The notes below the pieces were generated by a model that worked only from the letters and a program-made list of their open reading frames with translations, made no database searches and was not told the origin of the DNA. Positions 1-64,000 of a DNA stretch of 64,000 nucleotides are shown in pieces (within the stretch, counting starts at the first letter, position 1; every line of letters begins with the position of its first letter). Where the stretch lies: IMG/VR virus record IMGVR_UViG_3300030098_006079; one strand, 5' to 3'. Source of the DNA: a virus (lineage: Duplodnaviria > Caudoviricetes). The position numbers were made by a program, and so were the translations under genes.

Positions 1-1
1 A

Positions 2-241
2 TTGCTTGGTTATAAAGGCCCTGAGTATTATGATACTGGTATCATTTACTGTCCTTATATCCCGGTTATGGTACAGCGATCAATTGATCCTAATTCCTTC
101 TATCCGAAGGTTGGTATGTTGACACGTTATGGTGTTGTTGATCACCTCTTTGGTGCTTCTAACTACTATCATGTTGTTTTCGTACTTGGATTAGGAACCG
201 CAGTCGGTTCTGGTGCTGCTGCATACACACCATTCCAGTAA
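2..241 (+). CDS. 23: Major capsid protein (T4 gp23 family), C-terminal fragment
   Basis: GYKG..YDTGIIYCPYIPV...FYPKVGMLTRYG matches the gp23 C-terminal signature; truncated by window start; followed by a terminator. Confidence 0.9.
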   Translation: MLGYKGPEYYDTGIIYCPYIPVMVQRSIDPNSFYPKVGMLTRYGVVDHLFGASNYYHVVFVLGLGTAVGSGAAAYTPFQ

Positions 242-260
242 TCTTTAAGATTATAAACAT

Positions 261-291
261 AAAGAGCGCCCGAAAGGGCGCTCTTTTTTTT
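261..291. terminator. Rho-independent terminator, probably bidirectional
   Basis: AAAGAGCGCCC-GAAA-GGGCGCTCTTT plus T-tract, between convergent gene 23 and queF. Confidence 0.92.
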
Positions 292-308
292 ATTATGATG
301 AATAAGGA

Positions 309-1226
309 TTATTGTCTCAATGTTTTGATCCACGGAACCGTATGATCCCAAAAGAACTCATCAATCAAATATTCATGAGTAGTTCTAATAGGGTTAATGT
401 CCCAACCACCTCGTCGTACATATAAACATGCTACCATAAGGGACCGCGGCTCAAAAGTATTATTCAATCTAGTAAAAATAGTCTCACAAATCTCTTCATG
501 AAAATGACATTCATCTCTAAAAGAGATAATATACTTTAACAATTCTTTATCAGATGGATGCTTGGTACCTTCAAGAGAGATAAACACATCACCCCAGTCA
601 GGTTGAGAAGTAACACGACAGTTACTCTTAAGTAAGGATGACATTACTCTGTAAGGCTTATTAGTAGAGTTCAAATGCTTTGTCTCTAACAAGCCGGGTG
701 TTTCACTATAAACATTTACATAATAACTCTCTGCATCAATCTCATCAGTATTTTCTAATCTCTTATAGTTCTTATCAGTAAAAGGATTATCATTACTAAA
801 TGTATCGCTTGTAGGAAATACAGTAACTCTTACATCTGTCTGAAGATACTTACTCAAGTCTTTCGAAGCTGTATCTTCTAGATTCTTAATTACCTTATCA
901 AACGTATCTCCCATCTTAGTCATATTGAATGTATTCCAATACAACTTCATAGATTTAGATTCAACGATATACTTACTATCAGAAGGATATACTACTTTAG
1001 CAACCCCGCAAACAGGCACACCATTATTAGTTAATGCTGATATCTCGTAACCATTCCATACATCACAACCAATAAAAGGTAAGCTCTTTTCTTTAATGCC
1101 TAAGTGCTTACGATTACTCGATCGTGGTTCTCTCACTAACAGACTTGCATCATACTCAGATTTATACTGACTAGACTGTCCTAAGTGCTTACTAATATTT
1201 TTATTATCTAGTTTTGACATCTTCAA
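309..1226 (-). CDS. queF: NADPH-dependent preQ0 reductase, bimodular QueF
   Basis: QueF motif VESKSMKLYWNTFN, catalytic LKSNCRVTSQPDWG, FHEEICE and YVRRGGWDINP. Confidence 0.92.
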   Translation of the reverse strand: MKMSKLDNKNISKHLGQSSQYKSEYDASLLVREPRSSNRKHLGIKEKSLPFIGCDVWNGYEISALTNNGVPVCGVAKVVYPSDSKYIVESKSMKLYWNTFNMTKMGDTFDKVIKNLEDTASKDLSKYLQTDVRVTVFPTSDTFSNDNPFTDKNYKRLENTDEIDAESYYVNVYSETPGLLETKHLNSTNKPYRVMSSLLKSNCRVTSQPDWGDVFISLEGTKHPSDKELLKYIISFRDECHFHEEICETIFTRLNNTFEPRSLMVACLYVRRGGWDINPIRTTHEYLIDEFFWDHTVPWIKTLRQ

Positions 1227-1758
1227 TAATCTCTATCATCTTATTATATCTACTCTCTACACTTCCTTCCAGTACATAAATATTAGGATACTTCCCTAAT
1301 ATCAATTCTTCATATAGTTTAATAATTTGACTTCTAAAACTCTCACTCATAGATCTTTCTCCATCATTGATAAGAGGAACATCATAAGGATTAGTATAGA
1401 AGATACAATCATACTTTTCTATATATCTACCTAATGCATAACTAAACATTTTATCTACAAACTCATTTACTTTACCTTGTATTCTAAAATATCTAGTATA
1501 AACAAAACCATCTACTATACAACGATCTAAGATATTGTTCATATCTTTACCGCTATAAGTAAATAAATTTTGAATATGATCAGCAAAAATAGCTAACTGC
1601 GTATCATTATAGTTTGAACCATCGTCGTTAATCTCAAAACCACCACGCCGGATACGTCTTGTAACCTCATCGACTGAGCCCCATGCATTTGACTCTAAGA
1701 ATTCGCGCAACAGAGTAGTTTTACCACTACTCTGTGCGCCTGTAAAAGAAACTAACAT
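1204..1758 (-). CDS. P-loop nucleotide kinase-like protein (AAA_28/NadR-like)
   Basis: N-terminal Walker A FTGAQSSGKTT, ILDRC motif, DGERS lid-like segment. Confidence 0.7.
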   Translation of the reverse strand: MLVSFTGAQSSGKTTLLREFLESNAWGSVDEVTRRIRRGGFEINDDGSNYNDTQLAIFADHIQNLFTYSGKDMNNILDRCIVDGFVYTRYFRIQGKVNEFVDKMFSYALGRYIEKYDCIFYTNPYDVPLINDGERSMSESFRSQIIKLYEELILGKYPNIYVLEGSVESRYNKMIEIIEDVKTR

Positions 1759-2108
1759 TATTTACCCCAGACACCATTATCGACTATCTGAGCGATTTTG
1801 CAATATAAACTTGAATCTTTCCATGCATCTTGAATAGGTTCATTAGCAGCTTCAGCAGTACGTTTCTTAATGACGAGATTAATGAGTCTCTGTACTTTAT
1901 CATTAACACGGAATACTAGTCCAGCTTTAGCAACTAAACGGCCATCCGGTTTAGATAAGTCCTGACCTACAGAAATATTAGTAGGGCCATAGTCGTATTG
2001 CTTATTAATAAATAGCTTGTATTCTTCTTCGAGAAGATCTCTCAACATTGCACATGTCTCAGGATAATCATTCTCTACTTCCGCCTTGATTTCAGTGTAA
2101 TCTTTCAT
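1758..2108 (-). CDS. Nucleotide-modification-associated domain protein (DUF1599/Nmad1-like)
   Basis: KQYDYG...GLVFRVNDKVQRL...D..KD...Y pattern; lies inside the base-modification operon. Confidence 0.7.
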   Translation of the reverse strand: MKDYTEIKAEVENDYPETCAMLRDLLEEEYKLFINKQYDYGPTNISVGQDLSKPDGRLVAKAGLVFRVNDKVQRLINLVIKKRTAEAANEPIQDAWKDSSLYCKIAQIVDNGVWGK

Positions 2109-2670
2109 TTAAAAAATTTATCCAAAGTTTTGTAGATTCAACATGAAGAGCTTTTTCTAGTTCTTCATATGTATTAAAGTTATTATCTATAATTGCATTT
2201 GCAACAATAGGACCATCATCGAGCTCGGGCGTTACCTTATGAATAACGCACCCAGCTCGATCATGTTTTGCTTCCCAAGCTTTTTTCTGAGGGTTAAAGC
2301 CTTTCAATTCTGGATAGATATCAATAGCGCCTGGATGACCATTATAGATGTTTGATGATCTAGTAAAGTCAGGAGGTAATATTCTCAGATACCCGTGCAA
2401 AGTAACAAACACCCCTTTAGCCCAATCATCATTAAGAATAGAATAGTTAAGAGCATCAGCTGCTTTAAGATAATCCATCTCTTTTGGCCATTTAGGTAAT
2501 CGTACAAACGGGAGACCTCCTGTTGACCTCTTATAGATCAATTCAATATTTGTACCTATATCTTCTTGTCTATTAGTAACAATAAGATCAGGCCATCTTT
2601 TGATCTGTTTAGAGATGTTTACAATTTCAGAACCAGTCTGACTATAAAATGCTACCCACTTCATTACCAA
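2092..2670 (-). CDS. PurN-like formyltransferase, probably DpdN-type preQ1 formyltransferase
   Basis: Formyl_trans_N motifs LHGYLRILP, NGHPG, GCVIHKVTPELDDGPIV; located between dpdA-like and queF genes. Confidence 0.8.
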   Translation of the reverse strand: MVMKWVAFYSQTGSEIVNISKQIKRWPDLIVTNRQEDIGTNIELIYKRSTGGLPFVRLPKWPKEMDYLKAADALNYSILNDDWAKGVFVTLHGYLRILPPDFTRSSNIYNGHPGAIDIYPELKGFNPQKKAWEAKHDRAGCVIHKVTPELDDGPIVANAIIDNNFNTYEELEKALHVESTKLWINFLNERLH

Positions 2671-3494
2671 TATCTTCTTTTAATAATTCTTTTGAACTGA
2701 CTTGTATTATACAAAATACGCTCTACTGCATCTTCATCAGGTTGCGCACCTATTAAGTCTGCTAACAGTTGTGATGGTTTATGATCTAGACCGAAGTCTC
2801 CATTATAGGTATAACCTAACAGACCTGCTACAACTGGATTAGATGTATCTAAGCTTCTAATATTATAGATATTATTATCTACATACCATCTAAACTCACT
2901 CGCAAGTGACGCACCTAACAAATGATGAGGTTTATTCCAGTCCCATTCTCCTTCGTCAATTAATCTTTTAACTAGATTCTGTCGTCCAGTGGATTGCCTT
3001 TTCAATTTAGCGTTTTCATCACAAATATGGCTAATGCCTGTAACATGATACATACTAAAATCGAAACTGATAGCGACATAATCCGCATTATTTTTCATAA
3101 AGCGATAACAATCTACTACCTCTGACCAAGTATCGCCTTGAACTGCTCCTATTCTAGCGCCTGGTAATTTACCATAGTTAGCTCGAAAATCTTTAAAATG
3201 ACTTATTGTCGCTGGTCCATTTTCAAGAACATCAGGGACAATATAATAATTAGGTTTAATCTTCTCACACCAAATAGCGTATTTGTCAGCATCAAACGCT
3301 TCTTTTAGTTCAAAGATAGAATTATCTAAGAGAATCTCTCCATTAGGTACTTTAGCTCTATATTTTTCTAGAAACCATTCTTTATATTCTTCTTGTTCTT
3401 CCATTAGATGGACTAAACAATATTGATAATCATTGTATTCTACCGATTCTGGTAGGAGAGCTATAGGAGATTCGTGCGATACCTTAATCGTCAT
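2664..3494 (-). CDS. dpdA: TGT-fold 7-deazaguanine DNA transglycosylase, DpdA-like (DpdA3-type suspected)
   Basis: LLDNSIFE, IVPDV, GAVQG, HHLLG, IRSLDTS motifs of TGT/DpdA barrels; no C-terminal Zn site visible; first gene of the queF operon. Confidence 0.72.
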   Translation of the reverse strand: MTIKVSHESPIALLPESVEYNDYQYCLVHLMEEQEEYKEWFLEKYRAKVPNGEILLDNSIFELKEAFDADKYAIWCEKIKPNYYIVPDVLENGPATISHFKDFRANYGKLPGARIGAVQGDTWSEVVDCYRFMKNNADYVAISFDFSMYHVTGISHICDENAKLKRQSTGRQNLVKRLIDEGEWDWNKPHHLLGASLASEFRWYVDNNIYNIRSLDTSNPVVAGLLGYTYNGDFGLDHKPSQLLADLIGAQPDEDAVERILYNTSQFKRIIKRRYW

Positions 3495-3500
3495 ACTTTT

Positions 3501-3528
3501 ATTATAGTGGTTTCACTATAAAGATCAA
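3501..3528 (-). promoter_or_regulatory. Sigma70-like promoter of the deazaguanine operon with overlapping inverted repeat
   Basis: Minus strand TTGATC-N16-TATAAT; palindrome TATAGTG-GTTT-CACTATA at 3503-3520. Confidence 0.65.
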
Positions 3529-3531
3529 GTA

Positions 3532-3538
3532 ATAAATA
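3532..3538 (+). promoter_or_regulatory. T4-type late promoter core
   Basis: ATAAATA just upstream of the ATG at 3544. Confidence 0.55.
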
Positions 3539-3543
3539 ATTAT

Positions 3544-4860
3544 ATGGCTTTTAGCTTTGATACTCTTGTCAACGATCAAAAACAAGCTGCAGTAGATGTA
3601 GTTGATACTATTACTCCAAGACAAGTCAAACAGATAGGTAATGCATATAAAGAAGGTTTAAATGCATCTCCTAAACAAGTTATTAATGAGACTCTCGAAC
3701 AATTTACAGGCGTTAATCTGAGCCAGGGTGCAGGAGCAGATGGGTTAGGCCAGCAATTAAAAAGTTTTTTTGCTAGTCAAGCTGGTAATCTCGCGTTACA
3801 GCTAGAGCAACAAATTTTAGGTTGTATAAATACTCAAATTAGAGACTTAATGAACAGAGTTCCTGAGCTTGCTTTTGCGTTAGATTTTGAAAATCAGATT
3901 AATCAAATCTTAGGTGACTTTCGAAATAAGTTAGAACAAAAAATCGACGGAGAATTACGTAAGCTCGCATATAAGAAAATTAAAATACAGCAAACCGCTT
4001 TATTTAAACAGCGTATTCGCGCTAAAATAAAAGATATATGCCCTGGAGCAACTCCTGCAAGTGTTGCTGAGGTAAGAGATTTTAACAATAAGATAAAAGG
4101 TTTACTCGAAAAAAGACAGAGTGATAGTGTTGTGCCAGATACTAGCCCTACTATACCAGCAACGAGTATAACAACTAAATCTAAACCCAGTAAACAAGTA
4201 CCGACTGCTGTAGAAGGTCCTAGTGAGAGTCTTAAGAAAATTGTAAGAGAGGATCCAGTAAAGACACGAGAATTTGTTAGTGAGAAAACAGAAGAAGCAA
4301 AAAAAGTAGTAGAAGATACTGCTGTAGAGGAGTTAGATGAAGGGGATGACACAACAATAGAAGCTTTATCTGAAACTGTACCAAAAGAAGAAGTCCGTAA
4401 AAAAACTTGGTCAGCTTATAAAGTTGTAATTGTTAGAGCTAATATATTAAAAGACGGTGGAGTGTCTAACACTGATAATATAAATATTATTTTAGATAAA
4501 GCTGTGCCAGAGATTTTCTCAGAGTTTAAAAACAACATTGATAATGATCGTAAGTGGGATGATTCTCTTTTTGATAAAGAGAAAACCGAGAAAAAGAAGA
4601 ATTTAAGCCTTGGAGATGTTATGGTGTCAAGCTCGGCTGATCTTGTTAGTTATGGTGTAAGTCCTGCTACTGGCTTAAAGACAGCTATGGTGTCTTATAC
4701 GTTTCGTATAAACCATAAAACAGAATCTCGGTTTCTACACACTGCAAAGGTAATGGGAGAAATGTTTCAGGGTATGGGAGAGAGTTATGCTGAGGCAAGC
4801 AAATCGGCTTTAAATCTCTTAGAAAAAACAACAAGAAGAAAAACCTTAATGGAAAGCTAA
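3544..4860 (+). CDS. Hypothetical protein, possibly baseplate-associated
   Basis: 438-aa ORF with late-promoter motif, 9 nt upstream of the gp5-like gene; helical N-terminus and Pro/Thr/Glu-rich linker. Confidence 0.6.
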   Translation: MAFSFDTLVNDQKQAAVDVVDTITPRQVKQIGNAYKEGLNASPKQVINETLEQFTGVNLSQGAGADGLGQQLKSFFASQAGNLALQLEQQILGCINTQIRDLMNRVPELAFALDFENQINQILGDFRNKLEQKIDGELRKLAYKKIKIQQTALFKQRIRAKIKDICPGATPASVAEVRDFNNKIKGLLEKRQSDSVVPDTSPTIPATSITTKSKPSKQVPTAVEGPSESLKKIVREDPVKTREFVSEKTEEAKKVVEDTAVEELDEGDDTTIEALSETVPKEEVRKKTWSAYKVVIVRANILKDGGVSNTDNINIILDKAVPEIFSEFKNNIDNDRKWDDSLFDKEKTEKKKNLSLGDVMVSSSADLVSYGVSPATGLKTAMVSYTFRINHKTESRFLHTAKVMGEMFQGMGESYAEASKSALNLLEKTTRRKTLMES

Positions 4861-4869
4861 GTTTAAACT

Positions 4870-7254
4870 ATGAGTGTATATGTAAATGCAAACCCTGGTT
4901 CAGAACTTCAACCGAGAAAAGAATATTTCGGTAACTATCTTGGTATAGTCGTACAAAATAATGACCCAGATAAAGGCGGTAAGGTAAAAATATGGGTACC
5001 TCATATTTCCCCTACAGTGTATGAAAACTGGGATGAAAAAAATGAAGATAAATCATTTAAGTTTATTGGTAGAAATATCGATAGTGATATTACTGATATT
5101 GTAGAAGATTTAAAAAGAATACTTCCATGGGCTGAGTCTGCTTCTCCTATTATGGGAAGTTCTGCACCTGGTCGCTACAACGCTCACGATCAATTCGCTA
5201 CTATATCTGATACTAATAAACACTCAACTGCCTATCCTAAGTATGAAGAAGAAGGAGATCAACGATATAAATTAAATGATGATGGTATAGGTGAAAAACC
5301 AGCTCGTAAATATGAAGTACATTCTTTAAAGGTACATGATGCGTTCGCAGATAAAAACAAAGTTAACTTTAATAATTTAAATTTATATTCCTATAATTAC
5401 GTACCTTCTTCCTACTCTAATAGTGCAAAAGGTAGTTTTAGTATACCTAATGTAGGTGCACATGTATGGGTTTTCTTTAGTGAAGGGGATCCTAATAACC
5501 CTGTTTACTTTGCTACAACACACGGTACTGATGAATGGAAGTCTATACATAATAACTTTAACTCTCATGGTACAGACTATCCTGGTGCGTATGAAAACAC
5601 GTCTAAAGATTTAGATCCTAACTATAACCATAATACAGAGACGTATAGAAACAAATATGTTATAAATCAAAAAGGCGGTACAATTGAAATAGTAAGTACT
5701 GATAATAAAGAATCATTAAAATTTACACATTACTCTGGTTCGTTTAAAGAGTTTAATAATAAAGTTAATACTGAACTCGCAACAAATAATAACCAAAAAT
5801 TAGTACAAGGGGATGAGTTTTTTACAGTCAATGGTACTAAAAATGATTACGTTGGGAGAGATTATGATCAAATTGTTACCGGGGATTATTATAAGAAGAT
5901 TGGTAATTTAGAATATCAAATACATAAAGAGTGGAGAGATATAATGGAGACAATTGCTGATGCAAAGCAGTTGTTTGAGCAAAAGCGTACCGGAGTAGTT
6001 ACTGACACTAATCCGTTTATTAAAAAGAGTAGTGCTAAACAAACTAAAAGTGGTACTCCAGGGCCCTGCCCATTATGTAAGGAAACAACCACCAGAGATT
6101 TAATTTATGATAATTCATATGCGTTTACAAAAGTAAACCCTAATTATGAATATAAAAAAGGAGTACTTGTGTTTGATCATAGCGGAGAAATTACTTCTGC
6201 TAATTCAAATACAATGAGTAAACTAATAGCTCCAACCACATCGGGTAACTTTTTAGATGGAGGAGCATGTCCTGTGTGCGGTGGATCAGGGGAAAGTCCA
6301 TCAAGTTATAATGGACAATGGGACCCATCAGAAAAAGATACGCTTATTATCACTACACTCCGTGCACAAATCCAAAATGTAATTAATCTCGAAAAACAAT
6401 TAGGTATAGGTGGTAGTGAAATTATTAATGTATCAAAGCATAAGATAGAAAATATAGGTCTTATTTACAACGACTTTCCGTCGGTACGTATTGATGAAGC
6501 TGGTAAAATAGAGAACTATGAAACTAAAGTATTTCCTAAAGGGGTTGTTACAACTAAAAAAGAATCTGCTCTATTAGAGTATGTACATGTTGATGACTTC
6601 CCAGGTGGTGATTTTACTCAAAATATAGGTAACAAATGGAATGTATTAGTTGGTAGTGGTGGTGTATCTATTAAATCTACAGGTGGTGTAGATATTGGAG
6701 GTACTATAACTAACGTCGCGGGTCAGCAAGTTAATATTTCTTCTGAGTATGAAACTAACATTTCATCAAAGAGAGTTAATATCGCTGCTGAAATGCTCAC
6801 CTTACGTAATAAAAATAATAGACAAATTTTAGTTGACGGTAATCTAGGTGTTAATCAAAATGTTGTAATAGGTGGTAGTATGCATGTAGAAGGAGAGTTA
6901 AGTGTTCAGCATATTACTGCTCCTGTTGAGATACAAGAGACTGAACCAGTTGTAGCGTATAGTAAATTACTGACTGGTCTAGCGTTTGAGGCAACTATTA
7001 GCGGACACACTAAAGAAGGAACTGATGGTGCGAAAAATGGAGATTGTACAATAACCTTGAAAACAGATAGTAACGATAATTTAGTTAAAGCATATCCTCA
7101 CACCCATCCGTTCAAGAATGTGCCGCTCAAGTTAATGAAAGACAAAGATGAAGTACGTAAGGTAGGAGCCAAGCAAACAGACTTGCAAGGCCGTTCATCT
7201 GCAATCCCGGTCATACACGAACAAAAAACCGGTGAGACAGGTCCCACCGGTTAA
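4870..7254 (+). CDS. 5: Baseplate hub/central spike protein (gp5/VgrG-like, no lysozyme domain)
   Basis: OB-fold YLGIVVQNNDP..GKVKIWVP and SIPNVGAHVWVFFSEGDPNNPVYF; beta-helix repeats; C-terminal HTH(P) tip motif. Confidence 0.8.
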   Translation: MSVYVNANPGSELQPRKEYFGNYLGIVVQNNDPDKGGKVKIWVPHISPTVYENWDEKNEDKSFKFIGRNIDSDITDIVEDLKRILPWAESASPIMGSSAPGRYNAHDQFATISDTNKHSTAYPKYEEEGDQRYKLNDDGIGEKPARKYEVHSLKVHDAFADKNKVNFNNLNLYSYNYVPSSYSNSAKGSFSIPNVGAHVWVFFSEGDPNNPVYFATTHGTDEWKSIHNNFNSHGTDYPGAYENTSKDLDPNYNHNTETYRNKYVINQKGGTIEIVSTDNKESLKFTHYSGSFKEFNNKVNTELATNNNQKLVQGDEFFTVNGTKNDYVGRDYDQIVTGDYYKKIGNLEYQIHKEWRDIMETIADAKQLFEQKRTGVVTDTNPFIKKSSAKQTKSGTPGPCPLCKETTTRDLIYDNSYAFTKVNPNYEYKKGVLVFDHSGEITSANSNTMSKLIAPTTSGNFLDGGACPVCGGSGESPSSYNGQWDPSEKDTLIITTLRAQIQNVINLEKQLGIGGSEIINVSKHKIENIGLIYNDFPSVRIDEAGKIENYETKVFPKGVVTTKKESALLEYVHVDDFPGGDFTQNIGNKWNVLVGSGGVSIKSTGGVDIGGTITNVAGQQVNISSEYETNISSKRVNIAAEMLTLRNKNNRQILVDGNLGVNQNVVIGGSMHVEGELSVQHITAPVEIQETEPVVAYSKLLTGLAFEATISGHTKEGTDGAKNGDCTITLKTDSNDNLVKAYPHTHPFKNVPLKLMKDKDEVRKVGAKQTDLQGRSSAIPVIHEQKTGETGPTG

Positions 7255-7275
7255 CTAAAATTAATGTAAGTAGTT

Positions 7276-7698
7276 TTAAGCTACCTTAACATCAATTACT
7301 TTAGCTTCTTTACGAGCTTTCCGAGGAATAGTGATACTAAGTACCCCTTCTGAGATAGTAGCATCAAGCTCTGCACAATTCATCTCGTTACTTGGATGAA
7401 ATGAGCGAGTATATGTTTCTTCCTTACTACCAGTCTTAGTAGTAATTGAGCGCTTTGCCTCAACATATACATTATTAGATTCCTCAGAGTAAGTAACTTT
7501 GAGGTTTTCCTTCTTCACACCTGGAAGATCAATTTCAATGCGAGCACCATCTTCACTTTCATTAAAACGAATATTATCGTTTGAGAATGAAGCTGGAGTA
7601 GCAAAATTGTCTCCAAATGCAGTGTTGAATAAGTCAACGACTGGGCTGACTGACCCCGCCCGAGGGTTTGTTGTTAAGTAATTAAATAAGTTAGACAT
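7276..7698 (-). CDS. Small heat-shock protein (Hsp20)
   Basis: Alpha-crystallin motifs IEIDLPGVKKENLKV, ATISEGVLSITIP and C-terminal IDV. Confidence 0.88.
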   Translation of the reverse strand: MSNLFNYLTTNPRAGSVSPVVDLFNTAFGDNFATPASFSNDNIRFNESEDGARIEIDLPGVKKENLKVTYSEESNNVYVEAKRSITTKTGSKEETYTRSFHPSNEMNCAELDATISEGVLSITIPRKARKEAKVIDVKVA

Positions 7699-7706
7699 AA
7701 CGTAAG

Positions 7707-7736
7707 TATTTATACGCTATACCAGAGAAAGTGCAA
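7707..7736 (-). promoter_or_regulatory. Overlapping sigma70-like and late promoters for hsp20
   Basis: Minus strand TTGCAC-N16-TATAAA; the -10 is part of an exact TATAAATA at 7707-7714. Confidence 0.6.
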
Positions 7737-7739
7737 GAA

Positions 7740-7979
7740 TTATCTTATTTGGCGCTCGATCTTCTTTCCGGAGCGAATATTTTGTATAATCATTTTTTTC
7801 GCAACACCTATACGAACAGTAAAGTTAACGGTATCACCAGACATAACAGGAGAGCCTTCAATCTTACCAGGGTATCTATAGTTTTTAACTATATTACCTT
7901 TCAATGTCTCTCTAATTTGTAATTTAACAGAATTACCTTGTTGAGTTGCAATAGCGTAGTATGTCTCGTTTTTGTTCAT
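7740..7979 (-). CDS. Hypothetical protein
   Basis: 79-aa ORF with TAAATA upstream on the minus strand. Confidence 0.6.
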   Translation of the reverse strand: MNKNETYYAIATQQGNSVKLQIRETLKGNIVKNYRYPGKIEGSPVMSGDTVNFTVRIGVAKKMIIQNIRSGKKIERQIR

Positions 7980-8033
7980 TTTAATTATTTAATAATACTG
8001 GTATTAATGTGGTTAATATATTAAATATTTTAT

Positions 8034-9047
8034 ATGGCAACGGTTAAGAAGGCTAGATTATTTCTACGTAGAGGAACTGATACAGATAGAAAAACCTCAG
8101 TTCTGTGTTCTGGTGAGCTCGGTTACTCAACTGATGCATTTAGAGTTTTTATAGGTGATGGTGCTACATTAGGTGGTAACCCAGTTGGTATTACATCTTT
8201 TATGAGCGCGGGTTCTGCGTTTCATACAGATCTTGTTGAAGCATCAGCAGCCGGCTACGCATTCAAAGGTGATTTTGCTTTATTCCCATCTAAAACATAT
8301 CTTAATTTAAATAATACTCAAATTACTCCCCCGACAGGTTTTGCTGTTGCCATGGTATTAACAGGTGAAGATGGAGCTAGTAATGCTCAATCATGGGTTG
8401 CTTTAAACTCAGGCATTCCGTTTGGTAATATTGTTGTAGGTGACGATGAAATCTCAGCTGATAAAATTCACGGTGGTACGTTTTCTGGTGATGTAAATTT
8501 TGAAATGTCATCTGCGACAACTAAGCTTAGTAGTTTATCAGTTTCCCACTTAACAGCTTTTAATGCGACAATTTCTGGTGCTGGTGGTAGCGGTCATAGA
8601 TATGTTTTATCTGACCCAGACGGTAAGCTATGCAACTCAGCTGAGACATATGATATCGGTAATACGGGTATTCAATGGCTTACTCTTTATCACGAAATAA
8701 CAGCGCGAGACCCATCAGCATCTACTGTACCTGGACATAATCAAGATCATGAATATACCTTGCCGGCAGCCGTGCCGTCATCTGCTACATCTGTATTATT
8801 AGCTGGTACTTGGCGAAGAAACGATCGCATGAACCCGCCTGCTATCTTATATGCTGGTGATGTACATGCTCATTTCATTCTCGCCCAAGCATGGGTTGCT
8901 AATGATGAATTAGCGGCAGGAGCGTTCCAATCATGGATACCGATTGGTGCTAATAAAAAAATTAAAATTAAATTTAATGATAAGTGGGCTGGATTAACAG
9001 GCAATTCTACTAGCCAATGGGGTCTAAGTGCTATAGCTTGGATGTAA
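8034..9047 (+). CDS. Virion structural protein with Mtd_N-like N-terminal domain
   Basis: RLFLRRGT....LCSGELGYSTD..RVFIGDG is the Mtd_N/hyaluronidase-N pattern; TAAATA at 8022. Confidence 0.7.
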   Translation: MATVKKARLFLRRGTDTDRKTSVLCSGELGYSTDAFRVFIGDGATLGGNPVGITSFMSAGSAFHTDLVEASAAGYAFKGDFALFPSKTYLNLNNTQITPPTGFAVAMVLTGEDGASNAQSWVALNSGIPFGNIVVGDDEISADKIHGGTFSGDVNFEMSSATTKLSSLSVSHLTAFNATISGAGGSGHRYVLSDPDGKLCNSAETYDIGNTGIQWLTLYHEITARDPSASTVPGHNQDHEYTLPAAVPSSATSVLLAGTWRRNDRMNPPAILYAGDVHAHFILAQAWVANDELAAGAFQSWIPIGANKKIKIKFNDKWAGLTGNSTSQWGLSAIAWM

Positions 9048-9536
9048 TTAGTTTTCCCAAGGAAATACTATCCATTCATCATTATCAAACTCTTTCACTG
9101 TATGGTGAGGCATGAATGTAGATTTAGGTTTGTAATATAATGTAGAATAAACCCATTGATTTTGCTCTGGTCTTTCCCATGTGACTATATTATCTATTTG
9201 TTTAACTTTACGAAGAGTCATTCCAGTATCAGCTAAATCATCTACTATAAGTATTTTCTCTTCATCTCTCAATGTACCGAAGTCTGGAAATGTAACTAGC
9301 TTTACTACATCAGTTTCTGAATGTTCTCCATCTCGAGGTTTATCATCTACATAAGACTTTAAATTTGCGGAAAGCAGTTTATCTACTTTAAGATACTTAG
9401 CTAATAAGGTCGCAGGAATCATACCTCCATTAGCAATTCCAATAATACAGGTAATTTTTTCTTTTGATAAATTATCTGCTAAGGTTTTGCAGTCTTGTTT
9501 TATATCATCCCAGGTCAAATAAGTTTTATTAGGCAT
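9048..9536 (-). CDS. Type I purine phosphoribosyltransferase (Gpt-like)
   Basis: IGIANGGMIPA, PRPP loop ILIVDDLADTGMT, C-terminal WIVFPWE. Confidence 0.88.
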   Translation of the reverse strand: MPNKTYLTWDDIKQDCKTLADNLSKEKITCIIGIANGGMIPATLLAKYLKVDKLLSANLKSYVDDKPRDGEHSETDVVKLVTFPDFGTLRDEEKILIVDDLADTGMTLRKVKQIDNIVTWERPEQNQWVYSTLYYKPKSTFMPHHTVKEFDNDEWIVFPWEN

Positions 9537-9698
9537 TTACAATGTAACTTCTTTTCCTATATATTTTACCAATTGTTTCAAATTTTCAAGGGCCTTTTCT
9601 TTTTCCGATACGTTCATTTTTTTAGCTTCTTTATACAGTCTAAGAATTAAGTCTGGAGTGACAATATGTTTCTCTTTTATAGCGGAGCTATTTTTCAT
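9537..9698 (-). CDS. Small hypothetical protein (53 aa, absent from ORF track)
   Basis: MKNSSAIKEKHIVTPDLILRLYKEAK...; stop codon abuts the PRTase ATG. Confidence 0.55.
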   Translation of the reverse strand: MKNSSAIKEKHIVTPDLILRLYKEAKKMNVSEKEKALENLKQLVKYIGKEVTL

Positions 9699-9767
9699 AT
9701 AAATATTTACACAACTCTTTCTAACATCAATCTGTAAAAACAGTTGTTTTTTGTTAAATAATTAATA

Positions 9768-12700
9768 ATGTCAATGTCAGTCTATAGTGAAGTCGTCGCG
9801 GAATCTGCTTTTGGATATCATAGAGATCGTGTTTTAGATACTCTACAAAATCCAGATTTAGATTTACCTTATAATTTAGATACTATAAAGATTAGTCATA
9901 ACGACTTTGCTGTTTCTGATGTATATAACGACAGTATAAAAAAATTATATAGTAACTATTTGTTTTTAATTGCTAATGCAGAAATTACTACTAATATTTC
10001 TCCTTTAACATCGAATATTGGTTATGTAAAATATGATGCAAATAATGCTGCCACTAAAGTTGCTATTACTACAGCGCCTCAAGACGGTACTGGAACAAGT
10101 AATTTGTCTGGTACCGTAGAAACGTTTGTAACAAACAAAATTGACAGTAGTAATAAATTAGTATTCTTTAATTATAGTATCTCAGACAATAATGTGTTTG
10201 AAGCTAACTATGACTTAACAAATCTTTCTACCTCAATTAATGATAGGTTTGTAGAGTTTAATAAAACATTTACGTTTAATAATGTTGTGAGTGTTGATTC
10301 TATCGGCTCAACATTATTTGTTTTAGATAAAGGATTAAACACTGTATTTAAATTCGATGTAACTGGTTTATTAGCTGATGATCCAGCTCTAAAAAGAACG
10401 AGTTATACTGATACAGAACATCCTGGTAGGTTTTTGTTAAAGACAATTGGTGGTCAAGGTACATCTCAAACTAAAAATAAATTATCCAACCCGAGTAGTT
10501 TATCAGTTTATAAAGATAGAATTTATATATTAGATAATGGTAATAATAGTGTTAAAGTTTTTGATTTAGATTTTAATTTTTTACATGAATTATCCAGCCC
10601 TGAATTGTTTAATAATCCTAATTTTGGTGAACCTGTCTCAATTGTAGTAAGTAAGAAGTTTAATACTTTAGATATACCATGGGGTTACATTTTAACAAGT
10701 AGAGGAAATATTTTAGAGTATGATGTAAGAGAGAATAGGTATGGTGTTGTTCATTCACCATATGATATATATGATACAAGATTACAAACTCTATCCTCTT
10801 ATAATGAAACAAGTAGTTGGAAGAAAATTATTAATTCTAAGTCTGACGATAATATACTTTATATAGCTAATGACAAAGAAATATATAAATTTTATAAAAC
10901 TAATTTTAACTTACCAGTTAGTGTACTAAATTTACGTAAAGCAAATATTAGTATGAATAACGATAGTTCTGGTCAGCGTATTTTGTCTTTTGATAATACT
11001 TTATATGATGGCGCTGATTATTTAGCTATAACAACAGTTTTAAATAAAGATAATAGTAAGACTCAAACATATGTAGTAATGGATAAAAACATTCCTACAA
11101 AACTATATAATGAAAGTTTTTATACTAATTACTTCTCTTTATCAGATATATTAATTTTACCGCAAGAGATTGTTAACAATATTACATTTAACAAAACTAC
11201 AAAAAAACTTTTATATAATCATTATTCTTTATTTGAAAATATTAATAAAAAAGTTTATAGTTATTATCAAGATGTAAGTGGTTATGCTATTGTTCCTACA
11301 TTATGTACTGTAACAGGAAAAGACTTTACAAAGCCAACTAGTTTTGATGATACACCGAATTTGTATATTGGTATTAATGAACCTATTTTAACTGATGTAA
11401 TAAATAGACCATTAGAAATTTTGTATGATCAACAAAAAGATATATTTAATACATTAAAAGAAGAGAGTCTTAATAATAACCCTCCGTCAAACATACCGTC
11501 TCAGTTACCTGGTAGATATGAAAACGCTTTGAATGTTCTTACTTTAACAGCAACCCAGGCTTCAGTTGCAGCTGGTGAGAGTGTACAGATTGGAGTTGTA
11601 AGAACCAACGCATTGAGCTTATCAAGTAATTGTTCGTTTAAATTTTGGACTACGCTAGGTACCGCTGCGAAAAAAGATTTAGAGTATATAGACGAGGAAA
11701 ATCCAAGTATACTTGAATTTGAGCGCGGTGAAACTGAAATTACATTCCCGCTAGGTACTTTTAAAGAATTTAATAGTACTGAAAAAACATTCTCAGTATA
11801 CATTGAACAAGATGTAAATTGTGTTATTGATTATAATTATCAAAAACTTGATGTTACGATTACACCAATTGAAGATATGTACTCCGTTAGTGTGTCAACT
11901 TCGTTTGTTAATATGAAGGAAGGACAAAATAATCGCGTAGGTTTCGTCCGTCATAATGTAAATGGAGACTATAAAGAGCGGACTGGTATATTAGTTGAAA
12001 TTGATACTGATTTAAGTGATTCTGTATATATACCAAATATTGCTTCTGTTGATACGCACACAATTATCACTGGTTCAACATCTCAACAAGACATGCCTGG
12101 TGTTCCAGGTGGTACAGATCTGTTTATGGCATCTGCAGCTGAAATAAAAGACACAGGAACAATTTGGTTTAATGAGGGAGTAAGTTCAGTAGTGTTTGAT
12201 ATTAGTGCTGTGAATGATTTATCTCAAAATACAGGTAGTAAAAAGTTAGATATAGTTATAAAAAATCCAACTGTTGGATCTAATATATCTCCTCTTGAAA
12301 AAAGAGATTATATTGACCCGAGTAGAACATCTGTATTTATTGGTGATGCGGAACCGAAACCTATATTTTTAAATTTAACAAGTATAGCGCCATTATATTC
12401 AGCTCATGACGCACCGTTTGTAGTACCTGACGTAAACAGCGGAACTATTACAAACATGGTGAGTAATGTTAATATATGGGAAGCTTTAGTTATGAGCACG
12501 GCTGAGAGTAACACAAATGCATTTTCTGCTGTTTCAGCTTCTCATCCAATTAGTGCTTGTTTTACAGTTAATGCTCCTTTATCTGTTATATCAGTATCAG
12601 CTTTATCTGGCGCGTTAGATTTTGCACCACCAAGCAATGCAGAAGGACAGTTTGTATATACTAATAATAGAATAGATATTATTATTGAAGAGGGTGCTGC

Positions 12701-13490
12701 TGTTGTAGGTAAAGGTGGTCGAGGAGGTCATGGTTGGTTATGGGAGTCAGGAAGCGATTTTGCTTTTAACGGTACTGATGATATTTCAATATATAATCAG
12801 CGTATCGGTGAAGATGGTGGTCCTGCTATTGGTAATTTTGATACTTATTTTGATAACTTTACTATTACAAATGCTGGTTCTGTTATAGGTGGAGCTGGTG
12901 GAGGTGCTCCTGGTCATGTTGGTTTAAGTGCTTCTGTTATGCATCACGTTTCTGCTTTATCAGCTGGTAGTGGTGGTGGAGGTGGAGCGGGTATACATGT
13001 AAGTAATGCTGGTTTAGGTGGTTTGGCTGCGGTTGGAGAATCTACACAAAATTCTTTATATACGTTTAGTTTTCGTAGAGATGGTTTCCCTGGCGGTGTT
13101 AACGTTGGTGGTGAGGGTGGTGGTCATCATGACGCAGGAGGTACAAATCATACATACCCATTTGTACCTATACGAGTACTACCTGGTAGTAATTCAACTA
13201 CAGATATTGGAGACGGTACAGGTACACCAGCTAACTTACATATTAATGTAACTAAATATCCTGTCTTGTGTGGTAAAAACGGTGGTAATATTGGAGAAGC
13301 GGGTGGTACAGATACCAGCGCAGTTGAACCAGATCAAACACCCGCTACAGGTACGAGCTTTAGTACAGTGTCAGATGAGTTTGCAGAAAGAACTGGTGGT
13401 CTTGCTGGTAAACTTATGGATACTTCAAAACAGGTCACATATAGAGGGTCGGGACATAAAAAGGGTGACGAAACTAATATAGTAGAATAA
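9768..13490 (+). CDS. Large virion adhesin: NHL-like propeller, Calx-beta-like repeats, gp38-like glycine-rich C-terminus
   Basis: LSNPSSLSVYKDRIYILDNGNNSVKVFD (NHL); LEFERGETEITF and IWFNEGVSSVVF (Calx-beta); VGKGGRGG...ITNAGSVIGGAGGG...GSGGGGGAG; TAAATA at 9755. Confidence 0.7.
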   Translation: MSMSVYSEVVAESAFGYHRDRVLDTLQNPDLDLPYNLDTIKISHNDFAVSDVYNDSIKKLYSNYLFLIANAEITTNISPLTSNIGYVKYDANNAATKVAITTAPQDGTGTSNLSGTVETFVTNKIDSSNKLVFFNYSISDNNVFEANYDLTNLSTSINDRFVEFNKTFTFNNVVSVDSIGSTLFVLDKGLNTVFKFDVTGLLADDPALKRTSYTDTEHPGRFLLKTIGGQGTSQTKNKLSNPSSLSVYKDRIYILDNGNNSVKVFDLDFNFLHELSSPELFNNPNFGEPVSIVVSKKFNTLDIPWGYILTSRGNILEYDVRENRYGVVHSPYDIYDTRLQTLSSYNETSSWKKIINSKSDDNILYIANDKEIYKFYKTNFNLPVSVLNLRKANISMNNDSSGQRILSFDNTLYDGADYLAITTVLNKDNSKTQTYVVMDKNIPTKLYNESFYTNYFSLSDILILPQEIVNNITFNKTTKKLLYNHYSLFENINKKVYSYYQDVSGYAIVPTLCTVTGKDFTKPTSFDDTPNLYIGINEPILTDVINRPLEILYDQQKDIFNTLKEESLNNNPPSNIPSQLPGRYENALNVLTLTATQASVAAGESVQIGVVRTNALSLSSNCSFKFWTTLGTAAKKDLEYIDEENPSILEFERGETEITFPLGTFKEFNSTEKTFSVYIEQDVNCVIDYNYQKLDVTITPIEDMYSVSVSTSFVNMKEGQNNRVGFVRHNVNGDYKERTGILVEIDTDLSDSVYIPNIASVDTHTIITGSTSQQDMPGVPGGTDLFMASAAEIKDTGTIWFNEGVSSVVFDISAVNDLSQNTGSKKLDIVIKNPTVGSNISPLEKRDYIDPSRTSVFIGDAEPKPIFLNLTSIAPLYSAHDAPFVVPDVNSGTITNMVSNVNIWEALVMSTAESNTNAFSAVSASHPISACFTVNAPLSVISVSALSGALDFAPPSNAEGQFVYTNNRIDIIIEEGAAVVGKGGRGGHGWLWESGSDFAFNGTDDISIYNQRIGEDGGPAIGNFDTYFDNFTITNAGSVIGGAGGGAPGHVGLSASVMHHVSALSAGSGGGGGAGIHVSNAGLGGLAAVGESTQNSLYTFSFRRDGFPGGVNVGGEGGGHHDAGGTNHTYPFVPIRVLPGSNSTTDIGDGTGTPANLHINVTKYPVLCGKNGGNIGEAGGTDTSAVEPDQTPATGTSFSTVSDEFAERTGGLAGKLMDTSKQVTYRGSGHKKGDETNIVE

Positions 13491-13529
13491 CTACTTGATC
13501 TCTAAAGTTTTACTATATAAGTATAGTTA

Positions 13530-15911
13530 ATGAAGTTCAGTAAACAAGCACAATCTGCTTTAGCAATTTCTAAAAGTTACGCAGAAGAATACAAATGTAG
13601 GTATGCAGGTACTGAACATTTACTCTTAGGTTTAATAGAGTGTGACGATGAATTCTTAAAAGAAACTTTCGAACGCTTAGAGGTTGATTTTATAGATTTA
13701 AAAGATGTTGTTGTTAGTATTTGTCAATTAGAAGAAAACAATAAACTTTTTAAATTAGATGCTGGTCCAAATTTTACCCCTCGTGTATTACGTATTATAG
13801 ATTTTGCAAAAGGTTTAGCTGAGAAGCTTTCAAAAAACAATGTAGATGTAATACATTTATTTTTATCTTTACTTTATGAAAATGATGGTGTTGCGACTTC
13901 TATTTTATCAGAATATGGATTAAATTTTAATAATGTTAAAACAGTTATACAAAAAGAAATAGGTAATTTTGATAATGAAACTAAAATTCAATCTTTATCT
14001 ATACCTGAAAGTCTCGAACCTTTTTTTAACGACCTTACATATCTAGCTGCAAAAAATGAACTACAACATACTTTTTCTCGTGACGCAGAATTTGATAAAA
14101 TATATTTAGTGCTTGGTAAGAAGCATAATACAAATATTATTATTAGTGGTGAGCCTGGTGTTGGAAAAAGGTCTGTAGTTTATGAACTCGCAAAACGTAT
14201 TACAAAAAAACTCACCCCACCTCATTTACAGAACAAAAAAATTCTTGAATTAAAATTAAAAACTCTTATTAGCGGAACAAAATTTAGAGGAGATTTTGAA
14301 TCAAGAATTGATACTCTTCATGAATATCTAAAAAAGAATAATGATATTATTTTATTTATTAATGATATAGCTCTTATTACTAGACTTGAAGGTACAACAA
14401 ATATAGAAGAATATTTTAGTGAACTGTTTAATAGAGATGATATTAATTTTATTGGTACGTGTACAGCAGATGACTATAAAAAATATATTGATGATATTAC
14501 TACTATAAGTTCTAACTTTGAAAATATTATAGTTAAACAAACAAGCAATAAAGAGACGAAAGAGATTTTAAACACTATGATACCTACATATGAGAAATAT
14601 CATAATGTTAAATTTGAGCGCGATATTATAGATAATGTTATAGATTTATCTAGCCGATATATTGTAGATAAAAGTCAACCTTCCTGTGCATTAGATCTAC
14701 TAGATGAGTGTGGCTCATATATTAAAAACCAAATAGGTAGTACATCAGAACAATTGGTACAGTTACAACAAAAAATAGATAAATTAAATGAACAAAAGCT
14801 TGAAGCAGTAAAATCTTATGATTTCGAAACTGGTCTTAAATTATTAAGAAGAGAGACTACATTATCTAATAAGTTAAAAAAGGAACTCACTGACCGTAAG
14901 CAAGTTGAATTTGATAAAATTATAACTCGCTCGATAGTTAATAGAATTGTGAGTACTAAAACTGGTATACCACTATCAGATATATCAGGAAGTAGCTTAC
15001 CTGACTTAAATAAAGTCCAGAAAAAATTAACCGACAAATATGTATCTCAGAAAAAAGCTATCGATTCTATACTGTATCATTTTAAGAGAGTTAAAACTGG
15101 ATTACAAGACCCAAATAGGCCACTTGGATCATTTCTATTTATAGGGCCTACTGGTGTAGGTAAAACATATTTATGTGAGCTTATTTCTGAATACTTTTTT
15201 TATAATAAACAAAACTTTTTAAAAATAGATATGTCAGAATATATGGAACCTCATTCAGTTAGTAAATTGATTGGGTCTCCTCCAGGTTATGTTGGTTATG
15301 GTGATAGGTCTGTTTTATGCGATTTTATTAAAAACACTCCATACAGTTTAATATTACTTGATGAAATTGAAAAGGCTCATCCAGATGTTGTTAATATATT
15401 TCTACAAGTTTTAGATAAAGGTGAATTAACTGATAGTGTAGGTAGAAAAATAAATTTAAAAAATTGTATTATAGTATTTACTAGTAATATTGGTGCTGAT
15501 TTATTTGATAAAAACGCAATTGGTTTTGGTAGTTCGGCTATTAGTTCTATGGATTTAGAAAACTCGTTACAGAAATTTTTTAAACCTGAGTTTTTAAATA
15601 GATTATCTGAAATTATTAGATTTGAGCATTTAGATCAAGATGACATATATAATTTAGTTGATATCGAAACAAAAAAATTCGTTGCAAAATTACAGCAAAG
15701 TAACAATATTTTGTTTGTGTTAGATGATGATGCGCGTGAGTACATAGCTGAACAAGGATATAGCCGCAAATATGGAGCTCGATTCCTTAAGAGGTTTTTC
15801 GAGAAACATATTGAAACAGAAATAGCGACTCATATTATCCGAAGTAAAACTAAGCTCAAAAAAATCACTTGCAATTACTCCTCTAATAAGTTAATATTTA
15901 CCACATGCTGA
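13530..15911 (+). CDS. clpC: ClpC-like AAA+ chaperone/unfoldase
   Basis: Two Clp_N repeats, degenerate D1, UVR-like coiled coil, intact D2 (GPTGVGKT, DEIEKAHPDV), ClpP-docking IGF loop. Confidence 0.88.
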   Translation: MKFSKQAQSALAISKSYAEEYKCRYAGTEHLLLGLIECDDEFLKETFERLEVDFIDLKDVVVSICQLEENNKLFKLDAGPNFTPRVLRIIDFAKGLAEKLSKNNVDVIHLFLSLLYENDGVATSILSEYGLNFNNVKTVIQKEIGNFDNETKIQSLSIPESLEPFFNDLTYLAAKNELQHTFSRDAEFDKIYLVLGKKHNTNIIISGEPGVGKRSVVYELAKRITKKLTPPHLQNKKILELKLKTLISGTKFRGDFESRIDTLHEYLKKNNDIILFINDIALITRLEGTTNIEEYFSELFNRDDINFIGTCTADDYKKYIDDITTISSNFENIIVKQTSNKETKEILNTMIPTYEKYHNVKFERDIIDNVIDLSSRYIVDKSQPSCALDLLDECGSYIKNQIGSTSEQLVQLQQKIDKLNEQKLEAVKSYDFETGLKLLRRETTLSNKLKKELTDRKQVEFDKIITRSIVNRIVSTKTGIPLSDISGSSLPDLNKVQKKLTDKYVSQKKAIDSILYHFKRVKTGLQDPNRPLGSFLFIGPTGVGKTYLCELISEYFFYNKQNFLKIDMSEYMEPHSVSKLIGSPPGYVGYGDRSVLCDFIKNTPYSLILLDEIEKAHPDVVNIFLQVLDKGELTDSVGRKINLKNCIIVFTSNIGADLFDKNAIGFGSSAISSMDLENSLQKFFKPEFLNRLSEIIRFEHLDQDDIYNLVDIETKKFVAKLQQSNNILFVLDDDAREYIAEQGYSRKYGARFLKRFFEKHIETEIATHIIRSKTKLKKITCNYSSNKLIFTTC

Positions 15912-16129
15912 TGCATTCATATAAATTATTAGTTAAGGATATTTATACGAACGAGAAGAGAGAGATTGAATATTCTTCTCCAAATAAAGACCCACGCCTT
16001 GTACATAAAGAAGGTCTTAAAAAAATTCGTTATGAAGAAGATATCGAAAAAGTATATACAAACGCTAACGCAAAAGAAACTACTTTTAATCGCTTAGTAT
16101 ATGATAAACGGAAAGGATTTTTAGACTAA
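15905..16129 (+). CDS. Hypothetical protein
   Basis: 74-aa ORF coupled to clpC. Confidence 0.55.
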   Translation: MLMHSYKLLVKDIYTNEKREIEYSSPNKDPRLVHKEGLKKIRYEEDIEKVYTNANAKETTFNRLVYDKRKGFLD

Positions 16130-16335
16130 TGAGTAATACAAACACAGAAATTCTTGAAGCATTAGTTGCTATTTACGTAGCAGAAGAAAAAACTGCAGGA
16201 GCAAATTTAAATAATTATTTAAACAACGCAGCAGGTATTGGAGAACATCCAGACATTGTTGCAGAAGCTAAAAAATTAGTAGAAAAAATAGGTGCTGCGC
16301 GAGCTAATCGAGAGCTTGTTAAATCTATGCTATAA
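16129..16335 (+). CDS. Small conserved-type phage protein (GIGEHPD motif)
   Basis: 68 aa, AAGIGEHPDIVAE; start overlaps the previous stop. Confidence 0.65.
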   Translation: MSNTNTEILEALVAIYVAEEKTAGANLNNYLNNAAGIGEHPDIVAEAKKLVEKIGAARANRELVKSML

Positions 16336-16363
16336 GATTCCCCCTTGCAATGTTAGTAGACCT

Positions 16364-16386
16364 AAGCGCCTTCGGGCGCTTTTTTT
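16364..16386 (+). terminator. Rho-independent terminator
   Basis: AAGCGCC-TTCG-GGCGCTT plus T-tract. Confidence 0.9.
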
Positions 16387-16393
16387 ATAAATA
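16386..16393 (+). promoter_or_regulatory. T4 late promoter
   Basis: Exact TATAAATA 5 nt before the ATG at 16399. Confidence 0.7.
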
Positions 16394-16398
16394 ATTAT

Positions 16399-16827
16399 AT
16401 GATACCTGCAGAAATTATGACGATGTTCGGGGGATCTATCGTAGGGTTCTTTTTTAAGATAGTTGCCAAGCGAGCTGAAAACGAACAAAAGCGTTTTGAA
16501 ATGCTCATGAAAGAAAAGGAAGCTGCTGATGCCTCTGCAGATAAAGCTGTACAGCGTGTTAGTGTAGATGCGGGCAAGTGGGTTCGACGTATAATTGTTA
16601 TTAGTGTTTTGTTTGGAGTTATTCTAGCTCCATTCGTAATAACATTCTTCAATCATCCTATAGTAGTAGAAGAAATGATAACTAAAAAGGTACTATGGGG
16701 ATTGTTAGGGACTAAGACCGAACCTGTGTTTGTCGAGATTGAGGGATACTTGTTAGTACCTGAGATTCGACAAGCTTTGACTGCTATTATTGGTTTCTAT
16801 TTTGGGCAAGCAACCGTAAAACGTTAA
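16399..16827 (+). CDS. Membrane protein, holin-like
   Basis: Hydrophobic segments at the N-terminus, middle and C-terminus (ALTAIIGFYFG); late promoter. Confidence 0.55.
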   Translation: MIPAEIMTMFGGSIVGFFFKIVAKRAENEQKRFEMLMKEKEAADASADKAVQRVSVDAGKWVRRIIVISVLFGVILAPFVITFFNHPIVVEEMITKKVLWGLLGTKTEPVFVEIEGYLLVPEIRQALTAIIGFYFGQATVKR

Positions 16828-16829
16828 AC

Positions 16830-16857
16830 TTGATATTCGTAAATAATTAATTAAAAT
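16830..16857 (+). promoter_or_regulatory. Sigma70-like promoter of nrdAB
   Basis: TTGATA-N16-TAAAAT. Confidence 0.55.
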
Positions 16858-16868
16858 AATTATTACGA

Positions 16869-19118
16869 ATGAATGTAGTTAAACGCGATGGAAGAACGGA
16901 AGAATTTGACGCTAACAAGATCCACGAGGTGTTGTTTTGGGCTACAAAGGACATTAAGGGGGTCAGTGTCAGCGATATCGAAATTAATGCAAAGCTGCAA
17001 GTGTTTGATGGTATTAAGTCTTTTAATATACATCAATTATTAATTCAATCTGCTGCAGATCTTATTTCAGAAGATAATCCCAACTATCAAATAGTTGCGG
17101 CGAACTTACTCAATTATTATTTACGAAAACAAGTCTTCGGGGTTTCGGATAATATGCCTTCCTTACTTGATGTTATTAAAAAGAATATTAAGATCGGGGT
17201 ATATGATCCAGAACTACTAGAACAGTATACCGAAGATGAACTTGATCAGTTAGATAACTATATTAAGCATAATAGAGACTATCTTTTTGTATATGCTGGG
17301 CTCCAGCAATTAGTAGACAAATACTTATTAAAAGATAGGCAATCCAATAAGGTGTATGAGACACCACAATATATGTATATGCTTATCTCAATGGTTCTAT
17401 TTAGTGATCAGAACAAAGATGTACGTTTACGTAAGATTAAAGCCTTTTACAATGACACAAGTACATTTAAAACCTCTTTGCCTACACCTGTTATGTGTGG
17501 TGTCCGTACTCCATCACGTCAATACAGTTCGTGCACACTGATAGATGTAGGCGATTCTTTACCTTCTATATTTCATTCTAATACAGCTGTAGGTTATTAT
17601 ACAGCTAATAGAGCTGGTATTGGTTTGAATATGGGAAGAGTTCGTGCTGTAGGTTCTAAGATAAGAAATGGTGAAGTAGTACATACTGGAGTTATTCCGT
17701 TTCTTAAAATGTTTGAATCTACTACAAAATGTTGTACACAGAATGGAGTACGTGGTGGTTCATCTACAACACACTTTCCTTTCTGGCATAAGGAGATTCA
17801 GGAAATCTTAGTACTAAAAAATAATAGAGGTACTGATGATAATAGAGTTCGTAAAATGGATTACTCAATTCAATTTAATAAGCTTTTTTACAAGCGCTTT
17901 ATTGAGGATAAATCTATTACTCTGTTTAGCCCTCATGATGTTCCTGATCTGTACGACGCGTTTGTTGCTGGTTCAGATTCTTTTTATGAATTATATGAAC
18001 AGTATGAATCATCTAGAAAGGTTTCGAAGACGAAAATATCTGCTCGTAAGTTGTTTATGCAGTTTTGTCAAGAACGTATAGAAACTGGTAGGATGTATGT
18101 AATGAATATGGATCATGTTAATGATCATAGTTCATTTCTTGATAGTGTTACTATGTCTAACCTATGTCAGGAAATTACATTACCTACTACTCCTATAGAA
18201 CATATAGACGATGAAGAAACTGGTGAGATAGCTCTGTGTGTTCTCTCAGCTATTAACGTTGGTTCTATTAATAAATTAGATCAATTAGAAAAGATATGTG
18301 ATAATATAGTAACCGCTTTAGATTACATTATTGAGAATCAATTATATCCAGTTAGCGCTGCTCTCAATATGAAAAAGCGTCGAAGTATTGGAGTAGGTAT
18401 TACTAACTTCGCATACTACTTAGCGAAGAATGGAGTTTCATACGAGGATAAAGAGGCTCTTAAAGTTACAGATGAATTAGCGGAAGCTATTCAATACTAT
18501 CTGCTTAAAGCATCTAATAATCTTGCGAAAGAAAGAGGTAAGTGTGAGTGGTTTGATCGTACGAAATATAGTAAAGGTATATTACCAATTGATACTTACT
18601 GTAAAGAAGTAGATAATATTGTTAAAAGAAAATATACATACGATTGGGAAAAGCTTCGGAAAGATATTAAGGAGTATGGTTTAAGAAATAGTACTCTTAC
18701 GGCTCTAATGCCTTGTGAGAGTTCTTCCTTGGTGACTAACTCTACAAACGGTATTGAGCCTCCTAGAAGTTTAGTAACCGTCAAGAAATCTAAGCAGGGA
18801 CTTATCCCGCAGGTAGTTCCTGAGATACAAAAACTCAAGAACAAATATAGTCTTGCGTATGAAATGTCTGACAACAAGGGATATATAAACATTTGCGGAG
18901 TATTGCAAAAATATTTTGATCAAGCTATATCTGCAAATCATTATTACAATTTTAGTAAGTATGAAGAGAACAATCTCCCGCTTTCGGTTGTAGCTAAGGA
19001 TATCCTATATTCCTATAAGGTTGGTCTGAAAACATTATATTATGCTAATACTGATGATGGTAAAACTGATAATGCTCCTGAAGAAAGTGATTGCCCTGGC
19101 GGTGCATGTAAGCTATAA
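16869..19118 (+). CDS. nrdA: Class Ia ribonucleotide reductase alpha subunit with ATP cone
   Basis: VVKRDG ATP cone, SSCTL, SNLCQEI, ALCVLSAIN, C-terminal CPGGACKL; no intein. Confidence 0.97.
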   Translation: MNVVKRDGRTEEFDANKIHEVLFWATKDIKGVSVSDIEINAKLQVFDGIKSFNIHQLLIQSAADLISEDNPNYQIVAANLLNYYLRKQVFGVSDNMPSLLDVIKKNIKIGVYDPELLEQYTEDELDQLDNYIKHNRDYLFVYAGLQQLVDKYLLKDRQSNKVYETPQYMYMLISMVLFSDQNKDVRLRKIKAFYNDTSTFKTSLPTPVMCGVRTPSRQYSSCTLIDVGDSLPSIFHSNTAVGYYTANRAGIGLNMGRVRAVGSKIRNGEVVHTGVIPFLKMFESTTKCCTQNGVRGGSSTTHFPFWHKEIQEILVLKNNRGTDDNRVRKMDYSIQFNKLFYKRFIEDKSITLFSPHDVPDLYDAFVAGSDSFYELYEQYESSRKVSKTKISARKLFMQFCQERIETGRMYVMNMDHVNDHSSFLDSVTMSNLCQEITLPTTPIEHIDDEETGEIALCVLSAINVGSINKLDQLEKICDNIVTALDYIIENQLYPVSAALNMKKRRSIGVGITNFAYYLAKNGVSYEDKEALKVTDELAEAIQYYLLKASNNLAKERGKCEWFDRTKYSKGILPIDTYCKEVDNIVKRKYTYDWEKLRKDIKEYGLRNSTLTALMPCESSSLVTNSTNGIEPPRSLVTVKKSKQGLIPQVVPEIQKLKNKYSLAYEMSDNKGYINICGVLQKYFDQAISANHYYNFSKYEENNLPLSVVAKDILYSYKVGLKTLYYANTDDGKTDNAPEESDCPGGACKL

Positions 19119-19127
19119 TAAGAACAG

Positions 19128-20201
19128 ATGAAGAGTATTATTAATAAAGATAATGTCGACACCACTAAGCAGCCGCTGTTTTTTGGTGCTGGGTTAAATT
19201 TGCAGAGATACGATAAGTATCGCTACAAGAAAATCTATGACTTATTTCTCCAGCAATTAAGTTTCTTTTGGAGACCAGAGGAAGTAGATTTATCTGGTAA
19301 AGAGAAAAACGATTATGAAACTCTTACGGATCATCAAAAGTTTATCTTTACCAAGAACCTTGGTTATCAGATTCTTTTAGATTCTGTTCAAAGTAGAGGT
19401 ATCAGTCATCTATTAGAAGATTGTAGTAATCCAGAATTTGAAGCCTTTGCAAAGACTTGGGAGTTTTTTGAGACGTTACATAGTTACTCTTATACATATA
19501 TTATTAAGAATGTCTATCCGAATCCTTCAGAAGTATTTGATAATATCTTATCTGATCCAGAAATTATTAAACGAACAACGTCTGTTACGAAATATTATGA
19601 TGATCTAATTGAAACTATTCCTAATGAATCGGTTGATGATAGGAAGAAGAAACTTTATTTAACTTTAGTTAGTATTAATATTTTAGAGGGTATTAGATTT
19701 TATGTTTCGTTTGCATGTTCATATTGTTTTGCTCAGAATAAAACAATGGAAGGTAACGCAAAGATTATTTCATTAATTAATCGTGACGAGAATCTTCATT
19801 TAGCTTCTACTCAAAACCTATTGAAATATTTACGAGATAATGAAGAGGAAGGATTCCAGCATATTGTAGAGCAATGTCGACCTATAGTTAAGACAATGTT
19901 TGAAGATGCTGCTAAAGAAGAGATGGAATGGGCTAGATACCTTTTTAAAGATGGTTCTATGTTAGGTCTTAATGATGAGATCTTAATTCAATATATGAAG
20001 CATTTATGTAATCGTAGAACTAAAGCAGTTGGTGTTGAAAATGTATTTGAAGATACTCCTAATCCTATTCAATGGATTAAAAACTGGACTGAAAGTAAAC
20101 ACGTACAGGTCGCTCCTCAAGAGACACAGATAGAAACCTATAAGGTAGGTTCATTCAAACAAGACACGTCAGAGACAGATTTTTCTGACTTTAATTTTTA
20201 G
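19128..20201 (+). CDS. nrdB: Class Ia ribonucleotide reductase beta subunit
   Basis: FFWRPEEV, ETLHSYSY, LEGIRFYVSF, RDENLH, VAPQE. Confidence 0.97.
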   Translation: MKSIINKDNVDTTKQPLFFGAGLNLQRYDKYRYKKIYDLFLQQLSFFWRPEEVDLSGKEKNDYETLTDHQKFIFTKNLGYQILLDSVQSRGISHLLEDCSNPEFEAFAKTWEFFETLHSYSYTYIIKNVYPNPSEVFDNILSDPEIIKRTTSVTKYYDDLIETIPNESVDDRKKKLYLTLVSINILEGIRFYVSFACSYCFAQNKTMEGNAKIISLINRDENLHLASTQNLLKYLRDNEEEGFQHIVEQCRPIVKTMFEDAAKEEMEWARYLFKDGSMLGLNDEILIQYMKHLCNRRTKAVGVENVFEDTPNPIQWIKNWTESKHVQVAPQETQIETYKVGSFKQDTSETDFSDFNF

Positions 20202-20574
20202 TACTCTTTGAACCATTAAATCTGGTTAGGTCAAGCTGCTGTAGAGGTTTTTCTATTTTAAGCTTGGCTAACCATTCATTTTGTACTACTAATTTACTAC
20301 CACCGACGATTTTACCTTCATGGACATCATATATAAAAAAGACAGTCTTTACAATACCTACTCTTATAATTCGAGCTGGTTTTCCGTCCACGAAGACAAC
20401 ATCATCAGTTTTATAATCTCCTCCAACAAATACAAATAAAGATGCTGCTAGTTTTTTTATACTAGATTGAAAAAGTAATATTACTAAACCAGCAACAAAC
20501 AACCAACCGTAATCTCCGATTAGATTTTTTGCCATGTTCTCTAGATGTTGTGGTTGAATTCCTGTTGACTCCAT
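20191..20574 (-). CDS. Small membrane protein with MscS-like beta domain
   Basis: N-terminal TM helix then YKTDDVVFVDGKPARIIRVG. Confidence 0.55.
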   Translation of the reverse strand: MESTGIQPQHLENMAKNLIGDYGWLFVAGLVILLFQSSIKKLAASLFVFVGGDYKTDDVVFVDGKPARIIRVGIVKTVFFIYDVHEGKIVGGSKLVVQNEWLAKLKIEKPLQQLDLTRFNGSKSTKN

Positions 20575-20610
20575 ATAATTATTTAATTACGTTTGACATA
20601 AATAATTAAG

Positions 20611-20898
20611 ATGAAGAAAATATTTAACATCATTAAGGAATATAAGAAAGAGATCGGAGGTTTACTTCGACATGCTGCTACTATAGCTGGAGGTGTTTTA
20701 ATCGCTAAAGGTTCTCTTACTACTGATAGTTTCCATTTGATTTTAGGTGCTTCTACAAGTATAATCGGTACAGGTTGGTCGTTTGCTAATAAGATTTCTC
20801 AAAGAAAAGAAGTCAAAGTTGCTTTATCTACGGACCCAGTGACCGGTGATGTTACTCGTAAATTTAACGAGGAAACAAAAACTTGGGAAAGCGCTTAA
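20611..20898 (+). CDS. Putative two-TM holin (Pam3 gp28-like)
   Basis: GGLLRHAATIAGGVLIAKG...IIGTGWS; ATAAATA at 20598. Confidence 0.6.
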   Translation: MKKIFNIIKEYKKEIGGLLRHAATIAGGVLIAKGSLTTDSFHLILGASTSIIGTGWSFANKISQRKEVKVALSTDPVTGDVTRKFNEETKTWESA

Positions 20899-20901
20899 GA
20901 T

Positions 20902-21253
20902 AATGCATACAGGTTATCTTTATATTATAAGCAATAGATCTTGGCCTGGGTGGATAAAGGTAGGAACTACTAAGAATCTAAAAACTCGTCTGCAAACTTA
21001 TCAGACGGGTTCTCCTTTTCGAGATTATGAGATTTTATATTCTATAAAGCATCCAGATTACCTGAAAGCAGAAAAGAATATAAAAATACAAATGGCTCAT
21101 TTTGCTAAACAGATAAAAAATGAGTGGTATGAAGTAGATATAGAAATCGCTAAAGTTAGATTATCAGAACAATTAGACAATTACTTTTATGGTGAATGTG
21201 ATTATGAAGAAAAATATGATCACATACCAGTAAGAGATTTTATTTATAAATAA
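20902..21253 (+). CDS. GIY-YIG-like protein (T5orf172 family)
   Basis: GYLYII...IKVGTT....RL..YQTGSP...AE......EWY; start re-called at MHTGY. Confidence 0.75.
21245..21252 (+). promoter_or_regulatory. T4 late promoter
   Basis: Exact TATAAATA before the lysozyme gene. Confidence 0.7.
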
Positions 21254-21258
21254 TTATA

Positions 21259-22080
21259 ATGACATTTGATCAATTAAATGAAGCAAATGAGATTATTTTG
21301 CAAGAAGGACCTTTTGCGAAGGCTCTTGCAGCATTAGGTATTTTAGGAGCTACCTTAGGTAGTCCGGGCGAAGTACAAGCCAAAATGCCTACTCCAATAA
21401 CTCAAGCCATTAAACAAGATCAATCTTATTACGATTATATTGCGCCGAGTGAAGGTAAAGGTAAAGCTGGTCGCCCCGGGTACGCGTACAAAGACCACAA
21501 AGGTTACTTAACCGTTGGAGTAGGCCATCTTGTTTTACGTAACGACAAAGCCTTACAACAAGTAGCGGGAAGAGATTATAATAGCGTTATAAGAGGTCGT
21601 GTACCGTTATCTGATAGACAAATGGAAGCTTTATTTAATATAGACGTACAAGCAAAAATTGCTGCTGCCAGACGAGCATTACCAGCATTTGACTCCTACC
21701 CGCAGTACTTACGTAATGCTATTGTAGATGGTTTCTTTAGAGGAGATTTATCAGGAAGTAAAAATACTTTAGGTTTAATGAATAAAGGCCAATGGAAAGC
21801 AGCCGCAAAAGAATATCTCAATCATGCTGGTTATAGAACTTCAAAAGAAGAAGGAACAGGTGTAGCTGGTAGGATGGAACGTAATGCAGCTGTGTTTGCT
21901 ACTTATGGTGGTGGTTCATCTCCCCAACAACCAGTAAAGACCGACTTCTATACAGTTAAGTCTGGAGATACATTAAGTAAGATATCTAAAATGACAGGTA
22001 AGTCAATTAAAGATATAATGCAGAAGAATAGAATTACCAACCCGAATAAGATTAGTGTTGGTCAAAAGTTATCTATTTAG
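21259..22080 (+). CDS. T4-type lysozyme (GH24-like) with C-terminal LysM
   Basis: SEG...YKDHKGYLTVGVGH (E-D-T triad pattern); YTVKSGDTLSKIS...NRITNPNKISVGQKL. Confidence 0.85.
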   Translation: MTFDQLNEANEIILQEGPFAKALAALGILGATLGSPGEVQAKMPTPITQAIKQDQSYYDYIAPSEGKGKAGRPGYAYKDHKGYLTVGVGHLVLRNDKALQQVAGRDYNSVIRGRVPLSDRQMEALFNIDVQAKIAAARRALPAFDSYPQYLRNAIVDGFFRGDLSGSKNTLGLMNKGQWKAAAKEYLNHAGYRTSKEEGTGVAGRMERNAAVFATYGGGSSPQQPVKTDFYTVKSGDTLSKISKMTGKSIKDIMQKNRITNPNKISVGQKLSI

Positions 22081-22498
22081 CGCCTCGTTCTTGCCAATTG
22101 TAAGATTTTTCATCCGTTGTTATCGGACCACCTTTTGCCCATGTATGACAAGCTCTCGCACTGTGACATTTAAAGTGATGCATCCAACAGTAACCTAATC
22201 TACCATCGTCATCAGATGTTTCTCCAGGCATACAAGCATCCATTCTAGGAGAAATATCAAACGCTACACAGTTTCCGCACAGAGATGCTCTTGCAGCCCT
22301 TTCGGTTGTCTTCCAGTACCTAGCGATTCTTTTCCAATAATTACCGGGCTCACTTACATTTAATGGTCCGTAATTATAATCTCGTATTGTTGCATCTCTA
22401 TTCTTAGTGTTTAATGCTAGGTCTTGAGTTGCCGCTGGACAATCCATTCCAGCTTTTTCTAGTATTGTTTGTATTAATGATTCGAATAGTTTTGTCAT
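22073..22498 (-). CDS. Cys/His-rich metal-binding protein (HiPIP-like spacing)
   Basis: LCGNCVAF...GYCWMHHFKCHSARACHTW. Confidence 0.6.
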   Translation of the reverse strand: MTKLFESLIQTILEKAGMDCPAATQDLALNTKNRDATIRDYNYGPLNVSEPGNYWKRIARYWKTTERAARASLCGNCVAFDISPRMDACMPGETSDDDGRLGYCWMHHFKCHSARACHTWAKGGPITTDEKSYNWQERGAK

Positions 22499-22499
22499 T

Positions 22500-22895
22500 T
22501 TACCAGTCCTTACACGCTTGATATCTGGCCGTACCTGGTTTAGCAGAACTACATTTATGTCTTGCTCTAAAGCTTTTCCTTCTTTTAGTATTTGCCTTAC
22601 CAGATACTTTCACACCTTTTTGACCCCAATGTATTCTCTTATAACCTTTACCGTCAGGGTTCTTAACACACTTCATCCACTTCTTACCTTTCGCAGTACT
22701 ACTAGCTTTCTTAGTAGACTTAGTACATCTTGCTGCTTCATCAATATCTTCTTTAGAAATCTTAGCAGCTTGCTTCTTCATCTGCTTTCTATACTTTGGA
22801 TCATTCTTCCATTTACTAGAAACTTTACCCTTCTTTTTAGCTTTGTTAATATTATCCCAAAGACCTTCGTATAGTTTATCGAATTCTGGTGTCAT
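22500..22895 (-). CDS. Basic hypothetical virion protein
   Basis: Very K/R-rich; RRKSFRARHKC...ARYQACKDW. Confidence 0.65.
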   Translation of the reverse strand: MTPEFDKLYEGLWDNINKAKKKGKVSSKWKNDPKYRKQMKKQAAKISKEDIDEAARCTKSTKKASSTAKGKKWMKCVKNPDGKGYKRIHWGQKGVKVSGKANTKRRKSFRARHKCSSAKPGTARYQACKDW

Positions 22896-22899
22896 ATCG

Positions 22900-22911
22900 T
22901 ATAAATATTTA
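22900..22911. promoter_or_regulatory. Back-to-back late promoters
   Basis: TATAAATA on + (22900-22907) overlapping TAAATA on - (22906-22911) between divergent genes. Confidence 0.6.
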
Positions 22912-22912
22912 T

Positions 22913-23263
22913 ATGGAAACTACTAAAAAATTAGATAGTTACTTAAATGAATTGCATTGTCATTGTGACGGTAAGTCTCATGGTAAGAAGAAAAAGAAAA
23001 AAGTAAACGAAGATAATGCTGAACCTGATGGTGCAGGTATGGCTAAAACTGATTTATTTCATCTAGCTAACACATCTAAAGAACTACATGATATGTTAGA
23101 TGATGAATATCCATTAGATGATTGGATGGAAGCTAAATTAACAAAAGCAGCTGATTATGTTAAGTCTGTATATCAATCTGTTGCATACGATATAAAGGGT
23201 GAAGGGGAAGAAACTACAAACGAACATACTACAATTTATATTACTACTCCTGATGCCAAATAA
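22913..23263 (+). CDS. Hypothetical head-associated-type protein
   Basis: GMAKTDL...DDWMEAKLTKAADYVKSV; start re-called at METTK. Confidence 0.6.
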   Translation: METTKKLDSYLNELHCHCDGKSHGKKKKKKVNEDNAEPDGAGMAKTDLFHLANTSKELHDMLDDEYPLDDWMEAKLTKAADYVKSVYQSVAYDIKGEGEETTNEHTTIYITTPDAK

Positions 23264-24119
23264 TTTTAAAACATATTTCGAAGAAAATAATTATTATAAT
23301 GATACTCTTCATCCTGATTTTTGGGATGAATTTGAGTTTAAAGAGGATATACTTAAGCCAATTTTAAAAATTGTTGACGACTTCGTACAGGACGATGATC
23401 ATATTTCTGCTGAGATGATAGAAGATATACAGTTAACTGGCTCATTAGCCAATTATAACTATTCAGAGTACTCTGATTTAGATGTACATATACTTTTAGA
23501 CTTTGCTGATATTAATAAAGATGAAGATTTAGTAAAGCGTGCGTTAGATGGAAAGAGATTTATTTGGAACCTTAGACATGATATAAAATTTAATGGCCAT
23601 GAAGTTGAGTTATATTTTCAAGATATTCATGAACCTCATGTGGCTTCCGGTCTATTTAGTTTATCTGGCAATAGATGGATTAAAAAGCCTAAATACGAAA
23701 AACCGGAAGTAGATCACGAGGACGTAGTAAAAAAAGCTGAGTCGTTTAAAAAAGAGCTTGATCTCTTAGCTGATGCATTAGATAATATTAGCGACGAGAA
23801 AGAATTTAGTCTTATTAATAGACGTGCAAAGAAGCTTAAAGATAAGATTATGAAGATGCGTAGAGAAGGTCTCGCTAGTAAAGGAGAGTTTTCTGTTGAG
23901 AATCTCGCATTTAAAAATTTACGTAATGATCAGACTATAGCTAGATTAAATGATCTAATTATTAAGTCATATGATCTTATGTATTCAAAAGAAGAGTTAA
24001 AAGAGAAGGTTGGTTTAGAAGAATGGGAAAAAGCTATGTTGAGTGCTTTAGGTACCAAAAACGATAAAAACGCTCAACATCAAAAAGAAAAACCAAAAAG
24101 ATATCCTATAGGTATATGA
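23253..24119 (+). CDS. Pol-beta-superfamily nucleotidyltransferase
   Basis: LTGSLANYNYSEYSDLDVH (GS-x10-DxD) and HEVELY; start re-called at MPNNFKTYFEE. Confidence 0.78.
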   Translation: MPNNFKTYFEENNYYNDTLHPDFWDEFEFKEDILKPILKIVDDFVQDDDHISAEMIEDIQLTGSLANYNYSEYSDLDVHILLDFADINKDEDLVKRALDGKRFIWNLRHDIKFNGHEVELYFQDIHEPHVASGLFSLSGNRWIKKPKYEKPEVDHEDVVKKAESFKKELDLLADALDNISDEKEFSLINRRAKKLKDKIMKMRREGLASKGEFSVENLAFKNLRNDQTIARLNDLIIKSYDLMYSKEELKEKVGLEEWEKAMLSALGTKNDKNAQHQKEKPKRYPIGI

Positions 24120-25183
24120 AAACATATAAACAATATTTTAAAGAGAATTATATTAAGTTTATTGATCCTGATACTGGTAAAGAAGTAAAGCGTAGAGTAT
24201 CAGATACTTTTATTAATAGTATTTTAAAAAAGAAATCTGACAAGTTCGACTCTGCGTCGTATTTAAAAAAGATTAGAGATCATGGAGTAAAAACTGGAGC
24301 ATTTGATAAGGGAGAAAATATTGACTCTAGAGATGTTGTTGCATTTTTTGACTTTATAAAAGAGGCAGTACCTCGCAATCAACTACATAATTTTTTAAAA
24401 GAATTACCAAGAAAAGATTTACAAGCTCGTTTTAAAGAGGAGCTTTCTAGGTCTAAAAAATTTAGCTTTTTAGATGTTTTAGATACTACGTGTGACCCGT
24501 CTTGCAAATTCGCTGATGCATTAGCAAGTAATCCAGTTGTACTTAAAATTAGACCAGCGTCTGATAGATATAAGACTCGTGGTGCAGCTGGTCCTGGTGA
24601 AGCATTTTTAGCTTTTATGTTTTCTGGTAGAAAACCATCTGGGGCTGGAGACTTAGAATTAGACGATATGATTGTTGAGTTAAAAGCCAATGGTGGTCGA
24701 ATAGCTAAAGACTTAGATTTTCGAGGCCAAGGAAGATTATTAAGAAGTTTTTATCCAGGTATTAAGAGTACGACACAAGAAGCCTTACCTTTAATTTTAC
24801 GTCATTTTAATCAATCAGAGACGGATTTAAGTATGTTAGATTTTCTATCTGCAGTTTCTGGAGTACCATCTGGTTTAGACGATCTTGATATTAAATATTT
24901 TGCCAAGAGACCGATATATGATCTCAAAAAATACCCTACATACAGAGAGTTAATACAATTGTTAGGACCAATACAAATGAAAAATTACTTCACTAAAATC
25001 GCTGACTTTAATACAATTGCTATATTTGATAATGATATAATTATAGGTTTTAGTAGAGATATTTTACAGCAAAAAACCTCAGTTCAAATACAAAAAGAGT
25101 TTGCAAATAGTGGTGTTATAATAGGAGCAAAACCAGCAGGTGGAAGTGCATATGATGCATCAGGGTTTACAATTAATGTATGA
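24116..25183 (+). CDS. Hypothetical protein with possible PD-(D/E)xK nuclease core
   Basis: GPGEAFL...GAGDLELDDMIVELKANGG; leader MKTYKQYFKE. Confidence 0.55.
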   Translation: MKTYKQYFKENYIKFIDPDTGKEVKRRVSDTFINSILKKKSDKFDSASYLKKIRDHGVKTGAFDKGENIDSRDVVAFFDFIKEAVPRNQLHNFLKELPRKDLQARFKEELSRSKKFSFLDVLDTTCDPSCKFADALASNPVVLKIRPASDRYKTRGAAGPGEAFLAFMFSGRKPSGAGDLELDDMIVELKANGGRIAKDLDFRGQGRLLRSFYPGIKSTTQEALPLILRHFNQSETDLSMLDFLSAVSGVPSGLDDLDIKYFAKRPIYDLKKYPTYRELIQLLGPIQMKNYFTKIADFNTIAIFDNDIIIGFSRDILQQKTSVQIQKEFANSGVIIGAKPAGGSAYDASGFTINV

Positions 25184-25395
25184 ACGCAATCGGATTATAT
25201 GATACAATGGTAATGGGTTATAGGGTTAAAGTACAACCTTATAAAATTACTATATTCGATGAAGACGGTTCAATTGAGGGTACTCAAATACCTAATAAGT
25301 TAGTAAGATATATTATACATGAAGGTTTTTGCGATGCTTGGCTTACAGAGAGCATGGCTATAAAGGTTAACGTTTATAGGATTAAAGATATATGA
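25180..25395 (+). CDS. Hypothetical protein
   Basis: 71-aa ORF with 4-nt overlaps on both sides. Confidence 0.6.
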   Translation: MNAIGLYDTMVMGYRVKVQPYKITIFDEDGSIEGTQIPNKLVRYIIHEGFCDAWLTESMAIKVNVYRIKDI

Positions 25396-26438
25396 TAACA
25401 TACAAAGAATATTTTTTATTTAATGAAGGTGGTGCAGGAGGTCATATGCAGCATCCTTTTGATGTTGATTCAGTAAACTCTGGTCAAGATCTAATAGATT
25501 TTTTTAATAGAGCGCACGATAGTTTAAGTAACAATCCTGGATCATTAAAAATAGATGGCGTTAATGCTTCTATAAAATTTATAGGTAATGAATTCGCTTT
25601 AGATAGAGGAAGTAATAAACCAATAGACGTTGAAGGTATTACTATATCAAGATTAGGTGAAAGGTTTCCTGAAGGTCATGGAATGATTAAAGTTGGTACT
25701 GAAGTGCTTTCGTTTTTTAACGACGCGTTAGGTAACATACAACAAGAATTACAATCATTAGGCATATTAGATAACCCGAATGTGCTTTTTAATTTAGAAT
25801 ATGTTGATGGTAGTACTAATGTTCTAGAATATGATGAAAAATTTATCGCTATACATGGTTTATTAGAAATGTATCAAGCTACACCTCGTAGACGTGCTTC
25901 GAAAGAAATTAATTATAATCCTGAGGTAATGCAATCGTTGATAGAAAAATTAAACCAAGCTGGAACATTTAAGGTTTTCGGATCTGTTGACGTAGGTGTC
26001 GGAGAAAGGCCTAATTATGAAGCGGTATTAGCTCAAAACGTAGAAATACCATATGAACAATCTAGTAATGAAGTTAAACCGTTAAAGCAATGGTTGCAAG
26101 AGTTAAACTTACCTAAGAGAGTCAAGTTAAAGAGGCTAGATGGTACACCGAGAGAAGCAATAAGCAAAGCAAACTACATGGATATTATCTTACAGCAAGT
26201 ACCTGTTGATACATTATATGAGAACCCAGACGAACAAAGAGCTGCTATTGATGGAGCTATTGTTTATCATGCAACAAGATTTTTAGGTAAAGCCTTACTC
26301 GAAACTCTCGATTCACCAATGGGTCGTGTCGACTCTCATGAAGGAGTTGTTATAAGAGATCCGAGAATTGATGTACGCCCGGTAAAAATTACAGGTGACT
26401 TTATCATTCAAGGTTTACAAAGTACATTCCGTAAATAG
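25392..26438 (+). CDS. Ligase/capping-enzyme-fold protein (DUF6267-like)
   Basis: GHMQHPFD, LKIDGVNA (KxDG), HEGVVIRD, VKITGDF. Confidence 0.6.
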   Translation: MITYKEYFLFNEGGAGGHMQHPFDVDSVNSGQDLIDFFNRAHDSLSNNPGSLKIDGVNASIKFIGNEFALDRGSNKPIDVEGITISRLGERFPEGHGMIKVGTEVLSFFNDALGNIQQELQSLGILDNPNVLFNLEYVDGSTNVLEYDEKFIAIHGLLEMYQATPRRRASKEINYNPEVMQSLIEKLNQAGTFKVFGSVDVGVGERPNYEAVLAQNVEIPYEQSSNEVKPLKQWLQELNLPKRVKLKRLDGTPREAISKANYMDIILQQVPVDTLYENPDEQRAAIDGAIVYHATRFLGKALLETLDSPMGRVDSHEGVVIRDPRIDVRPVKITGDFIIQGLQSTFRK

Positions 26439-26475
26439 TGGTTTCCTAAATTAATTCTGTAAATAATCCTACAGG

Positions 26476-27060
26476 ATGACTATCGTTTTTAATTTATTTG
26501 ATTCCTCTTATAGTGGTAGTTTTTTAAGCTCATGGGTTAATTTAACTTCTTATCTAAATAAGACTGGTATTTATTATTATGTGTCTCAACACTCAAGCTG
26601 TAATGCTTTTTATGCTAAGCAGATGTGTTTAGGAGGTAACGTATTAGCTGGTCCTAAACAAAAGCCATATCAAAACAAAATTAATTATGACGTATTAGTT
26701 TTTCTAAGCAATAAAATTACATTTACTTCTACTACGTTTATTAAAACATTAGATAAATTTATGGAAAGTGATCATAAATTTTTATCAGGTATGTTCGAAG
26801 GTAGGTATAAAGCTAAAAATGAAGACGATAATTATATTATAGCTGATTTTTTAGACTTTGATTTAGTCTTTATTAAAAAAGGAATATTTGAGCAACTTAC
26901 ATATCCTTGGTTTAAGCCACATGTAAGCAAGAATAAAATAGAACAACAATACATAGATATTGATATATGTAATAGAATAAAAGAACAAAATATAGATTTA
27001 CTTATAGATAAAAATATAGAATTAAATGAAAGTAATTTTAATTTCGTAAAAATAAAATGA
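26476..27060 (+). CDS. Degenerate GT-A (GT2-like) glycosyltransferase paralogue
   Basis: Colinear with 27057 (LFIKKGIFEQLTYPWF vs LFKKGIFEQLQYPWF) but lacks DDD; TAAATA at 26460. Confidence 0.6.
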   Translation: MTIVFNLFDSSYSGSFLSSWVNLTSYLNKTGIYYYVSQHSSCNAFYAKQMCLGGNVLAGPKQKPYQNKINYDVLVFLSNKITFTSTTFIKTLDKFMESDHKFLSGMFEGRYKAKNEDDNYIIADFLDFDLVFIKKGIFEQLTYPWFKPHVSKNKIEQQYIDIDICNRIKEQNIDLLIDKNIELNESNFNFVKIK

Positions 27061-27713
27061 ATAAGACTATTATTATATGTTGTCCTGGACAGTCATTTAC
27101 AGGTAAGTTTTTAACATCTCTTACATATTTGATTAGACATTTACATAGTAAAGGGTTTAAAGTTTTATTTAGTACAACATTTTCTCGTAACATATATGAA
27201 GTACGTAACAAATGTCTTATGGGTGACCCTAGTAATGGTCCTGATCAACAGTTATTTAACGGTCAAGATTATGATTACATATTATGGCTAGATGATGATA
27301 TTATTTTTACTCCAGAAGATTTTGAAAAGTTATATAAAGAGGATAAAGATGTTATATCAGGTTTGTATTTAATGGCTAATGGAACTCAGTTCGCTGCTGT
27401 TGAAGTGTGGGACGAAGAATTTTTCAAAGAAAACGGGACGTTTGAATTTCTTAATAAACAAGATATATCTCATAGGTTATTACCGTTTAGTGTTGAGTAT
27501 GTTGGTTTTGGATTTTTATTATTTAAAAAAGGAATCTTTGAGCAATTACAATATCCATGGTTTGAGCCTACATTTTTAGAGATAAAAGATTGTATTGATT
27601 TTTCTATGGAGGACGTAACTCTTTGTATAAAATTGCGCAAATTAAATATCGACGTTTATGTACATCCAGATGTTGTTGTAGGTCATCAAAAGGAAGTTGA
27701 GTTAAAAATATGA
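27057..27713 (+). CDS. GT-A (GT2-like) glycosyltransferase
   Basis: YILWLDDDIIF (DxD), VGFGFLL, MEDVTLC, VVGHQK. Confidence 0.75.
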   Translation: MNKTIIICCPGQSFTGKFLTSLTYLIRHLHSKGFKVLFSTTFSRNIYEVRNKCLMGDPSNGPDQQLFNGQDYDYILWLDDDIIFTPEDFEKLYKEDKDVISGLYLMANGTQFAAVEVWDEEFFKENGTFEFLNKQDISHRLLPFSVEYVGFGFLLFKKGIFEQLQYPWFEPTFLEIKDCIDFSMEDVTLCIKLRKLNIDVYVHPDVVVGHQKEVELKI

Positions 27714-28099
27714 ACGCTGAAACACCAGAAGAATTCTGGTATCAAAATATAGCTAAATATAGTACACCACCAGAACCTAAACAATCATTTCCGTCTAATG
27801 TTGTTGTAGAACAACTTACAAAAACTAAGAAATCTGAAATATGCATATTTGAAGGTTATTTAAAGAATGGAGATAGTATACTTCTTACATATCCGCGTAA
27901 TGCTTCTCTAGATGGTACCATAGTTGTAAAGAATTTTATTGGTATGGGAGTAGGGAAATGTGATTATGACGCTCAAATACACGTTGTTGTTTATGATTTA
28001 GATTATCATAAACCTATGACTGATGAATTCTTTCTTTCTCTACTGCAAGATAGTTATGGTTGGGAAATTAAAGACTATGGGGATTTATCTATATACTAG
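27710..28099 (+). CDS. Hypothetical protein
   Basis: 129-aa ORF coupled to the GT gene. Confidence 0.6.
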   Translation: MNAETPEEFWYQNIAKYSTPPEPKQSFPSNVVVEQLTKTKKSEICIFEGYLKNGDSILLTYPRNASLDGTIVVKNFIGMGVGKCDYDAQIHVVVYDLDYHKPMTDEFFLSLLQDSYGWEIKDYGDLSIY

Positions 28100-28102
28100 A
28101 CC

Positions 28103-28109
28103 ATAAATA
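28103..28109 (+). promoter_or_regulatory. Late promoter core
   Basis: ATAAATA before 28116. Confidence 0.6.
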
Positions 28110-28115
28110 ATTAAT

Positions 28116-30056
28116 ATGGCTAGCAAAGATTTCATAGTAAAAAACGGTCTAAGGATAGGAGGTTCATCAGGGACCGGAGGCTTAACAGCCAGTAACGCGA
28201 GTTTTTTAACCAGTCTTAGCGCTGCAGGTATATGCGGTGCTGCAGGAACTGGTTTTGCTACCGGAGCAACTATAGCCCTCGCAGGAGATGTAACTGGTTC
28301 AGTCGACTTAGATACCTTAGGTGGTACTAAAACAATTACAGCGACGATTGCTGCTGATAGTGTTGCTTTAGGTACTGATACTACAGGTAGTTATGTTCAG
28401 TCTTTTGGAGTCAATACTACGTATCAAACACTAACCGGTACTATTGGTACAGGAGAAGGAGCTGACGTAACAGGGTTAGGTTTGTCTGCAACCGGTGTAC
28501 ATGCTGGTTCATATGGTAGTAGTACTGCTATTCCAACAATCACAGTCTTATCTGATGGTCGAATATCCTCTATTAATACAGCTGCTATATCTACAGATTT
28601 AACTATTGCTGCAGATAGCGGTAGTAATGATACAGTATCAATTGGTACTGATACATTAACATTTGCTGGTACATCTAATGAAATCGAAACTACAGTTAGC
28701 GATAATCAGATACAGATTGGTTTACCTAACAATGTCACATTAGGTGGAGATCTACGATTAAATGGTAATTCTATTAATGATAGTAGTGACACAACTGCTA
28801 TACAATTCGATGGTTCTGGTAATACAGAAATTTGTGGTAACTTAACAGTACAAGGAACTCACACTACTCTTAACACATCTGTTACATCTACTACCACAGC
28901 TACAGAGAATAACTTTGTTATTACATCTACAGATACAGGTGCGGACGCAGCTCCAGATTTAAAATTATATCGTAATAGTTCCAGTCCTGCTGATAATGAT
29001 AGAATTGGTAACATTATTTTCACAGGCAGAAATGATAATACACAAGATGTAGATTATGGACAGATTGTAACTCGGATTACTGATGCGTCGGATAGTTCAG
29101 AAGATGCCTATTTAACATTTAAAACAATGGCAGCAGGTACTCTTTCAGATCGACTTACTATTAATAGTGGGTTGGTAGGTATTGGTACTACTGCACCAGG
29201 CCATACATTATCTGTTGCAGGTACTATTAGTGCTTCAGGTGTTATTTATGGTGATGCATTTAACTCCGCGTCAGGTGGATCTACTATAGATTTTAAAGAT
29301 GATGTATTACAACATGGCGCGTTAAGTGTTACAGGCGCTATAAGTGGTAATAGTTCTCTTACTATAAATGGTGATTCTACACTCGGTAATGCATCTGGAG
29401 ATACAATAACTCTTAACGGTGCAACAATAAATATACCAAATGTTGCTGCTGGTACAGATAATACAGTAGTAATATATAACGGGTCAACACTGTTAACTGA
29501 TGAGATTGATTCAAGGGTATGGGGTAGTACATTAATAGATGGTACAGGTAACGCTAATAGAATCGCTAAATTTACTGATGGAGATACAATTGCTGATTCT
29601 TCTATAACAGATGATGGTAATGCTATTATAATTGGTACATCAACAGGTACAACAGCTAATGCTTTTTCAGTATCTGCTACTGCAACAGCAGGTTCTATAC
29701 AGTTTAATAATAATAGAACAGCATATCATTCTGTAAGTTCTACAATTGCTAACTCTGCATCTGGTACTTTAATACGTATTCCTAAAGCTGATTATAGGAC
29801 TAGTAAAATAGTTATATCCGCTAAAGGTACATCTGCATGTACATGTCATGCAGAAGCTACAGAGCTGCTTATTGTACATGATGGTGCAAACGCGGCGTTT
29901 TCAACTGAATTTGCTATTGTACGTACTGGAGATCAAGTCGGTACATATTGTGCAGAAGTTATTGGTGGAGATGTTGAGCTTAGAGCGACAAACGAACTAG
30001 GTGGAAGTGCAACTGCCACATTTGTTGCATCAGTACATCATCTTGGAGAACTATAA
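28116..30056 (+). CDS. Tail fibre/virion structural protein
   Basis: G/S/T/A-rich fibre composition, VGIGTT repeat, modules shared with the 30142 and 43422 proteins. Confidence 0.78.
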   Translation: MASKDFIVKNGLRIGGSSGTGGLTASNASFLTSLSAAGICGAAGTGFATGATIALAGDVTGSVDLDTLGGTKTITATIAADSVALGTDTTGSYVQSFGVNTTYQTLTGTIGTGEGADVTGLGLSATGVHAGSYGSSTAIPTITVLSDGRISSINTAAISTDLTIAADSGSNDTVSIGTDTLTFAGTSNEIETTVSDNQIQIGLPNNVTLGGDLRLNGNSINDSSDTTAIQFDGSGNTEICGNLTVQGTHTTLNTSVTSTTTATENNFVITSTDTGADAAPDLKLYRNSSSPADNDRIGNIIFTGRNDNTQDVDYGQIVTRITDASDSSEDAYLTFKTMAAGTLSDRLTINSGLVGIGTTAPGHTLSVAGTISASGVIYGDAFNSASGGSTIDFKDDVLQHGALSVTGAISGNSSLTINGDSTLGNASGDTITLNGATINIPNVAAGTDNTVVIYNGSTLLTDEIDSRVWGSTLIDGTGNANRIAKFTDGDTIADSSITDDGNAIIIGTSTGTTANAFSVSATATAGSIQFNNNRTAYHSVSSTIANSASGTLIRIPKADYRTSKIVISAKGTSACTCHAEATELLIVHDGANAAFSTEFAIVRTGDQVGTYCAEVIGGDVELRATNELGGSATATFVASVHHLGEL

Positions 30057-30082
30057 CATTAATATTAATTTATATGTATTTC

Positions 30083-30107
30083 AAAAGGGCCTTCGGGCCC
30101 TTTTTTT
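30083..30107 (+). terminator. Rho-independent terminator
   Basis: AAAAGGGCC-TTCG-GGCCC plus T7; TAAATA follows at 30110. Confidence 0.9.
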
Positions 30108-30141
30108 ATTAAATAATTACGTAAGTGGATAGTGGAAACTT

Positions 30142-33100
30142 ATGGCAACTAAAAATTTCTTTGTAAACGACGGGCTGAAAGTCAAAGGCAATACGTTACT
30201 TAACGGTAATACGTATACTGATGGAGCTTCAGCGAAACTACATGTTAAGTCAGCTCCTAACGGTACAGGTGCTAACCTAGCGAATGTTAACGGAATCCTA
30301 GTTGAGAATAGCGGTACAGGTAACACCAACTATGCTCTCAAACTCGCTTCAGGCTCCGGAAATATCTTTAATGTAAGTAACGCAGGTAACGTAGGTATTG
30401 GTGTAACTGATGCTAGTTCTATACTTCATATTGTCGGTCCTGGTACTCATCCTACGTCACTTGCTCACTTTGATACTCAATCTATTGCCCGTTTTGAAGC
30501 TGATAGTAGTAATGCCGTAAGTTTATATATTACAGAAGGTGCTGATGGATCTTATTTACAGGTCACAGATGGCACAACAGATTCAAGTACAGCTAAAGAT
30601 TTAAACTTACAACCATTCGGTGGTTGTGTTGGTATAGGTACAACTAATCCAGGTAAGAGTTTACATGTATATACTTCTGATGATATTATAAGTAAGTTTT
30701 CTAGTTCAGATGCTGGTGGTAGAATACTAATTAATGACTCTACTACCAATGCTTATATTAATGCATCTAATGGAGTTGCTTCATTAGGTCAGTGTAATGG
30801 ACTAAACAATAGTAATCTTAATATATTAAGCGCTGGACAAGTTGGTATAGGTACTACAAGTCCTGGTAATCTTTTAGAATTATATAGCTCAGCACCTGTA
30901 TTATCAATTAAGGATGGAGGGGCATATGGAACGAATGCTACCTCCTATATAGATTTTAAAGATAGTTCTTCAGTAATGTCAAGAGTAGGTGTTGCTGGTG
31001 TCGCTGGTACATTAGATGTTGATAATTTAAAAGCAAATAGTATTAGACTTCGTACTAATGGTAGTACTCAAGTTACAGTTACTAGCGCTGGTAATGTCGG
31101 TATAGGTACAACTGACCCGAATTACAGCTTAGACGTTACTTCGTCAGGTAGTCAGACTATAAGAGTAAAGTCTACAGATAATCATGCAGCTGTTAGAATT
31201 GATAGGCCATCAGATAGCTATGATAGTAATTTAATGTTTCAAACAAACGGAACTACTAAATGGCGATTAGGTCAAGGCGTAGTTACGGCAGGTGATAATT
31301 ATTTAGCTATATATGATGACATTAATGATGCTGGTCATACCACGTTTAAGGCTGGTGGTAGTGTTGGTATAGGAACAGCTGAACCAAATGAGAAGCTTAC
31401 AGTCTCAGGTAATATTAGTGCAAGTGGTATAGTATATGCTGATGCATTTAATTCAGTAACAGGCGGTACTGCAATAGATTTTAATGACAATATTGACTTA
31501 GCAGGTAATCTTACATTGAGTGGTTATGTTAGCGCTAATGGTGGTTATTGTAGTGATGAAAATGCTAATGCTAAGTTCGGTACATGTGCGTTAAACGGTC
31601 TAACAACAGGTCTGTATAACGTCGCAATAGGTACAAGCGCTCTGCGTTCAAATACTAGCGGTTGTGATAACGCTAGTGTAGGTCAAGATGCTCTATATGC
31701 TAATACAACCGGTTGCAAAAATGTAGCGTTAGGTCGAGCTGCGTTAAGGTATAATACGACTGGTAAATGGAATTCAGCAGTTGGACATACAGCTTTGTTT
31801 TGTACTACAACTGGTTGTAAAAATACTGCTAGCGGTGCATATGCTTTGCATTGTAATACAACTGGTATGGAAAACGCAGGGCATGGTTATGCTGCATTAC
31901 TTTGTAACACAACAGCTAATTATAACACTGCAGTTGGTGCTTGTTCTTTATATGCTAATACTACCGGTGCTAATAATACTGCAGTTGGTTTTAAGTCTTT
32001 AGTAACTAACACAACAGGTTGTAGAAATACAGCTAGTGGTAACTATTCTTTAAACTTTAACACAACAGGCTTTAATAATACTGCTCATGGTTTTCAAGCT
32101 TTACTTAATAATACAACTGCGAAAGGTAATACTTCTACAGGTTATTATTCTTTAAGAGCTAACACAACAGGTTGTCATAATACTGCTAGTGGTTATTACG
32201 CTTTGTACAGTAATACAACAGCTCATTATAACACAGCAGTTGGTGCGTGTGCTTTATTTGCTAACACAACAGCTGATTACAATACAGCATTTGGTTCTCA
32301 ATCGTTAAAAGCTAACACAACCGGTGGAGGTAACTTAGCACTTGGTTATGCTGCTTTAACAAATAACACAACAGCTAGTTATAACACTGCAGTTGGTTAT
32401 GCTGCTTTATTTGATAACACAACAGGTGGTTTGAATACTGCAGTAGGTAGACAAGCATTAGAAAATAATACAACCGGTGGTAAAAACACCGCTAGTGGTT
32501 ACTTCGCTTTAGGTTCTAATACAACTGGTTCTTGTAATGATGCTTTCGGTTGGAACGCTTTATTAACTAACACTACTGGTGGTTATAATACAGCGATGGG
32601 TCTTTGGGCCTTAAAACTTAACACTACTGGCTGTAAAAATGCCTCTGTAGGTTCACATTCTTTACAATCTAACACAGAGGGTTGTGTTAATACAGCAATA
32701 GGTTATCAATCTTTACAAGCTAACACAACCGCGTCTTATAATACAGCAGTCGGTAGTTGTGCCTTGTTTGATAATACAACTGGTCATTCAAATACTGCAA
32801 GTGGATTCTATTCATTAGCTAACAATACTACTGGTTGTAAAAACGTTGCTGCGGGTGCATGGTCGTTGGGTAAAAATACGTCTGGTTGCTCTAATACTGC
32901 TAGTGGATATACCTCGTTGTGGGAGAATACAACAGGTTATGGTAATGCAGCGCATGGTACGAAGTCTCTTTGTAAAAATACTACAGGTTATAGTAATATT
33001 GCTGTAGGTTCTCAAGCTCTTACAACTAACACAACTGGTCATTCAAATACTGCTAGTGGTTACTTCGCTTTAAAATGTAACACAACAGGTGGTAAAAACA

Positions 33101-36100
33101 CAGCAGTAGGTTTATGTGCTTTACATTCTAATACTACAGCTGAATACAATACTGGTATTGGTTGGCGGGCTTTACTAACTAACACAACTGGTTGTAGAAA
33201 TACTGCTACTGGTATGTATGCTTTAACCAATAACTCAACAGGTGGTTGTAATACTGCTAGTGGTAGTTATTCGTTATATGCTAATACATGTGGTAGTTGG
33301 AACGCAGCAGTTGGTTATAAGGCTCTAAAATCTAATACAACAGCTAGTTTTAATACAGCAGTTGGTACATGTTCTTTACATTCTAATATATCTGGTTCTC
33401 GTGGTACCGCAGTCGGTTATCTGGCAGCAGTAAATAACACTTGTGGTCATCATACTACTGCAATAGGTAATCAAGTTTTATATTCTAATACAACAGGTCA
33501 TAGTAATACTGGTAGTGGTAGTTATGCTTTGTACAAAAACACAACTGGTGCATGTAACCAGGCATATGGTACTCTTTCCTTGTATCATAATACTACTGGT
33601 TGTTTAAACTCGGGTTTTGGTAGATCTACTTTATGTTCCAACACAACAGGTAGTTTCAACACCGCGATAGGATCCTGCGCTTTACCTAAAAATACTACTG
33701 CTTCTGATAATGTTGCTGTTGGTTATGCAGCGTTAAAAGTTAATATAATAGGCGCCAGAAATACAGCAGTTGGTAACTGTGCTTTATGTGCTAATGTATG
33801 TGGCAACGGTAACGCAGCATTTGGTCATAAAGCTATGAGAGATACCACAAGCGGTATTTATAATACTGCCAGCGGTGCATTTTCATTACATAATAACACA
33901 ACAGGTTCAACTAATGCTGCTCATGGTAATCTTGCTTTGTACAGTAACACAACAGGAGCTAATAATACTGCAAGTGGTACAAAGTCGTTATATGATAATA
34001 CAACTGGTTGTCTGAATACTGCAATTGGTTATGAGACTTTGTATGAGAATACAACATCTAATTATAATACTGCAGTTGGTGCATGTTCTTTATATGCTAA
34101 TACAACAGGAGCTAGTTTAGTCGCAGTTGGTTATAACGCTTTAAAATCAAGCACATGCGCTAATTGTAGTACAGCAGTTGGTCATCAAGCATTAATGGAT
34201 CAAACTACAGGAGGTGGTAATACTGCGGTAGGTCAAGCAGCAGGTGAAAATGTTACTACAGGTGTAGCGAATGTTATTGTAGGTGTGAAAGCTCTTTGTA
34301 CAGCAACAGTAGCTCATTATAATACAGCTATAGGTTATCAAGCACAAAGACAAACTACTACCGGGCATTGTAATATTGCAATTGGTTATAATAGCTTACT
34401 TAATAACACAACTGCTTGTAATAATGTTGGAGTTGGTTTAGATGCTCTATACACGGGTACAACTGGTAGTCACAATACTGCTATAGGTACAAGAACATTA
34501 TATGCTAATACCACCGGCTCTAAAAATGTAGCCTTAGGTTTTAGAACTTTGTGTTCTAACACTGAAGGTTTAAACAATGTTGCTTTAGGTGCGTTTGTTC
34601 TAGATGCAAACACTACAGGTCGTTGTAATACCGCTAGTGGTTATGCAGCAATGTATAATAACACAACGGGTTGTCGTAATACTGCAGTCGGTGATTGTGC
34701 TCTACATGATAATACAACTGGTCACGATAATGTTGCTATTGGTAGACACGCTTTAGTTAACAGCACAACAGCTGGTGCTAACACAGCAGTAGGTTCATGC
34801 GCATTACTTAGTAATACCACAGGAGCATCTCTTGTAGGTATTGGTTATCTAGCACTTGCAGCTAATACTACAGGAATTAGAAATACAGCTTTAGGAGTAT
34901 ATTCTCAAAGATATACTAGTACAGGCAACTTTAATACCTCTAGTGGTTATATGTCGTTGTGCTCTAACTCTACTGGTTGTAACAATACAGCTTTTGGTGA
35001 TCTAGCTTTAAGAACTAATACAACAGCTAGTTATGCTACTGCAGTAGGTGGCTGCGCTTTACATAGTAACACTACAGGGTCATATAATACCGCTGTTGGT
35101 TTTCATGCTGCATCCTCTAATACAACAGCATTTGGTCAAACAGCTATAGGTTACCATGCATTAATTTGTAACCAGACTGGTTGCCGTAATACTGCTTTAG
35201 GTGTTTTCGCATTGTGTTGTAACGTATCTGGTTGTGATAATACAGCAAGTGGTGTATATGCTCTATATAAAAATACAGGGTCAAATAACTCTGCATATGG
35301 TTTCGCATCATTAATAACTAACAGCTCTGGTGAGTATAACACAGCAGTTGGTGGTTGTTCTTTATATGCTAATACTACTTCTTGTAACAATACTGGTATT
35401 GGTTGGATGTCCTTAAAGAGTAATACAACCGGAGCTAGTAATACAGGAGTAGGAGCTAATACATTACAGAGCAATACTACTGGTGGTAATAATGTTGCTA
35501 TAGGTGACTGTGCTTTACTTTGCAATACAACTGGTGGTCACAATATTGGTATTGGTCATGGTGCTTTATGTGATGCAACGACAGCGGGTGGTAATGTTGC
35601 GATCGGTGGTGTTGCTATGGAGAACACTACAACAGGAGAATATAATATTGCTCAAGGTAAGTATGCTCTTAATGCTAATACAACAGGTTGTCGAAATGTA
35701 GGTTTAGGTTACGCCGCTTTAATTGCTAACACAACTGCTAGTAAAAATACCGCGGTTGGTACTTGTGCTATGTATGATACCTCAACAGGTATTCTTAATA
35801 CTGCAGTTGGAAATGAAACTTTAGTAAACAACACTACAGGAAGCTACAGTACAGCAGTTGGTGCTTGTGCTTTGAAGACTAATACTACCTCTAGTTATAA
35901 CGACGCTTTTGGTATGGGTGCGTTGTGTACTAATAACGGTGGTACCCATAATGTAGCGGTAGGTGGTGTTGCTTTACGATTTAATACTACTGGTTGCAGA
36001 AACACAGCAAGTGGTCATTACGTGATGGGTAAGAACACTACAGGTTGTATGAATGTAGCTTACGGTTATTATGCATTAGTATGTAATACAACAGCTAATA

Positions 36101-39100
36101 GTAATACAGCGGTTGGTGCATGTTCTTTATATGCTAATACAACAGGTGCTAATAATACTGCTAGTGGTTATAGATCTTTAGCAAATAATACAACAGGTAG
36201 TGATAACACCGCCGTTGGGTGGTCTGCTATAAAGTCTAATACAACAGGTAGTCATAATGCTGCATTAGGTTATCAAAGTATGCAAGCTACCACAACAGGC
36301 CATTCGAATGCTGCGATTGGTAAACAAACTTTATATGCTAATACATGCGGACAAAGAAACACAGCAAGTGGTTATAGAGCTTTATTTAATAACACTTCCG
36401 GTTCTGGTTCTGTCGCACTTGGTGCATGTGCTTTATGTGGTAATACAACTGCTGGTAATAATATTGCTATAGGTAGAGGTGCTATGAGAAACAATACTAC
36501 TGGTAGTATTAATAGTGCAAGTGGTTATAAATCCTTGTACGCTAACACAACCGGTACACACAATGCCGTTCATGGTTATGAAGCTATGTGTAAGAATACA
36601 ACCGGTGGTTATAATACTGCAATCGGTACATGCGCTTTATTTAATAATACTGGTAATGATAATGTTGCATTAGGATATGCTGCTGGTATTAATAATACTT
36701 CGGGTTGTAATAATGTATTTTTAGGAACAAACTCTTGTGCATGTGATGCTACTTTATGTAATGTTGTTGCTATTGGTAAGTCAGCAGTTGCAACAGCTAC
36801 TAATCAAATCGCATTAGGTGGCTCGAGTCATACAGTAGACTTAGCTGCTTGTAAGTTAACAATTGGTGGTAGCGGTGGTACTGCAGGTTATGTAATGTGT
36901 ACTGATGGTTCTGGTAATGTTGGTTGGACGTCAATCGCTGGTGCTTCTGGAGGTGTTACTTGTGTTGCTACAGCCAATACTCATGTTGGCGATGGTTCAA
37001 TGTCTAATGTAGTTGCTCTTTCAGCTGTACATAACACAGCATATGGTTATCAATCTTTAAAAGAGCTAACATGCGGAGATTATAATACAGCCATTGGGTC
37101 ATGTTCTTTAGGTAAAACAACTACTGGGCTTAGAAATACAGCAAGTGGTTATGCAGCTTTATGGAAAAATACAACTGGTTGTGAAAATACAGCGAGTGGT
37201 ATATATGCTTTAATGAACAATACAACTGCTTCAGAGAATACAGCAGTTGGTAATAGAGCGCTTCTCACTAATAGTACAGGTTGTGCTAATACAGCAGTTG
37301 GTTCAAGCGCTCTTAGAGTCAATACAACAGGTTTAAGACATACGGCGTTTGGTGTAGAGGCTTTAAAGAACAATACAACAGGTAGCTATAATAATGCTCA
37401 AGGTTATGGTGCTCTGTTTACTAACACAACAGGTCAAACCAACGATGCATTTGGTTATGCTGCTCTGTACGCTAATACAACTGGAGGATGTAATGCCGCA
37501 TTTGGTCATGCACCCTTAGCTAAGAATACAACTGGTAATCAAAACACTGCTGTTGGTAATCTTGCTTTATGCTCTAATACAACTGGTAATTATAGTACAG
37601 CGGTAGGTACAAAATCATTATATACAAACACAACTGGTAACAACCAAGCATTTGGTTCATTTTCATTAAAGAAAAACACAACTGGTACTCTTAATAATGC
37701 ATTTGGTTATGCAGCAATGGAAGAGAATACAACAGGTGATTGTAATACTGCAATGGGTCATGCTGTATTAAACAAAAATACAACAGGTTGTAATAATACT
37801 GCCCTTGGCGTACAAGCTTTATACTGTAATACAACAGGTTGTAATAATACTGCAATTGGACGTTCGGCCTTAGAATGTCACACTTCAGGTAAGAATAATA
37901 CAGCCATGGGAACCTGGGCTTTATATAAAACTACAACCGGGCAAAGAAACATTGCTATAGGTAATAGTTCTTTAGAAAAAAATACATGTGGTTGTTGGAA
38001 TGTTGCAATCGGTTCTCGTTCTTTATATTGTAACACAACAGCTTGTGGTAACACAGCAGTCGGTGGTTGTACTTTACACACTAATTCAACAGGAACTCAG
38101 AACACAGCAAGTGGTTATGTAGCTTTAGCAAAAAACACAACTGGCGCTAATAACACAGCTAGTGGTTATAGTGCCTTACAAAAAAATACAACTGGTCATT
38201 CAAATACTGCAGCTGGTTCATGCGCATTACTTAATAACACAACTGGTTGTTTTAATAATGCTTTCGGTAAGAGAGCCTTACGATCTAACACAACAGGTAA
38301 TCATAATCTTGCTATAGGTAATGATGCTCTTTATGGAAACACAACAGGTAATTATAATACTGCTAGTGGTTATTATGCATTAGGACTTGGAGCAGCTGGT
38401 TGTGAAAATGCCGCGTTTGGTTATAAAGCAGGTATGGGTGTTAATGGTGGTAAGCATAACACTGCTGTTGGTTACGAAGCCTTATTAGCTACAGGAACAA
38501 AATGTCTTAATACTGCTATTGGTCATAAGTCTCTGACATCCCTCACAACTGGCTGTAATAATACTGGTGTTGGTTATGGTTCATTATGTAATGCTACAAC
38601 TGCTTGTGATAATACTGCGCTAGGATATGGAGCGTTTGGTGCTCTTACAACTGGTTGTAGAAACGTAGCTGTCGGTCATGGTGCTGGTAATGCAACTACC
38701 ACCGGAGCGTGCAACTTCTTTGGTGGTCATGGTGCTGGGGAGGACAACACTACCGGTCATAGTAATGTAGCAATTGGCAGACAAGCTATGAATAAAAATA
38801 CAACTGCTGCTTATAATACAGTAGTTGGTGCATGTGCTCTTTTCTGTAATACGACAACTGGTATGGCGATGGAAGCATTTGGTTTTCGAGCACTACATAG
38901 TAACACAACAGGTTCTTGTAATACGGGTATAGGTTTTTGTGCTTTATATAGTAATACAAGCGGTTGTTTTAATACCGCGAGTGGTTACAGATCGCTAGCA
39001 ACTAACACTACAGGATGTAACAACGCGTCATATGGTTCATTTACTTTAGCGGCTAATGAATGTGGTTGTTATAATACAGCAATTGGCTTTAACTCGATGA

Positions 39101-42100
39101 AGTGTAATGCATCGGGTAATCAAAACACCGCGAGTGGCTCGTATTCTTTAATGTGTACCTCCTCTGGTAATTATAATACAGCTTTTGGTTATTCAGCTGC
39201 CCTTAACAATACTACTGGAGGATTTAATACTGCAGTAGGTAGAACGTCGCTGTATAATAATACAACAGGTATTGCTAACACAGCTATAGGTATGGAAGCA
39301 TTGTACTGTAATACAACTGCTTCTTATAATGTAGCAGTAGGTTATTGCACATTAAGGACTAATAGTACTGGAGCTAAGAATACTGCCGTTGGTCAAAGCG
39401 CATTAAAATCTAGTACAACTTCCAACTACAACGCCGCATTTGGTTATCAAACATTATTCTCTAATACAACTGGTATTCAAAATACTGCAAGTGGTTCATA
39501 TTCAATGTATGATAATACTACAGGTAGTTATAATGTTGCGTATGGTCTGAATTCATTAGCTAATAACATTACAGGTTGTGCTAATACAGCTATTGGTAAC
39601 AAGACTTTAGAGACTAATACTGCTGGTCATCGTAACGTTGCAATAGGTTGTCTCGCAGGTACGACTATGACTGGTAGTGATAATACTTTCATTGGTACTG
39701 AAGCAGGAAGATATACGACATCTAGTAAGTGTCATGTAGCGATAGGTCGTAACGCAATGAGACATAATTCGACTGGTTGTCGTAATAATGTTATTGGTGC
39801 TTGGGCTTTATATAGAAACACTACAGGAACAAATAATACTGCTAGCGGTTATTATTCTCTTAATTGTAATACAACTGGTAGTAATAATAATGCTGTAGGT
39901 TTGTTTGCTTTACAATGTAGCTGTACAGCTAGTAATAATAACGCAGTAGGTTATGCAGCTTTAATGAAAAATAACGCTGCAGATAATAATGCGTTTGGCT
40001 ACGGTGCTCTACAATATAATACAACTGGTACAAAGAACACCGCTATGGGTTGTCGAGTTATGAATACTAATACAGTTGGTTCTTGTAATACAGCAATGGG
40101 TAGTGAAGCTCTATTTTATAATGAATGTGGTATTTTTAATTCGGCGTTTGGTATAGCTGGTATGTCTTCAAATACAACAGGTTGTCATAATGTTGCAGTT
40201 GGTGGTTGTGCTTTAGCTGGTAACACTACAGCGAATGATAATGTTGCAGTTGGCTTTAAAACGTTATTAGTTTCAACAACTGGTTGTGAAAACGTTGCAA
40301 TTGGTCAGCGCACATTGTGTAGTAATACTACCGGATCAACAAACACAGCTGTCGGTCAACAAGCTCTCGTAAAAAATACTACAGCTCACGACAATACAGC
40401 TGTTGGTAAGAGTAGTATGCATGACAATACAACAGGTACTCTTAATACTGCAGTAGGTAGAAACTCTCTAAATTCTAATACAACAGCTTCTTATAACACA
40501 GCAATTGGTGGTTGTGCGTTATTGACTAATACTACTGGTGCTGCTAATACAGCAAATGGTTTTCGTGCACTAGCATCTAACACTACTGCTTCAGAGAATA
40601 CTGCAAGTGGTTATGCTGCTATGCAATTAAACACAACTGGTTGTGAAAATAGTGCATTTGGTAGAAAAGCAATGTGCTGCAATACAACAGGATTTAATAA
40701 TACAGCAGTTGGAGTAGTTGCGTTAGCTAATAACTCTACCGGTTGTTATAATACTGCAGTAGGTAATAGGGCGATGCTCCTTACTACGTCTAGCTTAAAT
40801 ACAGCAGTTGGTTATGTTGCTTTATGTAAAAATACAACTGGTAATAGTCAGGTCGCTGTTGGAGCATGTGCTTTACATACTAATACAACAGGAGGTGATA
40901 ATGTTGCAATTGGTGTAGAGTCGCTAAGATTTAACACCACCGGTGCTAGTAATGTAGTAGTTGGTAAAGATGCTGCACAATGTAATACGACGGCTAATAA
41001 TAATGTAGCAATAGGTTTGAAAGCTAATGCGCTTAATAAAACCGGATTCGGTAACGTAAGTGTAGGTGCCTGCGCAGCGTATAATTCCATATGTGGTAAA
41101 AACACTGCTATTGGTACAAGTGCTTTAGTTACTAATACAACCGGTGTTTGTAATGTAGTAGTTGGTTGGGATGCAGGTTATAGCACTACTACTGGTGGGT
41201 ACAACGTATTCATGGGCTCAAGAGCTGGTTTTAGTAATACTACAGGTGCTTCAAATACATTTATTGGTAAGGATTCTGGTTACTATACAACAACTGCTAG
41301 TCATAACACTGCTGTTGGTAATGGATCTCTTCTTGTTAACTCAACTGGTAGTTATAATACTGCAAGTGGTAGTTATGCTATGTATGCAACCACAACTGGG
41401 GCACAAAATACAGCGACGGGTTATGCAGCTATGTATTGTAATACAACTGGTAATTACAACGTCGCCGTCGGTCAGAGTTCCATGTACAAAAATGTATCCG
41501 GTAGTTGGAATACAGCGTTAGGTTTTGACAGCATGTCCTGCAACGTAGGTGGTTGTTATAACACAGCGTTAGGTAGAAAAGCAATGTGCTGCAATACATA
41601 TGGTAACTGTAACGCCGCAGGCGGTAATCATGCTTTAAGCTCTAACACAACTGGTTGTGAGAATGTAGCATTTGGTTATGCACCGATGTTGAACAATACA
41701 ACAGGTAAGTGGAATACTGCAATGGGTAGTTTTTCTTTATATAATAACACAACTGCTTGTTACAACACATCGGTTGGTAGACAATCTCTTTTTAGTACTA
41801 CAACAGGTAAACAAAATACAGCTATAGGTAATAGATCTTTATATAGTAACACAACAGCTAGTTATAATACAGGTCTTGGAGATCATGCTGGTTTTGGTAT
41901 TACAAGCGGTACAAGAAACACTACTGTAGGTCATGCGTCGATGCAATGTACATCTACTGGTGATGATAACGTTGCAGTAGGTCATTATTCCTTACATTGT
42001 AACACAACAGCTAACCAGAACGTTGCAGTCGGTGCTTGTACATTAATGAACAACTTAACAGGATCTAATAATACTGCAGTTGGTCATGGTGCTTTACATT

Positions 42101-43338
42101 CTAATACTACCGCGGCTAATAACGTTGCTGTAGGTCAATGCGCTTTGAGAAATAACTGCTGTAGTGGTGCAAAAGAAAATGTCGCGGTAGGTGCAACAGC
42201 TTTGCTTGCTAACTGTTCTGGTTGTAGAAATAATGCTCTTGGTACATCCGCTTTACAATGTAATACAAGCGGTGTTAGAAACCAAGCATTTGGTGGTTGG
42301 GCGTTACGTAGAAATACAACAGGTAGTAACAATACTGCTAGTGGTTATTATTCTCTTAATTGTAATACTGGTGGTAGTCAGAATACAGCTTATGGACATT
42401 ATACTCTTAGAAGTAATGTTACTGGAAATTGTAACACTGCGATGGGTTCATGTGCTGGTTGTGGTACGACAACAGGATCCGTGGTAGCAATAGGCGCTGC
42501 GGCTCTTAAAGACAATACAAGCGGAGTTAACTTGGCGGTCGGTTATTGTGCTGCTGGTAGAACCACCTCAGGTGGTCAGAATACTGTTGTGGGTACTCGC
42601 GCCATGGAATTGAATACAACTGGTGGTTGTAACACAGTAATGGGTGACCACGCCATGCATTATAATACAGGTAATTATAATACAGCCATGGGTCGTTTAG
42701 CTGGTTATTGTAGCATTGGTACAGAAAACGTTTATATAGGTTATAAAACTGCATGTATATCTACTAGCGCTAATTACAACACATTTGTTGGATCAGGAGC
42801 TGCTGCTAATAATACTGTTGGAGATTGTCATACTAGTCTTGGAGCAGGTACAGGACCAACTGCTTGTAACTTAACTAACACTATTTCAATTGGTTACAAT
42901 GTAACGGTTGCAGCTAACAACTATACATGCATTGGTAACAGTGCAACGGTCTGCTCAGTTGTCCCGAACATTTCTACTAACTGCTTTACGACTGGTGCGT
43001 TCATGGAAAGTAACCTCAGCTCCTTTGAGATAAAGGGCAATCCTACAGGAACGGTATTGATATGGAAAGATGGTAAAGCTATACCTTGTGAAGAAGAATA
43101 CGATGTAACAGTATTAGGTGTAGCTGCAGATAATAATGAATCTCCTATTATAATTGGAGCAGAGCCAGTGTTAGTAACTGGACCAATTAACGAAGGAGAC
43201 TTTATTGTTACATCTGACAAGAGAGGACATGGAAAGAAAGGATTTAGTAACAACTTGTTTGGTAAAGTTATTGCTCAGGCATTAGAGTCTGGAGATGGTG
43301 ATAGCTATACTATCAAGGCTATGATTAGGAAAATGTAA
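30142..43338 (+). CDS. Giant 4398-aa tail fibre/adhesin with 17-aa repeats and chaperone-like C-terminus
   Basis: VGIGTT repeats, two long arrays of NTTGxxNTAxGxxALxx, C-terminal VLGVA...PVLVTGPINEGDFIVTS...GKVIAQALE domain. Confidence 0.88.
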   Translation: MATKNFFVNDGLKVKGNTLLNGNTYTDGASAKLHVKSAPNGTGANLANVNGILVENSGTGNTNYALKLASGSGNIFNVSNAGNVGIGVTDASSILHIVGPGTHPTSLAHFDTQSIARFEADSSNAVSLYITEGADGSYLQVTDGTTDSSTAKDLNLQPFGGCVGIGTTNPGKSLHVYTSDDIISKFSSSDAGGRILINDSTTNAYINASNGVASLGQCNGLNNSNLNILSAGQVGIGTTSPGNLLELYSSAPVLSIKDGGAYGTNATSYIDFKDSSSVMSRVGVAGVAGTLDVDNLKANSIRLRTNGSTQVTVTSAGNVGIGTTDPNYSLDVTSSGSQTIRVKSTDNHAAVRIDRPSDSYDSNLMFQTNGTTKWRLGQGVVTAGDNYLAIYDDINDAGHTTFKAGGSVGIGTAEPNEKLTVSGNISASGIVYADAFNSVTGGTAIDFNDNIDLAGNLTLSGYVSANGGYCSDENANAKFGTCALNGLTTGLYNVAIGTSALRSNTSGCDNASVGQDALYANTTGCKNVALGRAALRYNTTGKWNSAVGHTALFCTTTGCKNTASGAYALHCNTTGMENAGHGYAALLCNTTANYNTAVGACSLYANTTGANNTAVGFKSLVTNTTGCRNTASGNYSLNFNTTGFNNTAHGFQALLNNTTAKGNTSTGYYSLRANTTGCHNTASGYYALYSNTTAHYNTAVGACALFANTTADYNTAFGSQSLKANTTGGGNLALGYAALTNNTTASYNTAVGYAALFDNTTGGLNTAVGRQALENNTTGGKNTASGYFALGSNTTGSCNDAFGWNALLTNTTGGYNTAMGLWALKLNTTGCKNASVGSHSLQSNTEGCVNTAIGYQSLQANTTASYNTAVGSCALFDNTTGHSNTASGFYSLANNTTGCKNVAAGAWSLGKNTSGCSNTASGYTSLWENTTGYGNAAHGTKSLCKNTTGYSNIAVGSQALTTNTTGHSNTASGYFALKCNTTGGKNTAVGLCALHSNTTAEYNTGIGWRALLTNTTGCRNTATGMYALTNNSTGGCNTASGSYSLYANTCGSWNAAVGYKALKSNTTASFNTAVGTCSLHSNISGSRGTAVGYLAAVNNTCGHHTTAIGNQVLYSNTTGHSNTGSGSYALYKNTTGACNQAYGTLSLYHNTTGCLNSGFGRSTLCSNTTGSFNTAIGSCALPKNTTASDNVAVGYAALKVNIIGARNTAVGNCALCANVCGNGNAAFGHKAMRDTTSGIYNTASGAFSLHNNTTGSTNAAHGNLALYSNTTGANNTASGTKSLYDNTTGCLNTAIGYETLYENTTSNYNTAVGACSLYANTTGASLVAVGYNALKSSTCANCSTAVGHQALMDQTTGGGNTAVGQAAGENVTTGVANVIVGVKALCTATVAHYNTAIGYQAQRQTTTGHCNIAIGYNSLLNNTTACNNVGVGLDALYTGTTGSHNTAIGTRTLYANTTGSKNVALGFRTLCSNTEGLNNVALGAFVLDANTTGRCNTASGYAAMYNNTTGCRNTAVGDCALHDNTTGHDNVAIGRHALVNSTTAGANTAVGSCALLSNTTGASLVGIGYLALAANTTGIRNTALGVYSQRYTSTGNFNTSSGYMSLCSNSTGCNNTAFGDLALRTNTTASYATAVGGCALHSNTTGSYNTAVGFHAASSNTTAFGQTAIGYHALICNQTGCRNTALGVFALCCNVSGCDNTASGVYALYKNTGSNNSAYGFASLITNSSGEYNTAVGGCSLYANTTSCNNTGIGWMSLKSNTTGASNTGVGANTLQSNTTGGNNVAIGDCALLCNTTGGHNIGIGHGALCDATTAGGNVAIGGVAMENTTTGEYNIAQGKYALNANTTGCRNVGLGYAALIANTTASKNTAVGTCAMYDTSTGILNTAVGNETLVNNTTGSYSTAVGACALKTNTTSSYNDAFGMGALCTNNGGTHNVAVGGVALRFNTTGCRNTASGHYVMGKNTTGCMNVAYGYYALVCNTTANSNTAVGACSLYANTTGANNTASGYRSLANNTTGSDNTAVGWSAIKSNTTGSHNAALGYQSMQATTTGHSNAAIGKQTLYANTCGQRNTASGYRALFNNTSGSGSVALGACALCGNTTAGNNIAIGRGAMRNNTTGSINSASGYKSLYANTTGTHNAVHGYEAMCKNTTGGYNTAIGTCALFNNTGNDNVALGYAAGINNTSGCNNVFLGTNSCACDATLCNVVAIGKSAVATATNQIALGGSSHTVDLAACKLTIGGSGGTAGYVMCTDGSGNVGWTSIAGASGGVTCVATANTHVGDGSMSNVVALSAVHNTAYGYQSLKELTCGDYNTAIGSCSLGKTTTGLRNTASGYAALWKNTTGCENTASGIYALMNNTTASENTAVGNRALLTNSTGCANTAVGSSALRVNTTGLRHTAFGVEALKNNTTGSYNNAQGYGALFTNTTGQTNDAFGYAALYANTTGGCNAAFGHAPLAKNTTGNQNTAVGNLALCSNTTGNYSTAVGTKSLYTNTTGNNQAFGSFSLKKNTTGTLNNAFGYAAMEENTTGDCNTAMGHAVLNKNTTGCNNTALGVQALYCNTTGCNNTAIGRSALECHTSGKNNTAMGTWALYKTTTGQRNIAIGNSSLEKNTCGCWNVAIGSRSLYCNTTACGNTAVGGCTLHTNSTGTQNTASGYVALAKNTTGANNTASGYSALQKNTTGHSNTAAGSCALLNNTTGCFNNAFGKRALRSNTTGNHNLAIGNDALYGNTTGNYNTASGYYALGLGAAGCENAAFGYKAGMGVNGGKHNTAVGYEALLATGTKCLNTAIGHKSLTSLTTGCNNTGVGYGSLCNATTACDNTALGYGAFGALTTGCRNVAVGHGAGNATTTGACNFFGGHGAGEDNTTGHSNVAIGRQAMNKNTTAAYNTVVGACALFCNTTTGMAMEAFGFRALHSNTTGSCNTGIGFCALYSNTSGCFNTASGYRSLATNTTGCNNASYGSFTLAANECGCYNTAIGFNSMKCNASGNQNTASGSYSLMCTSSGNYNTAFGYSAALNNTTGGFNTAVGRTSLYNNTTGIANTAIGMEALYCNTTASYNVAVGYCTLRTNSTGAKNTAVGQSALKSSTTSNYNAAFGYQTLFSNTTGIQNTASGSYSMYDNTTGSYNVAYGLNSLANNITGCANTAIGNKTLETNTAGHRNVAIGCLAGTTMTGSDNTFIGTEAGRYTTSSKCHVAIGRNAMRHNSTGCRNNVIGAWALYRNTTGTNNTASGYYSLNCNTTGSNNNAVGLFALQCSCTASNNNAVGYAALMKNNAADNNAFGYGALQYNTTGTKNTAMGCRVMNTNTVGSCNTAMGSEALFYNECGIFNSAFGIAGMSSNTTGCHNVAVGGCALAGNTTANDNVAVGFKTLLVSTTGCENVAIGQRTLCSNTTGSTNTAVGQQALVKNTTAHDNTAVGKSSMHDNTTGTLNTAVGRNSLNSNTTASYNTAIGGCALLTNTTGAANTANGFRALASNTTASENTASGYAAMQLNTTGCENSAFGRKAMCCNTTGFNNTAVGVVALANNSTGCYNTAVGNRAMLLTTSSLNTAVGYVALCKNTTGNSQVAVGACALHTNTTGGDNVAIGVESLRFNTTGASNVVVGKDAAQCNTTANNNVAIGLKANALNKTGFGNVSVGACAAYNSICGKNTAIGTSALVTNTTGVCNVVVGWDAGYSTTTGGYNVFMGSRAGFSNTTGASNTFIGKDSGYYTTTASHNTAVGNGSLLVNSTGSYNTASGSYAMYATTTGAQNTATGYAAMYCNTTGNYNVAVGQSSMYKNVSGSWNTALGFDSMSCNVGGCYNTALGRKAMCCNTYGNCNAAGGNHALSSNTTGCENVAFGYAPMLNNTTGKWNTAMGSFSLYNNTTACYNTSVGRQSLFSTTTGKQNTAIGNRSLYSNTTASYNTGLGDHAGFGITSGTRNTTVGHASMQCTSTGDDNVAVGHYSLHCNTTANQNVAVGACTLMNNLTGSNNTAVGHGALHSNTTAANNVAVGQCALRNNCCSGAKENVAVGATALLANCSGCRNNALGTSALQCNTSGVRNQAFGGWALRRNTTGSNNTASGYYSLNCNTGGSQNTAYGHYTLRSNVTGNCNTAMGSCAGCGTTTGSVVAIGAAALKDNTSGVNLAVGYCAAGRTTSGGQNTVVGTRAMELNTTGGCNTVMGDHAMHYNTGNYNTAMGRLAGYCSIGTENVYIGYKTACISTSANYNTFVGSGAAANNTVGDCHTSLGAGTGPTACNLTNTISIGYNVTVAANNYTCIGNSATVCSVVPNISTNCFTTGAFMESNLSSFEIKGNPTGTVLIWKDGKAIPCEEEYDVTVLGVAADNNESPIIIGAEPVLVTGPINEGDFIVTSDKRGHGKKGFSNNLFGKVIAQALESGDGDSYTIKAMIRKM
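31560..36720 (+). repeat. Coding tandem repeat array 1, 51-nt/17-aa period (about 100 units)
   Basis: e.g. NTTGCKNVALGRAALRY-NTTGKWNSAVGHTALFC; codons diverged; boundaries approximate. Confidence 0.85.
37030..42900 (+). repeat. Coding tandem repeat array 2, same 17-aa period (about 115 units)
   Basis: Same consensus after a non-repeat hinge; boundaries approximate. Confidence 0.85.
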
Positions 43339-43403
43339 CTAGAGATCTCGAGAAAAATTTTTTTGCAAAACTCGGGGAGATTTTACATTAAGGGGTTTAA
43401 AAA

Positions 43404-43410
43404 ATAAATA
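43404..43410 (+). promoter_or_regulatory. Late promoter core
   Basis: ATAAATA before 43422. Confidence 0.55.
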
Positions 43411-43421
43411 ATTAAAGTTAT

Positions 43422-46400
43422 ATGGCGAAAATTGTTATAACTAACGGTACTATTCACTCAGATGATGATTTTAACTTAACATCTGGATCGGATGCGAATA
43501 CACGTAATAACTTCCGGATATGTAAGCAAAAAGATTCACATACCCGATTACGTTCATTATCATCCTTTAGAATAAAAACGCACGATTTACTCAATACTGG
43601 TAATGCAGAGATTTGTGGAAATCTTACTGTACATGGTACCTGTACTGTTCTTAATACTACCTTATGTTTAACAGATACAACTGCGACTGATAACTTTACT
43701 CTTGTATCTACTGATGCGGGTGCGTCTGCTGCTCCTGATTTTAAACTGTATAGAAACTCAGCCAGCCCAGCTAATAACGATTCTTTAGGCCATATTAAAT
43801 TTAGTGGTAAGGATGCTGCCGGCAATGAAACTGAGTATGCAAGTATAAAGGGTTGTATCCAATCTGTTGGTTCTGGTAGTGAGTGTGGCGCAATGTTAGG
43901 TAATGTTGTTATTAATGGGTCATCAACTGATATAATCAGAGTTGATTATGCAGGTTTGTGGACTCAAAACAACAAAAATTTGTATCTTAATGGAAGTGGT
44001 CAACTTCGAAATTACGGGGCTTGTTTAAGACTATCTACAGGAGGAGGAGACTATAAAATAACATTCGAGCCAGACTCTACTGTTAAAATGTGTTTACATG
44101 GAGGAGAGTTAACAGTTTGTAATAAAGTTTATACACCAATATTAAGAGCTACTGCTTGTACATTTTATGGTGCTTGTGGTTCTAGTAAATTATCCTCTGA
44201 TGGAGATAATATGCGCCATACTACACAGTATGGTTGTATTAATTTTGGTCCAGGTAATGCTAGTTATGCTCATATAACAACTGATAGAAGTCAATTTTAT
44301 TTTAATAAACAGCTTGTAGTCGATTCTGGCGTTGTAATGTCTTACAATGAAGATCTTAAACTTTCACGTGCTGGTAATAGTGTAAATGCTATTTATATAT
44401 GTAGCGCTCTAACAACTAGTTGTAATCCAACTAAACTATTTTCACAACAAGGACATACCATACCGCAGACTGGTAATGCTGTGTGTTGGTTGAAATTTGG
44501 ATCTTTATGTATACCGCAACACGGTTATAAGATGCGCATGAAAGTTGTTGCGAGTAATGGTTACGGTTCTAGTACAACTGACACTACTCAAGAAACAACA
44601 CTTTTATTTCAAACTGCAAACACCGGTGAAGCTAGTTCCGGTTCAAGTGTGTGTGCGTGTGTACATTCATTTATAGAAGGTAGTACGAAACGTGAATCAG
44701 ATGCTCCTTACTGTTTTATTGTACACGAAGTTAATTCCGCATTATTTGAAATATTTGGTAAATTTAACACTTATACAGGAACCGGTAGTTATTATACAAT
44801 AGAATCTGGACCTACTACATGTTGGATTGCATGTAACTCTTTTGTAGATCCTGATTCTTGTTCAGGTTCTTGTATAGTATCTATACCTAATAGAGGTACT
44901 ATATTTTGTACATCTTCCTCTACTACATGTATATGTGGTTCTGCTATTGTTCAGGGCGATATATGCATGAATAACAATTCGCGTGGTTATAAATTAGGTA
45001 CTGATACCGGTGGTTCTGGTAGTAGAGCTTTTCTAGCATTAGATTCTGACGGTTCTGATGGTATTGGAGCTGGTTCTGATTATTTCTTCGTTGCTAATGA
45101 TGGTTCTGATACCAGATTTTATAATGAAGGCCCGGAACATATAAGACTATGTGGTAGTTCGTGTGTTGCTTTTTGTAAACCGATAGCAGTTCACTGTTGC
45201 GCAAGAATAGCTACTATTAGAAACTTTACCAATACTACATACATGTGTCTTTGTGGTGGTTGTTGTTTGATAGGTGGTATACAGTTTAAAGACTGTCAAG
45301 GTTGTGACCGTGGCTGGGTGTATCATGATGGTGCTGCTAATTTTGGTTTATTATCATGTGCTGGATCTTGGGCTATTAAAATAACAGGTACTAGTAATAT
45401 ACAAAGCTCTTACACTCATTGTTTTTCCGGAAATATTGGTCTTGCTGGTGGATCTGCTAGTCGGGTGTGTATAGCTGGTAAGCGCGCTATAGAAGGTAAT
45501 AGTTGTATATTATCTTTAGGAGAAGATTGGGATTGTATATGTTTACGAGCTACTTGTACATATTCTACAGGAAACATATGTACTACTGCATGTTTACAAT
45601 CATCTGTGGTTTGTTCTACAGGTTGTGTAAAAACTCCGTTGATACAAGCGCAAGGCGGTGGAAGTTGTTTTGGTGCGCCTGCAGGTTGCGATGACTGGGA
45701 ATGTAGTCCTATTAGCATTAGAGAAAGAGGAGCAGTTTCTTCTAATCAAAGTCATGATTGTTATGCTCCTAACTTAAACTTTCATTGGGCTGGTAGAGTT
45801 TCAAACTCTTTGTATATGGCGGCGAACGGTCACTTAAAGTTTGGTTCTTATAATAGCAGCGGTTGTCCTGATGGTCCGAACGGTGTTTTCTGGGCTGGTA
45901 CTCTGTGTGGTAATACTTGTGTAAAATCTCCTATTGTTTGTGGTACAACATGTTTAGCTACTAATGTTATTTCTAGTAGTGGTAGTGCACCATCTGATTA
46001 CGGTGCATTGGCGATTGAAGGAGCCAAAGGAGGTTATGGTGGTGTTCATTTCTGTGGGTATACATTTATGGCAGCATCAGATTGCGGTGGCGGTGGTATT
46101 TATAACGATACTCACAATCAATGGGCTATATGGAATGGTGCAAATGCTGCTACTTACATTTATCATGCTGGTAATGCGAAATTACATACTATCACCAATG
46201 GTGTACGAGTATGCAAAGAATCAAACGCCGGGTATATAGACATTTGCCCATCAGGTGGTTGGGGTCATCTTATAACTAGTAACAATTGTTTCTACATGAA
46301 CGTACCATTGATGGTCAATGGAGGTAGTATTGGTTCTTATGACGAAGATTTAACGCTACAAAGAGGTTATTCCCTTACTGCTGCTGAAAGTATAAAGATT

Positions 46401-47147
46401 ACATCAGGTACTACTCATATATGTCAGCTTACAAAAGTTCATGGTTGTATATGCGCTACCTCTAACATTCAAACTGCAGGTAAGATTCATATTTGTTCTG
46501 CTCATAATTGTCTTCATATGGCGTCTATCTGTGATGCCACGAACTATAACTTTACCATATGCTCAATGTATAATTGGGCTTGCTCTCTCCGTATTACAAA
46601 CAGGGGCGTACCCATATTAAAGGTATGCTCTGGAAATTGTATTACTTCACTATGGGGTAATAATACCGAAAGGATTTGCCTTCATCCTACGGGTACAAAA
46701 ATAGTTGGAGATTTATGCGTTACAGGTCAGGTTTGTGCAGATGGTATGGAGGGAGATACTCTCACAAGCCAGACTGTATGTACAGGTACTATTTGTTTTA
46801 ATACTAGTTGTGTAACAGGGTTGGATGCGGTATATGATGTGTATGTTTCAGCTAACCCAAATTGTGGTGGTTCAACACTATATAGAGATATAGTACATAT
46901 GTCAGTATATGTTACCACAGGTTGGAGTGGTTCAGCAGTGACTAAGTACATTAACCACGTAAATAATTTTGTTAGAGGAGCTGTACATGGTTCTGGCGCC
47001 GGTTCGGTAACTGCCGTTCCTAAATTATTAGTCGGAACAACAGGTTGTGAGTGTTATGCTGCTGCTTGTGCGACTTGTTTGCAAATTCAAGTAGCGGGTG
47101 GGTCAAATAAATATGACACGTGTGTGAAAATTAAAAGAGTTTTATAA
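43422..47147 (+). CDS. Cysteine-rich tail fibre protein
   Basis: Shares the APDFKLYRNSASPA module with 28116; fibre-type beta segments; very high Cys. Confidence 0.8.
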   Translation: MAKIVITNGTIHSDDDFNLTSGSDANTRNNFRICKQKDSHTRLRSLSSFRIKTHDLLNTGNAEICGNLTVHGTCTVLNTTLCLTDTTATDNFTLVSTDAGASAAPDFKLYRNSASPANNDSLGHIKFSGKDAAGNETEYASIKGCIQSVGSGSECGAMLGNVVINGSSTDIIRVDYAGLWTQNNKNLYLNGSGQLRNYGACLRLSTGGGDYKITFEPDSTVKMCLHGGELTVCNKVYTPILRATACTFYGACGSSKLSSDGDNMRHTTQYGCINFGPGNASYAHITTDRSQFYFNKQLVVDSGVVMSYNEDLKLSRAGNSVNAIYICSALTTSCNPTKLFSQQGHTIPQTGNAVCWLKFGSLCIPQHGYKMRMKVVASNGYGSSTTDTTQETTLLFQTANTGEASSGSSVCACVHSFIEGSTKRESDAPYCFIVHEVNSALFEIFGKFNTYTGTGSYYTIESGPTTCWIACNSFVDPDSCSGSCIVSIPNRGTIFCTSSSTTCICGSAIVQGDICMNNNSRGYKLGTDTGGSGSRAFLALDSDGSDGIGAGSDYFFVANDGSDTRFYNEGPEHIRLCGSSCVAFCKPIAVHCCARIATIRNFTNTTYMCLCGGCCLIGGIQFKDCQGCDRGWVYHDGAANFGLLSCAGSWAIKITGTSNIQSSYTHCFSGNIGLAGGSASRVCIAGKRAIEGNSCILSLGEDWDCICLRATCTYSTGNICTTACLQSSVVCSTGCVKTPLIQAQGGGSCFGAPAGCDDWECSPISIRERGAVSSNQSHDCYAPNLNFHWAGRVSNSLYMAANGHLKFGSYNSSGCPDGPNGVFWAGTLCGNTCVKSPIVCGTTCLATNVISSSGSAPSDYGALAIEGAKGGYGGVHFCGYTFMAASDCGGGGIYNDTHNQWAIWNGANAATYIYHAGNAKLHTITNGVRVCKESNAGYIDICPSGGWGHLITSNNCFYMNVPLMVNGGSIGSYDEDLTLQRGYSLTAAESIKITSGTTHICQLTKVHGCICATSNIQTAGKIHICSAHNCLHMASICDATNYNFTICSMYNWACSLRITNRGVPILKVCSGNCITSLWGNNTERICLHPTGTKIVGDLCVTGQVCADGMEGDTLTSQTVCTGTICFNTSCVTGLDAVYDVYVSANPNCGGSTLYRDIVHMSVYVTTGWSGSAVTKYINHVNNFVRGAVHGSGAGSVTAVPKLLVGTTGCECYAAACATCLQIQVAGGSNKYDTCVKIKRVL

Positions 47148-47153
47148 AATACT

Positions 47154-50100
47154 ATGGGATTATTAAGTCAACAATACGGAAAACTAGTCGAGCTTACTGC
47201 AGGAAGTACTTTATGTACCCCTACTATTCGCGCGAATGCGGATAACGGTAGTGGGTGTGTACGGTTTGGTAATATATGTGTGGGTTCCGAAAACCTGTAC
47301 AACACAATACAGAGTTGCACTAACCTCCACTTTCGCGCAGCGGGTAACTGTCCTATTATTGTAGGAGACTCTGGCTCTACTCATACTAAAATCTGTAATG
47401 CAGTATGTTCTCCTATACTTTGTGGTACAACATGTCTATCTACCGCGCAAGTCATTGGTACAAAAGTTTCTGTTGGTTCTCTTAATACGAATTATGATCT
47501 TTACAATAATGGTACGAGTTATTTAAATGGTCATGTCACAATAGATGATAGTTTAGCCATTACAGGCGCGAAGATAATGAAAACTGGTGGTTATAATAAA
47601 CCAGGTATTCAAATGTGCGGTACAGGAAATTATAGTTTTTGCGACCTAAACGTTTTTCTTAAAAATACAGGTGCTGCTAACTCTGCTATATTCTCTGATT
47701 ATGAACCACATGGAGAGTGGGGATTATTTCATGATAATAATGATGACGCATTTTATATTACTGCAGGGTCATCATGTCATAATGTAGGCAGTTTTAATAT
47801 GAAAAACTGCGCTGGTACAGTTAGAACAGCGTACATTAAACAAAAATTTGTTCAAGGTAATGGTAATGCGGAGATCGGAGGGAGTCTTTCTGTAAGCCCT
47901 GATTGTTCAAATAATTATAATGGTATGGCGATTGGTTGTACTTATACTAATATTGGTGGTTGGCACACTCAGCTTAGTATGTATGGAGGCTCTCATGCAG
48001 TTGCAAGATGGAATCATGGCGCTGGTACAGATGGGGCTAATAACTCTCGGCATAACTGTATATATGCACACGTAGACAATCCATTTGTAATCTGTAGTTC
48101 TGGTAATATTAGGTTAAAACCCGGTACTGGTACGACAGTTTCGTGTGGTATGTTTTGCGCCGGTTGTGTATGTGGTGTTACTTGCGTATATTCAAATTGT
48201 GTATACGCCAACAAACTTCAGGCTGATACATGTGTTGTAACTGGTGATTTGTGTTTAACCGAAGACTATAGTGGAGACATGTCTAACGGAATACAGTTAG
48301 GTCGTAGTATTGGTATACCGCAGGCAGCATGGGGAGAGTCTGGTGTGAAAACCGGTAGAATTGAGATTGGGTTACCAACTAAAGATGGTGAAGGAGGTAG
48401 TAGTCATTTAGGTATGATTCATATGACTGTTGATGTATATGAATACGACGGTAATGATGTCTCGACTTTTATTATCGGTGGTCACAACTGGAGTTGTCGT
48501 TGGTACAATTGCGGTGCTCATATCACGGGAGGCTGCACAAACAAAACTATAAAATTAGCCTATCATGCTTGTGGTGGTACTTGTAACGGAAGGTATGTTG
48601 TTCTAATTGGAGAGTGTGATAGCTCTTGGAACTATGGTTCGGTACATGTGAGAAGAATTAATAACGGACTGTATTACAATGGTAATATGGATATGGGTAC
48701 TCCTATGTATGTTAAGAGAGTTACTTGCTCTGATAGTTATTATAATTGTACTACTAGTGATTTAAGATCAGATTCAAAAAGTATGGCAGCATACCAATAC
48801 GCTACGACCTGTGTTCACACTCCTAGGGTTTGTGCTACTACTTGTGTAAGGTCGTCTTATTTATACTCTACAGGTAATATATGTGGTACTGAAATTTGCT
48901 CTGGTTCGTGGTTTAGAAATGCTAATTCAGGTCAAGGGTTGTATAATTCAGCTACAGGGTTTCATTTTTATTCCACAGCAGCAAATATTGTTCGGATTTA
49001 TGGTGCTAGCGCTGATAATATCGGTCTACAAGGATATAGTTGTGGTGCTGCTCGTGGTTGTTTAAATTGGAATTGTTATAATCAACTCAATGTGTACGAC
49101 TCTGGTGGTAATGTTAGATTTTTAATAAACTCTAATACTGATATTAGACTGTGTAATACAACCTGTTTACATTGTAATATATATGTTGGTGGCCGAATAT
49201 TTGCTTGTACCCAGAGCGAAAGTCTCAACTTTAAAGGAGCTCGTGGTTGTTTTACTAATGAGTATATGCACCTATACAATAAAGTAGGTATAGGTCATCC
49301 ATCTGGCTGGGGGTGTGGTGAAACAAATACTCCTGATAAAGGACTTTCTACATATGGTAAAGCATGTATAGGTTATGGTGTATCTGCTTCGACTGATACA
49401 TTGAAGGTTGCAGGAGGAGTTTCAACTCTCGGTGCAAAAGCTTTATATAGTGAGAGTTATGCAAATTCTTTTTATCCTGATGCGGTTGGTACATGGAACC
49501 TTAAATCTGCATCTGGTCAGACTCACAGTAGCTTAAGATTTAGACGAGGGGATGGGAATATTGATGGTTATGTATATTCAAGTACAGGTGGGTATATAGG
49601 TTTTCTTGATTCAGCATCTTATTGGGCGTATGGTCATCAAACTAACGCGTGTCATTGGTGGAATATAAGCAATACTACGCATATGAAACTGTGTGGTAAT
49701 TGTCTTTGTCATTGTCATACTATATGTGCTCAACATTGTTTACGCGCTGATAAAGTAGAAGGCGTTTCGTGCGTGCAAAGTTGTAGATATCAACATCATT
49801 GGCGCACTATAGCTATAGGAGGAGATTATGATAAGTTCTATCCTATTGGATTTACTGTGAAAGGTGGTAATAACTCTGAAGATATATTAGAAATAGCTCA
49901 ACCTAGTGTTCACGCTCCGACCACTAGTTGCGGTGCTATGTATCTTAAATTAGGTGTTAATATTACAGGTTGGGGTCATATTAGTAATCATTATATAGTA
50001 CACAAGTATGCAACTGGTGGTACTAATTCATTAGTATCCAAGGTTAGAGCAATCGACCATTCAACATGTAGAGTTGGTGTATGGTTACGAGGTGGTCTCA

Positions 50101-51941
50101 CTTATTACTATAGATCTAGAGAAGGTACTATTGCTTGTAATATTACTGGTGGTACTACTGCGAGTTGTTTATCCTACGATAATGCAAATAACGCTTATGA
50201 TGTATCCGTACAGTATACTAGCTCTGTAGAGGATAACAATTTTGGTAATACAGGTGGTTGTAATGCTGGAAATGCTTATTTAACTCACCATAGTAGTCTA
50301 GGTACAAGTGTAGTTCTAACTACCGATAACTTACAACAGGCTTTGTGTTGTGGGTGTTGTACAAACACAGTTTGTTTAGGAAATTGTGGTGTTATAAAAA
50401 ATACAAACTTTACTACAGGGGTTGTTTGTGGTAATGATTGTGTAAGAGGTGGTAAGTTATGCTCTTCTGCATGGATATGCGCCAACACAGAAATATATCT
50501 CACTAATTGGGTAAGATTTAATACAGCGAATAAAGGTCTTTATTGGGCTGGTGCATGTCAGACACATCTTTACCCGGCGCAATCTAATTCAACTTTGTAT
50601 TTGAGATCGTGTCACTCTAATACTAGTTTAGCAATAACTACAAGCAACAATACTACTATACGTGGTTATCTTTATGGTGACTCGAGTAATAACTTTGGTT
50701 TCTTAGACTCTGATGGACAATGGGCTATAAGACACCTAGGTAATAATTGCACTGAATTTAGAATAGACAATGGAATAAAAGCAACTATATTCTCTTCATG
50801 TTTTTGTAGTAATAATGTTATATGCGCTGCTACATGTGTACATAGCGCAAAAATTTGCGGTACTCATTACGGAGATGGATCTAACTTAACTGGTGTTGGT
50901 GGTGGTTACTGTACTTGTTGTAATACCACAATAAAAACTGGCGGTACAGATTGTGGTAATATATATTTAGGTAAAGATGTGTTCGCTTGTGGTGTTGCTC
51001 AGGGTAAAACAACAGGGCATTTTAGGAACGTTGCTATAGGTGATTTTGCAATGGGTGCTCTTGGGTGTGACCCACATAGTAACGTAGTTATTGGATATAG
51101 CGCCGGCTCAACTGCTGGAACAACTTGTTGTCGAGGCTGTAACGGCTATTGTTATAATGTATACATAGGTCGTAATGCTGGGGACGGTACTTTTAATGGA
51201 TCAATCGGTGGTACCTCTAATACCGGTTCATGTAATGTGTTTGTTGGAGCATATACTGGCGGTGGTCCGCATAATGGGAAAAATAATGTTCTTATTGGAA
51301 CTAACTCTGGTTACAATATGCAGTGCGGCGCGTCTTGTAATTTGTTTTTAGGTCATGGATCTGGCGGTCATGTAACTACTGGTTGTAAGTGTGTTGTAAT
51401 TGGTTATGGTAGTGGTCAGTGTTACGACAACGCATCAATTTGCGCTGCGTGTACTCATGTAGCAACGTTAAATAAAAGCTCTGGTTCTTTTATTATTCCG
51501 CATCCTGATCCAGCAAAAACAGCGACAACTGACTTACGACATAGTTATGTCGAATCTCCTACGAGAGGTGATAATATTTATAGATGGCAAGTGGATGTTA
51601 CTAATTGTTGTAACGTTATTACGTTGCCAAGCTATTATCAATTTTTAAATGAAAATGATATGGTATGGGTATCACCTGTAGAGCATTTCGGTTCAGCATA
51701 TGGCAAAGTCACAGAAGATCAATGTTGTGCAATTATATGTACAAATGCTGACGGTAAATATAATGTTTTATTAGTAGGTACAAGATGTGACTGTATGGCT
51801 TTAAATCATTGGAAGGGTGTTGAACCACCAATGGAGAGTACATCTCCAGCACTTAGCGCTATTACTGAAGAAAATCCTAATGGGCCAGATTTTCCTCGTA
51901 GATTTGTATGTAATGTCAGAAAGCCAATGTCTGAATGGTAA
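47154..51941 (+). CDS. Cysteine-rich tail fibre protein with chaperone-like C-terminal domain
   Basis: Fibre modules, NVxIGxxAG repeats near the end, then FIIPHPDP...LRHSYVESP...VWVSP domain. Confidence 0.8.
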   Translation: MGLLSQQYGKLVELTAGSTLCTPTIRANADNGSGCVRFGNICVGSENLYNTIQSCTNLHFRAAGNCPIIVGDSGSTHTKICNAVCSPILCGTTCLSTAQVIGTKVSVGSLNTNYDLYNNGTSYLNGHVTIDDSLAITGAKIMKTGGYNKPGIQMCGTGNYSFCDLNVFLKNTGAANSAIFSDYEPHGEWGLFHDNNDDAFYITAGSSCHNVGSFNMKNCAGTVRTAYIKQKFVQGNGNAEIGGSLSVSPDCSNNYNGMAIGCTYTNIGGWHTQLSMYGGSHAVARWNHGAGTDGANNSRHNCIYAHVDNPFVICSSGNIRLKPGTGTTVSCGMFCAGCVCGVTCVYSNCVYANKLQADTCVVTGDLCLTEDYSGDMSNGIQLGRSIGIPQAAWGESGVKTGRIEIGLPTKDGEGGSSHLGMIHMTVDVYEYDGNDVSTFIIGGHNWSCRWYNCGAHITGGCTNKTIKLAYHACGGTCNGRYVVLIGECDSSWNYGSVHVRRINNGLYYNGNMDMGTPMYVKRVTCSDSYYNCTTSDLRSDSKSMAAYQYATTCVHTPRVCATTCVRSSYLYSTGNICGTEICSGSWFRNANSGQGLYNSATGFHFYSTAANIVRIYGASADNIGLQGYSCGAARGCLNWNCYNQLNVYDSGGNVRFLINSNTDIRLCNTTCLHCNIYVGGRIFACTQSESLNFKGARGCFTNEYMHLYNKVGIGHPSGWGCGETNTPDKGLSTYGKACIGYGVSASTDTLKVAGGVSTLGAKALYSESYANSFYPDAVGTWNLKSASGQTHSSLRFRRGDGNIDGYVYSSTGGYIGFLDSASYWAYGHQTNACHWWNISNTTHMKLCGNCLCHCHTICAQHCLRADKVEGVSCVQSCRYQHHWRTIAIGGDYDKFYPIGFTVKGGNNSEDILEIAQPSVHAPTTSCGAMYLKLGVNITGWGHISNHYIVHKYATGGTNSLVSKVRAIDHSTCRVGVWLRGGLTYYYRSREGTIACNITGGTTASCLSYDNANNAYDVSVQYTSSVEDNNFGNTGGCNAGNAYLTHHSSLGTSVVLTTDNLQQALCCGCCTNTVCLGNCGVIKNTNFTTGVVCGNDCVRGGKLCSSAWICANTEIYLTNWVRFNTANKGLYWAGACQTHLYPAQSNSTLYLRSCHSNTSLAITTSNNTTIRGYLYGDSSNNFGFLDSDGQWAIRHLGNNCTEFRIDNGIKATIFSSCFCSNNVICAATCVHSAKICGTHYGDGSNLTGVGGGYCTCCNTTIKTGGTDCGNIYLGKDVFACGVAQGKTTGHFRNVAIGDFAMGALGCDPHSNVVIGYSAGSTAGTTCCRGCNGYCYNVYIGRNAGDGTFNGSIGGTSNTGSCNVFVGAYTGGGPHNGKNNVLIGTNSGYNMQCGASCNLFLGHGSGGHVTTGCKCVVIGYGSGQCYDNASICAACTHVATLNKSSGSFIIPHPDPAKTATTDLRHSYVESPTRGDNIYRWQVDVTNCCNVITLPSYYQFLNENDMVWVSPVEHFGSAYGKVTEDQCCAIICTNADGKYNVLLVGTRCDCMALNHWKGVEPPMESTSPALSAITEENPNGPDFPRRFVCNVRKPMSEW

Positions 51942-51944
51942 TAC

Positions 51945-51972
51945 TTGAATTTTATCTATAACTAGATAAATT
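51945..51972 (+). promoter_or_regulatory. Sigma70-like promoter for the GT9/sulfotransferase pair
   Basis: TTGAAT-N16-TAAATT. Confidence 0.45.
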
Positions 51973-51977
51973 TTTAC

Positions 51978-53045
51978 GTGGACAAACATATTATCTTTCA
52001 CGTAGAAGGCGGTATCGGTAAGAACATTATGGCTACGGCCGTAGCTGAAGCTATATCAAAAGCACATCCTGATAGAAAATTAATCGTAGTAGCTGCATGG
52101 GCAGCAGTATGGGTAAATAATCCTCATATTGAACGTTTTTATATGCTGGGCGCTACTCCATACTTTTTTGAAGATTTTATTAAAGGTAAAGATACTTGGA
52201 TCTTTAAGTCTGAACCATACCACCATCATGACTTTTTAAACGGTAAGAGATACCTTGCAGATATTTGGTGTGAGCAACTAGGCGTACCATACAACGGAGA
52301 ATTACCCACAATAGTTCTATCTAAAAATGAGAAAGATAATATGGATAGAAAGCTCCGTGGTTTTGGTAAGCCTATATTTGCTCTACAAACTAACGGAGGT
52401 GGTCCACAAGACTACCCAGTATCATGGGTAAGAGATGTACCTCTATCTAATCTTAAAGAAGTACTAAACGAAGTTAATAAAGAATATAAGATTATTCATA
52501 TTAGGAGGAAAGATCAGTTAGAGATTAAAGGTATTGATTATATCGAAACTCCAAATGTAAGAGACCTATTTGCTCTTGTAGAATATTCTCATAACAGATT
52601 ATTAATTGATAGCTTTGCTCAACACGCAGCAGTTGCATTAGATAGACCATCTACTGTATTATGGCCTATTGATAACGTTAAGACATTAGGTTATCCTGAT
52701 TTTCATAACAATATTGTATCTAATGCTGATACTCGTAAAGTACATTTAATTGATAGTTACTTAGGTGCTCATCCGATCAATGGAGAGTTCTTACATGAGT
52801 GTCCATTTGATAATGACAATATATTTGAATCCCAACCAATCTTCGACAGTCTCGAAGAATTAGAAGAGAAAGAATTTTACGAAGCTCCTGCAGGGGTGAG
52901 AGTAAGTAACAAGCAAGAGAAGAACTTATTTGATACCGCTAAGCCGTTACCTCCAGAGCCTATGTTAGCTCAAATGAACAATCCATTCCCTCCTGCACCA
53001 GGTAAACGTACTAATAGACAAAAACCTAAGAAACGTAGAAAGTAA
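51978..53045 (+). CDS. GT-B glycosyltransferase, GT9 (heptosyltransferase)-like
   Basis: EGGIGKNIMATAV...HPDRKLIVV and LLIDSFAQHAAVALDRPSTVLW parallel GT9 motifs; GTG start. Confidence 0.75.
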   Translation: MDKHIIFHVEGGIGKNIMATAVAEAISKAHPDRKLIVVAAWAAVWVNNPHIERFYMLGATPYFFEDFIKGKDTWIFKSEPYHHHDFLNGKRYLADIWCEQLGVPYNGELPTIVLSKNEKDNMDRKLRGFGKPIFALQTNGGGPQDYPVSWVRDVPLSNLKEVLNEVNKEYKIIHIRRKDQLEIKGIDYIETPNVRDLFALVEYSHNRLLIDSFAQHAAVALDRPSTVLWPIDNVKTLGYPDFHNNIVSNADTRKVHLIDSYLGAHPINGEFLHECPFDNDNIFESQPIFDSLEELEEKEFYEAPAGVRVSNKQEKNLFDTAKPLPPEPMLAQMNNPFPPAPGKRTNRQKPKKRRK

Positions 53046-53863
53046 TGTCAACAATCTTTTTTCAGTCCTCTATGCCGAGGGCAGGTAGTACATTATTACA
53101 AAATGTACTTGCTCAAAATCCTGACATATATGCTACACCTACCTCAGGTGTATTAGAGTTAACATTCGCGGCTCGTCATATGTTTAACGAATCTAATGAG
53201 TTTAAAGCTCAAGACTCTAAAACTATGGAGGAAGGTCTTATTGGTTTCCTCAATGAAGGTATACATGGTTGGTATGATAATATTACTGACAAACCATATG
53301 TAGTGGATAAGAGTAGAGGTTGGGGTATACATTATGACTTCTTAGATGCTTTCTTAGAATATGAACCTAAGATTATCTGTATGGTAAGAGATCTTAGACA
53401 GATTATTGCCTCTATGGAAAAGAAATTTAGAGAGAATCCTCTCGACCATGACCCTATAGTTAATTGGTCAGAAATGTCGGGCACAACTGTTGAGAAAAGA
53501 GCGGACGTATGGTTACAAACACAGCCTGTAGGCTTAGCATTAGAGCGTTTTGGTGAGATAATTAAACGCGGGTGGGATAAACATATGTTGTTTGTAAAGT
53601 TTGAGGACTTCACAAAGTATCCAGATGAAGAAATGGATAGGATATATGACTATCTAGAACTTGATTCTTATACTGGACACGACTTCAATAAGGTAGAACA
53701 GACTACAAAAGAAGATGACACCATATACGGAATATACGGTGATCATAAAATTAATCCTGTAGTAAGCGAGTTACCACAGGATTATATCGACGTACTTGGT
53801 GTTAAAACTTGCGACCATATAAAAGATGTCGGTCAGTTTTATTTCAAGTATTTTAATTATTAA
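53045..53863 (+). CDS. PAPS-dependent sulfotransferase
   Basis: 5'-PSB loop SMPRAGSTLL, 3'-PB motif MVRDLRQIIAS, VKFEDF. Confidence 0.85.
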   Translation: MSTIFFQSSMPRAGSTLLQNVLAQNPDIYATPTSGVLELTFAARHMFNESNEFKAQDSKTMEEGLIGFLNEGIHGWYDNITDKPYVVDKSRGWGIHYDFLDAFLEYEPKIICMVRDLRQIIASMEKKFRENPLDHDPIVNWSEMSGTTVEKRADVWLQTQPVGLALERFGEIIKRGWDKHMLFVKFEDFTKYPDEEMDRIYDYLELDSYTGHDFNKVEQTTKEDDTIYGIYGDHKINPVVSELPQDYIDVLGVKTCDHIKDVGQFYFKYFNY

Positions 53864-54144
53864 GCAGCGCTGTTAGACTGATAATAAGTCCTACCCTCTG
53901 TAATAGCGGTATTGAACTTACTCTTCTGAGCTGTTGTAGCAGTTCCAGTAAACCAATCTTTATCCATCATAAGTTCGATGTGTCGATAGTTTCTGTCTGC
54001 ATCATCAGCTTTCTCAGCTGTAGTTTGTCCTGCTACTGCTTCTGTATTATCTACGATATTATCAATAACTGTAACAGAATCTAACGCGGCTGTTACTGCT
54101 GCCTGCGCTTCCGTCGAATTTGCTGTTGGATCACCTTCTGGCAT
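53860..54144 (-). CDS. Small fibre-associated hypothetical protein
   Basis: 94 aa, A/T/D-rich, RNYRHIELM; TAAATA upstream on the minus strand. Confidence 0.65.
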   Translation of the reverse strand: MPEGDPTANSTEAQAAVTAALDSVTVIDNIVDNTEAVAGQTTAEKADDADRNYRHIELMMDKDWFTGTATTAQKSKFNTAITEGRTYYQSNSAA

Positions 54145-54182
54145 GTAAGTATTTAATCAAAGTTGACTAAATTCCACATAGG

Positions 54183-54190
54183 TATAAATA
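54183..54190 (+). promoter_or_regulatory. T4 late promoter
   Basis: Exact TATAAATA before 54200. Confidence 0.7.
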
Positions 54191-54199
54191 ATTTTCGTT

Positions 54200-54445
54200 A
54201 TGGATCCGATACAAGCATTAGATATGTTAAATCAGGTTGTAAAAGGTATCAAGCTACCTTACAATGAACACGTCTTACTTGAAAGATCTGTAGATGTTCT
54301 TAAAGACGCACTACAAAGTGGTGGTGGTCAAGAACCTGCAGAGCTTCTAGACACAGATGAACCTGTTGTACTAGAAGATGAAGCCCCTAAAGCAACGAAG
54401 GCGAAGGCTAAAACCCCTCGTCGTGGCGGAAGGAGGAAGAAGTAG
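54200..54445 (+). CDS. Small hypothetical protein (paralogue of 54447)
   Basis: QALDML...LPYNEHVLLE; basic tail. Confidence 0.65.
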   Translation: MDPIQALDMLNQVVKGIKLPYNEHVLLERSVDVLKDALQSGGGQEPAELLDTDEPVVLEDEAPKATKAKAKTPRRGGRRKK

Positions 54446-54446
54446 T

Positions 54447-54680
54447 ATGGCGAACATTAGTCAAGGTACCAAAGCACCCGCTGAAGCCCAAGCACAACCT
54501 CAGCAAGAAGGTGGGCAAGAGATTAATCTAGATGAGCTCAGTACTGAGCAAGCATTTGGGTTTATTACAAGCGCTGTAAGATCACAGCCGTTCACATATA
54601 TGGAGCATGTTCAATTAGAGCAAGCTAGAGCGGCAGTAGGAACAGCAATTGGACTCACTCAACCCGCTGGACAAGTTTAA
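54447..54680 (+). CDS. Small hypothetical protein (paralogue of 54200)
   Basis: QAFGFI...FTYMEHVQLE; start re-called at MANIS. Confidence 0.65.
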   Translation: MANISQGTKAPAEAQAQPQQEGGQEINLDELSTEQAFGFITSAVRSQPFTYMEHVQLEQARAAVGTAIGLTQPAGQV

Positions 54681-54702
54681 CATAGATTAAACATAATAAA
54701 TC

Positions 54703-54727
54703 AAAGGCTCCGAAAGGAGTCTTTTTT
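54703..54727. terminator. Rho-independent terminator between convergent genes
   Basis: AAAGGCTCC-GAAA-GGAGTCTTT plus T-tract. Confidence 0.88.
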
Positions 54728-55716
54728 TATGCTTCTTGATAAATTTCACTCGCTTCAAACTCAGTCATAAATGTTTTGATATCGAGTCTAGACTTATCCA
54801 TATTTTTAAGATATAGATGAGTCTCTTTTATTAGCTCAATATCATTTATTTTTTTATTAGCAGTCTCTAGCGAGTTATAATAGAAGGGATAATCTTCCCC
54901 TAGGTATTGTACTACAGCTGGGTGACAATTAACTAGAAGTGGAATGTTTCTTGATATACAATCAGTAACACCATTATTAGCGCTTGTGTCTATTAGATAT
55001 AAGAAACCAATTGTGTCAGTCATAAACTTATCAAACTCTTTATTCTCTAAATGCTTATGTACTATAACATTACCTTTAATTTGTTCACCAGTATACTCTT
55101 GCTTACGCTTAAACTCTTTCATTTGCTCATCATATATTTGATGTGCATAAGGTAATCTGCCTAACAAAACATTCTTAGGCATTTGAGTATCTAACAGCCA
55201 ATACTTTTCAAAGTCTCTCAACCAGTAACCTAAACAAGTAACTTGAGGTTTCGCTAAGAACGCATTCAAATTAAATTCATCTACATCTAATGGTGTTGGG
55301 TGTAGTAAATTTTCTACTAAAATATGATCAAATCCGTATTGTGTAAAAATGTATCTTATATGATCTTCTAAATCATCTGATAAGGTGAATATACCTTTAC
55401 AGTTTCGCATAGCTAATACAAACGGTAACCGGGCACACATATTAATAGGTGTTTGTTTGATGTCAAACGGTTTTGGTATAATCATTGGATTGTGAATAAA
55501 ACCAATCCAATCTTTTTTATGGTGAGGGAGTACTTGAGGCTTGTCGTTGTTAAAGCAATAGTCCCAATCAAACGTTCTTTCTATAAATTCATCTATTAGT
55601 ATATCTGCGTTATCATTATGGTATCGTTTTACCATACACGCATTGACCCAATTCCAGCCCGCTCGATGTATTTCTTCTTTAAATGTTTTTTTCCTTAGAA
55701 AGTTAAATTGCTTCAC
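54727..55716 (-). CDS. GT-B-like glycosyltransferase-related protein
   Basis: WIGFIHNP, KGIFTLS, LLHPT, DTSANNGVTDCISRNIPLLVN.HPAVVQYLGEDYPFYY. Confidence 0.55.
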   Translation of the reverse strand: MKQFNFLRKKTFKEEIHRAGWNWVNACMVKRYHNDNADILIDEFIERTFDWDYCFNNDKPQVLPHHKKDWIGFIHNPMIIPKPFDIKQTPINMCARLPFVLAMRNCKGIFTLSDDLEDHIRYIFTQYGFDHILVENLLHPTPLDVDEFNLNAFLAKPQVTCLGYWLRDFEKYWLLDTQMPKNVLLGRLPYAHQIYDEQMKEFKRKQEYTGEQIKGNVIVHKHLENKEFDKFMTDTIGFLYLIDTSANNGVTDCISRNIPLLVNCHPAVVQYLGEDYPFYYNSLETANKKINDIELIKETHLYLKNMDKSRLDIKTFMTEFEASEIYQEA

Positions 55717-56105
55717 AATAACTCTTTATCGCGTCTTACACAATAATATGTATCTTTTTTTGTTTTATTAACAAGTGAACAATTATAATATAAACGCTCG
55801 ATTTTCTTCCACACTGCAGTACTATTTTCGTTGAGTAGATGAGAAGATCTAAATTCAGTAGCGCCAAGATCTAAACATTTTGATATTGTAGCAGTATAAA
55901 ATTGGAAGCCAAGATTTAATCCATGCAGCGCTGCATGTACATCAGAGTTAGTAACTGTAAATATTCTCCGACCATCTATTTTTTCAATATCTCCTTTTAG
56001 CTCTCCTTGTTCTTTTCCGCCTATTATTTCTATCAATTTTGATTCAAATGTCTGGTCATGTAGTTCGACATAAACTTCAAACTTAATTGTGGCTTGAATT
56101 ATCAT
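55713..56105 (-). CDS. GNAT-like protein
   Basis: VTNSDVHAALHGLNLGFQFY...NENSTAVWKK resembles GNAT motifs A and B. Confidence 0.45.
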   Translation of the reverse strand: MIIQATIKFEVYVELHDQTFESKLIEIIGGKEQGELKGDIEKIDGRRIFTVTNSDVHAALHGLNLGFQFYTATISKCLDLGATEFRSSHLLNENSTAVWKKIERLYYNCSLVNKTKKDTYYCVRRDKELL

Positions 56106-56121
56106 CGGCTGATACTAAAAT
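56094..56121 (+). promoter_or_regulatory. Sigma70-like promoter
   Basis: TTGAAT-N16-TAAAAT before 56128. Confidence 0.55.
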
Positions 56122-56127
56122 TATTTA

Positions 56128-56358
56128 ATGATTCATTCCGACATACTCAACTCTTTATCTGACGAAGAAAAGGCTATGCTATTAGCTTGTGTCAATCACC
56201 ATACAGGCAAAGAGTATGATTATCCAGACTTGCAATATTTTAGGAGAAATGTTTTTAAAGAAATCCTGCAAAGCTATTACAAGATTATAAACGAGAAGTT
56301 TAAACCAGAATATAAAAAAATGGTTGATAATATTAACACAGCATTTAAATCATTATAA
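56128..56358 (+). CDS. Hypothetical protein
   Basis: 76-aa ORF with its own promoter. Confidence 0.6.
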   Translation: MIHSDILNSLSDEEKAMLLACVNHHTGKEYDYPDLQYFRRNVFKEILQSYYKIINEKFKPEYKKMVDNINTAFKSL

Positions 56359-56873
56359 TGGCTTTTAGATTATTTGTTCTATTGGTATTATTGTTGTGTG
56401 GGTGTCAATCTAGTGATATTAATCAAGGTAAGGTTATACATCATGATGATTATAAACATTATTATGTTGTAAAAGAAGAAGGCCCAGATAAGGATATAGG
56501 TGAAAAGGTTGATACTGTTGCAGATAAAATAAAGAAGGTATTTAAAAAAGATCCTCCTGTTAAGTCAGCTACACCTACTAAGCCTAAAACAATTACCACA
56601 AATAAACCTAAAGCTGTTAAACCTATACAATTACCGAAAAGAAGAGTTAGAGAAGTTCAAGAAGTAACTAAACTACCTATTATTGTAGATGATACCAAAC
56701 TTATGCCTATGACAGAAGAGCAAGTTGAGATAGTTGATCTAAAGAATAATTTTGTTACTTCTGTTGCATATATTCAAGCAATTTTTATATTAGGGTTAGC
56801 TGGTTTTATATTTTATATCTATCATAAGAATAAAAAGAAGAAAATAGTTTCCGACAAAGTGTTGAAATTATAA
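56358..56873 (+). CDS. Lipoprotein with C-terminal TM helix
   Basis: Signal peptide with LLCGC lipobox, P/K-rich middle, C-terminal hydrophobic helix then KNKKKK. Confidence 0.65.
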   Translation: MAFRLFVLLVLLLCGCQSSDINQGKVIHHDDYKHYYVVKEEGPDKDIGEKVDTVADKIKKVFKKDPPVKSATPTKPKTITTNKPKAVKPIQLPKRRVREVQEVTKLPIIVDDTKLMPMTEEQVEIVDLKNNFVTSVAYIQAIFILGLAGFIFYIYHKNKKKKIVSDKVLKL

Positions 56874-56899
56874 CCTAACTTTATCAATAAGAATATTAT

Positions 56900-57058
56900 A
56901 TGACCTACCTTGATCTTTTAGAGAAACTTCAAGCCTTAGACGAAGACCAGCTAGAACAAGACGTTGAAGTAGTTGGCGACTGTATTAGAGATGAATATTA
57001 CGACATCGATGTCCGGTTAGATGATGATGGATACACTGTCCAGATAAGCCTCACCTAA
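56900..57058 (+). CDS. Small acidic hypothetical protein (52 aa, absent from ORF track)
   Basis: MTYLDLLEKLQALDEDQLEQDVEVV... Confidence 0.55.
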   Translation: MTYLDLLEKLQALDEDQLEQDVEVVGDCIRDEYYDIDVRLDDDGYTVQISLT

Positions 57059-57062
57059 GTTC

Positions 57063-57090
57063 TTGCATACCTCTGCAGATAAATTATTAT
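57063..57090 (+). promoter_or_regulatory. Sigma70-like promoter
   Basis: TTGCAT-N16-TATTAT. Confidence 0.55.
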
Positions 57091-57324
57091 ATGCGTATGA
57101 ATGAATTCGAGTCCCTTGATGATATGTTAAATTATGTTTCTGATAATGCAGACACAATTCTTAAAAATGTTGATTACGACTCAGATGATCCAGAAGGTAT
57201 GAAAAAAGCACTAGAAATAAAAGCAATGCAAGAATTGCTAGATGAAATGGTTGCCGAAGGTTTGCTTAAAATCGTTGGTAAGAATGAGAATGGTGATGAT
57301 CTGTATCAATGCGCTGACGAATAA
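57091..57324 (+). CDS. Acidic hypothetical protein
   Basis: 77-aa ORF, first of a coupled run. Confidence 0.6.
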   Translation: MRMNEFESLDDMLNYVSDNADTILKNVDYDSDDPEGMKKALEIKAMQELLDEMVAEGLLKIVGKNENGDDLYQCADE

Positions 57325-57560
57325 TGTACGTTGAATCTATTCTAATAAAAGATAAAGAACAACTCATCCCATTTGTAAATCTAATAAATGAAATTTGCGC
57401 GACGGGGCTAATAGAAGATGAATACGTTAGTGATTGGATAACTACTCATCACAACTTCTTAAATAAAACCCCTTTGGAAGAGTTTAATGATAATGGTATG
57501 GATAGAGTTTTAGATTTATTATCCCTAATTCATCTCGATGAAGCAGATGTAATTGATTAA
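57324..57560 (+). CDS. MbcA/ParS/Xre (DUF2384)-like antitoxin C-terminal domain protein
   Basis: VSDWITTHHNFLNKTPLE..NDNGMDRVLDLL. Confidence 0.55.
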   Translation: MYVESILIKDKEQLIPFVNLINEICATGLIEDEYVSDWITTHHNFLNKTPLEEFNDNGMDRVLDLLSLIHLDEADVID

Positions 57561-57561
57561 T

Positions 57562-57987
57562 ATGGAAGTAGAAACGTTAAATAAAACATGGTTCGTAGAT
57601 GTAGATGGAACAATCCTACATCATCACACAAATGATAGCTTGGATAAACTTATCGAGGAGTATGGAGAAGATAGTTTTAAATATGAACAGCCTATTGTTA
57701 GTGCTGTAGAGTTTTTTCAAGATCTACCGGAAACAGATATCATTGTTATTGCAACTGCTCGCGAAAAGAGACACACCGATCATACATTAAATGTATTAGA
57801 ATATATTGGTATGCCTTTTGATCAATGGATATTCGAGTTAGGTGCTGGTCCTAGAGTTGTGGTAAACGACATCAAACCACCGGGCGCGGCTGGCAATAAA
57901 AGAGCTCTCAAGACAGCTTACGGAATTAATCTAGATCGAGATGGAGGAATTACATCAAAGCATCGTGCGATTGCAGCAAAAATTTAA
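57562..57987 (+). CDS. HAD-superfamily phosphatase-like protein
   Basis: [10 protein letters not shown] (DxDGT), IATAR, VVVND; in-frame ATGs at 57553 and 57562. Confidence 0.75.
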
Positions 57988-57988
57988 A

Positions 57989-59170
57989 ATGGTAACAAAA
58001 ATAGGAACCCCGTTTACGAAGACTTCTACTTTAGTAATGCTATGTGGAAGTGGAGAGTTAGGTAAAGAAGTTGTAATTGAATTGCAGCGTTTAGGTGCTG
58101 AAGTAGTTGCAGTAGACTCATATGAGAACGCTCCAGCGCATCAAGTAGCAGATCATTCGGCTGTTATTGATATGCTCGACGAAAAACAATTGAGGGATGT
58201 CATCGTTAAATACAATCCTAATATTATTGTTCCAGAGATTGAAGCTATTGCTACAAATGTCCTGAAAGAAGCAGAAGAATGTGATCGTACAGTCATACCA
58301 AATGCTAGAGCAGTTCAACTTACTATGAACCGAGAAGGTATTCGGTCTCTTGTAGCTGAAGAGCTAGGTTTAAAGACTTCTAATTATAAATTCGCTTCTA
58401 CTAAAGAAGAGTTCACCGCAGCTGTTGAAGAAATCTCTTTACCTTGTGTAGTTAAGCCTATTATGTCTTCTAGCGGTAAAGGACAGAGTGTAATTAGATC
58501 GTTTGACGATGTACATACTGCCTGGGAATACGCTCAAACTGGAGGTCGAGCTGGAGCTGGTCGAGTTATTGTAGAAGAGTTTATTGAATTTGATTATGAA
58601 ATTACTTTACTCACAGTAAAGCATAACGACGGTATCTCTTTTTGTGAACCTATCGGGCATGAGCAAGTAGATGGAGATTATATTAAATCCTGGCAACCTC
58701 ATCCAATGTCTGGTACCGCGAGACAAAAAGCTGAAGATATTGCTAGAAGCGTAGTAAGCAATCTTGGTGGGTATGGTGTGTTTGGAGTAGAGTTATTTGT
58801 AAAGGGTGATGAAGTTTATTTTTCTGAAGTATCTCCACGCCCACATGATACTGGTTTAGTGACTATGATCTCTCAAGATCTATCAGAATTTGCTCTACAT
58901 GCAAGAGCTATATTAGGTTTACCAATCCCTAATATTCTACAGCTAGGTTTTGGAGCATCTCATGTTATTAAGCTAGAAGGTAAGAGTGATAATGTAACAT
59001 TCTCTGGCTTCGACGGTTTAAAAGAAACAGGTACTCAAGTGAGACTGTTTGGAAAACCTGGAGTAAATGGTTCGCGTCGTATGGGTGTTGCTTTAGCAAT
59101 TGATAATGGTTTAGGATATGCAAAAGAAAAAGCCGAACGAGTCGCACTCAGCGTTAAGTCCGAATTGTAA
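57989..59170 (+). CDS. purT: Formate-dependent GAR transformylase (ATP-grasp)
   Basis: [51 protein letters not shown]; start re-called at MVTKIG. Confidence 0.95.
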
Positions 59171-59353
59171 GATTATAGCAATTACTTGGAAAGACGAGAG
59201 ATGGTCTGCATCCCTAAAAGAGCTACAAGAAATAAACAAGCTGCTAAGAAAAAACGGCGAGCTAAAACGACCATCTCTCTTTCGTCGAATTATCAATATG
59301 ATATCCTCCCTGAAGAAGTAGATGGTCAAGATTATTTCGTATGGTTTTGGTAG

Positions 59354-59381
59354 TTGCTATATTCTCTAGAATCCTTATTAT
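59354..59381 (+). promoter_or_regulatory. Sigma70-like promoter
   Basis: TTGCTA-N16-TATTAT before 59389. Confidence 0.55.
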
Positions 59382-59388
59382 TTAAACA

Positions 59389-59832
59389 ATGACTTGGTAC
59401 GCAAATTCAGAAGGCCGACACGGAGCAAATGGTCGTAAAGGAGATCAAGGTGAAAAACTAGTAGAAGAATATTTTCTGCATAATAGTATAACTTATGAAC
59501 ATAAAACTGATATTGAAAGTCAAGTCCATAAAAAGATTGACTTTAGTGTTGGAGATAGAACCATTGATGTAAAGAACAATGTTTATAAAGGTTGGCATTG
59601 TGTCGAAGTAGGTAAGAAAAATGGATCTCCAGGTTGGTTATTTACATCGAGTGCTGATAGTATTTACGCAGTAGATTATGAGAACAAAAACATCTACTCA
59701 TATGATCTACTTGAGATGCGTAATCATATTAACGTAATTCGATGGGAGAAGAAGTCAGCTAAAATTACGAAGAATGGAGATCAAGTTATTTGGGTTAGCG
59801 TAAATGAACCTTTCTTTACTAAGCTACAATAG
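59389..59832 (+). CDS. PD-(D/E)xK nuclease-fold protein
   Basis: GDQGEKLV...KIDFSVGDRTIDVK. Confidence 0.6.
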   Translation: MTWYANSEGRHGANGRKGDQGEKLVEEYFLHNSITYEHKTDIESQVHKKIDFSVGDRTIDVKNNVYKGWHCVEVGKKNGSPGWLFTSSADSIYAVDYENKNIYSYDLLEMRNHINVIRWEKKSAKITKNGDQVIWVSVNEPFFTKLQ

Positions 59833-59833
59833 A

Positions 59834-59920
59834 GCCAGTGTGGTGAAATTGGCAAACACAACAGACTTAAAATCTGTCGCCCTTTTGGGCTTGTCGGTTC
59901 GAGTCCGACCACTGGTACCA
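59834..59920 (+). tRNA. tRNA-Leu(TAA), CCA encoded
   Basis: GCCAGTG/CACTGGT acceptor, ACAGA-CTTAAAA-TCTGT anticodon arm, long variable arm, GTTCGAG T-loop. Confidence 0.95.
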
Positions 59921-59924
59921 TTTT

Positions 59925-60014
59925 ATGACAAAGAAACAATTAGTAGGAGTTTGGATATTAATACTATTAATAGTGATACTTAATTGCGTACTAGCAGCAA
60001 AGTATTTAGTATAA
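59925..60014 (+). CDS. 29-aa single-TM peptide
   Basis: MTKKQLVGVWILILLIVILNCVLAAKYLV. Confidence 0.4.
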   Translation: MTKKQLVGVWILILLIVILNCVLAAKYLV

Positions 60015-60023
60015 CAAATAATT

Positions 60024-60968
60024 ATGGAACTAGTAACAATATGGATGGCGATAGGCTTCTTTCTAGCAGCTTATTCGGTAATAGCAAACGATTCAGTACA
60101 AACACTCGGAACTTGGATAGCATCTAATAACGAGAAGTTTAAATGGACTACAATGTGGGCTGGAGCCTCTATTGTCCTTCTATTCACTCTGTGGTATGGT
60201 TGGGCAGTTAATGGAGGAGATATCTCATATGGTAGGTTAACTAAGATACCTTTTGTAGATATACAATGGTATCATGCATTAGCACCAGCAATACTAGTAT
60301 TACTTACTCGTATAGGTGTGCCTGTTAGTACTTCATTTTTAGTATTATCGGCATTCGCTTCTACGGTTGTATTAGAGAAGATGCTTTTAAAATCTATTGC
60401 TGGTTATGCAGTAGCTGCAGTAGCTGCTTATTCTATTTGGCTTGTGTTGTCTAAGCTTCTTGATGAGAGTAAAGATGTTAACATTAAACATGAAACATTT
60501 TGGAGAGTAGCTCAATGGGCTACAACTGGCTTTTTATGGTTTACTTGGCTGTCTCATGATATGGCTAACATTGCAGTATTTCTACCTAGAGAAGTACCCG
60601 CTGATCTAATGATCCTTATTTCCATTATCTTTGTAGCAGGGTTAGCATTTATGTTCAAAGAGAAGGGTGGTAAGATTCAAGAGATTGTTCTTAACAAAAG
60701 CAGTACGAAGTTTATTAGGTCAGCTTGTATTATTGATACAGTTTATTGGATCATATTATTCATCTTTAAAGAAATTAATAATATACCGATGAGTACTACA
60801 TGGGTGTTTGTTGGTTTGTTGACTGGAAGAGAGTTAGCGATTGCAGCTGCATCTAAAAAGAGAAAAGCAAAACAAGTCTTTCCTCTTGTAGCAAAAGACT
60901 TCGGTAGAATGATGATTGGTTTATGCGCATCCGTAGTTGTAGTTATTGTTGTGCATCATTTGAAATAA
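60024..60968 (+). CDS. PiT/PHO4-related phosphate (or sulfate) permease
   Basis: Multi-TM with duplicated signatures IANDSVQ..PVSTS and SHDMAN..PMSTT. Confidence 0.7.
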   Translation: MELVTIWMAIGFFLAAYSVIANDSVQTLGTWIASNNEKFKWTTMWAGASIVLLFTLWYGWAVNGGDISYGRLTKIPFVDIQWYHALAPAILVLLTRIGVPVSTSFLVLSAFASTVVLEKMLLKSIAGYAVAAVAAYSIWLVLSKLLDESKDVNIKHETFWRVAQWATTGFLWFTWLSHDMANIAVFLPREVPADLMILISIIFVAGLAFMFKEKGGKIQEIVLNKSSTKFIRSACIIDTVYWIILFIFKEINNIPMSTTWVFVGLLTGRELAIAAASKKRKAKQVFPLVAKDFGRMMIGLCASVVVVIVVHHLK

Positions 60969-60993
60969 AAGACAACGTACATAATTAATTAAA

Positions 60994-61365
60994 ATGAAAG
61001 TAAGACATAAGAGATATGGAGCTGTAACAAATAAAAATTGGGGTAATGTTATTAAGATTGTTGATAATGAAGAAAATAATTACAGCGGTAGAATTATAAA
61101 TTTGAATCAAAATCAAATGACCTCTACTCATTTTCATTCTAAGAAACATAAAACAATATATGTCTTGCAAGGTACTCTTACAATTGAAATTATTGAACCT
61201 ACAAACGGAGAAACTATTTCATTTGATGTAGACTCGGAAGAGTGTTTTGATATTGAACAAAATGTTGCGCATCGTTTAATGGCTAAAGATGGTGGAGTTA
61301 CCGCCATTGAAATTAGTACTTTTCATCATGATGAAGATGTATACAGAGTATCTCCTGCACTGTAA
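60994..61365 (+). CDS. Cupin-fold protein
   Basis: TSTHFHSKKHKTIYVLQG and IEQNVAHRL. Confidence 0.8.
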   Translation: MKVRHKRYGAVTNKNWGNVIKIVDNEENNYSGRIINLNQNQMTSTHFHSKKHKTIYVLQGTLTIEIIEPTNGETISFDVDSEECFDIEQNVAHRLMAKDGGVTAIEISTFHHDEDVYRVSPAL

Positions 61366-61370
61366 TACAG

Positions 61371-61446
61371 GCCAGTTTAGCTCAGTTGGTAGAGCACTCG
61401 ATTTGTAATCGAACGGTCGTCAGTTCGAATCTGACAACTGGCTCCA
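61371..61446 (+). tRNA. tRNA-Thr(TGT), CCA encoded
   Basis: GCCAGTT/AACTGGC acceptor, GCTC/GAGC D-stem, TTTGTAA anticodon loop, GTCAG-TTCGAAT-CTGAC T-arm. Confidence 0.93.
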
Positions 61447-61465
61447 TTAAATAATTAAAATTAAT

Positions 61466-61780
61466 ATGGAAGTATTGTTACCGTATTCTTTTGGTGTTGT
61501 GTTTGGTTGCTTCTTTATGTGGTCCTGGTTTAAGTGTCGAAAAAAACCAGCCATACCAAACCTCACCCATGTTGGTCACACATCGAAATTAAAACAGTTA
61601 TGGCTAATATGGTGCCGAACTGTTGATCATCGGATAGGTAAAACAGATGATGATGAGCCTCAAATACCTATCTTATCCCTAGAACAAGCTAACGTTAGTT
61701 TAATATTCCGCACGACTATTATCCTAATTAATGTTATAACTTGTATTTTTATTGTAGCTAATATAATACACAAATGGTAA
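61466..61780 (+). CDS. Small membrane protein
   Basis: Terminal hydrophobic segments; W..W...IG...RTTII..N...IVANIIHKW; TAAATA at 61448. Confidence 0.6.
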   Translation: MEVLLPYSFGVVFGCFFMWSWFKCRKKPAIPNLTHVGHTSKLKQLWLIWCRTVDHRIGKTDDDEPQIPILSLEQANVSLIFRTTIILINVITCIFIVANIIHKW

Positions 61781-61786
61781 AAATTT

Positions 61787-61924
61787 ATGGCAAAGAAAAC
61801 TAATCCTACTAAACTAAGATTAAATGAAAAGAAAAGAATGAATGGTCGCCATTCTAAAAATAAAACTAGCAACCAAAAGAGCTCTAAACTTTATGTAAAG
61901 AAATATAGAGGGCAAGGGCGTTAA
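61787..61924 (+). CDS. 45-aa basic protein (absent from ORF track)
   Basis: MAKKTNP...KLYVKKYRGQGR. Confidence 0.6.
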   Translation: MAKKTNPTKLRLNEKKRMNGRHSKNKTSNQKSSKLYVKKYRGQGR

Positions 61925-61926
61925 TA

Positions 61927-62127
61927 ATGATAACCCGTCATAATCAAAAGCATATGAAAGTAAAACCAGTAGAAGAACTAAGACAATATGTAATCGAAAA
62001 GATGAGATCCGCAGACGATACATCTCTCGTTTGTAAAGCATATGAATCCTTATCCGGAAACATTGTAACAGATGAAGCTGAAGTCGAAGGAACTGGAGAG
62101 GATTGGGTTTATGTTTACGAGTCATAG
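61927..62127 (+). CDS. Hypothetical protein
   Basis: 66-aa ORF. Confidence 0.5.
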   Translation: MITRHNQKHMKVKPVEELRQYVIEKMRSADDTSLVCKAYESLSGNIVTDEAEVEGTGEDWVYVYES

Positions 62128-62139
62128 TCGAGTTTAGAC

Positions 62140-62167
62140 TTGACTAGCTCTCTGGCTACGCTATAAT
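62140..62167 (+). promoter_or_regulatory. Sigma70-like promoter
   Basis: TTGACT-N16-TATAAT. Confidence 0.7.
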
Positions 62168-62183
62168 CTTGGTGTTGTCAGAG

Positions 62184-63107
62184 ATGAAACTAAACATAAA
62201 CAAAACTAAGTTCGAAAAGATATCGAATATCGATGTCCCTGATATCTTTTACAATCGTCTAAAGTCTGGAATCGACGTAGTAGATAATGCTTTTGGTGAT
62301 GGGTTTCTCCCTTCTAGCACTGTTGTTATGAGCGGGGAACCTGGCACCGGTAAGACTACATTCCTGTTACAAGTACTCGAGGAGCTCGCCATTCGGAAAT
62401 ACAATGTAGGTTATGTTTCTGGAGAAGAATGCATAGAGCTGCTTAAGGTCAATTGTGACCGGATTGGTGTCAAGAATGTTCTGGCTTGTAATGAGACTAA
62501 CCTCAACTCCATCCTCAAACATATCCCGAGCTTCGATGCATTAGTCATAGATAGCTTCCAGTCACTGAATACAAACAAGCGCGGCTTGGCTCATGAGAAA
62601 GAATGTGTCGAGAAGATTTGCGCTGCAGCTAAGAAGCATCAGACTACTGTATTCATTATCTCTCATATTACTAAGACTGGTAAGATGAAGGGTAGTACGT
62701 TGTTGCCTCACTCTGTGGATGTGGTGTGTCATTTGACTCGTCATGATGACTTCGACGAGATGGAAGATAAGTCAGTGGTGCTAAATATTACTAAGAATAG
62801 ATTCGGCCCTACATTAGTTCGAGAGCTAAACTTCACTGCGCGCGGTTATGATTGGACTACAGTCAAGGAAGTAAAAGCAGAGAATACAGCAGCACCGAAG
62901 AGTCAGCGTATCAAGTCTGAGACAACTACGATCAAGCAACTTGCAGAAAAGATTAAGGATGGTAAGTTTAGCATTGACGAAGTGACCAAGAAGATCAAAA
63001 ACAAACCTCGCGCATATTATGTGTTGAAAAAACTTCGGGATGATGGTATAATTGTTGAAGCTAATAAAGCTGGTAAGAGTAAGACTCACTACACATTCAA
63101 GAAGTAA
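62184..63107 (+). CDS. RadA/Sms-like RecA-fold ATPase with C-terminal winged-helix-like domain
   Basis: GEPGTGKTT, YVSGEE, LVIDSFQ, KNRFGP; no N-terminal C4 Zn finger or Lon-like domain. Confidence 0.8.
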   Translation: MKLNINKTKFEKISNIDVPDIFYNRLKSGIDVVDNAFGDGFLPSSTVVMSGEPGTGKTTFLLQVLEELAIRKYNVGYVSGEECIELLKVNCDRIGVKNVLACNETNLNSILKHIPSFDALVIDSFQSLNTNKRGLAHEKECVEKICAAAKKHQTTVFIISHITKTGKMKGSTLLPHSVDVVCHLTRHDDFDEMEDKSVVLNITKNRFGPTLVRELNFTARGYDWTTVKEVKAENTAAPKSQRIKSETTTIKQLAEKIKDGKFSIDEVTKKIKNKPRAYYVLKKLRDDGIIVEANKAGKSKTHYTFKK

Positions 63108-63550
63108 TGCAAACGTTTCTACCATATAACAATTTCTATCAGAGTGCAAAAGTACTAGACCAGAAGCGTCTAGGGAAGCAGAGAGTAGAAGTACTTCAAT
63201 TGCTTAACTCTATCAAAGCATCGAAAGAAGATAGACCGTATAGAGGTTGGAAGAATCATCCATGTCGCAATATGTGGTACCTCAAAGGTAAACATGACTA
63301 CGCTAACGCATTAGTCTACTACGGCCAAGCAGTATGTAAAGCTTGGAAAGAGCGCGGGTATAAAGATACTTGCTATGAGAAAATATCTGCTCTTTATGAT
63401 CATTCGAAAAAGTTAGTATTTCCTCCGTGGTTAGGTGTTCATAAACTTCATGAGTCCCATCGTAGTATGTTGACTCAGAAAGATAGTAGCTGGTACAGAA
63501 AGTTATGGCCTTCTACTCCAGATAATCTAGAATATTACTGGCCCGTATGA
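63107..63550 (+). CDS. Pyrimidine-dimer DNA glycosylase (DenV/endonuclease V-like)
   Basis: MQTFLPY...LDQKRLGKQRVE...GWKNHP...HESHRSML. Confidence 0.82.
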   Translation: MQTFLPYNNFYQSAKVLDQKRLGKQRVEVLQLLNSIKASKEDRPYRGWKNHPCRNMWYLKGKHDYANALVYYGQAVCKAWKERGYKDTCYEKISALYDHSKKLVFPPWLGVHKLHESHRSMLTQKDSSWYRKLWPSTPDNLEYYWPV

Positions 63551-63558
63551 TAAAGAAT

Positions 63559-63715
63559 TTAAAAGTCGGTGAGTGTAACGCCTCCATAGCCTCCTCTCGA
63601 ATCTAGATACAGAGATGCGATGTTATACCGCAATGGACAAGGATGGTAAGACATCTTACACTTGATAACCAACTAGAGGGTTATCGTATCGCAGGTGGCG
63701 CTGCGACGACTTTAA
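63559..63715 (+). ncRNA. Candidate structured non-coding RNA
   Basis: GC-richer intergenic stretch without a credible ORF; nested helices and loop-loop complementarity (see findings). Strand inferred from context. Confidence 0.5.
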
Positions 63716-63745
63716 TTTATGTTAATAATAAACGTTACAGGAATA

Positions 63746-64000
63746 ATGAAAGTATTAATACGTGTTGCAATAATAGGTAGTTTAGCTTATTTTGCTGGGT
63801 ATGCGGTAGGTGCACCAATGACACCTTCTCCAACTATACAAAAATACAATGGCTTATTCATGCCAATATCAGAAAAAAAACCTCATTTATTTTATTTTTT
63901 AATGAGAGGAGAGGTCGTCGTTGGAGATGACAAAAAAATTCAACTAGATGATGATGCATTTATTCAAGCAGTTAAAGAAACAGAAGGTCATAAAATATAT
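63746..64000 (+). CDS. Exported/membrane protein, truncated by window end
   Basis: MKVLIRVAIIGSLAYFAGYAVGA signal-like N-terminus; frame open to the end. Confidence 0.55.
   Translation, partial: MKVLIRVAIIGSLAYFAGYAVGAPMTPSPTIQKYNGLFMPISEKKPHLFYFLMRGEVVVGDDKKIQLDDDAFIQAVKETEGHKIY

What the first reader, a model, noticed from the sequence alone, without database searches (positions are those of the whole stretch)
309..3494. 7-deazaguanine operon predicting formyl-preQ1 DNA in a T4-like phage
Seen: five tightly coupled minus-strand genes (TGT-fold, PurN-like, DUF1599-like, kinase, QueF) directly behind gene 23. Known: QueF reduces preQ0 to preQ1; DpdA transglycosylases insert deazaguanines in DNA; a PurN paralogue (DpdN) has been proposed to make fdPreQ1, and DpdA3 is linked to complete G replacement. 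Inferred: this genome carries fdPreQ1 as anti-restriction armour. folE/queD/queE/queC are absent from the window and must lie elsewhere or come from the host.
Basis: partly seen in the sequence, partly recalled or inferred. Interest (0 to 1): 0.75.

Follow-up and report, generated by a model that had tools for sequence, protein, structure and literature searches.

The report
Phage formyl-preQ1 DNA modification operon
An uncultured marine T4-like phage carries a diverged copy of the published gene set that replaces every guanine in phage DNA with a formylated 7-deazaguanine; the nucleotide-type kinase and pyrophosphatase-like gene wired into it suggest the swap may be made on free nucleotides rather than on finished DNA.

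Summary
In detail: five translationally coupled minus-strand genes at 309-3494, bounded by a promoter-like site and a hairpin, lie convergent with gene 23.

They are orthologues of the Flavobacterium phage immuto cluster:
- DpdA3: 44% identity, TGT/DpdA fold.
- DpdN: 41% identity, PurN catalytic Asn/His/Asp intact.
- AAA_28 kinase-like protein: 33% identity.
- QueF: 47% identity, Cys/Asp/His/Glu intact.
- The fifth gene is weakly DUF1599-like and has no counterpart in the immuto cluster.

Immuto DNA was shown by mass spectrometry to carry fdPreQ1 in place of all dG (PMC10516641). A 99.96% identical 202-kb Tara Oceans scaffold carries FolE, QueD and QueE about 44 kb away. QueC was seen only in two relatives.

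This is a new member of a known kind, and the scan has met the same module on other DNA before.

What the literature does not discuss:
- The kinase accompanies DpdA3 in 59 of 64 loci and in all cultured DpdA3 phage lineages.
- A pyrophosphohydrolase-like gene is present in 34 of 39 loci with DpdN and in none of 25 without.
- GMP reductase or pyrophosphatase is inserted in some relatives.

This keeps open a pre-replicative, nucleotide-level route (about 40%).

The parts
2664..3494 (-). DpdA3-type guanine transglycosylase (276 aa), a minimal TGT-fold barrel without the zinc subdomain
   Evidence: 44% identity, E 1e-64, to immuto gp65 'DpdA'; about 40% identity to Campylobacter phage CP220 gp056; phrog_19058 E 9e-47. 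AlphaFold model pLDDT 92.4. Foldseek top 50 PDB matches are all tRNA-guanine transglycosylases, probability 1.0. VIA top matches are DNA preQ0 insertase DpdA 7ui4 (Z 18.0), ArcTGT (Z 17.9) and TGT (Z 16.2). Asp57, Asp88, Gln119-Gly120 and Asp216 are invariant.
2092..2670 (-). DpdN, a PurN-like formyltransferase (likely start at the ATG at 2664, 190 aa)
   Evidence: 41% identity, E 1e-42, full length, to immuto gp67 = DpdN. Pfam Formyl_trans_N 43.1 bits against a cut-off of 26.1. Asn110/His112/Asp151 align with E. coli PurN Asn106/His108/Asp144 and are invariant in six DpdN homologues.
1758..2108 (-). 116-aa DUF1599-like protein ('p116'), candidate all-alpha nucleotide pyrophosphohydrolase; function unproven
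   Evidence: No Pfam hit for the window's own protein. 9 of 19 family members weakly hit PF07659 DUF1599, best E 0.0023. Atlas nearest clusters are DUF1599, score 0.96. In relatives the same slot holds a PF18909 dATP/dGTP diphosphohydrolase. One of the two is present in 34 of 39 loci with DpdN and in 0 of 25 without.
1204..1758 (-). AAA_28 P-loop kinase-like protein (184 aa) with a nucleoside/nucleotide kinase fold
   Evidence: Pfam AAA_28 52.4 bits against a cut-off of 27. 33% identity to immuto gp68. Model pLDDT 91.6. VIA matches: NadR ribosylnicotinamide kinase domain Z 18.3, human deoxyguanosine kinase Z 16.8, thymidylate kinases about Z 16.5. Adjacent to DpdA3 in 59 of 64 loci. In 50,697 phage records its homologues occur only in CP220-type Campylobacter phages and immuto; one record, CC_R7, gave no DpdA3 hit.
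309..1226 (-). QueF, bimodular NADPH-dependent preQ0 reductase (likely start at the ATG at 1220, 303 aa)
   Evidence: Pfam QueF_N E 4e-32 and QueF E 2e-16. TIGR03138 E 3e-76 (256.6 bits, below the equivalog cut-off of 293). 47% identity to immuto gp69. Cys203/Asp210/His243/Glu244 align with E. coli Cys190/Asp197/His229/Glu230, and the ESKSMKLY motif lies at 89-96.
3501..3528 (-). Sigma-70-like promoter candidate for the five-gene unit
   Evidence: TTGATC-16-TATAAT, 10 of 12 matches, one of four sites tied for the best score in 1-3800, ending 7 nt before the DpdA3 start. This is a consensus match only; the total number of such sites is not above the shuffled expectation.
261..286 (.). GC-rich hairpin between the convergent ends of gp23 and QueF, a likely bidirectional terminator
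   Evidence: 11-bp stem with 7 GC pairs and a 4-nt loop; the T-run is on the plus-strand side.
9048..9536 (-). Gpt-like purine phosphoribosyltransferase (162 aa), possibly an accessory part of the pathway
   Evidence: Pfam Pribosyltran E 8e-15. Best NCBIfam match is xanthine phosphoribosyltransferase NF006613, E 5.5e-25, below its cut-off. Homologue (E 2e-16) of immuto gp60, which lies between QueE and FolE. A PRT follows DpdA3 within 6 kb in 3 of 64 loci.
2..241 (+). C-terminal end of the T4-type major capsid protein gp23 (context)
   Evidence: Pfam Gp23 E 4e-16; phrog_138 major head protein. The full 511-aa gene is seen on the Tara scaffold.

Best explanation
The five genes are the finishing and insertion half of a DpdA3-type 7-deazaguanine DNA hypermodification system, orthologous to that of Flavobacterium phage immuto. 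Elsewhere in the same roughly 202-kb genome, FolE, QueD and QueE (and, by inference from relatives, QueC) turn GTP into preQ0. QueF reduces the nitrile to the aminomethyl base preQ1. DpdN transfers a formyl group, most likely from 10-formyl-tetrahydrofolate, onto that amine. DpdA3 exchanges guanine for the deazaguanine. The predicted result is virion DNA in which most or all dG is replaced by fdPreQ1, which blocks restriction enzymes whose sites contain G. Shown here: homology, synteny, folds, intact catalytic residues and the presence of the upstream pathway genes. Inferred: the chemical identity of the base, the extent of replacement and the order of steps. The substrate of DpdA3 is unresolved. 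I put the published post-replicative exchange on DNA at about 50% and exchange on a guanine deoxynucleotide before replication at about 40%. In the second case the co-transcribed kinase and the pyrophosphohydrolase-like protein would be working parts of the pathway.
For: Gene-for-gene orthology and the same gene order as immuto gp65-gp69. Immuto DNA carries fdPreQ1 instead of dG and resists G-containing restriction sites (PMC10516641). DpdA3 has a TGT/DpdA fold and invariant acidic residues. The DpdN catalytic triad and the QueF catalytic residues are conserved. A Tara scaffold that is 99.96% identical to the window over 13.5 kb carries FolE, QueD and QueE about 44 kb before the window's start. 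QueC is present in the replication operon of two 116-200-kb relatives. The module is conserved in the same position, between the baseplate hub gene and gp23, in dozens of contigs.
Against: DpdN activity has not been demonstrated in any system, and DpdA3 could not be reconstituted in E. coli (PMC10516641). The phage is uncultured, so no DNA chemistry is available. I could not locate QueC on the window's own scaffold. The window's QueF scores below NCBIfam's equivalog cut-off.
Confidence: 0.78

Rival explanations
1. The end product is the same, but the route is pre-replicative and works on the nucleotide pool. A MazG-type pyrophosphohydrolase (p116, or PF18909 in relatives) makes dGMP from dGTP, or clears the unwanted triphosphate. 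DpdA3 swaps guanine for preQ1 or formyl-preQ1 on the deoxynucleotide. The AAA_28 kinase phosphorylates the new nucleotide, which host guanylate kinase would not accept. The phage polymerase then incorporates it. The Gpt-like PRT recycles the released guanine into GMP, then GTP, then preQ0. This is formally analogous to T4's dCTPase / dCMP hydroxymethylase / dNMP kinase route to hmC.
For: The kinase is adjacent to DpdA3 in 59 of 64 loci. Among 50,697 phage records its homologues occur only in CP220-type Campylobacter phages and immuto. Its fold matches small-molecule nucleoside and nucleotide kinases, including deoxyguanosine kinase and thymidylate kinases. Every cultured DpdA3 lineage has a P-loop kinase-like gene beside DpdA3 and usually an NTP phosphohydrolase as well: immuto gp63 PRA-PH and gp68; CP220 gp055 HD+AAA_33 and gp057; phiST gp039 MazG and gp041 AAA_18. 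Relatives insert a dATP/dGTP diphosphohydrolase, GMP reductase or inorganic pyrophosphatase into the module. DpdA3 lacks the zinc subdomain and is 100-140 residues shorter than TGT or bacterial DpdA. Only DpdA3 systems give 100% replacement, the ADG nucleoside was seen in CP220-infected cells, and a modified-dGTP route was once proposed for those phages (PMC10516641; PMC6884629).
Against: No TGT-family enzyme is known to act on a mononucleotide; known substrates are tRNA, DNA or a protein N-terminus (Cap10). The minimal DpdA3-kinase-QueF modules carry no pyrophosphohydrolase within the module. The pyrophosphohydrolase-like gene tracks DpdN rather than DpdA3, which could instead reflect folate supply through dihydroneopterin-triphosphate hydrolysis. 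p116's enzymatic nature is unproven. All of this evidence is genomic context.
Confidence: 0.4
2. The module modifies DNA, but the final base is not fdPreQ1. It could be plain dPreQ1 or a further or different derivative, with the PurN-like protein serving purine or folate metabolism as in cyanophage PurN auxiliary genes.
For: DpdN function is only predicted. PurN-like genes occur in cyanophages without deazaguanine genes. 18 of 64 loci lack DpdN altogether and presumably stop at dPreQ1.
Against: The window's protein is a full-length orthologue (41% identity) of the immuto DpdN group. Cyanophage PurN proteins match only 36-65% of its length, at 28-39% identity. It sits immediately after DpdA3 with overlapping stop and start codons, as in immuto. 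Immuto, with the same gene set, contains fdPreQ1 and no dPreQ1.
Confidence: 0.12
3. The genes boost or alter host tRNA queuosine or precursor supply rather than modifying phage DNA.
For: QueF and preQ0-pathway genes also serve tRNA queuosine synthesis. Some phages carry such genes without any DpdA (PMC6884629).
Against: The transglycosylase belongs to the DpdA3 group, and every experimentally examined member of that group comes from a phage with fully modified DNA. It lacks the tRNA-binding zinc and C-terminal regions of TGT. A formylated preQ1 has no known role in tRNA.
Confidence: 0.03

Closest known systems
[quoted passage not shown] 2023, PMC10516641)
   Same: Same gene order (DpdA3, DpdN, AAA_28 kinase-like, QueF) with 44/41/33/47% identity. 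A Gpt-like PRT homologue is present in both genomes. The preQ0 genes are encoded by the phage itself. Both are large myoviruses.
   Different: The proteins are only 33-47% identical. The host lineage differs: an uncultured marine T4-like phage, with the module lying between the baseplate hub gene and gp23. An extra DUF1599-like gene lies between DpdN and the kinase, whereas immuto has a PRA-PH pyrophosphohydrolase two genes upstream of DpdA3. The preQ0 genes are dispersed 44-60 kb away instead of lying adjacent.
Campylobacter phage CP220 group (Firehammervirus), dADG replacing all dG; DpdA3 = gp056
   Same: DpdA3 at about 40% identity with an AAA_28 kinase-like gene immediately downstream (gp057, about 29% identity). 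A phosphohydrolase lies directly upstream (HD + AAA_33 fusion gp055). T4-like myovirus.
   Different: No QueF or DpdN; the product is 7-amido-7-deazaguanine.
Cellulophaga phage phiST (dDG; DpdA3 = gp042/CGPG_00065, DpdL)
   Same: A distant DpdA3 preceded by a P-loop kinase-like gene (AAA_18) and a MazG pyrophosphohydrolase, next to QueD/QueE/FolE.
   Different: The sequence is too distant for direct BLAST from the window's protein; the link runs through a Bacillus phage homologue. No QueC, QueF or DpdN. The product is unsubstituted 7-deazaguanine. Siphovirus.
Bacterial DpdA/DpdB preQ0 DNA insertase (Salmonella Dpd system; PDB 7ui4, PMC10164549)
   Same: Best structural match of the 276-aa protein (Z 18.0, 237 residues, rmsd 3.3 A). 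It works with an ATP-using partner.
   Different: 11% identity. Bacterial DpdA has 413 residues against 276 for the window's protein, which has no zinc-binding Cys/His cluster after the barrel. In my recollection its partner DpdB is a ParB-like ATPase, not a nucleotide-kinase-fold protein. It modifies under 0.1% of G.
T4 hydroxymethylcytosine pathway (gp56 dCTPase, gp42 dCMP hydroxymethylase, gp1 dNMP kinase), a working analogue only
   Same: If the nucleotide-level reading is right, the logic is the same: a triphosphatase feeding a monophosphate to a base-modifying enzyme, followed by a dedicated kinase, giving 100% replacement.
   Different: No homology of the modifying enzyme. Here a base exchange rather than a base derivatisation would take place. 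Not demonstrated.

Membership tests
DpdA3 subfamily of the TGT/DpdA superfamily | Significant full-length similarity to named DpdA3 proteins (immuto gp65, CP220 gp056) | tested here: met
   BLASTP 44% identity, E 1e-64 over 268 aa; tblastn about 40% identity, E 9e-44 to 2e-41, to the CP220 group.
DpdA3 subfamily of the TGT/DpdA superfamily | TGT-type (beta/alpha)8 barrel fold | tested here: met
   Model pLDDT 92.4. Foldseek top 50 are all TGT, probability 1.0, TM 0.56-0.68. VIA: DpdA 7ui4 Z 18.0, ArcTGT Z 17.9, TGT Z 16.2, against 15 or less for generic TIM barrels.
DpdA3 subfamily of the TGT/DpdA superfamily | Catalytic aspartates of TGT (nucleophile and general acid/base) conserved | tested here: inconclusive
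   Asp57 (LDNS), Asp88 (PD) and Asp216 (DTSNP) are invariant in 22-34 homologues including immuto and CP220. No residue-level alignment to TGT could be obtained: hhalign was not significant and PDB profile searches found no TGT. Equating them with the TGT aspartates is inference from motif resemblance.
DpdA3 subfamily of the TGT/DpdA superfamily | Co-encoded with 7-deazaguanine synthesis genes | tested here: met
   QueF lies in the same operon. FolE, QueD and QueE lie on the 99.96% identical scaffold. QueC is present in relatives.
DpdA3 subfamily of the TGT/DpdA superfamily | Guanine/7-deazaguanine exchange activity, and on which substrate | not testable with these tools
   Never reconstituted for any DpdA3 (PMC10516641).
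Canonical tRNA TGT / bacterial DpdA | Zinc-binding Cys/His subdomain after the barrel | tested here: not met
   The protein ends about 60 residues after Asp216 and has no Cys in that stretch. It has 276 aa, against 375 for E. coli TGT and 413 for DpdA.
DpdN (preQ1 formyltransferase group of PurN-like proteins) | Full-length orthology to immuto DpdN (gp67) | tested here: met
   41% identity, E 1e-42 over 187 aa. Immuto is the only full-length hit among cultured phages.
DpdN (preQ1 formyltransferase group of PurN-like proteins) | Formyl_trans_N domain with the Asn/His/Asp catalytic triad | tested here: met
   PF00551 43.1 bits against a cut-off of 26.1. Asn110/His112/Asp151 correspond to PurN Asn106/His108/Asp144.
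DpdN (preQ1 formyltransferase group of PurN-like proteins) | Formyl transfer to preQ1 or dPreQ1 | not testable with these tools
   Predicted only, even for immuto.
QueF, bimodular type (preQ0 reductase) | QueF_N plus QueF domains, the QueF motif, and catalytic Cys/Asp/His/Glu | tested here: met
   Both Pfam domains score above their gathering cut-offs. Cys203/Asp210/His243/Glu244 and ESKSMKLY are conserved. TIGR03138 gives E 3e-76, but 256.6 bits is below the equivalog cut-off of 293.45.
AAA_28 / NadR-RNK-like nucleoside or nucleotide kinases | P-loop, family HMM match and kinase fold | tested here: met
   Walker A motif GAQSSGKT at residues 7-14. PF13521 52.4 bits against a cut-off of 27. VIA Z 18.3 to the NadR kinase domain and 16.5-16.8 to dGK and TMPK. 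The substrate is unknown.
DUF1599 (PF07659, nucleotide modification associated domain 1) | Match to the family HMM | tested here: inconclusive
   The window's protein has no hit. 9 of 19 relatives match weakly, best E 0.0023. Atlas feature search gives 0.96 to DUF1599 clusters. The hhalign comparison with the PF18909 proteins that occupy its slot was not significant.
immuto-type fdPreQ1 DNA modification system | fdPreQ1 present in virion DNA | not testable with these tools
   Uncultured phage; needs LC-MS/MS or nanopore signal analysis.
immuto-type fdPreQ1 DNA modification system | Complete FolE-QueD-QueE-QueC-QueF set in the same genome | tested here: inconclusive
FolE, QueD, QueE and QueF are confirmed. 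QueC is confirmed only in relatives G001 and a 200,819-bp JGI contig.

The most novel reading that the evidence does not exclude
DpdA3 is not a DNA transglycosylase but a deoxynucleotide-level base-exchange enzyme. Together with the always-adjacent nucleotide-kinase-fold protein and a MazG-type pyrophosphohydrolase, it forms a pre-replicative pathway that builds (formyl-)preQ1 deoxynucleoside triphosphate for the polymerase. [quoted passage not shown]
Probability: 0.4. Interest if true: 0.8.

Novelty: new member of a known kind. Interest (0 to 1): 0.45.

Why it matters
The system itself is published, so this window adds a new and rather distant member.

The survey made here shows that the module is very common in uncultured aquatic T4-like phages:
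- At least 558 IMG/VR contigs and 3,332 protein clusters carry a DpdA3 relative.
- The module always sits at the same place in the structural region.
- It comes in a form with DpdN and a form without.

A large share of abundant ocean phages may therefore carry no canonical guanine. That matters for restriction and CRISPR escape, for sequencing and nanopore basecalling of viromes, and for nucleotide budgets in infected cells.

The kinase, the pyrophosphohydrolase-like gene, GMP reductase and the PRT are consistently wired to DpdA3, and the literature I could read does not discuss this. It makes the question 'is complete G replacement pre- or post-replicative?' directly testable with a handful of enzyme assays in the cultured immuto or CP220 systems.

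Tried and rejected
- The window's own genome is not held, and the Tara record cannot be searched as a whole.
- Sequence-only links from the 276-aa protein to TGT failed: Pfam and NCBIfam gave nothing even at E 10; phmmer and profile searches of PDB found no TGT; hhalign against E. coli TGT was not significant; one profile comparison call failed internally. The fold claim therefore rests on structure prediction, plus the HHpred result the paper reports for phiST.
- Isoelectric point as a proxy for DNA binding was uninformative. The DpdA3 median pI is 5.3, but E. coli TGT is also acidic at 5.97.
- hhalign of the p116 family against the PF18909 and 180-aa proteins that occupy its slot was not significant, so homology between them is not shown.
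- The p116 profile against PDB sequences gave only chance hits.
- I tried to place QueC on the window's own scaffold through homologues and cluster members. I found QueC only on relatives, and no listed member sits on the 201,956-bp scaffold.
- An exact 52-mer from the window found only the relatives whose DpdA3 is 94% identical in IMG/VR.
- Literature searches found no paper on the DpdA3 mechanism beyond Cui et al. 2023, and nothing useful on DUF1599.
- I did not run complex prediction. I do not claim that DpdA3 and the kinase bind, and a pass would not separate the two mechanisms.
- The Fisher P for the link between DpdN and the pyrophosphohydrolase-like gene is not a real probability, because the loci are related. 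At 70% DpdA3 identity there are only 17 clusters.

Full report
**Observation**

ORF listing shows five minus-strand ORFs at exactly the reported coordinates:
- 2664-3494 (276 aa)
- 2092-2670 (192 aa)
- 1758-2108 (116 aa)
- 1204-1758 (184 aa)
- 309-1226 (305 aa)

With the ATG starts that gene callers chose on an identical contig, successive genes overlap by 1, 17, 1 and 17 nt. The C-terminus of a T4-type major capsid protein ends at 241 on the plus strand (Pfam Gp23, E 4e-16), so the operon converges on gene 23. An 11-bp GC-rich hairpin at 261-286 lies between the two gene ends. A sigma-70-like site (TTGATC-16-TATAAT, 3528-3501), one of four tied for the best score in the region, lies just before the first gene.

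**Identity of the parts**

- **QueF.** Both QueF Pfam domains are present, and TIGR03138 gives E 3e-76. Aligned with E. coli QueF, it keeps Cys190, Asp197, His229 and Glu230 (here 203, 210, 243, 244) and the ESKSxKLY motif.
- **The 192-aa protein.** It matches Formyl_trans_N above the gathering score. Asn110/His112/Asp151 align with the PurN catalytic Asn106/His108/Asp144.
- **The 184-aa protein.** It is an AAA_28 P-loop protein.
- **The 276-aa protein.** It has no Pfam, NCBIfam or PDB sequence match at any threshold. An AlphaFold model built on 34 homologues is confident (pLDDT 92.4). Foldseek returns only tRNA-guanine transglycosylases among the top 50 PDB matches (probability 1.0). An independent all-against-representatives search ranks the bacterial DNA preQ0 insertase DpdA first (7ui4, Z 18.0, 237 residues), then archaeosine TGT (Z 17.9) and bacterial TGT (Z 16.2), ahead of generic TIM barrels.
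- **The 116-aa protein.** It has no direct family hit. However, 9 of 19 family members weakly match DUF1599, 'nucleotide modification associated domain 1' (best E 0.0023), and the Atlas feature search points the same way (0.96).

**Comparison with the known system**

tblastn against 50,697 phage records finds the 276-aa protein only in three groups:
- Flavobacterium phage immuto, where it is annotated DpdA
- the CP220 group of Campylobacter phages
- Bacillus phages, weakly

The immuto neighbourhood reads DpdA, a small ORF, PurN-like, 'thymidylate kinase', QueF. That is the window's order. Pairwise identities are 44, 41, 33 and 47%.

Cui, Hutinet et al. 2023 (PMC10516641) report the following:
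- Immuto DNA contains fdPreQ1 at 345,000 per million nucleotides and no dG.
- Its DNA resists restriction enzymes with G in their sites.
- Its transglycosylase was named DpdA3, the subfamily linked to complete replacement in CP220, phiST and immuto.
- The PurN paralogue was named DpdN, a predicted and unvalidated formyltransferase.

The 276-aa protein groups with DpdA3 and not with tRNA TGTs.

**The rest of the pathway**

The window has no folE, queD, queE or queC (tblastn with immuto proteins). The exact DpdA3 protein lies on a 201,956-bp Tara Oceans scaffold. That scaffold matches window 1-13,494 at 99.96% identity. About 44 kb before the window's start, the same scaffold carries three genes:
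- FolE (Pfam GTP_cyclohydroI; NCBIfam FolE E 4e-48)
- QueD (PTPS)
- a diverged QueE (five QueE models, best E 5e-13)

A 116-kb relative whose DpdA3 is 80% identical has QueE, QueD, FolE and QueC. Its QueC passes the TIGR00364 cut-off and sits between uvsX and a GMP reductase. A 200,819-bp JGI contig shows the same arrangement in its replication operon. I could not retrieve QueC from the window's own scaffold.

**Distribution**

The DpdA3 family is large. It has 3,332 clusters at 90% identity in the protein collection and at least 558 IMG/VR stretches.

I examined 64 non-duplicate loci with at least 4 kb downstream of DpdA3. Most sit between a gp5-like hub gene and gp23. Gene content of the module was:

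| Gene | Loci (of 64) |
|---|---|
| Kinase-like gene | 59 |
| QueF | 57 |
| DpdN | 39 |
| 116-aa gene | 24, always together with DpdN |

Two main forms exist: DpdA3-kinase-QueF (18 loci), and DpdA3-DpdN-(extra genes)-kinase-QueF (39 loci).

**What the literature does not cover**

Cui et al. never mention a kinase or a phosphoribosyltransferase. The context nevertheless points to nucleotide metabolism:

1. The kinase's fold matches small-molecule nucleoside and nucleotide kinases: NadR kinase domain Z 18.3, human deoxyguanosine kinase Z 16.8, thymidylate kinases about Z 16.5. Its homologues among cultured phages occur only in CP220-type Campylobacter phages and immuto; one record, CC_R7, gave no DpdA3 hit.
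2. In relatives lacking the 116-aa gene, the same slot holds a PF18909 dATP/dGTP diphosphohydrolase. One or the other is present in 34 of 39 loci with DpdN and in none of 25 without. The loci are related, so this is a pattern and not a statistic.
3. Some relatives insert a GMP reductase (341 bits against a cut-off of 344) or an inorganic pyrophosphatase into the module. In others the GMP reductase sits beside QueC.
4. Every cultured DpdA3 lineage repeats the theme:
   - immuto: gp63 PRA-PH pyrophosphohydrolase and gp68 AAA_28
   - CP220: gp055 HD+AAA_33 and gp057 AAA_28
   - phiST: gp039 MazG and gp041 AAA_18, directly before DpdA3
   - Bacillus phages BSTP/BSP7: a P-loop gene before a DpdA3-like gene, beside PolA
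5. The window and immuto both encode a Gpt-like purine phosphoribosyltransferase.
6. DpdA3 lacks the zinc subdomain of TGT and of bacterial DpdA.

**Mechanism**

The core reading is that this operon, with the dispersed preQ0 genes, gives fdPreQ1 DNA. I hold that at about 0.78. The substrate of DpdA3 is open.

- *Published view: post-replicative exchange on DNA.* It is supported by homology to DNA- and tRNA-acting enzymes. It leaves the kinase and the pyrophosphohydrolases unexplained.
- *Alternative: exchange on a guanine deoxynucleotide.* A dedicated kinase would follow, then polymerase incorporation, in the manner of T4's hmC pathway. This explains the gene linkage, the 100% replacement, the failed reconstitution in E. 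coli, and the ADG nucleoside seen in CP220-infected cells. No TGT-family enzyme is known to use a mononucleotide.
- *Another possibility for the pyrophosphohydrolase-like gene.* Its link to DpdN could reflect folate supply.

I put the nucleotide route at about 0.4. I wrote this idea down before reading earlier scan notes. Those notes raise the same idea on other genomes. They agree with it but are not independent evidence.

**Verdict**

This is a real, well-bounded operon and a new and fairly distant member of a known, published kind of system. It sits in an abundant uncultured marine T4-like phage. The added value is the survey, which shows how common the module is, and the consistent nucleotide-enzyme wiring, which makes the pre- versus post-replicative question testable.

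Noticed in passing
window 9048-9536 (-): A Gpt-like purine phosphoribosyltransferase, homologue of immuto gp60, which lies between QueE and FolE in that phage. It could recycle the guanine released by DpdA3 into GMP, then GTP, then preQ0, or it could ribosylate the deazaguanine base. A PRT also follows DpdA3 in a few other loci (L034, L078, L093).
   Followed up: partly
L074:9402-10355, L015:2156-3109, L116:4662-5618: A GMP reductase gene (341 bits against the NCBIfam cut-off of 344) appears either inside the DpdA3 module (6 of the 64 surveyed loci) or directly after QueC in the replication operon of relatives. It therefore moves between the two deazaguanine gene clusters and seems functionally tied to the pathway.
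   Followed up: partly
L097:3902-4690 (Bacillus phage BSTP12 gene 038) and relatives BSTP5/8/10, BSP7, BSP19, Weizmannia phage Youna2: Cultured Bacillus phages carry a DpdA3-like gene annotated variously as NadR, integrase, polynucleotide kinase or hypothetical. It sits between QueD/QueE/FolE and DNA polymerase I and bridges by BLAST to phiST, CP220 and immuto DpdA3. No QueC was seen in the stretch shown. These phages may have 7-deazaguanine DNA that their annotations do not reveal.
   Followed up: partly
L084:11446-12765; L036:10230-10742; L048:6974-7423; L052:3551-4093: Other lineage-specific inserts occur inside the DpdA3 module: a radical SAM/SPASM protein (439 aa), an inorganic pyrophosphatase, a cupin, and a 180-aa protein with no family that is found in 8 loci. 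Some may produce further derivatives of the base.
   Followed up: no
L108:3377-4541 (Tara scaffold, next to QueE/QueD/FolE; outside the window): A heptose-1-phosphate adenylyltransferase-like gene (RfaE domain II, E 7e-49) and a second, longer AAA_28 protein (246 aa) lie directly beside QueE, followed by glycosyltransferases. This may relate to the fibre-glycosylation genes noted elsewhere in this genome.
   Followed up: no
window 30142-43338, 43422-47147, 47154-51941 (+): Three very large consecutive ORFs (4398, 1241 and 1595 aa), presumably tail-fibre proteins. Earlier notes on this window already treat them.
   Followed up: no
window 7276-7698 (-) and 8034-9047 (+): A phage-encoded HSP20/alpha-crystallin small heat-shock protein (E 1e-12), and a 337-aa protein with an Mtd_N (major tropism determinant N-terminal) domain. 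Both lie between the baseplate hub gene and the PRT.
   Followed up: no
window coordinates versus the Tara scaffold: The window starts at about position 185,117 of the 201,956-bp scaffold and runs 64 kb, which is beyond the scaffold's end. The window's source must therefore be another assembly or a circular permutation of the same genome.
   Followed up: no

Follow-up and report, generated by a model that had tools for sequence, protein, structure and literature searches.

The window analysed here is the whole 64,000-nt stretch of viral DNA, and the block of interest occupies positions 21259 to 26438, where genes on the two strands diverge from a short intergenic gap (Table 1).

Table 1. Genes and features in and next to the block at positions 21259 to 26438 of the window.
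Feature	Position	Strand	Size and family	Basis or remark
TATAAATA, late-promoter-like	21245..21252	+		6 nt before ATG 21259; overlaps stop codon of the upstream T5orf172-type gene
Lysozyme with C-terminal LysM	21259..22080	+	273 aa	LysM 2.6e-14; endolysin PHROGs; starts MTFDQLNE
Cys/His-rich protein	22073..22498	-	141 aa	sequence; starts MTKLFE
Very basic Lys/Arg-rich protein	22500..22895	-	131 aa, phrog_7595	start MTPEFDKLYE, leader-like, 22866-22895
Divergent intergenic gap	22896..22912	.	17 nt	holds most of a 14-nt palindrome
Acidic protein	22913..23263	+	116 aa	true start ATG 22913 in ORF 22889-23263
Pol-beta-type nucleotidyltransferase-like protein	23253..24119	+	288 aa, phrog_36119	leader MPNNFKTYFEE, 23253-23285; start is an internal ATG of ORF 23199-24119
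Hypervariable-slot protein	24116..25183	+	355 aa	leader MKTYKQYFKE, 24116-24145; PD-(D/E)XK-like GDL...VELK motif
Conserved protein, leaderless	25180..25395	+	71 aa	translationally coupled between the variable and ligase-like genes
Covalent nucleotidyltransferase, RNA-ligase-like	25392..26438	+	348 aa	K53-I-D-G invariant; leader MITYKEYFLFNE, 25392-25427

A preliminary description of this DNA had quoted six N-termini as resembling the leader of T4 internal proteins, and all six were found at the positions and on the strands that it gave. The likeness holds for the three neighbouring genes 23253, 24116 and 25392, the starts of which have [FY]K.[FY]F..E in common; MTPEFDKLYE can be called leader-like, whereas MTFDQLNE and MTKLFE do not belong to this type. 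The start of gene 22913, METTKKLDSYLNE (22913-22951), is also leader-like and adds a fourth plus-strand candidate that had not been listed. The ~62 genes of the window, together with 150 genes of a 119-kb relative (G001) and 60 genes of a second relative (G002), were scanned for [FY][KRQNSE].[FY][FILY] at most 12 residues from the start. The matches were the adjacent genes 23253, 24116 and 25392, a lipoprotein signal and one unrelated match; across ~180 kb of sequence from this lineage, the strong motif was not found in other genes. Chance does not account for the three strong leaders. The candidate cut follows a Glu at residue 10 of the 24116 protein, residue 11 of the 23253 protein and residue 12 of the 25392 protein, with Phe three positions before it and Asn, Asn or Gly as the next residue. 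AlphaFold models gave pLDDT values below 50 for the start of the 25392 protein (residues 1-13) and that of the 24116 protein (residues 1-10), each followed by a confident fold; both leaders are predicted to be disordered.

The motif TATAAATA occurs in the window 7 times on the plus strand and 10 times on the minus strand, with ~7 expected per strand and thus no overall enrichment. For six of the 17, the distance from the end of the motif to the start codon of a called gene is 5-10 nt (~0.1 expected); the genes are 16399, 21259, 22913 and 54200 and, on the minus strand, 7698 and 22895. Adding ATAAATA gives 10 genes with a start-proximal motif, fibre and baseplate genes included. Read on either strand, the palindrome TATAAATATTTATA (22900-22913) gives TATAAATA, which lies 5 nt ahead of the plus-strand start ATG 22913 and 10 nt ahead of the minus-strand start ATG 22895. 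This start-proximal placement indicates that the motif heads three units in the block: gene 21259, a minus-strand operon (22895-22073) and a plus-strand operon (22913-26438). It is not individually upstream of 23253, 24116, 25392 or 22498, which overlap or abut the gene before them (ATGA overlaps at 24116, 25180 and 25392), so that the promoters described earlier stand ahead of operons but not ahead of each gene. AT-rich codons and ATGA overlaps in the window genome favour Met-Lys/Ile starts.

The enzymatic character that had been proposed for the gene products was borne out to different degrees. The ligase-like assignment of the 25392 protein was upheld: in an alignment of 30 sequences, K53, I54, D55, G56, E136, E317, G318 and K332 were invariant, which provides motif I (KxDG) with an invariant lysine and motifs III, IV and V of the ligase/capping superfamily. 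The structural model (pLDDT 89) gave T4 Rnl1 as the best VIA-align match (Z 8.9, rmsd 3.8, 184 aligned), and ligases or capping enzymes made up 27 of the 33 matches that followed; Foldseek matches were weak only (E 0.016), and there was no Pfam match and no PDB sequence match. There is thus good support for an RNA-ligase-like protein with a nucleotidyltransferase fold. In many homologues of this family, a cytidylyltransferase domain precedes the ligase-like one and the leader is lacking. A hydrophobic-hydrophobic-x-Glu-Gly-Gly stretch is kept even where the ligase-like domain lies inside a fusion protein, and so the Glu may be the enzyme's own and not a cut site; the aromatic part of the leader (TFKxY) is missing from these internal versions.

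For gene 23253, a nucleotidyltransferase body is plausible, and we assign it to the Pol-beta nucleotidyltransferase-like proteins with moderate confidence: the sequence contains TGSLANYNYSEYSDLDVH, a candidate for the G-S ... D-x-D motif, PF01909 is found in 19-47% of the members of the nearest Atlas clusters (0.93-0.94), and one cultured-phage homologue is annotated as a nucleotidyl transferase. There was no Pfam match at E 0.01. The nuclease-like reading of gene 24116 is weak. Its body has invariant G178-D-L and E188-L-K190, the best structural matches reached only Z 3.2 (HinP1I, HhaI and MspI among them), and named restriction-enzyme Atlas clusters at 0.79 are a lead only.

The lysozyme body of gene 21259 was confirmed by its LysM match and by a Phage_lysozyme score of 21.5 bits, just below the 22.3-bit cut-off. 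A hydrophobic segment at residues ~19-35 follows MTFDQLNE, which was rejected as a leader of the capsid targeting sequence (CTS) class because it precedes this membrane anchor. The protein is probably a signal-anchored endolysin, and most likely an ordinary membrane-anchored one that lies outside the cargo.

The small basic proteins encoded on the minus strand are more like T4 internal proteins than like enzymes. From residue 10 onward, the 22895 protein is homologous to an IMG/VR protein that begins with the canonical MKTFKEFFTE, and it is built of modules shuffled among relatives. It may be the counterpart, in this phage, of the internal proteins of T4. The first 14 residues of the 22498 protein, MTKLFESLIQTILE (22457-22498), resemble the N-terminus MTSLFDQKVEEILEK of an unrelated module in relatives; MTKLFE is part of this different piece and was not retained as a T4-type leader. 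The 14-residue piece is missing where the relatives' module sits inside a longer protein, which points to a possible second leader type.

Close relatives retain the leader but have exchanged the body that follows it. In the 24116 slot, relatives carry several BLAST-unrelated bodies that each begin MKT[FY]K.[FY]F, two alternative ligase-like bodies stand behind MITYKEYFLFNE, and gene 25392 is replaced by a ligase-like allele of 416-418 aa with the same or a similar leader. G002 is colinear with the window, with nucleotide identities of 77-95% (90% across the initial 4.1 kb). In blastn, the homology breaks off 24 nt inside gene 24116 and returns with the next conserved gene; in gene 22913 it likewise breaks off directly after codon 13 and returns 55 nt on. 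Copies encoding MITYKEYFLFNE showed four synonymous differences and zero amino-acid changes; together with the Tyr/Phe interchange, these synonymous changes in leader codons argue for selection on the peptide.

The leader is specific to viruses, in which it stands on dozens of unrelated bodies. An IMG/VR scan with a pattern for the first 8 leader residues, in which position 10 was left unspecified, gave 85 viral matches, and for 69 of the 70 ORFs of at least 60 aa the match was at the ORF start. Among these 70, Glu was found at the free position 10 in 56 and Ser, Ala or Gly at position 11 in 39, like the T4 cleavage site. Sixty-six leader-bearing bodies fell into 49 unrelated BLAST clusters. 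A control on 596 Gb of prokaryote genomes gave 85 stretches, only 24 of them close to an ORF start, and Glu10 was found in 7 of the 24. Several of these sit on tiny, phage-like contigs.

Virion proteomes of T4-like cyanophages bear on where such proteins are located. In S-CREM2, five of the six annotated genes that start M..[FLYIW]..[FYLW][FLIVMY].E appear in the virion proteome (PMC10665884 Table 3), against a background of 52 of 221 genes (hypergeometric P = 0.003, for a regular expression that was written after some of those N-termini had been seen). The five are a SAM hydrolase, a kinase, a cytidylyltransferase and two hypothetical proteins. The particles were CsCl-purified, and the authors cautioned that abundant proteins may co-purify with virions (PMC10665884). 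A homologue of window gene 23253, ORF156, was also detected in these purified virions (PMC10665884).

The lineage possesses a gp21-type protease and a gp22/gp23-type core and shell, as judged from its genes. In G002, Peptidase_S77 (2e-29, gp21-type) and Gp23 (5.8e-90) lie directly to the left of the window region; positions 1-241 of the window are the end of the capsid gene, and the protease gene lies outside the window. A scaffold-like protein of the lineage carries F-N-E and I-N-E sites. Peptidase_S77 was present in all six complete leader-bearing viral genomes tested and in 10 of 15 large contigs.

Taken together, we consider it fairly likely that the block is a divergent late operon pair of a marine T4-like myovirus, most of the products of which would carry a capsid-targeting leader of the T4 internal-protein type. 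The leader-bearing proteins are probably loaded into the capsid and, together with the DNA, injected into the cell; for the phage of the window itself, we infer packaging and leader cleavage by analogy with T4. Transcription would start late in infection from the (T)ATAAATA motifs at 22900/22913, the leader would dock each protein on the scaffolding core during prohead assembly, the gp21-type prohead protease would cut it off after the conserved Glu, and the mature proteins would stay inside the head until they are delivered to the cell along with the DNA. The cargo would comprise the RNA-ligase-like nucleotidyltransferase, the Pol-beta-type nucleotidyltransferase-like protein and the product of a fast-swapping slot, here possibly restriction-endonuclease-like, with the small, very basic modular proteins of the other strand. 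One may guess that the injected enzymes serve in RNA repair, or in host takeover and counter-defence. The proposal of head-packaged, injected enzymes made in the preliminary description is supported in part, by the T4 likeness, body swapping, viral specificity, co-occurrence with the protease, leader disorder and the S-CREM2 virions, with the exception of the lysozyme as cargo.

It is unlikely that the shared N-terminus is instead a signal that has nothing to do with packaging, such as a translation-initiation or regulatory element or a degradation tag, and that the action of the proteins is confined to the infected cell. Such a signal would fit the AT-rich leader codons, the starts within ATGA overlaps and the leaderless homologues of the ligase-like enzyme, and a degradation tag could be read by a protease such as the Lon-like ATP-dependent enzyme that the phage encodes (13530-15911). 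However, it is the peptide that is conserved, with codons varying synonymously, the leader reaches phages of other base composition, e.g., cyanophages, and Glu10 followed by a small residue fits a protease site; in addition, leader-bearing proteins are enriched in the S-CREM2 virion proteome, and the leader is close to one experimentally shown to target the T4 capsid.

The homology breaks described above, in genes 24116 and 22913 with resumption downstream, and the hypervariability of the slot would also be expected if the conserved 5' codons were only a handle for homologous recombination, through which cassettes are exchanged from a conserved gene start up to the conserved gene that follows, with a functionless peptide. 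We regard this as improbable, as the peptide pattern is also found on families only ~50% identical and in phages without DNA similarity, the Tyr/Phe interchange and synonymous changes point to peptide selection, and Glu10 is enriched without having been required by the search pattern. The same architecture and proven targeting coexist in T-even phages, and therefore the handle and targeting readings are not exclusive. Least probable is that the N-terminal residues are an integral part of the mature enzyme and resemble T4 by chance or composition: the 'LxE-GGAxGHM' of the ligase-like family is conserved even in internal domains, but TFKxY is not, the leader is unstructured in both AlphaFold models, one leader stands on 49 unrelated body clusters, and it is nearly absent at ORF starts of cellular proteomes.

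On the reading that the leader is a packaging signal, the 10-residue T4 capsid-targeting leader could be a conserved address tag across the whole T4 superfamily, from myoviruses of marine and fresh waters to cyanophages and uncultured lineages, a generalisation that we put at about an even chance. If so, the injected protein set of each phage would be readable from its genome, and such sets would be dominated by enzymes (RNA-ligase-like proteins, nucleotidyltransferases, cytidylyltransferases, kinases, SAM hydrolase and restriction-like nucleases) in hypervariable arms-race slots, unlike the small inhibitors of the T-even phages.

The virion-associated enzymes of cyanophages S-CREM2, S-SZBM1 and S-CRM01 comprise cytidylyltransferase/NMNAT-like proteins, kinases and SAM hydrolase (PMC10665884, PMC9146016), and in S-SZBM1 virions the cytidylyltransferase was the one enzyme found (PMC9146016). 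These papers did not link the virion enzymes to an N-terminal leader, and one calls the virion location unproven (PMC10665884, PMC9146016). The cyanophage enzymes likewise begin with a 10-residue leader, MK.F..FL.E, as in the cytidylyltransferases of P-RSM1, Syn19 and P-SSM7 (MKKFSAFL[STN]E-A), and the ligase-like family of the window is often fused to the cytidylyltransferase domain of these enzymes. The leader of the window is closer to that of T4 than to the cyanophage variant.

In the T4 record (NC_000866), ipII and ipIII begin MKTYQEFIAE and ipI begins MKTFKEFTST.... The T4 internal proteins share only the leader, which directs their packaging (PMC3012670, PMC5694885, PMC12373910); for the CTS of IPI, IPII and IPIII, these three papers cite Mullaney & Black 1996. 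The leaders at 24116, 25392 and 23253 resemble these N-termini, a class of ~10-20 residues; in the 24116 leader, M-K-T-Y and the final E are identical to MKTYQEFIAE, and Y/F and F/I are conservative. Common to both systems are a 10-residue N-terminal leader, MKT[FY].[EQ][FY]..E, with Glu last, which is the sole conserved part among otherwise unrelated bodies, gene locations in hypervariable loci, and a gp21-type protease, a gp23 capsid protein and a scaffold rich in hydrophobic-x-Glu sites. The window cargo would, however, be mostly enzyme-like proteins of 30-40 kDa, whereas that of T4 consists of small restriction inhibitors. Three positions before the presumed cut, the window leaders have Phe and the T4 consensus has Leu or Ile; directly after the Glu, two of the three window proteins have Asn, and the consensus has Ala, Ser or Gly. 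The host and phage lineage of the window are far from the T-evens, and its DNA gave no DNA match to cultured phages.

T4 Alt, an ADP-ribosyltransferase, is packaged in the head and injected (PMC5694885). The window proteins would resemble Alt in that an enzyme, not an inhibitor, enters a T4-type head by means of a processed N-terminal propeptide and is delivered with the DNA; the enzyme family differs from the ligase-like, Pol-beta nucleotidyltransferase-like and possible nuclease proteins of the window. In phiKZ/SPN3US-like giant phages, propeptides of ejection proteins are thought to target the prohead (PMC5694885). These N-terminal propeptides are cut after Glu by a T4-related protease, as proposed here, but they are mostly longer than 100 residues and share no short tag, whereas the tag of the window proteins is both short and shared.

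The N-termini of three adjacent genes, named here by the positions of their start codons, carry an aromatic motif: MPNNFKTYFEE (gene 23253), MKTYKQYFKE (24116) and MITYKEYFLFNE (25392). All six N-termini quoted in the preliminary description, which had likened them to the capsid-targeting leader of the T4 internal proteins, were found to be exact when the window sequence was re-read. The genome-wide scan that it had proposed covered the window and two relatives, one of 119 kb (G001) and one of 44 kb that is colinear with the window (G002); an N-terminal aromatic motif was seen only in these three genes, in one lipoprotein signal peptide and in one further, unrelated hit. By analogy with T4, the leaders would be cut after Glu by a prohead protease, and the proteins bearing them would be packed in the head and injected with the DNA.

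The source of the window is an uncultured marine T4-like myovirus, the context genes of which include giant fibre genes and those listed in the table with the genes of the block. The stretch 309-3494 on the minus strand encodes GTP cyclohydrolase and a thymidylate-kinase-like enzyme, together with neighbouring genes. Six of the eight proteins of the block had no Pfam family, and when the whole block was searched as DNA against cultured phages, the only match was one of 200 nt, in huge uncultured phages.

Coordinates of the block genes, context genes and promoter-like sites in the window
Feature	Position	Strand
gp5-like baseplate hub (context gene)	4870-7254	
Lon-like protease (context gene)	13530-15911	
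Ribonucleotide reductase (context gene)	16869-20201	
Lysozyme-LysM gene	21259-22080	+
Minus-strand gene	22498-22073	-
Minus-strand gene, 131-aa product	22895-22500	-
First of five overlapping or abutting plus-strand genes	22913-23263	+
Second of plus-strand run	23253-24119	+
Third of plus-strand run	24116-25183	+
Fourth of plus-strand run	25180-25395	+
Fifth of plus-strand run	25392-26438	+
(T)ATAAATA close to start codons	3532, 16386, 20598, 21245, 22900, 28103, 43404, 54183	+
(T)ATAAATA close to start codons	7714, 22913	-

Nucleotide identity between the relative G002 and the window is 77-95% (90% in the first 4.1 kb). Directly to the left of the window, G002 encodes a protease of the Peptidase_S77 family (2e-29), a scaffold-like protein with many hydrophobic-x-Glu sites, F-N-E among them, and the Gp23 capsid protein (5.8e-90). 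The first 241 bases of the window are the end of the Gp23 capsid gene.

The late-promoter-like motif TATAAATA occurs in the window at chance frequency overall, with 6 of its 17 copies ending 5-11 nt ahead of start codons, and ATAAATA ends within this distance at 10 sites, some of them ahead of fibre and baseplate genes. Because of this spacing, late messages would be almost leaderless, with no space for a Shine-Dalgarno site. The earlier contention that TATAAATA promoters precede the leader genes holds for three transcription units and not for each gene; a promoter at every block gene was rejected, there being only three units and no overall enrichment of the motif. The 17-nt gap between the divergent operons contains a 14-nt palindrome that gives one motif copy to each of them, and the block is accordingly plausibly late, as packaging would require. 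A scan of the block for sigma-70-type promoters was uninformative (32 sites versus 36.7 expected). Immediately upstream of the lysozyme gene is a T5orf172/GIY-YIG-like (homing-endonuclease-type) gene (20846-21253, +), the stop codon of which lies within TATAAATA.

In relatives, the leader behaves as a module. The gene order of the block is kept in IMG/VR relatives, in which the position of gene 24116 is occupied by several bodies unrelated by BLAST, every one with an MKT[FY]K.[FY]F start, and that of gene 25392 by two different ligase-like bodies, one of 348 aa and one of 416-418 aa, behind the same MITYKEYFLFNE; an additional 152-aa gene in one relative begins MKKFKQFFNE. Between G002 and the window, nucleotide homology stops 24 nt into gene 24116 and restarts at the next gene, and it also stops directly after codon 13 of gene 22913. 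Copies encoding an identical MITYKEYFLFNE have four synonymous and no replacement differences, and therefore selection acts on the peptide. The leaders are predicted to lie outside the folds of both proteins modelled: in the 25392 model (pLDDT 89), residues 1-13 score below 50, as do residues 1-10, exactly the leader, in the 24116 model (pLDDT 83), where the first strand begins at residue 12.

The spread of the leader was evaluated by searching IMG/VR with a DNA pattern coding only for MKT[FY]K[QE][FY][FI], with positions 10 and 11 left free. At least 85 matches were obtained, and among the matches listed, 70 were in open ORFs of at least 60 aa, 69 of them at the ORF start; position 10 was Glu in 56 of these 70, and position 11 was Ser, Ala or Gly in 39. 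Also among the matches listed, 66 bodies behind the leader fell into 49 BLAST clusters. When bacterial and archaeal genomes (596 Gb) were searched with this pattern, 85 stretches were found, only 24 of them close to the start of an ORF; 7 of these 24 had Glu at position 10. Several were signal peptides or on tiny, phage-like contigs. Peptidase_S77, the T4 prohead protease family, was present in all six complete leader-bearing viral genomes and in 10 of 15 large contigs. Mini-ORFs of 15-17 codons with a leader-like start and then a stop (e.g., MKTFKEYFTTYFTMY) recur in viral contigs (L046, L048, L056, L069, L093 and L106).

Homologues of gene 23253 were found in Maribacter phage Molly, in Caulobacter phage Cr30 and in cyanophages S-CRM01 and S-CREM2, all four of which have an S77 protease, although the match to this protease family is marginal in Molly (27.1 bits). 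The S-CREM2 homologue, ORF156, is listed in the proteome of CsCl-purified virions (PMC10665884, Table 3), and the non-structural proteins associated with that virion begin MKDFDSFLEE (SAM hydrolase), MKRFDAFLTE (kinase), MKNFSSFLTE (cytidylyltransferase), MKDLHSFLTE and MQTFSMFFSE. A genome-wide regular expression found a leader-like start in six annotated S-CREM2 genes, five of them with products in the virion, against a background of 52 of 221 genes (P = 0.003, indicative only because the expression was written after some of those N-termini had been seen). No mention of a leader was found in the S-CREM2 paper (PMC10665884). The cytidylyltransferases of P-RSM1, Syn19 and P-SSM7 begin MKKFSAFL[STN]E-A, and a cytidylyltransferase is the sole enzyme detected in S-SZBM1 virions (PMC9146016). 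In the virion-detected 'Cas9-like nuclease' of S-CREM2, ORF12 (OR473000, 7704-10313), a leader-like LRFASFMAE is preceded by 16 residues, so that either the start is annotated too far upstream or the leader is longer. In Maribacter phage Molly_1 (L016, NC_062751, 9676-18353), at least five neighbouring genes, one of them the homologue of gene 23253, share another N-terminus, M..[LI]K[ST]L[VI]E[ST] (e.g., MNLKTLVET, MNLKSLVES and MKTTELKSLIES), a possible lineage-specific form of the leader.

The bodies had been described as enzymatic, and this stands for the ligase-like protein and the lysozyme and is weak for the nuclease-like protein. The gene 25392 product is a covalent nucleotidyltransferase: its family shows no variation at KIDG and other motif residues, and with an exhaustive aligner, which was required because Foldseek gave E ~0.02 at best, the best fold match of the model was T4 RNA ligase 1 (Z 8.9), with 27 ligases or capping enzymes among the next 33 matches. 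No match was found by tblastn of this protein against cultured phages, nor any meaningful match in PDB sequence searches with the three leader proteins. The family has more than 500 members, often fused to a cytidylyltransferase domain (PF01467) of the kind in the cyanophage virion enzyme; fusions with either domain first are seen in metagenomic proteins by the hundred (P0006-P0120), which suggests that the two enzymes serve one pathway. Where the ligase-like domain is first, the start is nearly always M[KR]TFK[QE]..., closing in LNE-GGAAGHM. The Glu of this leader is kept in internal fusions too and may belong to the enzyme; leaderless homologues exist. The gene 23253 product contains a G-S...D-x-D motif, and PF01909 is found in part of the members of the protein-atlas clusters nearest to it. 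That of gene 24116 has a GDL...VELK motif and a weak likeness to HinP1I/MspI-type restriction enzymes, and because its structure search reached only Z 3.2, a nuclease identity is not called with confidence.

The gene 21259 product is a lysozyme with LysM, two L-x-E sites and a hydrophobic segment beyond residue 18. It is most simply a membrane-anchored endolysin, and it was set aside as cargo on account of this anchor behind the N-terminus, although, given the two L-x-E sites, it may still be packaged.

The minus-strand basic proteins resemble the T4 internal proteins more than enzymes. The very basic 131-aa protein aligns from residue 10 with an IMG/VR protein starting with the canonical MKTFKEFFTE, which supports the weak call of its own start, MTPEFDKLYE, as a leader. 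The small Lys/Arg/Cys-rich proteins encoded at 22073-22895 consist of about five modules shuffled among relatives (L001, L006, L007 and L014), with forms of 131, 141, 149, 183, 189 and 193 aa in close relatives, and a 14-15-residue N-terminal piece (MTSLFDQKVEEILEK, cf. MTKLFESLIQTILE) is absent where its module lies inside a longer protein.

Proteins injected with phage DNA act ahead of any phage gene expression and are therefore prime candidates for counter-defence and host takeover. To our knowledge, outside the T-even phages they have been found only through proteomics of cultured phages. If the short leader is a reliable mark, the proteins that uncultured T4-like phages inject could be predicted from sequence for thousands of these phages, and the recurrence of cytidylyltransferase, kinases and SAM hydrolase in cyanophage virions would be accounted for. 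New anti-defence or takeover functions could be sought in the hypervariable slot that follows a constant leader, and the leader could double as a portable packaging tag for non-E. coli phages.

The T4 leader, and the finding of T-even internal-protein genes by means of it, are well known (PMC3012670, PMC5694885, PMC12373910); in a literature search outside subscription journals, no published extension of it to marine T4-like phages or cyanophage virion enzymes was found. T4 gene 57B (NC_000866, 73952-74410), next to ipI, begins MMEFKDF, which is similar to the leader MLEFKDYF... carried by the ligase-like gene of one relative. In the T4 record, ipII and ipIII begin MKTYQEFIAE and ipI begins MKTFKEFTST.... 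The T4 cleavage site is IAE followed by Ala, comparable to the small residue at position 11 in the viral set, whereas the residue three before the presumed cut is Phe in the window leaders.

Follow-up and report, generated by a model that had tools for sequence, protein, structure and literature searches.

The window analysed here (64,000 nucleotides from a virus of the class Caudoviricetes) carries one gene so long and so repetitive that two questions arise, namely whether the array it encodes is real and what kind of structure would be built from it. An earlier note had drawn attention to a 13.2-kb ORF of 4398 aa, roughly 85% of it made of some 200-220 repeats of the form NTTGxxNTAxGxxALxx, and each of these statements holds. 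A 4398-residue fibre protein with ~215 repeats of 17 residues is real: a single frame with an ATG start runs from 30142 to 43338 on the plus strand (4398 aa and the stop). Residue autocorrelation of the product reaches 0.37 in a sharp peak at lag 17, with harmonics at 34 and 51, while other lags give ~0.05-0.11. An iterated position matrix places 207 strict units of 17 aa, none of them overlapping, in the stretch aa 487-4240, which covers 3754 of the 4398 aa (85%). The total rises to ~215-217 units once the irregular units of 15-16 aa (about 10) are added. The unit consensus is N1 T2 T3 G4 x x N7 T8 A9 (V/I)10 G11 x x A14 L15 x x, with G11 present in all 207 strict units. Thirteen register breaks interrupt the series. 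Eight come from short units (seven with 16 aa, one with 15 aa), three are slips of 1-2 aa, and the other two are inserts, of 71 and 32 aa. The larger insert parts the repeat region into two arrays (Table 1), the second of which has more register breaks than the first and holds the 32-aa insert close to its end. A higher-order repeat was considered and dropped; Tandem Repeats Finder gives a 153-nt period that is only local (31904-32501), and no global super-period appeared in the array when repeat subtypes and identity at the variable positions were examined.

Table 1. Features of the giant fibre gene and its surroundings (positions in the window)
Feature	Position	Strand	Remarks
Upstream fibre-like gene, 646 aa	28116..30056	+	Start motif and one capping-loop module in common with the giant gene
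G+C-rich hairpin with T run, terminator-like	30083..30112	+	Read directly, in the gap between the 646-aa gene and the giant gene
Giant fibre gene	30142..43338	+	4398 aa; matches to PHROG 23837, 6002 and 4636
N-terminal region	30142..31599	+	aa 1-486; start motif MATKNFFVNDGL; five capping-loop modules
Repeat array I	31600..36744	+	aa 487-2201; ~101 units of 17 aa
Non-repeat insert, 71 aa	36745..36957	+	aa 2202-2272; candidate knee or hinge
Repeat array II	36958..42861	+	aa 2273-4240; ~115 units
Exact 26-nt repeat, copy 1	40660..40685	+	Direct sequence match
Exact 26-nt repeat, copy 2	41572..41597	+	Direct sequence match
Irregular linker	42862..42990	+	aa 4241-4283; model pLDDT below 50
C-terminal beta-tulip domain	42991..43335	+	aa 4284-4398 (115 aa); AF2 pLDDT 72-96
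Two downstream fibre-like genes, 1241 and 1595 aa	43422..51941	+	6.8% and 6.6% cysteine

Among themselves the repeat copies have 60-80% DNA identity. The longest exact repeat found in the gene, of 26 nt, is present in two copies where none is expected by chance; these are the short exact repeats that had been pointed out near 40660 and 41570. Homologues, full or near-full, lie on three independent metagenome contigs (4357 aa, 5464 aa and at least 2846 aa), the first two having both a start and a stop codon and holding 182 and 211 strict repeats. That the array was inflated or scrambled by short-read mis-assembly across the repeats is barely credible. Several related contigs do end inside the gene, as is typical of assembly breaks in repeats; however, reads place uniquely because the copies have diverged so far and exact repeats reach at most 26 nt, and the complete homologues, which come from other samples, share collinear anchor islands with the gene. 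Since full or near-full homologues were recovered on three independent contigs, mis-assembly is unlikely on that ground too. Compared with its relatives the gene is a mosaic, in which collinear islands of 85-96% nucleotide identity are separated by stretches of ~60%, and the repeat numbers between collinear islands differ strongly among relatives. The array had been called old and maintained; the divergence of its DNA and its retention in relatives agree with this, but the mosaic of islands shows it to be only half the picture. The pattern shows how such arrays alter length and swap segments, and bears on the evolution of host range in uncultured marine phages. With the fibre block as query, megablast gave no match among 50,697 phage records.

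The 17-residue repeat itself is already known; what is unusual is the length of the array, the 3.9% cysteine and the beta-tulip end. PHROG 23837 and 6002 (both virion structural protein) and PHROG 4636 (tail spike) are matched at E = 0, with 29-46 matched stretches each. These matches are driven by the repeat, which also matches 73,602 cluster representatives. In tblastn the protein matches regions annotated as tail fibre or tail-spike genes in Roseobacter phages CRP-1 and CRP-7, Pelagibacter phages HTVC111P and HTVC112P, Prochlorococcus phage P-SSM2 and Escherichia coli phage P817, with 38-54% identity to the cultured-phage fibres over the first repeats. The same position matrix counts 30 strict repeats in PSSM2_298 of P-SSM2 (1094 aa), 22 in CRP-1 gp37 (607 aa) and 10 in the P817 tail fibre (833 aa). 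All three have the 17-residue NTxxGxxNTAxG shaft, and their context is that of the tail: PSSM2_298 sits among annotated tail fibre genes, CRP-1 gp37 is annotated as a tail structural protein and the P817 gene as a tail fibre. They differ from the giant protein in that their arrays are 7-20 times shorter, their cysteine content is 0.2-1.1%, and the array is followed directly by Peptidase_S74 in three of three, whereas in the giant protein it is followed by the beta-tulip. The giant array is up to twice as long as any other array in this analysis. The repeat also occurs commonly in genes on the chromosomes of Limnobacter, Bdellovibrionales and Patescibacteria. With its 73,602 matching representatives it is among the commonest fibre shafts of phages and bacterial surface fibres. 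Despite this abundance, it went unmatched by Pfam, NCBIfam and solved structures in the searches run: Pfam gave no family for the whole protein (E up to 0.1) or a 408-aa repeat segment (E up to 1); NCBIfam gave nothing usable for the whole protein, the N-terminus, the repeat segment, the 71-aa insert or the C-terminus, and Pfam likewise; and the PDB search with the repeat, as a single sequence or as a repeat profile, gave no match at E up to 10. The basic picture, a phage fibre of known general type, is unchanged; the giant gene and its relatives are the most extreme and most regular examples, and are suited to solving the fold and measuring its stiffness.

The N-terminal region is of another kind. 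Its start MATKNFFVNDGL is conserved, and aa 1-150 are 93% identical in the homologue of relative G001. Five copies of a capping-loop motif, V-G-I-G-T-x-x-P-x-x-x-L, lie within aa 80-440, four of the five modules recurring as a DNA repeat family (D13), and aa 298-427 match PDB entry 8ojn, the tip of the Bdellovibrio MAT fibre Bd3182, in sequence (E = 2.3e-6). The capping-loop motif V-G-G/N-pi-x-x-P-x-x-x-L and the trimeric structure of MAT fibres have been described (PMC10769870), as has their resemblance to the stalks of phage T5 pb1 and K1F endosialidase (PMC10769870). By this homology, aa 1-486 are predicted to form an intertwined trimeric beta-helix with capping loops, which would bear the end attached to the virion. 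MAT fibres follow a like trimeric logic, in which the base is conserved, the repeat shaft long and the ends exchangeable. They are, however, exported cellular proteins of ~1000 aa, the shaft of the giant protein is far longer, and it has no S74 domain, unlike theirs; the 8ojn-like modules also stand at the N-terminal end in the giant protein but at the tip in the MAT fibre.

Modelling of the shaft points to a narrow beta-solenoid. In the AF2 monomer of the first 14 units, each unit closes one turn (14 strand sets; pLDDT 76, pTM 0.73); this model is of moderate confidence, the other four having pLDDT 54-69. The shaft model aligns with single-chain beta-helices at Z 12-17, and Foldseek against the PDB returns generic solenoids (LRRs and lyases) at E above 0.009. 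A turn comprises 12-19 residues in known small solenoids, and usually rises by 0.48 nm. If the one-turn-per-repeat model is right, ~215 turns of 17 residues would give a shaft of ~100 nm, in which the Asn of repeat positions 1 and 7 would form ladders, the Gly of 4 and 11 would make the turns, and positions 2, 3, 8, 9, 14 and 15 would supply a small core of Ala, Thr and Leu. The earlier note had proposed a rigid rod near 100 nm. The models favour the solenoid with its one turn per repeat; rigidity is doubtful because of the 13 register breaks and the conserved 71-aa insert, which is possibly a hinge. The likeness to trimeric-autotransporter (TAA) heads that it had also proposed goes no further than a resemblance: UspA1 (3pr7; Z 12.9, rmsd 8.1 A, 24% identity) and BpaC (7o23; Z 11.6, rmsd 7.6 A, 26% identity) have the highest identities among the structural matches, but the deviations are large and there is no sequence match to Hep_Hag or in the PDB. 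The Hep_Hag/YadA head repeat (PF05658) is unmatched in the whole protein at E <=0.1 and in the 408-aa segment at E <=1. TAA heads, too, consist of short Asn/Gly/Ala-rich repeats, which in them form a narrow, left-handed parallel beta-roll within a trimer, an arrangement of the kind proposed for the giant shaft. The TAA repeat has 14-16 residues, against 17 here, and the giant protein is without a TAA neck, coiled-coil stalk or membrane anchor. Pfam finds no YadA-type anchor, and the C-terminus is a beta-tulip instead. A pelagiphage tail fibre region has previously been labelled YadA-like (PMC3909814). Some database sources call related proteins 'trimeric autotransporter adhesin'.

The 71-aa insert between the arrays carries the motif G-Y-V-M-C-T-D-G-S-G-N-V-G-W and is kept in both full-length homologues (69-86% identity to G001). 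Its sole match in the PDB is a non-significant one to a TAA fragment (2yo3, E = 0.08). It may serve as a knee or hinge joining two rods of ~48 and ~56 nm. The long tail fibre of T4 (gp34-gp37), ~145 nm long, would be a parallel in build, being also two rods with a knee on a contractile-tailed phage, if the giant-fibre reading holds, and the estimated total for the giant fibre is ~120 nm. The T4 fibre is made of four proteins with non-solenoid folds, whereas here one chain would supply both rods, and no sequence relation between the two was found.

An irregular linker leads from the shaft to the C-terminal domain, which has the beta-tulip fold. Among its structural alignments (VIA-align) the top match is the HFTV1 capsid decoration protein (Z 11.7), followed by the C-terminal fragment of phi29 gp12 (3gqh; Z 10.3, rmsd 2.4 A over 96 residues, 17% identity), the cement protein of Sf11 (Z 9.7), the base of phi29 gp8.5 (Z 9.2-9.4) and the cement proteins of XM1 (Z 8.7) and TW1 (Z 8.2); matches to MoeA are weak. 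Foldseek searches of the PDB and BFVD concur on the assignment. The domain has no match in Pfam (the last 199 aa included), NCBIfam or the PDB sequence search. Peptidase_S74 (PF13884) is absent from the whole protein and from the last 199 aa by Pfam, which also gives no match to Peptidase_G2 (PF11962) or Phage_cement_2 (PF09956) in the giant protein; among 56 members of the beta-tulip family, PF11962 is matched in three (best E = 0.0064) and PF09956 in one (E = 1.9e-5). All 120 homologues found have the domain within two residues of the C-terminus, behind many different fibre N-termini. The beta-tulip stands where related fibres have the S74 chaperone, and is likely a trimerisation or auto-chaperone module. 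It would probably start the folding of the trimer at the C-terminal end, and may afterwards be removed like the C-terminal domain of phi29 gp12, which cleaves itself off in an ATP-dependent manner. That pre-neck appendage (3gq7, 3gqh, 3suc) also has a beta-helical body followed by a beta-tulip-type domain; its body aligns with the shaft model at Z 16.6, a generic match, and it is a protein of 854 aa with an enzyme-like beta-helix, against the regular 17-residue coil here. The fold, as defined elsewhere with the capsid-bound trimers that it forms (PMC7602432), is equally typical of capsid-binding proteins, and the giant protein's C-terminus has it in common with the capsid cement proteins (lambda gpD, Phage_cement_2, gp8.5 base).

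The giant gene belongs to a block of four fibre-like genes (Table 1). The upstream 646-aa gene has no family match in profile searches, and its kinship rests on comparison of the translations. The hairpin between it and the giant gene may act as a terminator. The downstream pair also follows the giant gene in G001, and genes for a gp5-like baseplate hub and an endolysin are present in the window. A T4 late promoter, TATAAATA, was rejected for the giant gene; its frequency in the window is no higher than chance, and none lies just upstream.

We consider it fairly probable that the product forms a homotrimeric fibre on the virion of an uncultured marine phage, most likely as a long tail fibre, with a shaft, a possible knee and a beta-tulip end. 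A head fibre, with the beta-tulip seated at three-fold or quasi-three-fold sites of the capsid and the shaft pointing outward with its N-terminus distal, is a distinctly unlikely alternative that takes its strength from the C-terminal domain: a capsid decoration protein is the top structural match, many other cement proteins and the gp8.5 base score Z 7-10, one family member matches Phage_cement_2, and the fold is known from trimers on capsids. The base of gp8.5 is N-terminal, however, whereas the beta-tulip is always at the extreme C-terminus in the homologues found. It is joined to many unrelated N-termini, which is usual for a folding or tip module, and attachment is usually a matter of the N-terminus. 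The best BFVD matches are long proteins, the named ones including preneck-appendage, tail and tail-fibre proteins, and they outrank the small cement-like proteins of DUF2190; in cultured phages, homologous shafts belong to tail fibres, which have a cleaved chaperone in the place of the beta-tulip; and a second beta-tulip gene was not found in a 119-kb relative. That relative gave no match to the T4 major capsid family PF07068, an uninformative result in that the control genomes gave none either. A fibre displayed on the infected cell, where it might block superinfection or alter adhesion, is very improbable. It is modelled on the cellular MAT and 'tail fiber domain-containing' proteins with the same repeat, which is indeed common in the chromosomal genes named above; but the N-terminus, read directly, has no evident signal peptide, the gene lies within a late structural block, and its homologues in phages carry virion or tail annotations.

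How the three chains are packed in the shaft is a separate matter. With the tail-fibre reading we take three parallel solenoid rods, lying alongside one another as they do in trimeric-autotransporter heads and tailspikes, to be the probable arrangement. The same fibre with its shaft built like the stalks of endosialidase, T5 pb1 and MAT fibres, as one intertwined triple beta-helix, is an unlikely rival, in which the rise per repeat could differ and the total could reach ~200 nm. S74 is known as the chaperone of intertwined triple beta-helices, and relatives with the same repeat end in it; the N-terminal modules, moreover, are homologous to such a helix. Against this, a 17-residue unit with Gly turns and Asn ladders, two of each, suits a coil that closes on itself, the AF2 monomer closes every repeat in this way, and TAA heads, in which three separate rolls are bundled, have the nearest sequence pattern. 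The model is of a monomer and does not separate the two packings.

In the solenoid reading, repeat positions 5, 6, 12, 13, 16 and 17 would face the solvent; they are rich in Tyr, Cys, Ser and Asn, and would probably make many weak contacts with glycans of the host surface. The cysteines stand at fixed surface positions of the repeat, and the loading is kept at the same positions in three homologues and in the two neighbouring fibre genes. Exactly one Cys occurs in 98 of 207 repeats. A regular disulfide ladder was considered and dropped because the Cys positions have no convincing pairing pattern: co-occurrence within repeats and between neighbouring repeats is marginal, and none of the signals would withstand multiple testing. 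The cysteines would probably stabilise or cross-link the fibre outside the cell. Beside this cysteine loading, the beta-tulip in place of the usual S74 chaperone is a second testable feature of the way marine phages construct and harden very long fibres that seek receptors.

A bolder reading, tentative and on balance unlikely, is that the 450-kDa chain is the whole long tail fibre with its knee built in, covalently hardened and coated with glycans, and with repeat blocks swapped between phages. If true, it would be the longest regular beta-solenoid so far (~215 turns, at least 100 nm), with both half-fibres coming from one chain and its solvent face deliberately loaded with Cys. More than 200 N-x-S/T sites might be decorated by the products of adjacent putative transferase and sulfotransferase genes; the fibre would then be a covalently hardened, glycan-coated rod, and swaps of repeat blocks between co-infecting phages would change host contacts. 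The gene at 51978-53045 shows no likeness to heptosyltransferases by Pfam, NCBIfam or PDB sequence search. The passengers of the self-associating autotransporters AIDA-I and TibA (4q1q; Z 15.9, rmsd 5.0 A, a likeness at fold level) are also regular single-chain beta-helices of short repeats. Their repeats are of 19 residues, against the period of 17 here, and they are monomeric and secreted via their own barrel, whereas Pfam finds no autotransporter barrel domain in the giant protein; TibA is heavily heptosylated.

The giant fibre gene (see the table below) encodes a protein whose residue autocorrelation has a dominant period of 17 (identity 0.37 at lag 17, harmonics at lags 34 and 51, and 0.05-0.11 at the remaining lags). 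An iterated position matrix finds 207 non-overlapping 17-residue units in aa 487-4240, 85% of the protein, with 13 register breaks: seven 16-aa units, one 15-aa unit, three slips of 1-2 aa, and inserts of 32 aa and 71 aa. With the shortened units included, the repeats number about 215-217. Their consensus reads N-T-T-G-x-x-N-T-A-(V/I)-G-x-x-A-L-x-x, with Gly11 invariant (207/207 units). Copies are 60-80% identical to one another at the DNA level, and a 26-nt exact repeat lies at 40660 and 41572. The earlier note had described one 13.2-kb ORF of 4398 aa with 200-220 repeats of 17 residues, a repeat share of about 85%, and a short exact DNA repeat near 40660 and 41570; this was correct in every detail.

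Features of the giant fibre gene and its surroundings (window coordinates)
Feature	Position	Strand	Remarks
Lon-like ATP-dependent protease	13530-15911		full-length; PHROG 4871, E = 5e-182
Two adjacent paralogous genes	26476-27713		PHROG 1574; just upstream of the fibre block
Terminator-like hairpin	30083-30112		precedes the giant gene
Giant fibre gene	30142-43338	+	one uninterrupted frame, ATG start, 4398 aa
Island shared with G002	36313-36561		aa 2058-2140 of the giant protein
Downstream fibre-like protein	43422-47147		1241 aa
Downstream fibre-like protein	47154-51941		1595 aa
Gene	51978-53045		no glycosyltransferase family or solved structure matches it at sequence level
Sulfotransferase gene	53045-53863		directly behind the fibre block; Pfam Sulfotransfer_3, E = 1e-13

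The window is phage DNA and encodes a gp5-like baseplate hub with lysozyme, ribonucleotide reductase, a Lon-like protease, endolysin, GTP cyclohydrolase, thymidylate kinase and helicase. Four fibre-like genes (646, 4398, 1241 and 1595 aa) follow one another, the giant gene being the second. The 646-aa and giant proteins have a start motif and one module in common, and one segment is common to the 646-, 1241- and 1595-aa proteins. The last two match nothing in Pfam, PHROG or NCBIfam; in a 119-kb relative (G001) the giant gene is likewise followed by this pair, with 6.1% and 7.5% Cys. The second PHROG 1574 paralogue has a weak glycosyltransferase-like match.

With aa 1-486 of the giant protein as query, a scan of viral contigs yielded 12 related loci. 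Several stop inside the gene, as might be raised in favour of the giant array being an assembly artefact, but three contigs are not interrupted there: G001 (frame of 4360 codons, 4357-aa protein, 182 strict repeats), G002 (40 kb; frame of 5474 codons, 5464-aa protein, 211 strict repeats) and G003 (frame open for at least 2846 aa). Because the DNA copies are so diverged, short reads can be placed uniquely, and an artefact is unlikely. The C-terminal 199 aa of G001 and the window are 79% identical. The giant gene forms a collinear mosaic with those of G001 and G002, in which islands of 85-96% nucleotide identity (including both gene ends, the 71-aa insert and several internal blocks) are separated by stretches of roughly 60%, no more alike than any two repeats are; the arrays between anchors vary in repeat number, by hundreds of residues. 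One 83-aa island (aa 2058-2140) is 90% identical in DNA to G002 (locus L019), against only 74% for the DNA of the C-terminal domains, and the N-termini can barely be aligned; distinct phages appear to have exchanged this piece of the shaft recently. Another sample yielded a 9-kb contig (L005, IMGVR_UViG_3300030090_003928) that is 100% identical over aa 1-486 and terminates after aa 486, exactly at the start of the repeat array; it is probably the same phage with its assembly broken at the repeats.

Pfam and NCBIfam return nothing for the giant protein. Three PHROGs match it, all at E = 0: 23837 and 6002, both virion structural protein, and 4636, tail spike. In tblastn its first 700 aa match 76 phage records, and repeat matches fall under genes annotated tail fibre, tail structural or tail spike, in the phages Roseobacter CRP-1 and CRP-7, Pelagibacter HTVC111P and HTVC112P, P-SSM2, S-CAM4 and E. 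coli P817; three such genes of cultured phages hold 30, 22 and 10 strict copies of the unit. When a 14-repeat profile was run against 1.84 billion cluster representatives, 73,602 proteins passed E <=0.001 and 20,826 passed E <=1e-30; in our searches this family (A1) had no match to a Pfam model, NCBIfam model or solved structure. A word-indexed search limited to proteins of 2418-7697 aa gave 375 relatives, many chromosomal (Limnobacter, Bdellovibrionales, Patescibacteria) and most with an S74 end, with source names such as 'tail fiber domain-containing', 'beta strand repeat-containing' and 'trimeric autotransporter adhesin'. Given these 73,602 matches and 375 long relatives, the 17-residue repeat is a very common fibre shaft, and array length is what sets the giant protein apart from other carriers. 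It scores 3881 bits against the repeat profile, compared with 3776-3789 for its two relatives and 1891 for the best library protein, the profile being made from the first three and so favouring them; the highest counts of strict repeats in other proteins are 117 and 134. The gene is a real giant fibre gene whose general type is already known; what distinguishes it is that its regular array of this repeat is the longest in the present analysis, together with its conserved Cys loading and its predicted beta-tulip C-terminus. In cyanophage P-SSM2, the tail fibre PSSM2_298 (L021 8053-11337), built on the 17-residue repeat, contains within its array (aa 174-937) a match to a copper-binding domain of plastocyanin/azurin type (PF00127, E = 9e-5, aa 768-832); as a separate stretch this match is below threshold.

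AlphaFold2, run on the first 14 repeats with an alignment of 29 in-register segments from the three homologues, predicted a solenoid in which every repeat contributes one set of short strands (pLDDT 76, pTM 0.73); four other models reached pLDDT 54-69. Foldseek found no specific match to the model. In an exhaustive structural alignment, single-chain beta-helices (tailspikes, the phi29 gp12 body, TibA, pertactin, Vag8, EtpA, Ag43) scored Z 12-17. Trimeric-autotransporter heads, to which the earlier note likened the repeats, gave Z 11.6-12.9 and the top sequence identity (24-26%) but an rmsd of 7.6-8.1 A, so the resemblance is real but shallow. A region of a pelagiphage tail fibre was called YadA-like in 2014 (PMC3909814). 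The conserved positions (Asn 1 and 7, Gly 4 and 11, small residues at 2, 3, 8, 9, 14 and 15) form a pattern that would fit a narrow self-closing coil. Beta-solenoids rise 0.48 nm per turn, at which array I (aa 487-2201, about 101 turns) would measure ~48 nm and array II (aa 2273-4240, about 116 turns) ~56 nm, presuming that each repeat forms a single layer; were the chains intertwined, the length could be as much as double.

Near the N-terminus, aa 298-427 match PDB 8ojn (E = 2.3e-6), the tip of the Bdellovibrio fibre Bd3182, an intertwined trimeric beta-helix with capping loops at its edges (motif V-G-G/N-pi-x-x-P-x-x-x-L) that structurally resembles the T5 pb1 and K1F endosialidase stalks (PMC10769870). 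Five capping-loop motifs occur in aa 80-440; with the 8ojn match they are the best evidence that the giant protein would be a homotrimer. Scaled from Bd3182 (6 nm per 135 aa; PMC10769870), the N-terminal helix would perhaps add 15-20 nm. Over aa 1-150 the identity to G001 is 93%, which would fit a conserved attachment end. The 71-aa insert (aa 2202-2272) is kept in both full-length homologues, and its sole match in the PDB is a non-significant one to a trimeric-autotransporter fragment; possibly it is a knee joining the two arrays.

Modelling of aa 4124-4398 with 55 homologues reached high confidence for aa 4284-4398 only (pLDDT 72-96), a predicted beta-tulip domain. Structural matches with Z >=5 are all of three kinds: phage capsid decoration proteins (HFTV1 at Z 11.7, Sf11, FCWL1, XM1, TW1, BB1, Pam3, E217), the base of the phi29 head fibre gp8.5 (Z 9.2-9.4), and the C-terminal auto-chaperone fragment of the phi29 appendage gp12 (Z 10.3, rmsd 2.4 A). 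MoeA, the sole non-viral example of the fold in a review of decoration proteins (PMC7602432), matches weakly. The first two kinds would suit a head fibre, a reading that we nevertheless regard as improbable. Among predicted viral structures the top matches are long proteins (E 1e-8 to 1e-5), with names including 'preneck appendage protein', 'tail protein' and 'tail fiber protein', and these outrank small DUF2190 and cement-like proteins. We found 120 homologues of the domain; the longer proteins that carry them (287-1938 aa) have many unrelated N-termini and shafts, and in every case the domain stops within two residues of the C-terminus. Weak Pfam matches in the family (Peptidase_G2 in 3/56 members, Phage_cement_2 in 1/56) point in both directions; a language-model look-alike search also reached Peptidase_G2. 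In each of the three cultured-phage fibres the array leads directly into a Peptidase_S74 intramolecular chaperone, at the position that the beta-tulip fills in the giant protein. Since the domain takes the place of S74 and is highly conserved rather than variable, a trimerisation or auto-chaperone module is favoured over capsid or receptor binding.

The giant protein contains 173 Cys (3.9%), 164 of them within repeats and nearly all of these at variable positions 5, 6, 13, 16 and 17, as in both homologues. The 1241- and 1595-aa proteins have 6.8% and 6.6%, and nearly all other window ORFs 0-2.3%; more than 2% is rare among the carriers examined (11/150 and 3/89). We found no regular pairing pattern in the giant protein, and repeat subtypes are present, e.g. 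Ala4-Tyr6-Val10-Cys13. Disulfide-linked fibres are known from cyanophage Pam3 (PMC9942802). In the giant protein the Cys may harden or cross-link the fibre after release. The protein also has 227 N-x-S/T sites, putative targets that may be relevant if the neighbouring transferases act on it.
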